From Corallococcus exiguus (GTDB taxonomy: Bacteria; Myxococcota; Myxococcia; Myxococcales; Myxococcaceae), in assembly GCF_009909105.1 (NCBI RefSeq), contig NZ_JAAAPK010000002.1:285827-349826 (forward strand): a stretch of 64,000 bases of DNA. Direction: 5' to 3'. Both the position numbers and the translations under genes were made by a program. The notes below the pieces were generated by a model, which was not told the origin of the DNA, ran no database searches, and worked only from the letters and a program-made list of their open reading frames with translations. This document shows, piece after piece, positions 1 through 64,000 of this stretch. Each line of letters opens with the position of its first letter. Within the stretch, counting starts at the first letter, position 1.

Positions 1-3000
1 GTGTCCCGGAGCGTGGCCCGTTCATTGGCATCGCGCCGGGGGAGACGCTGGACCAGGCCTTGCGTCGGCTGGGGAGCGCGGATGCGGGCCGTGTCGCCGC
101 GACGCCGCGCACGTTGGATCTGCTGGGCTGGGCGCGTCCCGATGTCGCCCTCATCCGCACCGCGCGCTTGACGCTCGTGGAGTTGGAGGAAGTCACCCCG
201 GCCACCGTGCTCACGCTGCCCAACGGTTACCGGGGCTTTCGCGTGGATCCACTGGACCGCGATGGTCCCCTGGTTTGGCTCAAGCCTCTGGAGCGCGCGG
301 ATCTCACTGGAGGCCTCACTGCTCGCCATGAGCCCGCGCCTCCGTCGCTCGTCACGGGACGCACGGCGGCGATGCTGCTCACCCCTACCTCGCTGGCCGA
401 GGACGCCGACGCCGCTGAACGCGCGGATGCCATCACCATCTCTGTCGACGGCATTCCGCTGGTGGGTCCGGAGTCCCTGCCGCTCCTGCGCGGACCCCTG
501 CCCACCGCACCCGTGGGGCCCGCTCCCACGCTGCGCTTCGCGGACCGGGGCAGGCCTTCGCCTGGAGACACCTGGCGACTGACGCTGCTGGCCGCGCGTG
601 AGAACTCGGACACGGTGCTCCTGTCCACGGAACTGGTGTCGGACGCACTGAACGCCGTCACCGTCTCGCCGGAAGCGAACCAGCTCCTGGGCGGCACCAC
701 GGCGGCGTTGCTCGTGGAGCGGGTGAGCGGTGAGCCGCGCCTGCGCGACGTGGACGGAACGTGGCGCACCCTCACCGTGGGTCTGCGCCAGGGGCCTCCT
801 CGCAGCAATGCCATCCGCGTGGACCTGGCCGGTGCGCCGTGGGTCGCTCGCATCGAGCAACACCTCGCGGATGGCAGCCTGCGCCTTGCCCGCTTCGACG
901 CGAGCGCTGACGGTGCGCCCTGGCAGGTGGCGGAGCTCATCGGCGCGTTGCCTCCAGACGGTCCAGGCATGTCCCTGGCCATCGCTGGTGACGCACTGTT
1001 GCTGGTTGCGCCGGACGGCACGGGGAAGCTGGGCGTGTGGTCGGTGACGGGCCTGGACACCGCGACTCCGACGGGGACGCGGTTGGACACCGCGAGCCCA
1101 CGGCAGCCCTCGGCGCGACTGGCTCCCAGCCTGTGCGTGCGCGGCGGCCGGGTCTTCGTCTTCGGCGGTGACCTGGGCGGTGCGCCCACTGGAGACCTCT
1201 GGTCGCTGCCGGTCACGGGCGGACCGTGGCGGCCCCATGCGGTGCGCAACCGCCAGGAGCGCAAGGCCGCGACGCTGCTGAGCACGGCACAAGGACTGAT
1301 GCTCGTGGGCGGCGAGGCCGTGACGGGAGAACTGGCCGTGCCGGTGATGCTCTGTGATCCGGCCTCCGCGAGCCCTGTCTGGCGCCCCCTTGCCCCACTG
1401 CCCATCACCGCGAACCTGCCCGGCACGCTCGTGGCAACCACCACCGCCGACGGCGTGGAGGCGCTCGTCTGGGCGGACACGACGCGTCCTCAACGGATGA
1501 CGCTGAAGGCAGGCGAGGATGCCTGGGTCGCCGGACTGCTGGAGGCCTCGGGGACGAACCCGCCGGTTCCGGGCGAAGCGCTGTACGTCGACGGGCGCGT
1601 GCTCCTCACGGATCCGGCGCCGCTGCCCGCGTCGGAGGTCGTCTTCTCACTGGGCGGGCGGGGCTACCTGGCCTTCCTGCCAGAGTTGGCCCTGCTCCCG
1701 GATGAACTCCTGCGTTTCAACGTCGCCAACGACGGCGCCGCGTTCATCGAGCCTCGCGAGGGCCAGCCGCTCCCGCTCGATTCCCGGCCCGGTGGTGCGT
1801 ACCACTCGCGGGATGCTTCCGTGGCCGGCGGTGCGCGGCGCTACTCGGTGCCAGGACGGCTGAGTCGCCACCCGTTCCAGCTGCGCCAGCGAAGCCTGGG
1901 CCCGTGGACGACGCTCGCTCCGAGCATCGCCTCCGGCATCGTCGCGGTGGATCCACGCCTGGGCCGCGTCGTGCTCCAGGACGACGCACCCGTGGGCCGC
2001 GTCACCGTCTCCGCGCGGGTAGGGCGGGGCGCCTCATTGGGAGCGGGGCTGCTTCCGCCGGACCGCCGTCCGCCCGCCGCGTGGGCGGAGCCGGACTTCC
2101 CATTCATCGATCCGCCGGACCGTCCTGGCGACCGCTCCGGCGCCGGCCTTCCTGTCACCGCGTGGATCTCCCCGGAGCGCGCGGGCGGAGTGCTGGCGGC
2201 CGGAGGCCAGGAGCGGCCCATCGTCGCCACCGTCGCGGATGGACTCCAAGCCGTAGCGCTTCCGGCGCTGGCGACTGGAGGCCAGGCGCGCCCCATCGTC
2301 GCAAGCGGCTCGCCGTCGGTGCTGACAACCGGAGGCCAGGCACCGACGGACATCGTGAACGTCACGGAAGGAAGCCCATCCGGATCACCTCCGGTGCTGG
2401 GCCTCATCGGTTCGCCGCGCCTGGCTCCAGAGCGTCTGTCACAGGGGCTGGACAACGGGCTGTCCCTCTTCGCCGCGGACACGGGCGCGGCGCCCTGCAT
2501 CGGCGCGGACGAGCACGGCCTCTCGTTGGCGCTCTACCCAGGCTTCGGAGGCAGCGCGGCCACGCGCGTGTGGCTCGCGGGTCTGTGGCTCGCGGGACGG
2601 CTGGATCTGGTGCTCGCTCGGGGGCAAGCGGATCTGCGCTGGTGCAACCTGGGCGTCCCCGGACAGGTGGGCCTGTGGATGCCGGGCGGTGGGCACCAGG
2701 ACATCAGCGCGCGGCGTTCGCTGCCTCCCGCCGACGTGGAGCTGCGCCTCTACGGCTGCATGGTGGGCGCCATCGAACTGCCGCCCTGGGTGCACCTCAT
2801 CGCCGCGGGCTGCACCTTCGACGCCGGAGACCGCGACGCCGTCGCCATCCGAGCGGCGGGCGCGACCGTGCGACTGCGGCACTGCACGGTGCTCGGGGCC
2901 ACGGAAGCGGGCGTGCTGGAGGCTTCCTCCTGTGCCTTCGCGGGCGAGGTGCGCACGGACCGGCCGGACCTGGGCTGGCTGCGCTACAGCCTCCTCGCAC

Positions 3001-3278
3001 GCGGCGGACAGCCTCCGGTGTCGCACCAGTCGCGGGTGCACACCGTGTCCTTCCAGTCGAACCGCCAGACGGACCCGGGCTACCTCGTCCTGGGCGACAA
3101 CAACGGCCCCGACGCGCTCCACGCCTCCGAGCGCGGCGGAGTCCCCGGTGCCCACGACGAGCGCTCCGACCACGAGCGCGAACTCTCCGCGCGCACCGAC
3201 GACAGCATGCCCATTGGCATCACGCCCTTCCACGCCGACCGCAGCCAGGACGACCTCGTTCGGATGAGCCGACCATGA
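1..3278 (+). CDS. Large secreted/structural protein, 5'-partial (at least 1072 aa). Kelch-like beta-propeller segment in the middle and beta-helix-like C-terminal part. Function unknown. First gene of the spike operon seen in this window.
   Basis: Frame +3 is open from nt 3 with no start before TTG at 60, so the gene probably begins upstream of the window. Kelch-like 'GGRVFVFGGDLGG...DLWSLPVTGG...LVGGE' motifs. The stop overlaps the start of the next gene (ATGA). Confidence 0.55.
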   Translation, partial: VPERGPFIGIAPGETLDQALRRLGSADAGRVAATPRTLDLLGWARPDVALIRTARLTLVELEEVTPATVLTLPNGYRGFRVDPLDRDGPLVWLKPLERADLTGGLTARHEPAPPSLVTGRTAAMLLTPTSLAEDADAAERADAITISVDGIPLVGPESLPLLRGPLPTAPVGPAPTLRFADRGRPSPGDTWRLTLLAARENSDTVLLSTELVSDALNAVTVSPEANQLLGGTTAALLVERVSGEPRLRDVDGTWRTLTVGLRQGPPRSNAIRVDLAGAPWVARIEQHLADGSLRLARFDASADGAPWQVAELIGALPPDGPGMSLAIAGDALLLVAPDGTGKLGVWSVTGLDTATPTGTRLDTASPRQPSARLAPSLCVRGGRVFVFGGDLGGAPTGDLWSLPVTGGPWRPHAVRNRQERKAATLLSTAQGLMLVGGEAVTGELAVPVMLCDPASASPVWRPLAPLPITANLPGTLVATTTADGVEALVWADTTRPQRMTLKAGEDAWVAGLLEASGTNPPVPGEALYVDGRVLLTDPAPLPASEVVFSLGGRGYLAFLPELALLPDELLRFNVANDGAAFIEPREGQPLPLDSRPGGAYHSRDASVAGGARRYSVPGRLSRHPFQLRQRSLGPWTTLAPSIASGIVAVDPRLGRVVLQDDAPVGRVTVSARVGRGASLGAGLLPPDRRPPAAWAEPDFPFIDPPDRPGDRSGAGLPVTAWISPERAGGVLAAGGQERPIVATVADGLQAVALPALATGGQARPIVASGSPSVLTTGGQAPTDIVNVTEGSPSGSPPVLGLIGSPRLAPERLSQGLDNGLSLFAADTGAAPCIGADEHGLSLALYPGFGGSAATRVWLAGLWLAGRLDLVLARGQADLRWCNLGVPGQVGLWMPGGGHQDISARRSLPPADVELRLYGCMVGAIELPPWVHLIAAGCTFDAGDRDAVAIRAAGATVRLRHCTVLGATEAGVLEASSCAFAGEVRTDRPDLGWLRYSLLARGGQPPVSHQSRVHTVSFQSNRQTDPGYLVLGDNNGPDALHASERGGVPGAHDERSDHERELSARTDDSMPIGITPFHADRSQDDLVRMSRP

Positions 3279-6200
3279 CCGTGAAAGCGTACACCTCCAG
3301 GTCCCGCTTCGACGAAGCCCGGCGATTCTCCGGCGTCTATCAGCAGATGGGGCGCATGAGCCTCGACGCTGACTGGAACGAGGAGGTGCGGCTGCGCACC
3401 GTGGACTCGCGCCGCCGCTCCGCCGACGTCGCCGAGGGCTCGCCCGACGACGGCTTCCGAATCGTCGACACGTACCTGGTGGATCCCATCCGCAACGTGC
3501 TCGGCTGGACGGGGCAGGGCCTGCCCGCGGACGACGAGCGCATCATCCCGCGCGAGCTGCGCCTGGACCGTTACGACTCGGAGACGCTGCCGTTCGTGGT
3601 GCGCAGCCGGGGCCACATCGCGCTGCGCCGCACGCTGCCCGCGCCGTTGGATCTCACGGCAGTGCCTCGCTCGGACAGCACCACCTTCACCGCCTCCGTG
3701 CTCGTCATCGGCCTGCGCTTCGAACGGCCACTCACCGACGATGAGTTCATCGACCTGCGCGTGGTCGTCGCGGACACGGAAGGGAATGAAGCGGTCCTCT
3801 CCGCCGGTCTGGGGCAGCGGCCCACGGGATGGAACGACGTGCGCTTCCCCGTCGCCGCGTTCGCGGGCGTGGACCCGACGAAGCTGAGCTCCTGGGGCGT
3901 GCTGGGCCTGCCGCCCGTGGCCCGCACGTGGGTGGCCGCGCTGCGTGTGGAGGACGCGGCGCTGGGCGCCGATATCATTATTAGGGGTGGTGACGGGACG
4001 CTGCCGGGCGCGGGCCGCATGCTGCTCGACGGCGTGCGCATCTTCCTGGAGCAGGACCTGCGCTACTCCGTGCAGCTGGATCTACCGGAGGCGGATCCGC
4101 TGGCGGCGCTGCCCACGGACGGCTCGCGGCACCACTTCTTCTTCCTCGACTGCTGGGAGCAGACCACCACCCAGTACGACGACGCGTTCCTGGAGGAGCC
4201 CGCGCTGGACGGCCAGGACACCACCGTGCGCCTGCGGCTCGTCACCCAGGTGCGCGCGCTCCAGGGGCTGTCTGACACCGACGCGGAGGTCCTGCCCACG
4301 CCCACCAGCGGCGCACGCCTCACCACCAACATCCCGAAGGGCGCGCTGCCGGACCGCTTCCCACCAGAGCCGCTGGATCCCTGCCGAGACCGCTGCCTGT
4401 CCACGGAGAACGCCTCCACGGGCGAGGGCTACACAGGCTCCGACAACCTCCACTTCCGCGTGGAGTTCTTCCGGGGCGGAGCGCAGCCGGTGGTGCTGTG
4501 GTCGCGAGACAACGGCTCCACGGTGCTCCCGCTGACCGCGCCCGCGGCGGCGGATGCGATGACGCTCCAGGTCTCCCCCGCGAGCGCCGCGAAGCTGCGC
4601 GCGGGAGACCTCGTCGTCATCGAAGACCGGGTCACCCGGCTCCAGCCGGAAGGCCCGTCGCTGCCAGTGCTGCGGCGGCTGCGAGGCGTCCAGGCGGACA
4701 CGGGCAAGCTGGAGCTGGCGGACGCGAGCACGGTGCTCACCACGGACCCCGTGCCGCTCCCCGTGGGAGGAACGCTGGGCCGGGCCTTCAGTCCGGAGCA
4801 GGGCGCGGTGGTGCGCCGGTGGGACGGCGGCGACCTGGTGGTGCCCAACACGCGCTACCGCTTCGACGATGGCATCACCCTGGCCTTCGGCAACACGGAA
4901 GGACGCGCGACCGAATACTGGTCCTTCACCGTGCGAGTGCGCGCGGCGGACGGCGCGGCCCGGGGTGAAGTCGAGCAGCTCACGGACGCGCCCGTGCACG
5001 GTCCGGTGCACCACTGCGTGCCCCTGGCGCGAGTGACAGGAGGCGAGACGCGAATCTTCGAGGACCTTCGTCCGCGCTACCTGCCGCTCGCCCAGGTGCG
5101 AGACAGGTTGGTGGAGCTCTCCGAGCGCGTCATCGGCCCGGGCGTCTTCACGGTGGTCGTGGGCGACGGCGTGCGCAGCTTCGGCGACGTCGACCAGGAC
5201 CTGCTCGAAGGCATCACTGGCGACGAGGCGCTCCAGGCGGCGGTGGACCGGATGGGAGGGCAGGGCGGCTCCATCTTCGTGCGAGCCGGCCGCTACAAGC
5301 TGGAGCACCCCGTGCTGCTGCGCAACCTGTCCTCCGTGCACCTCCTGGGCGACGGAGAGGCCACCGAGCTGCGCACCCAGGGCTCCGGCGGAGCCTTCTT
5401 CTTGGACCGCTGCGGCCTGGATGGCGATGTGCGCATCGAGGACCTCAAGCTGGTGGAGGCCCCCTTCGAGGACGTGGTGATTGGCGGAGGCCTCCAGCCC
5501 GTGGTGAAGGCGGTGAAGACGAGCGTGGCCCTGTCGAACGGCCAGCGCTTCGTGCCGCTGGTGGAGGTGGACGACGACCGGGTGCTGGAGGAGGACGACG
5601 TGAAGCACCCGTCCGCCGAAGCCGACTTCGTGGACGTGGTCGTCGACCGCATCAAGGCCATCGTCCCGGGCCAGGGCCGCGCGGCGGGCTCCGTGGTGGC
5701 CACCCTGGTGCAGCTGCGCAAGCTGCAACGCCAGCATCCAGGCCAGCCGCTGGAGGACGTGCCGGAAGCGAAGCCGCTGCTCGACGCGCTGGCGGCGCTG
5801 CCTCACGGCGTGGTGACGCTGGCGGACTCCAGCGGCGTGACGCTGCGCCGCTGCCACATCCAGGCGAACCAGGCCGGCTCCGAGGCGACAGGCGTGCTGG
5901 TGACGGGCACCTGCGCTCGCATCGTCATCGACGAGAATCGCGTCGGCGCGGCGACAGGCATCGCGGTGGCGCCGTATGCCCCGTATCTCGCGGAGCGCTT
6001 CCTCGCGTCCTTCCCGCGCGCGGGCCTCTTCGTGGACGCGCTGGCCATCACCAACAACCGGCTCCAGCCGCTGGGGGACGCGACCACGGGCATCCACGTG
6101 GCGGACGGGCGGCTGGCGGGCGTGGAGGTGCGCGGCAACAGCGTCCAGGGCTTCCAGGTGGGCATCCTGGTGCAGGACCTGGCGGAAGGGGGACTCGCGG

Positions 6201-9200
6201 GGCCGGTGGACCGCGTGGTGGTGGCGGAGAACCAGATTCTGGGATCCGCGGCCGTGGGCATCCAGGTCGCGGGCGATGGCGTGGACGTCGTGGGCAACGA
6301 GATCCGCAACGCCGTGTCGGACAGCCTGTTCCAGGTGGGCATCCAACTGGTGGGCCGGGCGCTGCGCGTGCGCGAGTCGTGGATCTCCCTGCCGGCCGTG
6401 CCCGCCGCGTCCGTGCTGGGCGTGGTGGCCGGCATCGTCGTGGGCGACGGCCTGGATGACGGCGCGTCCAACGGCCGCCCCGCCTCGGACGTGGAGGTGG
6501 TGGACAACCGCATCGAAGGCGACGGCGAGTCCACGCCGGGCTTCGGCATCCTGCTGGGCGGTCCGCAGCCGGTGTTCGACGTGCGCATCCGAGGCAACGT
6601 GGTGCGCGCGCTGGGGGACTCGGCCGTGCGCACCTGGGGCACGGGCGGCGCGGTGGGACGCCTGCGCGTGGAGGACAACCGCTTCGAACAGGTGGCGCTC
6701 GCGGACGTGCCGTCGCAGGAGGACAACACGCTGGCGCTGTCCCGCCTGGACCCAGGCCTGGAGGCCGTGCTGAGCGCGGACGCGAAGTCCCGTCCCCGGC
6801 CGCTCGTGGAGGCGCTGCTCGCCAACGCCACGACCCGCGTGCGCGCTCCCCTGGACGCGGCGCTGCGCTGGCTGGAGCGGTTGACGCTCCGGGGCGCGGT
6901 GGTGCTCGCGGGCGTGGACGAGGCGCAGGTGCGCGGCAACCGGCTGCTCCAGGTGGGGCGCACGGAGGCCTACGGCGCGCCCGGACTCCCGGACGCGGAG
7001 GTGCGAGCTGCGGGTATCGCGGTGGTGTCCGGCTCCGGCATCACCGTGGAGGGCAACGAGGTGGACGGCGTGCACGCGCCGGTGACGACGACGCAGCCGC
7101 CGCCCGTGACGGGCCCGGTGAAGCTGCCGCCCATCACCGTGGTGCTCCAGCAACTCAGTGTCACGAGCTCCACGGTCCGCCCGGAGCGCGCGGACGTGCA
7201 CGGCGCCGTGGTGGGCCTGTACGCCATCGTGTTGCAGTACACGGGCGCGAACGTGGACGGACGCCAGAAGGCTGGCCGGGGCCTGTACGGCCCGCTCGAC
7301 ACCCTGGTGGTGGAGCTGGAGGACCTGGGGACCGTGCCCGACTCCATTCTCTCCGCGCTGGAGAACGACGTCGCGGAGCTGCGCGCCGCCCAGAGCTTCA
7401 ACGACCACACCCAGACCGCGCACGCGGTGCGCTCGTCGCTGAGCCGCGCCTCCAGCTTCACCGCGCCGGACCCCGTGTCCCAGGAGGCGTGGGACATGGT
7501 GGCGCAGTTCGATCTGGCCACTGTGTCCGGCAAGGACGCCGTGGTGGCGACGGCGGACCGCATCAAGGGCGCCTTCGACTCGCTGGTGCAGGGCCTGCCC
7601 TCCGACACGCAGGAGGGCCTCCTCAAGGCCCTGGCCCGGGTACAGGGCGGGCCGACTGACCTGACCGCGCTGGTCACGCTGGCGGGGGCGTTGAGCCAGG
7701 TGGCCCAGCTGCGCGAGGCGCAGGCGCAGCGCGCGAGGCAGCCCGTCATCGGCCAGGCGGTGGGGCCCAAGAAGACCATCATCGGCACCTTCGCCCAGGC
7801 CGCGCTGCAACAGCTGCCGCTCCAGCCGGGAACCCGGGACGCGAAGGCCAACACGGACGTGCTCGTGCAGCTGCGCCTGTCCAAGGAGGCCCTGACGGAT
7901 CAGCTCCAGGAGCTTCACCCCGCGCTGGCCTCGCAGGTGGAGGCGGACTACCGCGACGTGGAGCGCACCGGCGGCAAGATGCAGCCGGTGGTGGACCGCA
8001 TGCGCGCCACGCTCAAGCAGGTGCTGGACTTCACCACCGGCGTGCTGCCCCCGTCGGACGTCGCGCCGGAGGACGGCACGCGCATCGCGGCGCAGGGGAT
8101 CACCGCCACCATCGGCCTGTACGCCACGAACCTGGACCGGCAGGCGGCGGGCCTCGTCACGGAATCCGACGACACGGTGGAGAAGCAGCTGCGCGCCTTC
8201 GGCACCGCGGTGGGGCAGCTGGGCGAGCTGGTGAGCGGCGACGCGGAGCTGTCCGCGCTCTCGTTGCAGGCGCACCAGGCGGTGGTCGACGCCATCGCCC
8301 AGCCGCAGAAGCGCATGGAGCAGGTGGCCATCGCCCGGAGTCTCCTGGACCGCATCCGCGTGCAGACGCTGGAGGTGCTGCCCATGCCCCTACCGCCCGT
8401 GCCGCCGAAGGCAGAGCCGCTGGAGCGCTGGGTCTCCGCCCTGGGCGCGCTGGTGCTGGCCGTGCGCGACATGGCGCCGGGGCCGGTGCTCAGCGGCTCG
8501 TTGCAGCTCTACCTCTCCCAGTACGACCGCGTGCTGGATATCGCGGGCATCCAGGGGAGGCTCCGCACGCTGGCGCTCCAGCGCGTGAGCGACGCCATCA
8601 CCGCGCTCACCAGCGGCAACGGCGGCGTGCCCGCGCGCCAGGCCCTGCACCTGCTGGTGGACGAGCCCGCGACCACCGCCGCGGAGGCCGTCGCCAGATC
8701 CAGCGCGGTGACGGCCGAGCTGGACGCCGCCGCGGTCCTGCTGCGCGCCGTGGAGCAGGCCCTGGATCCCGACGAGGACGACGCATCACGAGTCGCGCGG
8801 CTCCAGGAGTACCTGCGCCAGCGCTCCGACAAGGTCTCCGCGTCGCTCGTCGCCGTCGTCACCGGCATGCAGGAGCTGGACGGCATCCTGGACATGCTGA
8901 GCAAGTCGCTGGAGCAGCTGGCGCGCGGCGAGGCCCCGGACCCCGGCGACCTGGTGGACCCCGTCTTCGACACCTTCCCGTTGCCCGCGGACGGCCTCTT
9001 CGTGTCCGGCGTGCAGGGCCGCGTTCGGCTGGCGGACAACACCGTGCGCGACACCGTCACCGGTATCACCGCCCTGGGCGCTGCGGGGCACCTGCTGACG
9101 GAGGCGCCCACGGATCCAGGCTCGCTGCTGGATGTGGACGGCAATCGGCTGGAGGGCTGCGCGGTGTCGGGCCTGCGGCTGCGGCCGGACCTGTCCGTGA

Positions 9201-36302: not shown

Positions 36303-37265
36303 TCAGGGCAGAAGAGGGGGGACCGCGACCCGGTACGCGCGGAAGGGCAGGGCCGGGGTCCCCGGCGTGCCGAAGAAGAACCCCATCTGCGACTCCAGCA
36401 CCCACGCGCCGTCCTTCGTGATCGCGGCGGCGGTCGGCTCCACGAAGCCGTTGGCGAGCACCTCCTTCGCGCCAGCGCCTTCACCCAGCGTCACCAGCGA
36501 AGCCCGCCCCACCGTGTTCTCCACGACGAACAGCCGGCCCGAATCCACCCACTCGACCCCGTCCGGCGTCTCCAGCGCCGGCGTCACCGGGATGTTCACG
36601 GGCGCCGCCGCGCTGCCATCCGGCTGGATATCGATGGAGAACAGCGCGCCCGTGTCGCTCTTCACGACGTAGAGCCGGTTCGCCCCGTCGTAGGCGATGC
36701 CGTTGAGCGTGATGAGGCCCGGCTCGGAGGGCTCGTACGCGGCATCCGAGGACCACGTGTCGAGCGCCGTCCCACCCACGGCCAGCCGGAAGACCGCGTT
36801 CCCGAACGAGTCCGTCACGTACACGTTGCCCGCGGCATCGACGGCGACGTCGTTGCAGAAGCTGACCTGGCTGGGCATGGCATGGCTGGCCTTCAGGGCA
36901 CCCGTGGAGAGCGCATACCCGTTCAGGTACGAGGCCTGCGCGGGCAGCAGCAGGTCGTCGTAGGTGCAGGCCCAGAGCGTGTCGTGGGCCTCATCCACCT
37001 CGAGCCCGTAGACGCCGAATGAGGCCCGGCCCGGGACGAAGACCTCGGCCCCCAGCGAGCCCGGCTTGACGCGCGCGATGGCGCCGGTGCCCAGGCTGCC
37101 CGCGTAGAGCGTGCCGTCCTTCGAGGCCGCGATGCCCTCTGGAAAGAAGGCCTCGCCGGGCCACTGCACCTCGGTGGGGATGGAGGGGGCATCGTCGGGG
37201 AACGGCTCGCAGGCGGAGACGGTGGCGGCGAGGGTGACGACGGACAGCCAGGAAGAGACGCGCAT
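36303..37265 (-). CDS. NHL/SMP-30-gluconolactonase-like beta-propeller lipoprotein.
   Basis: Signal peptide and lipobox 'SVVTLAATVSAC'. Repeated 'YVTDSFGNAVFR' / 'LYVV...G' motifs. Confidence 0.6.
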   Translation of the reverse strand: MRVSSWLSVVTLAATVSACEPFPDDAPSIPTEVQWPGEAFFPEGIAASKDGTLYAGSLGTGAIARVKPGSLGAEVFVPGRASFGVYGLEVDEAHDTLWACTYDDLLLPAQASYLNGYALSTGALKASHAMPSQVSFCNDVAVDAAGNVYVTDSFGNAVFRLAVGGTALDTWSSDAAYEPSEPGLITLNGIAYDGANRLYVVKSDTGALFSIDIQPDGSAAAPVNIPVTPALETPDGVEWVDSGRLFVVENTVGRASLVTLGEGAGAKEVLANGFVEPTAAAITKDGAWVLESQMGFFFGTPGTPALPFRAYRVAVPPLLP

Positions 37266-37341
37266 GGGGCTTCCTCGGTGAGGCCCGGAAGGGGCCTTTC
37301 GACGCCCTGACACCGGCCGGGAAAAACCTTGCAGCGAAAGT

Positions 37342-38331
37342 TCAGCCCCCCGGACCGAGCAGCCGCGTCAGGCTGAGGTCCACCTGGCTCACGACCAGCG
37401 CCGCGATGCTGTCCACCGAGGACGCACCCACCCCCAGGCGTTCGCACAGCCGCCGCGTCGTGGTCTCCGCCACCTGCTCACGCGCGCGGCTGAGCCAACG
37501 TGAGACAGTGGACATGTGCACGCGGTAGAGCGCCGCGATGGCGTCCAGGGACAGCGCCTCCACGTGATACAGGCGCATCAGCGTGCGGTCCCGGTCGGAC
37601 AGCTCACCCAGCGCCGTGCGCACGGCCTCCGTGAAGGCCTCGCGGTATCGCGAGCGCAGGTGTTCGAGCTCCGGCCCCAGCTGTTCACCGAACGCGGACT
37701 CAACGGAGTCCTGCGCGGCGGTGTCGGCCCGGGCCTCGGAGCGCTTGAGGTTGAGCGCGATGCGCAGCGCCGCCACCCGCACCCATCCCCCCAGCGCGCC
37801 GCCGCCGGTGAACTCCGAAATCTTCGGCTCACAGCCAGCGGCCGCCGTGAACAGCTTCTCCCGGAGCACCTGCCGCACCTCCGCGACGAAAGCGGGCGAG
37901 CGGTCCACGCCGGACACGAACGCGCCGACATCGCGCAGGTAGCCGTCCTCGAAGAACTGGAGCGCGGCGCGGTCGTGCCGCAGGCACCCGAAGGCCAGAT
38001 ACAACTCCGAGAAGGCAGGCGAGGCCCCTTCGAGCGCCTCCAGCAGCCCCTTCGGAGACGTCAATCGCTCAGCGACGAACACCACGAAGGCGAGCGCCTC
38101 CAGCTCCAGTCCGGGCCAGCGCGACCGGGCGCGCTCGAGCGACGCGCGGAGCAGCTCCTCCAAGCGCGAGGGCTCCGCAAGCGAAGCAGGCGCGTGGCCA
38201 GGAGCCGCGAGAAAGGCGGAGGCCAAAGGAGTGGGAGCCGGGGACACGCCTGGGACGCTACCACCCCCACCGGGCGGACGAAGGCCACCGCCCGCCCGAG
38301 CCCACGTTGCTCGTGACCCCCGGAGTTCCAC
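37342..38331 (-). CDS. RNA polymerase sigma-70 family factor (ECF-like). N-terminal extension or start uncertain.
   Basis: Region 4 HTH '[44 protein letters not shown]'. Region 2-like '[27 protein letters not shown]'. Confidence 0.7.
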
Positions 38332-38374
38332 CGGCGAGAATGCCGGAGCGGTTCACTTGCCAGAGGACACTGCC

Positions 38375-39463
38375 ATGCGCGTCATCAACTTCAATCCCGG
38401 CCCGGCCGGTCTTCCCACGGCAGCGCTGGAGCGGGCCCGGGACGAGCTGCTCGACTTCCAGGGCACGGGGATGTCGATCATCGAGCACAGCCACCGGGGC
38501 AAGGCGTTCGAGGCCGTCCACAACGAGACCCTCGCCCTCGTGAAGGAGCTGCTGGCGGTTCCGGACACCCACGAGATCCTCTTCCTCCAGGGCGGCGCCT
38601 CGCAGCAGTTCGCGCAGGTGCCCATGAACTTCATGCCCCAGGGCGGCTCCGCGGACTACGTGGTGACGGGAGGCTGGAGCGAGAAGGCGGTGGACGAGAC
38701 GCGCTACTACGGCACGCCGCGCATCGCCGCGAACACGGTGGACAAGGACAAGCGCTTCACGCGAGTCCCCACCCAGGCCGAGCTCCAGTTGGATCCGAAG
38801 GCCGCCTACGTCCACATGACGAGCAACAACACGCTCTTCGGGACGCAATGGCACACGTTCCCGGACGTGGGTCAGGTGCCGCTGGTGGCGGACATGAGCT
38901 CCGACATCCTGTGGAAGCCCATCGACGTGAGCCGCTTCGCGCTCATCTACGCCGGAGCCCAGAAGAACATCGGGCCGTCAGGCATCGTCCTGGTGCTGGT
39001 GGAGAAGTCCTTCATGGCGAAGGGCCGCAAGGACATCCCGAAGATCTTCCGCTACACGACCTACGCGGAGAACAACTCGCTCTACAACACGCCCCCGACC
39101 TTCTCCATCTACCTCTGCCGCAACGTGCTCTCGTGGATCAAGGGCGTGGGCGGCCTGAAGCAGGTGGAGGCCTGGAACCGCGAGAAGGGCGACCTGCTGT
39201 ACACGGCCATCGACCGCAACGCGGGCTTCTACCGGGCCCCGGTGGAGAAGGCGTCGCGCTCGTACATGAACGTCGTGTTCCGCCTGCCGGATGAAAAGCT
39301 GGAAGAGGCCTTCGTGGCCGAAGGCGCCAAGGCCGGCATGGTGGGCATGAAGGGCCACCGCATCACGGGCGGCATCCGCGTGTCGCTGTACAACGCGGTG
39401 ACCGTGGATCACGTGAAGACGCTCGTCTCATTCATGGACGACTTCGCGAAGCGCAACGGATAG
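38375..39463 (+). CDS. serC: Phosphoserine aminotransferase.
   Basis: '[14 protein letters not shown]...' N-terminus and '[12 protein letters not shown]' PLP-lysine region. Confidence 0.85.
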
Positions 39464-39478
39464 CTCGCTCACCGGTCC

Positions 39479-39501
39479 ACGTGTCTCAATTCGAGACACG
39501 T
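39479..39501. promoter_or_regulatory. Perfect palindrome ACGTGTCTC-aattc-GAGACACGT downstream of serC and upstream of the polysaccharide genes. Terminator and/or operator.
   Basis: Read from the sequence. Shares the GTCTC...GAGAC core with sites at ~49315 and ~55076. Confidence 0.45.
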
Positions 39502-39546
39502 TCCGGTGAAGTTGCTCCCTGTGGCTGTGTTTGATTGTATTGCCCA

Positions 39547-40293
39547 ATGACTCCCACAGGGGCGAAGCGACTCTTCCGGGCCGTGGTGCCCGACGGCATC
39601 TATCAGTGGCTGTCTCATCACAAACGCCAGGTCTCCAGGGGGCGGGTGCGGTGGGGCAGCCTGGGCCGGCAGACGCCCATTGGCACGCACTGGGGGCACG
39701 ACCGCGGTCAGCCCATTGATCGCTATTACATCGAGCGCTTCCTGGCGCGGCACGCGGCTGACGTCCAGGGCCGAACGCTGGAGGTCGGGGACGCGCGCTA
39801 CACGCGGCGGTTCGGCGCCAGCCGCGTCACCCGCTCCGACATCCTCCACGCGCTTCCTGGGAACCCGGAAGCCACCTTCGTGGGAGACATCGCCCACGCG
39901 GTCGACATCCCCTCGGATGCGTTCGACTGCGTCCTCTTCACCCAGGTGCTGCAGTACGTCTTCGATGTCCAGGCCGCAGTGCGGGAACTGCACCGCATCC
40001 TCCAGCCTGGCGGCGTGGCGCTGCTGACCGTGCCCGGCATCATCAAGGTGGACTGGGGCGCGATGGAGCAGTGGCCGGACTGCTGGCGGTTCACCTCCCG
40101 CTCCGTCCACCGCCTCTTTGAGCAGTCCTTCGGCCCCGGCAACGTGCGGGTGGAGTCCTTCGGGAACGTCCGCGCCGCGGTCGCGACCCTGCACGGCCTG
40201 GCCCGGGAGGACCTGCGAACCGCCGACCTCGACGTGCATGACCCCCACTACGAAGTCGTCATCGGCGTCCGCGCCGTGAAGTCCCGGGGCTGA
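39547..40293 (+). CDS. Class I SAM-dependent methyltransferase.
   Basis: 'LEVGDARYTRRF' (motif I-like) and 'LQPGGVALLTVP' (motif III-like). A TTG at 39535 is an alternative start. Confidence 0.6.
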   Translation: MTPTGAKRLFRAVVPDGIYQWLSHHKRQVSRGRVRWGSLGRQTPIGTHWGHDRGQPIDRYYIERFLARHAADVQGRTLEVGDARYTRRFGASRVTRSDILHALPGNPEATFVGDIAHAVDIPSDAFDCVLFTQVLQYVFDVQAAVRELHRILQPGGVALLTVPGIIKVDWGAMEQWPDCWRFTSRSVHRLFEQSFGPGNVRVESFGNVRAAVATLHGLAREDLRTADLDVHDPHYEVVIGVRAVKSRG

Positions 40294-40347
40294 GCCACCG
40301 CGTCGGCCCACGCGCTACGGCATACGGGCTGCAATGGTCAGGGGTGC

Positions 40348-41850
40348 ATGGCCCCTGAGAGATCGCTCCTGAGGATGAGCGTCGACGTGCTCGCGTCGTG
40401 CGCTCGGCACGTGGTGCAGATCGTGACGGGGCTGGCGACGGTCGCGCTGGTGGTGCGTCTGCTCGGTCCGGAGAGCCTCGGCGCCTGGGGCGTCCTTGGC
40501 ACGACGGGCTTCCTCCTCGGGTTGTCGGACCTGGGCCTCAGCATCGCCGTCCAACGCACGGCGGCCAGACCGGACGATGCCGCCACGCGCCAGCTCATCC
40601 GCCTCACGCTGCTGGTGGTGACGCTCGTCTGTCCCTGTCTCTGCGTCTGTGCGTACGTGTTCTTCCTCCACCTCCCGTCCGCGTCCGAAGCGCTGCGGGC
40701 GGACGTGGCCCGCGCCGCGCTTCCGGTCCTCTCGGCAGGACTCGCGGGCTCGCTGGCGGCACCGTTGCGTGCGTTCCTGCTGATGCGGGGCGCCAACACC
40801 TCGCTCGCCTGGGCGCGCGCCATCGGAGCCGCGAGCCAGATTGCGTTGACGGCGGCGGTGCTCGGCACCACGCGCTCGTTGCTGGGGCCGGCGCTGGGGC
40901 TGTTCGCGGGAGGCACGCTGGAGCTCCTGCTCCTAGCGGCGGTGTCCAGGCGCATCGACCCGCACCTCTCGCTGCGTCCTGGATGGCCGGCGGATCCGGC
41001 CCAGGTGCGCAGCGCGTTCCGGCAGGGCGCCGCGGCCCTGGCCATGAACGTGGGCATCGCGGCGGCGGTCCGCGCGGATGTCCTCATCCTGACCCGCTCC
41101 GCGTCCCTGAGTTCGGTGGGCGCGTATCAGGTGGCCTCCCGCGCCGTGGAGCAGATCCTCGCCTTCGCGAAGCAAGCGGGCGGATGGCTCATCCATCGCC
41201 TCGGAGATGCCCGGCACCGCTCCAGCGCGCTTCGCCTTGGCACGGCCCTTCTGGGCGGCCTGGCCTCCAGCGGTGTCATCGCGCTGGCCCTGGATGGCAC
41301 CGCCCTGCTGGAGGCCTGGGTGGGCGCGCTCGCGCACGACTCCGTCACCATGCTCGCGGTCGTCCTCCTGGGCACCGCGGCGGTCATCGCGGCCGCCGAG
41401 GAGAGCGCGTCCTCGGCCCTGGCCGTGAGCGGTGAGACGCCGTGGCACCTGACCCACCCGGTGCTCATCGGCCACGCGCTGAACGTCGCCGTCTCCATGG
41501 CTGGGGTGCGGTACGCCGGTGCGTGGGCCGTCGCCGGGGGCACCGTCCTCGGAAACGGGGTCATCGCCGTGCTCGTCTGGCGCAAGGTCCGCGCCCTGGT
41601 CCAGTGGACCGTCCGGGAGGTGCTCTGGGCACTGGCCCCGGTCGGAGCCGCGGGCCTCGTGTCGTTCGTCGTGGGCTGGGGGCTCGCGCCGTTCGCCTCG
41701 CGGGGTCCGCTGGGGAGCGCCTGCGTCTGCGCGCTCGTCACGCTGCTGGGGACCGGGATGGCGCTGCTCGTCTGGTGGCGGCGGGATGCACGCCTCGCGG
41801 CGGCGGCATCCACTCCGGTGGGCGGCGCGGTGCCGACGTACGCGCCCTGA
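40348..41850 (+). CDS. Polysaccharide biosynthesis flippase (Wzx / MOP-family, polysacc_synt).
   Basis: About 12 hydrophobic segments. Composition and architecture typical of Wzx-like exporters. Confidence 0.65.
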   Translation: MAPERSLLRMSVDVLASCARHVVQIVTGLATVALVVRLLGPESLGAWGVLGTTGFLLGLSDLGLSIAVQRTAARPDDAATRQLIRLTLLVVTLVCPCLCVCAYVFFLHLPSASEALRADVARAALPVLSAGLAGSLAAPLRAFLLMRGANTSLAWARAIGAASQIALTAAVLGTTRSLLGPALGLFAGGTLELLLLAAVSRRIDPHLSLRPGWPADPAQVRSAFRQGAAALAMNVGIAAAVRADVLILTRSASLSSVGAYQVASRAVEQILAFAKQAGGWLIHRLGDARHRSSALRLGTALLGGLASSGVIALALDGTALLEAWVGALAHDSVTMLAVVLLGTAAVIAAAEESASSALAVSGETPWHLTHPVLIGHALNVAVSMAGVRYAGAWAVAGGTVLGNGVIAVLVWRKVRALVQWTVREVLWALAPVGAAGLVSFVVGWGLAPFASRGPLGSACVCALVTLLGTGMALLVWWRRDARLAAAASTPVGGAVPTYAP

Positions 41851-41853
41851 GGA

Positions 41854-42846
41854 CTACCGCAGCTTCTGCCAGAGGATGCGGAGCAGGAAGAGCGGATTGC
41901 CCAGCAGGTAGCGGACGGCCATCCGGCGGGGCTCCTGGAGCAGGCGATACATCCACTCCAAGCCCAGCTCACGCCAGGCGATGGGCGCGCGTTGGATCCG
42001 GCCCGAGTAGAAGTCGAACAGCCCTCCCACCGTGAGGATGACGGCCTGCGCGGCCCCGGAGAGGTACTCGCGCGCCCACAGCTCCTGCCGGGGGCTGCCC
42101 ATGCCCACCAGCACCAGGCAGGGGCCCAGCCGCGAGATGGACTCCGCCAGCGCGCGGGAGCCAGCGGCGGTGAGGAAGCCGTGCGAGACGATGGGGAGCT
42201 CCAGGCCCGGGTGGGCCCTTCGCAGGTTCTCCGCGCAGGCCTCCGCCACGCCGGGGGCCGCCCCCACCAGCACCACGGGCCAGCCTCGCGCGGGTGCGTG
42301 CTTGCAGAGCAGCGGCAACAGGTCCGTGCCGTTGAGGTTGTGGCGCATGGCCACGCCGAGCAGCGCCGCGCCCACCCGGATGCCAATGCCATCCGGAAGC
42401 ACCATGTCCGCTTCCGCCAGCGCCCGCGCGAGCGCCACGTCGCGTGCCGCCAGGTTCAAGGCGTGCGGGTGCACGATGGACACCAGCTTCGCGCGGCCAC
42501 CTTGTCCTTGCGTGAAGAGCTGCTCCACCGCCTGTTCGAGCGTGAGGTTGTCCACGCGGGCGGAGACGATGAACGGGCGCACTTCGGGCTGGGCGCTCTC
42601 GGGCGGTGCCAACGCGCGAGCCACCGACGTGCGCAACATCACTCCGAAGTCCGTCGCGGGGGTGCGGCCCTGGAGATAGCGCGCCTCCTCGGCGGCAAGG
42701 TCTCCATAAGGCAGTCCGAGCAGCCACCGCGCCTCCACCGGCGACAGGTAGCCGCGCGGCAGCACCTCGTTGAAGCGCGCGCCCACCAGCGGAGCGCGCC
42801 CGCGCAGGACGTCTCGCAGCGAGGCTCGGGGAAGGGGTGCCTTCAT
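41854..42846 (-). CDS. WecB/TagA/CpsF-family glycosyltransferase.
   Basis: 'VLPDGIGI...LVGMGSPRQELW...GLEWMYRLLQEPRR' family motifs. Its start overlaps the upstream stop. Confidence 0.75.
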   Translation of the reverse strand: MKAPLPRASLRDVLRGRAPLVGARFNEVLPRGYLSPVEARWLLGLPYGDLAAEEARYLQGRTPATDFGVMLRTSVARALAPPESAQPEVRPFIVSARVDNLTLEQAVEQLFTQGQGGRAKLVSIVHPHALNLAARDVALARALAEADMVLPDGIGIRVGAALLGVAMRHNLNGTDLLPLLCKHAPARGWPVVLVGAAPGVAEACAENLRRAHPGLELPIVSHGFLTAAGSRALAESISRLGPCLVLVGMGSPRQELWAREYLSGAAQAVILTVGGLFDFYSGRIQRAPIAWRELGLEWMYRLLQEPRRMAVRYLLGNPLFLLRILWQKLR

Positions 42847-43985
42847 CGAACACCTCCCACGGCGCGGCACAGGGCCAGCAGGTCGTCGCCCGTGCGGTCC
42901 CAGCTGCGCTGGCGGGCGTGCCCTGGACCTTCGCGCCGCACCCGCGCGGCCAGTGGCTCATCCCGCACCACCCGCGTCAGCGCCGCCGCCATGTCCCGCT
43001 CGTCGAGCGGATCGCACAACACCCCCAGCTCGCCCACCACCTCTGGAAGCGCACCCGCCCGGGCCGCCAGCACGGGCTTGCCCGCCGCGATGGCCTCCAG
43101 CGCTGGCAGGCCGAAGCCCTCGCACAGTCCCACCGCGATGAGCGCCTCCGCGCCCGCGACCAGGCCCGGGATGAGGCCGTCCTCCAGGTAGCCCAGGATC
43201 CTCACGCGCTCCTGGAGCCCCAGCCGCTGGAGCTCCTCCCGGATGAGCTGCTCGGCGCCCCAATCCGCGCCGGCCAGCACCAGCTGATGGTCCTGACTCA
43301 CCGGGGACGCGGCGAAGGCCCGCAGCAGTCGCAGGTGGTTCTTCCCCGGGTGCTCCAGGCGCGACAGGTACAGCAGATACGGCGCCTTCAAACCCAGTCG
43401 CTCACGGGCCCACGCGGCGCCAGCGCCGTCTCCGAGCGCGAAGCGGTCCGCGTCCACTCCGTTGGGAATGACGTGGATCCGCTCGGGCGCGCAGGACAGG
43501 AAGCTCACCATGTCCCCGCGCGTGGCCTGGCTGACGGCGGCCAGCGCCTCGAAGGACCTCAGCGCCTTGGGCAGAAGCCATCTCACGTAGGTGGTGCGCA
43601 GCCGGTCGTACTTGTCCGGCACGTTGAACTGGGCCAGGTCGTGCACCACGCCCACCGTGGGCAGGCCGGGCCGCAGCGCGACGCGGCGGTTGGCTGCGGG
43701 CAGCAGCAGCACGTCCGCCCCGGCCCCGCGCGCATGCGCTCCGCAGCGGGCGAGGTACCAAGATGCACCCAGCGCGGGCGTGTCGACGACGGCCGGTGCC
43801 ACGGCCCGCTCCGCGCCCACGAGCTCCGTGTCATACGCGGCGAAGTCCCGGGCCGTGCCGAGCGCCACCAGCCGGCCTCCGGTTCGCGCAAGCCCTCGTG
43901 TCAGCCGGGGCAGCATCGCGCGCACATACGTGCCAATGCCCGAGCGCCCCCAATCCGTTCCCCCCAGCGCGACGGCCAGCCTCAC
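42843..43985 (-). CDS. Glycosyltransferase family 4.
   Basis: C-terminal 'GLCEGFGLPALEAIAAGKPVLAA' (EX7E-type GT4 motif). GTG start overlapping the upstream stop. Confidence 0.7.
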   Translation of the reverse strand: MRLAVALGGTDWGRSGIGTYVRAMLPRLTRGLARTGGRLVALGTARDFAAYDTELVGAERAVAPAVVDTPALGASWYLARCGAHARGAGADVLLLPAANRRVALRPGLPTVGVVHDLAQFNVPDKYDRLRTTYVRWLLPKALRSFEALAAVSQATRGDMVSFLSCAPERIHVIPNGVDADRFALGDGAGAAWARERLGLKAPYLLYLSRLEHPGKNHLRLLRAFAASPVSQDHQLVLAGADWGAEQLIREELQRLGLQERVRILGYLEDGLIPGLVAGAEALIAVGLCEGFGLPALEAIAAGKPVLAARAGALPEVVGELGVLCDPLDERDMAAALTRVVRDEPLAARVRREGPGHARQRSWDRTGDDLLALCRAVGGVR

Positions 43986-44536
43986 GGAGCGGCCTCCCCG
44001 GGACGGGACGCCCGCACCACGCGCGCCGGCACGCCCACCGCCACGGACGCAGGGGGAATGGCCCCACGCACCACGCTGGCCGCGCCCACCAGGCACCCGT
44101 CGCCCACGGACGCGCCCGCCAGCACCGTCGTCCCGTTGGCCAGCACCACGCCCCGGCCAATGCGCGTGCCCGCGCCCCGCTGGACGGTGACGCCGTGGAG
44201 CAGGGTGCACTCCGGGCCAATCTCCACCCCATCGCCAATGACGATGTTGAAGGGGTGCGGCAGCCTCAAGCCGGGGCCGATATCATCCGTCCACACATCG
44301 ATGTGGAAGCCCACGCGCAACAGCGTGGACAGGCCCAGTGAAGTGCCCAGTCCGCGCCGGAGCACCGCCCCCCACCGCAGCAGGCCCACCGCCCATAAGG
44401 ACGGATCCGCCAGGGCCGCGGCTCTGGGAAAGCGCGCCCCCCGGTCCCTGACCGCATCCACCACCCGGGCCCTGTCCGAACGCAGGGCGCGCAACGGCTC
44501 CATGCAGGCATGGATTGACTTCGCTGACGCACGCAT
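43982..44536 (-). CDS. Hexapeptide-repeat acetyltransferase (WcaF/serine-acetyltransferase-like).
   Basis: 'IGDGVEIGPECTLLHGVTV...IGRGVVLANGTTVLAGASVGDGCLVGAASVV' left-handed beta-helix repeats. Confidence 0.7.
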   Translation of the reverse strand: MRASAKSIHACMEPLRALRSDRARVVDAVRDRGARFPRAAALADPSLWAVGLLRWGAVLRRGLGTSLGLSTLLRVGFHIDVWTDDIGPGLRLPHPFNIVIGDGVEIGPECTLLHGVTVQRGAGTRIGRGVVLANGTTVLAGASVGDGCLVGAASVVRGAIPPASVAVGVPARVVRASRPGEAAP

Positions 44537-44886
44537 GGGCGGCTGCCGCTTGCAAGGCAGGAACCATGGCGTCGCACGCGCTGCCGGTGCGTGTCAGGTC
44601 GCCTCGGGCCTGTCTGCGTCCCGAACTGGGATGTCTCATCTGGGGACGCCGGGATGTCCCAAACGTAGACAACGCCGGGATTTGTCAAACAGGCCAGAGG
44701 ACAAGTCGTTGGCCGAGCGCATCCGGATCAACCAGAGGGGATGTCTCGACATGCGGGAATGGTCTGTGCAAACGGATGCGTTTGCTGTCCCGCGTACTCC
44801 GATGTGCGAGTGCCCGGCCTCGCGCATCACCGGGACCGGAGGCGTGCTCCCGTCAAGCGCATCCCCCTGTCAGGAGACCCGAAACC

Positions 44887-46302
<1,416 letters not shown>

Positions 46303-46328
46303 CACGCTCCCCGGTGCGCGAGGCGTCG

Positions 46329-47261
46329 TCATCGGGAGAGCCCCAGCAGGCGCAACGCCGCTCGCGACAGGAGCCGGCGCCGCGCGAGCAACAGGGGATC
46401 TCCCAGCGGGAGCAGGGGACCGGTGCCCTCCAGTGAGGCCAGTCCGTCGGGGGTGGCGATGGCATCGCGCACCTCCAGGCCCTCGCCCACCACGGTCTCC
46501 TCTTCCACCACGGCGTTCACCAGACGGGTGCCGCGCTCGATGATGGCGCGCGCTCCAATGAGCGCCCCCGGACCGATCCGCGCTCCGGCGCACACGAGCG
46601 CCTGGGGGCCGATGAGCACGGGAGGGTTCACCTCGGCGCCGCGCTGGAGGAGGGCGCCGCGCGCCACCCAGACCCCCGGTGCCCGCTCAGCCGCGTGGAT
46701 GAGGAGCCGCGAGGTTCCTTCCGCCCGCGGCAGCCGCCCCAGCAGCGCCTTGCAGGCCAGCCGCAGGGCCGCGCCCGGAGTCTCCAGGCGCGCGCCCCAC
46801 CCGGGCAGCTCCTCCTCCGTGACGGGACCGGTGGCAGCGGTGATCAGGTGCACCTCGGCTGGCGCGAAGGGCTCCACGGCCGGTGGTGGCGTCAGCCGGC
46901 CCACGCGCACGCCCCGCTCTGGCGCCCGGCGGTAGAAGGCCGCGAGGTCCGCGTTGCCCAGGACGGTGTCCGGCACCACGAGGAAGGGCGCGTGGGCGGG
47001 AAAGCCCGCCGAGTCCGCGATGACGCCCGGCGGAAACAGCGAAGCCGTGGGGACGAAGACGACGTTGCGGGCCAGCGACTCCTGCTGTGAGACGAGGCTG
47101 CGCAGCTCCTCTCCATGGGCGCCCGCGCCGATGTCGATGGCCACCTTCTCGAAGCCCGACGCGCGCAGCCACTGCAGCTGGCGGGTGACGAGCGGGGGCC
47201 CGGCCACGGACAGGAACCCGGCGCCAGGAGCCGCGGCGCTGCGATGGATGACGGCGAACAT
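46329..47261 (-). CDS. Sugar-nucleotidyltransferase-like protein with a C-terminal hexapeptide-repeat region.
   Basis: 'AIDIGAGAHGEEL' NTP-transferase-like N-terminus. C-terminal 'IGPQALVCAGARIGPGALIGARAIIERGT' hexapeptide repeats. Confidence 0.55.
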   Translation of the reverse strand: MFAVIHRSAAAPGAGFLSVAGPPLVTRQLQWLRASGFEKVAIDIGAGAHGEELRSLVSQQESLARNVVFVPTASLFPPGVIADSAGFPAHAPFLVVPDTVLGNADLAAFYRRAPERGVRVGRLTPPPAVEPFAPAEVHLITAATGPVTEEELPGWGARLETPGAALRLACKALLGRLPRAEGTSRLLIHAAERAPGVWVARGALLQRGAEVNPPVLIGPQALVCAGARIGPGALIGARAIIERGTRLVNAVVEEETVVGEGLEVRDAIATPDGLASLEGTGPLLPLGDPLLLARRRLLSRAALRLLGLSR

Positions 47262-47340
47262 GGTGTCGTCGGTTCCGTTCCTGGGGGGCCCGCCGGACGG
47301 AGGGCTGCCCTGTGATGACGCGCGCGAAGGCGTCTTCCTC

Positions 47341-49200
47341 TCAGCGCGGCTCCTTTCGCGGGAAGGGCCCTTCCATGCCCCTCGACGCTCCGGAGCCGGA
47401 CCAGAAGCCCATGACGTCGCCCACGCGATCCGGATGGGTAGCAAGGTCGGTGCCGAGCCCCACCACCACGAAGCCGACGCACGCCTCGCTCCCGAGCAGG
47501 CGCCGCAGCGCCCACACTTCGAACACGGAGTGCGCGCCGGAGCTGGCGAGGACGAGCACCCGCGCTCCCTTGCGGACCGCTAGTCGCAGCGCCTGCGGAC
47601 GCCGAGCCTCCTCCCAAGACACGAGCGTCGCGCCTCGTCCCGGGACGTCATCCCGGGCTGGGACGTCCGTTGCCCCAAGCCGGGACAGCAGCTCCCGGGT
47701 CCGCTCCTGCTGCGATTCCCCGAGCGGCAACACCCGCGTCACGCCGCTCGCCTCGTCCAGCGCGGTCCGGAGCTCCACGACGAGCTCCTCCAGGCCTTCA
47801 GCGGTGGCGGGCCAGGGAGTGGCGGCCACCACCGGGCCGCGTCCCCAGAACGAGAACTCGGCCGGCGTCCACAGCTTGAAGCCGCGCAGCGAGGAAGCGG
47901 TGAGGGCCACCACGGCTAGCAGCGCGAAGAAGGGAGGCAGCAGCAGGGCCACCGCGCGCCGGTAGGACTTCGAGGGACGCGTCGGCGGGGTGGCGGAGGT
48001 GAGCACGCGCAGCTCCATCTCGGGCTGGCGCACCTCGCCCTCCACCACCTTCTGACGCTGCTGGAGTTCGGTGAGGCGCGTCTCGGTGATGTGGATCCGC
48101 GCGAGCAGCGCACTGGCCTGGCCCTCCAAAGCGGAGAGCCGTGCGATGCGCTCCTTCGCGGCCTCCTCCGCTTCGGCGTAGGCGCGCCACTTCTTCTGGG
48201 CCAGCTCCCGCTGCGAACCGGCGTCCAGCAGGCTGTTCTGGAGGAAGGTCCAGGAGGGGTTGGTCCCCACGACGCGGTCGGAGACGGTGCCACCCGCGGG
48301 CCGGGACTCCAGGGCCCGCACGGCGGCGGTGAGCTGCACCACCTCGGGATGTTCCATGGAGAGATTGGCTCCGCGGGCGGCGAGCTCCGCGCGCAGCTCG
48401 GCCAGCTTGCGCAGCTCGAAGTAGCTCTCGGTCTCCGACAGCACCATCCGGCTGGGCTGCTCACGGGCCGCCTGCTTCAGCAACAGCGCCCTGGCGTCCG
48501 AGGACTCCGCTTCGATGCGGAAGCGGTTCTTCTCGGTGCGCAGCCGCGCCGCCTCCTCGATGGAGGACTGCCGGTCGAGCGTGAGCTCCGCGATGCCGTT
48601 CTCCTGGCGGAAGCCGTCGTAGTGCGCCCGGGCCTCCTCCAGCTGCGCCTGGACCTTGAGCACCTCCTCGCCCAGCGCCTTCAGCTGCGCCTCGGCCCGA
48701 GTCCGCTCCGAGTCCCGCTGATGGTCCAGGAACACCTGGGTCATGGCGTCGGAGAGCCGGACGGCCTCCTCGGGGCTCGCTGCGGTCGCGGAGAGGGTGA
48801 GGATGTTGGAGCCGCGGGACACGGCGATGTCCACCCGCCGGGCCAGCGCCTCCAGGGTCACCGGCAGGCCCGTGCGCGTGCGCAGCGCCTCCAGGTTGTT
48901 GGGGAGCTTGAGCGTGTCCATCAGCGTCTGGATCTCCCGCTCGGGGTTCGCCGCCGCGCGCGAGCCCGTGGGCTCCCAGACGAGAATGGTGCGAGCGGTG
49001 AACTCGCGGGGCATCACGGTCTTGGCCAGCAGCACGCCCAGGACGATGCCCGCGACGAAGCACCCGCCGATGATCCGCCAGCGGCGCCGCAGCACCCGCG
49101 CGATGCGCAGGGGATCAACGGGATACCCGGAGCGCACCGACTCCTGTCGCACGGGCGCCGTCTGCGTTTCGGGCTCCGGGCCCTCTTCCAGCGAGAACAT
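47341..49200 (-). CDS. Polysaccharide co-polymerase (Wzz/GumC/Wzc-family PCP). No Walker A is visible in the C-terminal domain.
   Basis: N-terminal TM 'IIGGCFVAGIVLGVLLA', long coiled-coil periplasmic region, second TM 'LLLPPFFALLAVVAL'. Confidence 0.65.
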   Translation of the reverse strand: MFSLEEGPEPETQTAPVRQESVRSGYPVDPLRIARVLRRRWRIIGGCFVAGIVLGVLLAKTVMPREFTARTILVWEPTGSRAAANPEREIQTLMDTLKLPNNLEALRTRTGLPVTLEALARRVDIAVSRGSNILTLSATAASPEEAVRLSDAMTQVFLDHQRDSERTRAEAQLKALGEEVLKVQAQLEEARAHYDGFRQENGIAELTLDRQSSIEEAARLRTEKNRFRIEAESSDARALLLKQAAREQPSRMVLSETESYFELRKLAELRAELAARGANLSMEHPEVVQLTAAVRALESRPAGGTVSDRVVGTNPSWTFLQNSLLDAGSQRELAQKKWRAYAEAEEAAKERIARLSALEGQASALLARIHITETRLTELQQRQKVVEGEVRQPEMELRVLTSATPPTRPSKSYRRAVALLLPPFFALLAVVALTASSLRGFKLWTPAEFSFWGRGPVVAATPWPATAEGLEELVVELRTALDEASGVTRVLPLGESQQERTRELLSRLGATDVPARDDVPGRGATLVSWEEARRPQALRLAVRKGARVLVLASSGAHSVFEVWALRRLLGSEACVGFVVVGLGTDLATHPDRVGDVMGFWSGSGASRGMEGPFPRKEPR

Positions 49201-49314
49201 CCGGTGAGGACGGCTGCACGGTGGATGCCAGTGTCCAGCCAGCTTGGGTGGGCGCGGGTGGCGGAGCTCTTGCAATGCCAGACACCGTCGCGGACGGCGG
49301 GAGCGCTCGGAGCC

Positions 49315-49329
49315 GTCTCACATTGAGAC
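49315..49329. promoter_or_regulatory. Palindrome GTCTCA-cat-TGAGAC in the divergent promoter region between the PCP gene and the alkaline-phosphatase-family gene.
   Basis: Read from the sequence. Same GTCTC/GAGAC core as the sites at 39479 and 55076. Confidence 0.45.
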
Positions 49330-49335
49330 AGAACC

Positions 49336-50559
49336 ATGTCCCGGGAAGAGATGACACCAGGAGGAGACAGCGCCGGGGCACGGCACTTCCGGCCGCGTCG
49401 TGTGCTCGTGGTCTTCGTCGATGCGCTGGGCCCGTCCCAGCTGGAGACCTTCGAAGGGCTGCGTGGGTTGCCGCACCGGGGCCGCCTGCGCGGCATCCTC
49501 GGCTATTCATGTGGAGCCCTGCCGACGATCCTCACCGGCGCGCCGCCGGAGCGGCACGGGCGGATGTGCCTCTTCGCGCACGCGGAGCGCGAGGACGAAG
49601 GCGTGCTGTCGCCGCTGAGGTGGCTGGGGCTGTTGCCGCGCCAGGTGCATGAGCGGGGCATGCTGAGGCGTGCCGCGGCGCGGGTGCTGAAGAGGACGGA
49701 GGGGCTGACCGGGTACGTGGACCTGTACCGAGTCCCTCCGGAGCTGTTCCGCTGGCTCGACCTGCCGGAGCGTGAGGACCTGTTCAACGCCGAGCGCATC
49801 GGCGGGGTGGAGACGTTCCTCACGAAGGCGAGGCGCGCGGGCCTGCGCGTGTTCGCGGCGCCGTGGCAGATGCCGGAGGAGGAGCGCTGGGCGCACACCT
49901 GCGCGGTGTTACGGGCGAGCAAGCCGGACCTGGCCTTCGCGTACGCCACCGCCCTGGACGGCGCCCTGCACCGTACGGGCAACGGCAGCCAAGACGCGCT
50001 CGCGACGGCCCGGCGGCTCACCGAGCGGATCGAACAGACGGTGGATGCGATGCGCGCGGGCGGAGGTGACGTGACGACGGTGATGGTGGGGGACCACGGG
50101 ATGGCGGACATCCACGAGGTGGTGGATCCAAAGCGGATGCTCGGGGAGCTGCTAGGTACGCGGCTGTTCGTGGACAGCACGATGCTGCGGGTCTGGGGTG
50201 ATGAGCGGACGCGCGAGAAGGCCCGCGAGCGGATGGTGGCGCACGGGCTCCCGGGGAGATGGCTGGACACGGAGGCGCTGGTGGAGCGACAGGCGCCGGT
50301 GCGGGGTGCTCCTTACGGACAAGCCCTCTTCGTGCTGCGGGAAGGAGCCCTGTTCGCCCCCAGCTTCGTGGGCGGCAACGTGCGAGGCATGCACGGCTAC
50401 GACGTGGACAGCCCCTCGGCGTATGCCGCCATCGCCTCGGATGCGCCGCTGCCCCGGGACCGAGGCGCGCTGATGGACGTGGCCGGATGGGTGTGCGCGA
50501 TGCTGGGGCTGGAAGGGGAGACGAACCCGGACGGGAGGCCGCCATGGGCCGCGGCTTGA
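49336..50559 (+). CDS. Alkaline-phosphatase-superfamily protein (type I phosphodiesterase / nucleotide pyrophosphatase-like).
   Basis: 'VLVVFVDALGPSQL' metal-ligand N-terminus. 'VMVGDHGM' near the C-terminus. Confidence 0.6.
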   Translation: MSREEMTPGGDSAGARHFRPRRVLVVFVDALGPSQLETFEGLRGLPHRGRLRGILGYSCGALPTILTGAPPERHGRMCLFAHAEREDEGVLSPLRWLGLLPRQVHERGMLRRAAARVLKRTEGLTGYVDLYRVPPELFRWLDLPEREDLFNAERIGGVETFLTKARRAGLRVFAAPWQMPEEERWAHTCAVLRASKPDLAFAYATALDGALHRTGNGSQDALATARRLTERIEQTVDAMRAGGGDVTTVMVGDHGMADIHEVVDPKRMLGELLGTRLFVDSTMLRVWGDERTREKARERMVAHGLPGRWLDTEALVERQAPVRGAPYGQALFVLREGALFAPSFVGGNVRGMHGYDVDSPSAYAAIASDAPLPRDRGALMDVAGWVCAMLGLEGETNPDGRPPWAAA

Positions 50560-51731
50560 GGGTCGCATGGCTCAACGACGCCGCCACCCCCGTGGGCGGC
50601 GCCGAGCGCTACGTGCGAGAGACCGCGCGGGAGCTGCGCGGGCGGGGAGTGACGTCGCTGCTCTTCTACGACGTGAACGTCTCGCCGGATCCGCACCCGG
50701 TGATGCGGGAGCCGTTCGAGGGCATCTTCCCCATCGTCGACCTGGCGCGGCAGCTGAGGGAGCTGGCGCCGGACGTCGTCTACGTGCACCAGCTCGCGAG
50801 CCTGAACGCGCAGCGCGCACTGTTGGATTCGCCAGCGCCGGTGGTCCGCTTCTTCCACGACCACCGGCTGTTCTGCCTGCGCGAGCACAAGTACACGACG
50901 CTGGGAAAGGAGCCCTGCACGAAGCCGGTGGGCGCGGCCTGCTACCCATGTCTCGGCTTCGTGGGCCGTTCAGGGGACTGGCCCGGGCTGAAGTGGGCCT
51001 CGCTGGGGAGGTTGCGGGAGGAGCAGGCGCTGGCCCGGAGTCATCACGCCTTCGTGGTGGGCTCGCGGTACATGGCGGACCACGTGGCGGCGCATGGCTT
51101 CCCGCGCGAGCGGACGCACGTCATCCCGCTGTACGCGCAAGCTCCGCTTCAGTCGCAGGTGCAGGTGGAGCGAGAGGAGGACCTGCTCCTGTTCGTAGGG
51201 CAGCTGACGACAGGCAAGGGCCTGGATGTGCTGTTCCACGCGCTGACACGCACCACTCAGCCGTGCCGACTGGCGGTAGTGGGAAGGGGCCGGCAGGAGG
51301 AGGAGCTGCGCGCGAAGGTGGACGTGCTGGGGTTGTCGAAGCGGGTGGCCTTCCTGGGCCCGATGGCGCCCGAAGCGCTCTCCGAGCAGTACCGGCGGGC
51401 CGCGTGTGTCGTCTTCCCCAGCCGAGCGCCGGAGACGTCCGGACTGGTGGGCATCGAAGCACTGGCGCACGGGACGCCAGTCATCGCCAGCCAGGTGGGC
51501 GGAGTGGGGGAGTGGCTGACGGAAGGCGAGACGGGGCTGGGCGTGCCGCCAAATGATCCGGAGGCGCTCGCGGAGGCGATCGACAGGCTGATGGCGGCGC
51601 CGGGCCTGAGGAGGACGATGGAGGCACACGCGCGAAGGACCTACGAGGAGCGCTTCGTCCCCGAGCGGCACGTGACGAGGCTTCTGGCTCTGCTGGAGTC
51701 GGTGGCGGGCGCGGGAGGGAGGGCGGCGTGA
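50544..51731 (+). CDS. Glycosyltransferase family 4.
   Basis: 'ETSGLVGIEALAHGTPVIASQVGG'. Confidence 0.7.
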   Translation: MGRGLRVAWLNDAATPVGGAERYVRETARELRGRGVTSLLFYDVNVSPDPHPVMREPFEGIFPIVDLARQLRELAPDVVYVHQLASLNAQRALLDSPAPVVRFFHDHRLFCLREHKYTTLGKEPCTKPVGAACYPCLGFVGRSGDWPGLKWASLGRLREEQALARSHHAFVVGSRYMADHVAAHGFPRERTHVIPLYAQAPLQSQVQVEREEDLLLFVGQLTTGKGLDVLFHALTRTTQPCRLAVVGRGRQEEELRAKVDVLGLSKRVAFLGPMAPEALSEQYRRAACVVFPSRAPETSGLVGIEALAHGTPVIASQVGGVGEWLTEGETGLGVPPNDPEALAEAIDRLMAAPGLRRTMEAHARRTYEERFVPERHVTRLLALLESVAGAGGRAA

Positions 51732-52936
51732 GGGACGGACGCTTCACGTTGAAGGGCTCGCCCGAGGTGGAGGCGAGGATCTCCCAGGTGGTGTCAGAAG
51801 CGGCGGCCGTCATCCACGGGCACGTGCGCCCGGACGAGCTGCGGACGCTGGCCCTCATTGGCGGCTACGGGCGCGGTGAGGGAGGAGTGGAGAAGAGGGA
51901 CGGCGTCGAACGGCCGCACAACAACCTCGACTTCCTCCTGGTGCTGGAGCGAGCCCCGCGAGAGGGGCTGAAGGCGCGGCTGGACCTGGTGCTGGAGCCG
52001 CTGCGCGAGCGGCACGGGCTGGGGTTGGACCTGGGCGTGACGACGGTGCGGGCGCTGCGAAGGTCCCCGTGTCAGGTCATCTGGTACGACATGCGGTTCG
52101 GCCACAAGACGGTGGCGGGGGATGCGTCGTTCCTTCCGGGGCTCGAGCACTTCACGCGAGAAGCCATCCCACCCGACGACGTGCGGAACCTGGCGGTGAA
52201 CCGGGGCACGCTGCTGATCATCAACCAGGTGCTGCGGGACCAGGGCGCACTGGGCGAGGACGCGCGCCGCACGATCCTCCGGCACACGGCGAAGGCCATC
52301 ATCGGCTACGGCGACGCGCTGCTGTACTTCCTGGGTGCATACGACTGGAGCTACGCGGAGAAGCGGCGGCGGATGGCGCTGCGGCACGACGTGCCGGCCG
52401 GATTCCGCAAGCTGTACGACGAGGCGAGCGCCTTCCGCTTGGAGCCGGACTACGCGCGCTTCGCCCCAAGCGAGCTGGGGCCCTGGATGGACGAGGGGAG
52501 GGCGAGGCTCGCGGAGGTGCACCTTACGTGTGAGGCCGCGAGGCTATCGGTGCCCGGGCTGAAGTGGTCCGGATACGCGGAGCGGGCGTTGAAGCACTCC
52601 CTCAAGGAGGGCGGCCTCCAACCGAAGGTCTGGCTGCGTCGGGTGCGCAACGGCGTGAGGTTCCGGCCAAAGGCTTCACCCGAGCTGGGGCTCCGAGCGC
52701 GGTTGGGGCTAAGGCTCGGAGGGCCGCGAGGGGGGTTGGCGGCGGCGTTCCCCTTCGTGGCGTTCGAGGTGGGCGGGCCCCAGGACGCCGAGTTCGCGCG
52801 GCAGCTGCTGCGAGCCGCGAGCCGCGAGCCAGCGGACTTGCGGCGCGCCTATCTGAGGTACTGGGGCGAGTCGGGAGACCCCAACTTCGCGCACGTGGCG
52901 AGGAAGCTCGGCCTGCGCCTGGGGGACCAATCATGA
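51728..52936 (+). CDS. Hypothetical protein with a nucleotidyltransferase-like N-terminal motif.
   Basis: 'LIGGYGRGEGG...NLDFLLV'. GTGA-coupled upstream and ATGA-coupled downstream. Confidence 0.45.
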   Translation: MRDGRFTLKGSPEVEARISQVVSEAAAVIHGHVRPDELRTLALIGGYGRGEGGVEKRDGVERPHNNLDFLLVLERAPREGLKARLDLVLEPLRERHGLGLDLGVTTVRALRRSPCQVIWYDMRFGHKTVAGDASFLPGLEHFTREAIPPDDVRNLAVNRGTLLIINQVLRDQGALGEDARRTILRHTAKAIIGYGDALLYFLGAYDWSYAEKRRRMALRHDVPAGFRKLYDEASAFRLEPDYARFAPSELGPWMDEGRARLAEVHLTCEAARLSVPGLKWSGYAERALKHSLKEGGLQPKVWLRRVRNGVRFRPKASPELGLRARLGLRLGGPRGGLAAAFPFVAFEVGGPQDAEFARQLLRAASREPADLRRAYLRYWGESGDPNFAHVARKLGLRLGDQS

Positions 52937-53826
52937 GTCGCAAGGTCACTGTCATCATGCGCTCGAAGGACTCTGCCTGGGTCATAGGCCAGGCGCTCTC
53001 CGGCCTGTTCTCGCAGGCGCGCAAGGACTTCGAGTTGCTCGTGGTGGACTCGGGCTCCAGGGACGCGACGCTGGACATCGTCTCGCGCTTCCCCTGCCAA
53101 CTGATCCGCATCGACGCCGGGGCGTACTTCCCAGGCGTGGTGCTCAACCGGGCCATCCGCGAAGCGCAAGGCGACATCATCGTCTTCCAGAACTCCGACG
53201 TGGTGCCGCTGACGCCGCAGGCGCTGGACCGGTTGCTGGAGCCCATTGAGCGCACCGATGCGGACGCGACCTTCGCGCGGCAGCTGCCGAGGCCGGAAGC
53301 GCACACGTGGGTGCGAAGGGATTACGAGGTCGCGTTCCCGGAGCAGGGAACTCCGCCGCCGTGGATGACGTACTCGCTGCCGTTCGCGGCGATGACGCGG
53401 GATGCGTGGCTCAAGCACCCGTTCTACGAGGACGCGTGGGGCTCCGAGGACACGGAGTGGGGACACCGGGCGCGAGGCGACGGGCTCCGGGTGCGCTACG
53501 TGCCGGACGCGTGGGTGATGCACTCGCACAACTACACGCTGAAACAGTTGTACGGGCGCCGCTTCATCGAAGGAGAGGCGGATGCCTTCATCCGGGAGGA
53601 GCCCGCGTCGCTGACGGGACTGGCCCGGAAGCTGGGCGCGTCATGGGCAAGGGATGCGGTCGTGCACATCCGGGCGCGCGACGCCGCGGGCCTGGCGCTC
53701 TCCGTTCCCCGGAGGCTCGTGTACCACTGGGCTTATTGGAAGGGACACCAGTGGGGAGAGCAGCGCCTGCGGAGCGGGAACGCGGACGCGAGCGTCGGTC
53801 AGCGGGTGGTGCTGCGGAGGCAGTGA
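52933..53826 (+). CDS. Glycosyltransferase family 2.
   Basis: 'VTVIMRSKDSAWVI...ELLVVDSGSRDAT' and a 'D.D'-type motif region. Confidence 0.7.
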   Translation: MSRKVTVIMRSKDSAWVIGQALSGLFSQARKDFELLVVDSGSRDATLDIVSRFPCQLIRIDAGAYFPGVVLNRAIREAQGDIIVFQNSDVVPLTPQALDRLLEPIERTDADATFARQLPRPEAHTWVRRDYEVAFPEQGTPPPWMTYSLPFAAMTRDAWLKHPFYEDAWGSEDTEWGHRARGDGLRVRYVPDAWVMHSHNYTLKQLYGRRFIEGEADAFIREEPASLTGLARKLGASWARDAVVHIRARDAAGLALSVPRRLVYHWAYWKGHQWGEQRLRSGNADASVGQRVVLRRQ

Positions 53827-55004
53827 GCTTGAGCCGCATCGAGTAGCAGTTCCTCGATGCCGCGAACGTAGGCGTCGAGTGACGCGTGTTCTCGCACGAT
53901 GTCGAGCGCCCGCTGGACGAGCACCTCCTGTGCCGCCGCGTCCCGGTGGAGGGCCGCCAGCGCCTCGGCGAAGGCTTCACCCGTGCACGCCTTCACCAGC
54001 AGCGAAGCGTCGTGCCGATCAAGGAAGTCACGGGCACCGCCGCTGGGGGACGCCGCCACCGGCAGGCCGCAGGCCATGGCCTCCAGATACGTGAGGCCCT
54101 GGCCCTCGTGCTCCAGCTTTGACGCGAACAGGAGCGCATCCGCATCCTGATACAGCGGAAGCAACTGCTCGCGGGGAAGTTGCCCGGCCCATGCCACGCG
54201 TCCGTCTACCCGCAGCACCCGCGCCCGTTGCCGCAAGGACGTGAGATAGGCCGGATCGTCCGCCGCGCCCGCGAGCGTGAGGGTGGCCTTGACGCCGCGC
54301 TTCTCCAAGGCCGCCAGGGTGTCGATGGCCGCATCGGGGGCCTTGCTCGGATGGAGCCGGCCGACGAAGAGCAGCCGAGGCTCCGGGCGCATGGGCCGGA
54401 AGGGACGAGGGGTGAAGCGCGACAGGTCCACGCCCTGTGGCCGCACGACACCGAAGTCCAGCGGCACACCCGCCGCGAGGCACGTGCGCCGGACCGCGTC
54501 CGAAAGCCACGCGACCCCTGCGGGCTGGATGCCGGTCCAAGTTCGTGAAGGCACCAGCAGCGAATCGAGCACGCTGCCCAGCCGAGCCCAGGGCCGCGCG
54601 TCGCGCCCCACGCTGAACGCCACCGGCCAGTCGTCGTTCACCGTGACGATCGCGGGGACGCCTGCCTCGTGGAGCACCCGCAGCGGCGCGAGCCCCAGTC
54701 TCCGCAGGCTCATGACCAGCACCGCATCCGGCCTGCCATGGTCCTTCAAGTAGCGGCGCACCGCCGCCGTGTTCCGCGCACCAGCCGCGAAGTGACGGAG
54801 GCGATCCCGTCCCGCGGGCCGGCCGAAGCGGCGAGCCAGGCGCAGGGACCGCAGCACGCGCCCGTTCTCGGAGCCATCGCCGCTGGTGAGGACGTCGACC
54901 TCGTGGCCGCGTCGCTCCAACCCCTCCACCACATCTCGTGCGAGCAGCTCGTAGCCGCCGAGGACGTCGGGCGGGTACAGGTTGGTAAGGACGGTGACTC
55001 TCAC
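53799..55004 (-). CDS. Glycosyltransferase family 4.
   Basis: 'KLEHEGQGLTYLEAMACGLPVAAS'. GTG start inferred. Confidence 0.65.
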   Translation of the reverse strand: MRVTVLTNLYPPDVLGGYELLARDVVEGLERRGHEVDVLTSGDGSENGRVLRSLRLARRFGRPAGRDRLRHFAAGARNTAAVRRYLKDHGRPDAVLVMSLRRLGLAPLRVLHEAGVPAIVTVNDDWPVAFSVGRDARPWARLGSVLDSLLVPSRTWTGIQPAGVAWLSDAVRRTCLAAGVPLDFGVVRPQGVDLSRFTPRPFRPMRPEPRLLFVGRLHPSKAPDAAIDTLAALEKRGVKATLTLAGAADDPAYLTSLRQRARVLRVDGRVAWAGQLPREQLLPLYQDADALLFASKLEHEGQGLTYLEAMACGLPVAASPSGGARDFLDRHDASLLVKACTGEAFAEALAALHRDAAAQEVLVQRALDIVREHASLDAYVRGIEELLLDAAQAHCLRSTTR

Positions 55005-55070
55005 GGGCAGGCCCTTCAGCTTGCAGGGGACATGCCTCCCCGCGAGCTGACTCCTTGCCCATGCACCGCC

Positions 55071-55110
55071 CGGATGTCTCGCATTGAGACGTCTCGGAAT
55101 GGGAATGGGG
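55071..55110. promoter_or_regulatory. GGATGTCTC-gcatt-GAGACGTCTC palindrome followed by a tandem GGAATGGGAATGGGG, in the divergent GT4/GT4 promoter region.
   Basis: Read from the sequence. Shares motifs with 44620-44760 and 49315. Confidence 0.45.
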
Positions 55111-55150
55111 AAGGAGGGACGCCGCGGGTGGGGCGCGGAGTGTCTGGTCC

Positions 55151-56428
55151 ATGAATTGCGTCTTGCCCGTGCATATGACGGCTGTGGAGCGCCCCGGGCG
55201 GCGCGTGGTGCATGTCCTTCGCAAGTACGACCCGCGTGAGTGGGGCGGGACGGAGACGCACGTCGTGGAGGTAACGCGGCGGCTGGCGGCGTTGGGCTGG
55301 GGGCCGGAGGTGCACGCACCGGCGGGGCCCTCGGAGCCGGATCGAGCGCTGGGCCCCGAGGTGCCGCTGCTGCGCTATCAGGCCTTCTGTCCGTTCCTGG
55401 GCCCGGCCGAGAAGCGAAGGGCGCTCGTCGCCAATGCCGGCAACCTGGCCACCTTCGATGAGCCGCTCCGGCTCGCGAAGGACGCGGGCCTCGCCCTGGC
55501 GCACCTGCACACGGCGGGGCGCATCGGCGGAGCCGTGCGGACGGCCATGCGTCTCACGAGGCGCCCCTATGTCATCTCCGTGCATGGGCCACTGCTGGCG
55601 CGGAAGTCCTGGCTGGAGCAGGACACCGCGCGGCGGCTGTCAGGGCTCATGGATATGGGCCAGCCCATTGGATGGCTATTCGGCGCCCGGCGCGTCATCC
55701 AGGACGCCGCGCGAGTCATCACCTTCAACGAAGAGGAGCGTCGCGCCCTGTCCGAGGTGGTCGGGGACCGGGCCGTGAGATTGGATCAGGGGGTCGACCT
55801 GAAGCGGATGGCCACGGGAAGCGCGCAGCGGGCGAGAGAGCGTTGGCCCCGGTTCGCCCGCGCACGTGTGGTCACCCTGGTGGGGCGCATCTCTCCGCAG
55901 AAGAACCAGGTGCTAGCGGTGAGGGCCTTCGCCGTGGGGGCGCCCGAGGATCATCACCTGGTCCTCGCCGGCGCGACGGTGGACGCAGCCTATGGAGAAC
56001 AGCTGAAGCAAGAGATCCAGGCACTGGGGCTCGGCGAGCGCGTCCATGTCCTCGGCAACCTGGACGCGGCCCGCGAGGTTCCGGATCTGCTGGCGCTCTC
56101 CAGGCTCGTGCTGGTGCCCTCGGCGCACGAGGCCTTCGGACTGGCGGTGTTGGAGGCGTGGGCGGCGGGGAGGCCGGCATTGCTGGCGGTGCACTCGGGC
56201 CTGGCGGATCTCGCCGGAGCCATTGGTCCGGAAGGGCTGAGCGTGCCGACCCTGGAGGTGGAGGACTGGGCCCAGGCGCTGCGGCAGGCACTCGCCAACC
56301 CCGTGCGGCTGGACGTGGCGGCGCGAGCGGGTGCCGCGCAGGTGCGTCAGCGCTTCAGCTGGGACGTGGTGGCGAGCAAGGTCGCGGAGCTCTACCAGGC
56401 GGTCCTCGAGGAAGGAGCGCGGCGATGA
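55151..56428 (+). CDS. Glycosyltransferase family 4.
   Basis: 'SAHEAFGLAVLEAWAAGRPALLA'. Confidence 0.7.
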   Translation: MNCVLPVHMTAVERPGRRVVHVLRKYDPREWGGTETHVVEVTRRLAALGWGPEVHAPAGPSEPDRALGPEVPLLRYQAFCPFLGPAEKRRALVANAGNLATFDEPLRLAKDAGLALAHLHTAGRIGGAVRTAMRLTRRPYVISVHGPLLARKSWLEQDTARRLSGLMDMGQPIGWLFGARRVIQDAARVITFNEEERRALSEVVGDRAVRLDQGVDLKRMATGSAQRARERWPRFARARVVTLVGRISPQKNQVLAVRAFAVGAPEDHHLVLAGATVDAAYGEQLKQEIQALGLGERVHVLGNLDAAREVPDLLALSRLVLVPSAHEAFGLAVLEAWAAGRPALLAVHSGLADLAGAIGPEGLSVPTLEVEDWAQALRQALANPVRLDVAARAGAAQVRQRFSWDVVASKVAELYQAVLEEGARR

Positions 56429-57258
56429 TGGACGGAAGCCCGGTGAGGAGGGGACTTCGTCGCTTGCAGCGGCTGGCGCTGGGACGGCGAGCCCGCACGT
56501 TCAACGAGGACGAGCTCCGGTGTCCCGCGATGGTGTTCGCGCCGCACCCGGATGACGAGACGCTGGGGTGTGGGGGCGCCATCCTCCAGAAGCGGCGCGC
56601 GGGAGCGGCGGTGCGGATCGTCCTCCTGACGGACGGCGCCAGCTCACACGCGCACCTGATCTCACGCGACGAACTGAAGGCGCAGAGGGCGCAAGAGGCG
56701 CTGGGCGCGGCGAAGGTTCTAGGTGTGGAGGAGGCGGACGTCTTCCTGCTGGGCTTTCCCGACGGCGCGCTGGACTCGAACCGGGAGGCGGCAGTGGCCA
56801 GGGTGGAGGACCTGCTGCGGAGGCACCGGCCGGAGCACCTCTTCGTCCCGTACGCTCGGGGCGAACACGCGGACCACGTGAGCACGAACCACCTCGTGCA
56901 TGAGGCAGTGGCAAGGGTAGGGCGGCCCGTCACGGTGTTCGAGTACGCGGTATGGGCCTGGAGGCACTGGCCCATGGTGGGCTTCGGAAGGACACGAAGG
57001 CAGCAGCGGTCGGTGCTCGCGGGGACGGTGTCGACGAGGCTGGGACTGCGGATCCTCAAGGACTTCCGGACGAAGGTGTCCCTCCGGGGCGTGGTGGAGC
57101 AGAAGCGAGCCGCGCTGGCGCTGCACGCCTCGCAGATGGAGCGCCGAGACGCGGAGCCTCGCTGGCACACGCTGCACGACGTGGACGGAGGCGAGTTCCT
57201 CCCGTGCTTCTTCGAGGAAGAGGAGCTCTACCGGCGCATCGACATCGCGGCGCGCTGA
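56425..57258 (+). CDS. PIG-L/LmbE-family N-deacetylase.
   Basis: 'MVFAPHPDDETLGCGG' and 'HADH' motifs. Confidence 0.75.
   Translation: MMDGSPVRRGLRRLQRLALGRRARTFNEDELRCPAMVFAPHPDDETLGCGGAILQKRRAGAAVRIVLLTDGASSHAHLISRDELKAQRAQEALGAAKVLGVEEADVFLLGFPDGALDSNREAAVARVEDLLRRHRPEHLFVPYARGEHADHVSTNHLVHEAVARVGRPVTVFEYAVWAWRHWPMVGFGRTRRQQRSVLAGTVSTRLGLRILKDFRTKVSLRGVVEQKRAALALHASQMERRDAEPRWHTLHDVDGGEFLPCFFEEEELYRRIDIAAR

Positions 57259-64000: not shown

What the first reader, a model, noticed from the sequence alone, without database searches (positions are those of the whole stretch)
39479..55110. Recurring GTCTC-N3-5-GAGAC palindromes and GGATGTCTC / GGGAATGG motifs in promoter regions of the polysaccharide locus
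Three perfect palindromes share a GTCTC...GAGAC core:
- 39479-39501, ACGTGTCTCaattcGAGACACGT;
- 49315-49329, GTCTCAcatTGAGAC;
- 55076-55090, GTCTCgcattGAGAC.
All three precede plus-strand gene blocks, and two lie in divergent promoters. The region upstream of the NtrC-like gene (44620-44760) contains GGGATGTCTCA, GGGATGTCCCA and GGGGATGTCTCGACATGCGGGAATGG. The 55071 site reads GGATGTCTCG...GGAATGGGAATGG. GGGAATGG also occurs next to a palindrome (ATGGAGGC-N-GCCTCCAT, ~61787-61815) in the kelch-lipoprotein promoter. This looks like a shared operator set for one regulator.
Basis: seen in the sequence. Interest (0 to 1): 0.55.

Follow-up and report, generated by a model that had tools for sequence, protein, structure and literature searches.

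The report
Shared sigma-54 enhancer sites, polysaccharide cluster
The recurring GTCTC-N5-GAGAC palindromes are real, evolutionarily conserved protein-binding sites lying beside sigma-54 promoters of a myxobacterial polysaccharide gene cluster, most likely the docking sites of the NtrC-type activator encoded in that cluster; this is a new example of a well-known kind of control.

Summary
All three palindromes exist as described. They share one architecture (GTCTC-N5-GAGAC) and occur 3 times against 0.26 expected. They belong to a 17-bp dyad, yGTCTCR-N3-YGAGACr, which recurs at orthologous intergenic positions in all 10 related clusters fetched, from Corallococcus to Polyangia. 21 of 29 hits fall in the 3.8% of sequence that is cluster-intergenic (p ~6e-24). 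Units come singly, in pairs 15 or 22-23 bp apart, or in 15-bp tandem arrays of 3-4.

The sites lie 47-131 bp from conserved sigma-54 promoters (GG-N10-GC), often between divergent pairs: hexA/activator, wzz/pde, GT4c/GT4d.

GGGAATGG is not part of it. At 44755 it is the -24 element of the activator gene's sigma-54 promoter, at 55101 a degenerate arm, and at 61790 unrelated.

Best reading: upstream activating sequences for the cluster-encoded NtrC-like activator, with autoregulation. Binding is inferred, not shown.

Side findings:
- Promoters sit about 14 nt before start codons, implying near-leaderless mRNAs.
- The receiver domain has Glu in place of the phospho-accepting Asp.
- The same dyad occurs next to perfect sigma-54 promoters in unrelated marine contigs.

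Verdict: a new member of a known kind, of moderate interest.

The parts
39483..39497 (.). Site A: perfect unit GTCTCAATTCGAGAC. Extended palindrome 39479-39501, embedded in a 39-nt hairpin 39470-39508 just after the serC stop.
   Evidence: PWM 25.3 bits. Orthologous sites upstream of the methyltransferase gene in L001, L002 and L005. RNA fold -25.2 kcal/mol, z -6.5. No canonical sigma-54 promoter follows it in the window. In L001, CGGCATGGTGCTTGCC follows at about 70 bp.
40318..40333 (+). Candidate sigma-54 promoter of the flippase (wzx) gene, CGGCATACGGGCTGCA, 14 nt before ATG 40348.
   Evidence: Conserved in L003 (CGGCATATGGACTGCA) and L004 (CGGCATACAAGCTGCA). No unit within 300 bp; site A is 829 bp upstream.
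44551..44566 (-). Sigma-54 promoter of the hexapeptide-transferase/GT4/WecG operon, TGGTTCCTGCCTTGCA, 14 nt before ATG 44536.
   Evidence: Conserved in L001, L003, L004, L006, L007, L008 and L044.
44618..44670 (.). Site E: three degenerate units shared by the divergent promoters. GTCCCGAACTGGGAT at 44618, GTCTCATCTGGGGAC at 44633, GTCCCAAACGTAGAC at 44656.
   Evidence: 12.4 and 16.6 bits; the third unit is 1 mismatch in the 98% relative L005. The orthologous position holds 1-4 units in most related loci but none in L009: 15-bp tandem arrays of 4 (L001), 3 (L002) and 2 (L003). Unit centres lie 60-98 bp from the hexA promoter and 93-131 bp from the activator promoter.
44743..44747 (.). Promoter-proximal lone half-site GTCTC (within GGGGATGTCTCGACATGCGGGAATGG), abutting the -24 element.
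   Evidence: A similar GGATGTCTCCGCGTGCGGGAATGG occurs in L004 but not in L003. Role unclear.
44755..44770 (+). Sigma-54 promoter of the activator gene, GGGAATGGTCTGTGCA.
   Evidence: GGAAYGG-N4-TGCA is conserved in L001-L004, L006-L008 and L044 amid diverged flanks.
44878..46302 (+). NtrC-type enhancer-binding protein (receiver, AAA+ sigma-54 activator, Fis-type HTH). It is the only regulator conserved in the cluster.
   Evidence: Pfam. GAFTGA, Walker A/B and R-finger are intact. Best solved relatives are NtrC4, ZraR and NtrC1. Glu replaces the phospho-acceptor Asp.
49215..49230 (-). Sigma-54 promoter of the Wzz-like (chain-length) gene, TGGCATCCACCGTGCA, 14 nt before ATG 49200.
   Evidence: Orthologues: TGGCACCCGCCGTGCA (L003), TGGCACACCAGGTGCA (L007), TGGCATACGGGGTGCA (L008), TGGCATACCGGGTGCA (L044).
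49259..49274 (+). Candidate sigma-54 promoter TGGCGGAGCTCTTGCA, inside a ~75-bp remnant of a deleted wza gene.
   Evidence: Identical in L003. Homologous to wza coding sequence TGGCGGAYGTCTTGCA in L001 and L004 (alignment A2). Functional status uncertain.
49315..49352 (.). Site B: unit B1 GTCTCACATTGAGAC (49315-49329) and unit B2 GTCCCGGGAAGAGAT (49338-49352), 23 bp apart. The ATG at 49336 lies between them.
   Evidence: 26.9 and 14.0 bits. A unit at the wza/pde junction is present in 9 of 10 related loci (absent from the truncated cluster of L006; only 12.7 bits in L008), even where it overlaps the wza stop codon. In L007, L008, L009 and L044 a sigma-54 promoter (CGGCACTCTTCRTGCA / CGGCATCGCCCATGCA) follows. 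Unit centres are 93 and 116 bp from the wzz promoter, the same as E3 and E2 from the activator promoter.
55022..55037 (-). Sigma-54 promoter of the minus-strand GT4 gene, AGGCATGTCCCCTGCA, 16 nt before GTG 55005.
55076..55105 (.). Site C: unit C1 GTCTCGCATTGAGAC, directly followed by degenerate unit C2 GTCTCGGAATGGGAA.
   Evidence: 26.7 and 11.0 bits. Orthologues at L003 19162 and L005 18533. Centres are 47/62 bp and 63/48 bp from the two divergent promoters.
55145..55160 (+). Sigma-54 promoter of the plus-strand GT4 gene, TGGTCCATGAATTGCG, 14 nt before ATG 55175.
   Evidence: L003 has TGGTCCGCGAATTGCC 14 nt before its annotated start.

Best explanation
The GTCTC-N5-GAGAC palindromes are units of a 17-bp dyad, yGTCTCR-N3-YGAGACr. 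They most likely serve as upstream activating sequences (enhancers) for a sigma-54-dependent activator, probably the NtrC-type protein encoded in the cluster (44878-46302).

Inferred mechanism:
- Dimers of the activator bind the dyads through the C-terminal Fis-type helix-turn-helix.
- Neighbouring units, 15 or 22-23 bp apart, help assemble the AAA+ ring.
- The ring contacts sigma-54 RNA polymerase held at GG-N10-GC promoters 47-131 bp away, by DNA looping, and uses ATP to open them.
- One site cluster placed between two divergent promoters serves both.
- Because site E lies upstream of the activator's own sigma-54 promoter, the circuit is positively autoregulated.

Shown here: the motif, its conservation and its restriction to the cluster; the conserved sigma-54-type promoters; and an activator with all catalytic motifs. 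Inferred: which protein binds, and that binding activates transcription.
For: 1. The motif is not chance: 3 against 0.26 expected.

2. It is confined to the cluster. In 190 kb from 7 lineages, 21 of 29 hits with at most 1 mismatch lie in the 3.8% that is cluster-intergenic (binomial p 6e-24). The 29 composition-matched control palindromes give 0-2 such hits.

3. Positions are conserved, arms are invariant and spacers vary, in Corallococcus, Pyxidicoccus, Cystobacter-like and Polyangia loci. Tandem arrays occur upstream of the activator gene.

4. An independent prediction test on L044 was positive for site E, site B and three promoters.

5. Conserved GG-N10-GC promoters flank the sites. Five sit 14-16 nt before start codons, against 0.16 expected (p 7e-7).

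6. The geometry is typical of enhancers, and identical (93 and 116 bp) at two promoters.

7. No sigma-70-type promoter is found in the 16-kb cluster, so an enhancer-binding protein is obligatory. The cluster's only conserved regulator is one, with GAFTGA, Walker A/B and HTH_8.

8. In unrelated metagenome contigs the same dyad in tandem lies beside consensus-perfect sigma-54 promoters. In L034 it lies directly downstream of a homologous activator gene.

9. The motif is a symmetric dyad, as expected for a dimeric helix-turn-helix protein.
Against: - No binding or expression data exist; the assignment to this particular activator rests on co-localisation.
- Some sigma-54-like promoters of the cluster have no unit within 300 bp: wzx in the window, wza in L006-L008, and the methyltransferase in L004.
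- Site A in the window has no recognisable sigma-54 promoter downstream.
- Site B in the window lies downstream of one candidate promoter and straddles the putative start codon, which is unusual for an enhancer.
- The helix-turn-helix is nearly identical in paralogues (L010, L011) whose neighbourhoods lack the motif, so the protein sequence gives no specificity argument.
- L009 has a second activator gene next door.
- My sigma-54 score is a simple consensus match in 70% GC DNA and is noisy outside intergenic regions.
Confidence: 0.68

Rival explanations
1. The dyads are operators for a different dimeric transcription factor, a repressor or a co-activator encoded outside the cluster. It would modulate the sigma-54 promoters, while the activator either acts from solution or binds other DNA.
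For: - A symmetric 17-bp dyad fits many helix-turn-helix families.
- Site B straddles a start codon and lies downstream of a candidate promoter, a repressor-like position.
- Some cluster promoters lack nearby units.
- A protein with a sigma-70 region-4-type HTH is encoded near the cluster in the window (37342-38331) and in L006.
Against: - No other regulator gene is conserved with the cluster across L003, L004, L007-L009 and L044.
- Distances of 47-131 bp from the -24 elements and placement between divergent sigma-54 promoters fit enhancers, not steric operators.
- The same dyad accompanies sigma-54 promoters and an activator gene in unrelated bacteria.
Confidence: 0.17
2. The palindromes act as RNA hairpins (terminators, processing sites or translational elements), not as DNA sites.
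For: - Site A folds into a very stable hairpin right after the serC stop (-25.2 kcal/mol, z -6.5).
- Site B sits 6 nt before an ATG in six lineages.
- The tandem array of L001 folds strongly (z -4.6).
Against: - The arms are conserved in sequence with no compensatory changes. The outer pair is broken in several orthologues (ATCTC...GAGAC, TTCTC...GAGAC).
- Site B alone is not more stable than shuffles (z -0.33).
- There are no U-tracts and the terminator scan does not hit the sites.
- Site E lies upstream of both flanking promoters, so it would not be transcribed.
- No Rfam family matches.
Confidence: 0.07
3. The palindromes are chance occurrences, or a dispersed repeat family (REP/MITE-like) with no regulatory role.
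For: Short palindromes are common in GC-rich genomes. The window alone holds only three perfect copies.
Against: - 0 of 100 shuffles reach 3.
- There are no perfect copies in the other 48 kb of the window.
- The motif holds conserved orthologous positions across families and classes of Myxococcota.
- Control palindromes show no such enrichment.
Confidence: 0.02

Closest known systems
NtrC-type enhancers at sigma-54 promoters, such as glnAp2 of enteric bacteria, and the divergent zraP-zraSR region bound by ZraR (established knowledge, from memory)
   Same: Dyad-symmetric sites for a dimeric Fis-type HTH. There are two or more sites per promoter, about 50-150 bp upstream of a GG-N10-GC promoter. 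The sites can be shared by divergent promoters, and the activator gene is autoregulated. ZraR and NtrC4 are the closest solved relatives of the protein.
   Different: The recognition sequence differs (GTCTC-N5-GAGAC). Units are packed at 15-bp or 22-23-bp intervals. The targets are polysaccharide biosynthesis genes. The promoters lie about 14 nt from start codons.
NorR three-site enhancer at norVW (PMC2831303)
   Same: Several short inverted repeats upstream of a sigma-54 promoter act together as an enhancer for one activator.
   Different: The NorR sites are GT-N7-AC, at a single promoter. Here one motif is spread over at least four regions of a 16-kb cluster.
Myxococcus xanthus Nla28 and Nla6 enhancer-binding proteins (PMC9765219)
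   Same: These are myxobacterial NtrC-like activators that bind tandem short repeats near sigma-54 promoters. Some of their targets are cell-envelope genes, and they autoregulate activator genes.
   Different: The Nla28 half-site is CT(C/G)CG(C/G)AG in imperfect direct repeats, and most of its target promoters are intragenic. Here the motif is an inverted repeat in intergenic DNA.
EpsI/Nla24 of the M. xanthus eps locus (PMC4877007, PMC7484181)
   Same: An NtrC-like activator encoded inside a Wzx/Wzy-type polysaccharide locus and needed for its expression. Its DNA site is not reported in the papers read.
   Different: The window cluster is not the canonical eps locus. The gene order differs. 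Whether Nla24 uses the same dyad is untested.
FleQ and VpsR, c-di-GMP-responsive NtrC-like regulators of exopolysaccharide genes (as discussed in PMC4877007)
   Same: They are AAA+ / Fis-HTH regulators of polysaccharide operons with atypical receiver domains. Both appear among the solved relatives.
   Different: FleQ and VpsR act at least partly at sigma-70 promoters. c-di-GMP binding was not tested here. Here the targets carry sigma-54-type promoters.

Membership tests
Sigma-54 enhancer (UAS) plus enhancer-binding-protein regulon | -24/-12 promoter (GG-N10-GC, TGGCAC-N5-TTGC-like) near the sites | tested here: met
   Six or seven candidate promoters in the window, conserved in orthologues. 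Five lie 14-16 nt before start codons, against 0.16 expected.
Sigma-54 enhancer (UAS) plus enhancer-binding-protein regulon | Dyad-symmetric or repeated sites, usually two or more, tens to about 150 bp upstream of the promoter | tested here: met
   Symmetric PWM. Paired or tandem units. Distances of 47-131 bp. Exceptions: site A, and site B relative to the 49259 promoter.
Sigma-54 enhancer (UAS) plus enhancer-binding-protein regulon | A cognate activator with an AAA+ domain, a GAFTGA loop and a DNA-binding HTH | tested here: met
   Pfam Sigma54_activat, AAA_lid_14 and HTH_8. GAFTGA and Walker motifs are invariant. Homology to NtrC4, ZraR and NtrC1.
Sigma-54 enhancer (UAS) plus enhancer-binding-protein regulon | Direct binding of the activator to the sites, and rpoN- and activator-dependent transcription | not testable with these tools
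   Needs EMSA, footprinting, ChIP and mutant expression data.
Intrinsic terminator or structured RNA element | Stem maintained by compensatory changes; a U-tract for terminators; a match to a known RNA family | tested here: not met
   Arms are sequence-invariant and the outer pair is broken in orthologues. No U-tract and no terminator-scan hit. No Rfam hit. Only site A forms an unusually stable hairpin.
Dispersed repetitive extragenic palindromes (REP/MITE-like) | Many copies scattered through intergenic regions regardless of gene function | tested here: not met
   In about 190 kb, 21 of 29 hits lie in cluster-intergenic DNA. There are none in the flanks of the window or in the paralogue loci L010 and L011. 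A whole-genome scan was not possible.
M. xanthus eps locus / EpsI-Nla24 regulon | Orthology to MXAN_7440 with the adjacent kinase MXAN_7439, and eps gene order | tested here: inconclusive
   No kinase lies next to the activator. The M. xanthus sequence itself could not be fetched for a direct comparison.
Nla28-type sites | 8-bp half-site CT(C/G)CG(C/G)AG in tandem | tested here: not met
   The motif here is GTCTC-N5-GAGAC. The Nla28 consensus is taken from PMC9765219.

The most novel reading that the evidence does not exclude
The dyad TCTCR-N3-YGAGA may mark an undescribed, widely distributed class of sigma-54 enhancer and activator. In Myxococcota it wires a whole polysaccharide pathway through bidirectional enhancers and near-leaderless sigma-54 mRNAs. 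In this lineage it is driven by an activator whose receiver carries Glu instead of the phospho-accepting Asp. In unrelated ~46-50% GC marine bacteria the same dyad forms arrays of up to about ten units around consensus-perfect, convergent sigma-54 promoters upstream of a sigma-factor gene.
Probability: 0.3. Interest if true: 0.5.

Novelty: new member of a known kind. Interest (0 to 1): 0.38.

Why it matters
- It gives a concrete, testable binding motif and promoter map for an uncharacterised myxobacterial polysaccharide cluster and its NtrC-like regulator. For the related model regulator EpsI/Nla24, the papers read give no DNA site.
- It predicts a compact regulon: at least four site clusters and six to seven sigma-54 promoters, with positive autoregulation.
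- It suggests that sigma-54 promoters can be placed to give almost leaderless mRNAs.
- The motif could be used to find further members of the regulon, and to ask whether similar enhancers operate in other phyla.

Tried and rejected
- Genome-collection scan with a single protein. The pattern also has too few fixed bases for that tool.
- P0017 (Archangium gephyra) was not on record.
- Rfam search of 38.5-62.5 kb: no hit.
- RNA-hairpin reading. Only site A is unusually stable, there is no covariation, and the outer pair is broken in orthologues. Rejected as the general explanation.
- Sigma-70 promoter and terminator scan: no promoter, and no terminator at the sites.
- GGGAATGG as a shared motif. 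Rejected: -24 element at 44755, degenerate arm at 55101, no site near 61790.
- Kelch-side palindrome as part of the set. No unit in 61780-62094. It lies in the kelch 5' leader.
- Equating the cluster with the M. xanthus eps locus. Not supported.
- Helix-turn-helix comparison as a specificity test. Uninformative, because the recognition helix is nearly invariant even in paralogues without the motif.
- My first sigma-54 consensus scan of the whole window was too noisy in coding DNA to use without conservation and position filters.
- Literature searches for the motif itself found nothing.


Full report
**Observation**

All three have the form GTCTC-N5-GAGAC. The pattern GTCTC-N3-5-GAGAC matches only these three places in 64 kb. 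The expectation is 0.26, and 0 of 100 dinucleotide shuffles reach 3.

GGATGTCTC occurs three times against 0.6 expected. GGGAATGG occurs seven times against 1.7 expected, but four copies lie in coding or unrelated DNA. The upstream region of the NtrC-like gene reads as described. The kelch-side palindrome is at 61794-61819.

**Context**

The window is 70% GC. Positions 39.5-58.7 kb hold a Wzx/Wzy-type polysaccharide cluster:
- methyltransferase, flippase, WecG-type transferase, GT4 and hexapeptide transferase;
- an NtrC-type activator (receiver, sigma-54 AAA+ domain, Fis-type HTH);
- a second hexapeptide protein, a Wzz-like protein and an alkaline-phosphatase-family protein ('pde');
- GT4, an unknown protein, GT2, two more GT4 genes and Wzy.

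The activator is 98% identical to one from Corallococcus sp. CA041A. It is 88% identical to Pyxidicoccus, then drops to about 62-65% in Cystobacter/Archangium-like organisms and 55% in a Polyangia genome. The cluster is not the canonical M. xanthus eps locus. There is no kinase next to the activator, and no Myxococcus protein was named among the 120 listed hits.

**Comparative test**

I fetched 10 related clusters: L001-L009 and L044. The motif recurs at orthologous places.
- Upstream of the activator gene it is found in most loci, though not in L009. It forms 15-bp tandem arrays of four units (L001), three (L002) and two (L003).
- At the wza/pde junction it is found in 9 of the 10 fetched loci, even where it overlaps the wza stop codon.
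- Upstream of the plus-strand GT4 gene it is found in L003 and L005.
- Upstream of the methyltransferase gene it is found in L001, L002 and L005.

The arms are invariant and the spacers vary. A PWM from 26 sites gives a symmetric dyad, yGTCTCR-nnt-YGAGACr.

In 190 kb from seven lineages, 21 of 29 hits with at most 1 mismatch lie in the 3.8% that is cluster-intergenic (p 6e-24). The 29 composition-matched control palindromes give 0-2 such hits. Paralogous activators in other contexts (L010, L011) have no hit. L044, fetched last as a prediction test, shows site E, site B and the expected promoters.

**What GGATGTCTC and GGGAATGG are**

In the arrays the junction between units reads GAGAT|GTCTC. 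GGATGTCTC is therefore a left arm preceded by the (often degenerate) right arm of a neighbouring unit.

GGGAATGG at 44755 belongs to GGGAATGGTCTGTGCA. The form GGAAYGG-N4-TGCA is conserved in every orthologue that has the activator's upstream region. It has the GG-N10-GC spacing of a sigma-54 promoter. At 55101 the string is the degenerate right arm of a second unit, GTCTCGGAATGGGAA. At 61790 no unit is nearby.

**Promoters**

Conserved sigma-54-type promoters flank the sites:
- hexA(-) at 44566-44551;
- activator(+) at 44755-44770;
- wzz(-) at 49230-49215;
- GT4c(-) at 55037-55022;
- GT4d(+) at 55145-55160;
- wzx(+) at 40318-40333;
- a candidate at 49259-49274.

The last one lies in a ~75-bp remnant of a deleted wza gene. 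No sigma-70-consensus promoter is found in 39.4-55.3 kb.

Unit centres lie 47-131 bp from the -24 GG:
- 60, 75 and 98 bp for hexA;
- 93, 116 and 131 bp for the activator;
- 93 and 116 bp for wzz;
- 47/62 and 63/48 bp for the two GT4 genes.

In L007, L008, L009 and L044, site B is followed by CGGCACTCTTCRTGCA or CGGCATCGCCCATGCA and then the pde start. That is a canonical enhancer-promoter pair.

**Mechanism**

Sigma-54 promoters cannot fire without an enhancer-binding protein. The cluster's only conserved regulator is such a protein, with intact GAFTGA, Walker A/B and HTH_8. The only recurrent element near the promoters is the dyad.

The most economical reading is that the dyads are its upstream activating sequences. 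They would be shared by divergent promoters, and the activator would stimulate its own gene. This is inference: nothing here shows binding.

Caveats:
- Several cluster promoters have no unit within 300 bp.
- Site A in the window has no canonical promoter after it. The corresponding L001 promoter appears broken here by a 7-bp insertion.
- In the window, site B lies downstream of the 49259 candidate promoter and straddles the putative ATG.

**Rivals**

An RNA-hairpin role fits only site A, which forms a strong 39-nt hairpin after serC. The other evidence is against it:
- there is no covariation, and the outer pair is broken in orthologues;
- site B is not more stable than shuffled sequence;
- there is no Rfam hit.

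A different, unlinked regulator cannot be excluded. Chance is excluded.

**Beyond Myxococcota**

A metagenome scan for two tandem units found 31 contigs. Thirteen are contigs of about 41-56% GC, most of them 46-50% and apparently marine. In several of them, arrays of up to about ten TCTCA-N3-TGAGA units surround a TTGACA-N17-TATGAT promoter. These arrays adjoin two convergent, consensus-perfect sigma-54 promoters upstream of a small ORF and a sigma-70-family gene.

In L034 a PAS-AAA+-HTH_8 activator is 43% identical to the window protein. Its gene is followed by a terminator, two to three units, a sigma-54-like promoter and a thioredoxin gene. This independently links the dyad to sigma-54 control.

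**Comparison with known systems**

The architecture is that of NtrC-, ZraR- or NorR-type enhancers. The sequence differs from the Nla28 half-site. I found no paper describing this motif. In the papers I read, no DNA site for EpsI/Nla24 is reported.

**Verdict**

It is a new member of a known kind, of moderate interest. Three side observations may deserve follow-up: near-leaderless sigma-54 transcripts, a Glu-for-Asp receiver, and the cross-phylum recurrence of the dyad.

Noticed in passing
window 40318-40347, 44537-44566, 49201-49230, 55006-55037, 55145-55174; also L001, L003, L004, L006-L009, L044: Sigma-54-type promoters end 14 nt (four cases) or 16 nt (one case) before the start codons of five cluster genes. 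The expectation is 0.16 (p 7e-7). The same 11-14 nt spacing holds at independently annotated starts in other genera. This implies 5' leaders of only about 4-5 nt, that is, near-leaderless sigma-54 mRNAs.
   Followed up: partly
window 44878-46302 (receiver domain, motif CLELVLDD): The phospho-accepting Asp of the receiver domain is replaced by Glu in the window protein and its close relatives (P0002, P0003, P0005). It is Asp in the more distant orthologues and in Aquifex NtrC4. No histidine kinase is encoded next to the gene.
   Followed up: partly
L018, L021, L025, L030-L033, L036, L037 (marine metagenome contigs, ~46-50% GC): Dense arrays of up to about ten TCTCA-N3-TGAGA units surround a TTGACA-N17-TATGAT promoter. 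They lie next to two convergent, consensus-perfect sigma-54 promoters (TGGCACGGACCTTGCA / TGGCACGCTTCTTGCT), upstream of a 112-aa ORF and a sigma-70-family gene.
   Followed up: partly
L034 92-1700: A PAS-AAA+-HTH_8 activator, 43% identical to the window protein, is followed by a terminator hairpin, two to three units, TGGCATACATCTTGTA and a thioredoxin-like gene.
   Followed up: partly
window 49231-49335: The wzz/pde intergenic region is a ~75-bp remnant of the 3' end of a wza (polysaccharide export) gene. That gene is intact in L001, L002, L004, L007-L009 and L044 and deleted in the window, L003 and L005. The sigma-54-like TGGCGGAGCTCTTGCA inside it is preserved.
   Followed up: partly
window 39470-39508 and 39520-39546: Site A is embedded in a 39-nt imperfect hairpin immediately after the serC stop (-25.2 kcal/mol). 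The methyltransferase upstream region looks like the L001 sigma-54 promoter interrupted by about 7 bp (TGGCTGTG[TTTGATT]GTATTGCC).
   Followed up: partly
window 61794-61819 and 62009-62043: ATGGAGGC/GCCTCCAT lies in the 5' leader of the kelch-repeat gene and pairs an SD-like GGAGG with CCTCC. A perfect hairpin with 14-bp arms follows the upstream minus-strand gene and looks like a terminator. Neither is related to the dyad.
   Followed up: partly
window 21786-29834 (-): A 2682-residue protein carries an annexin repeat (Pfam PF00191, E 5e-21). Nearby are a ~3058-residue beta-helix protein (1706-10882) and a Ser/Thr kinase (33528-36284).
   Followed up: no
L043 9937: A paralogous activator (56% identity, with an adjacent hybrid kinase, in a different polysaccharide context) has a single weak unit, CGTCCCGGTACGAGACG (14.3 bits), 64 bp upstream of its start.
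   Followed up: no
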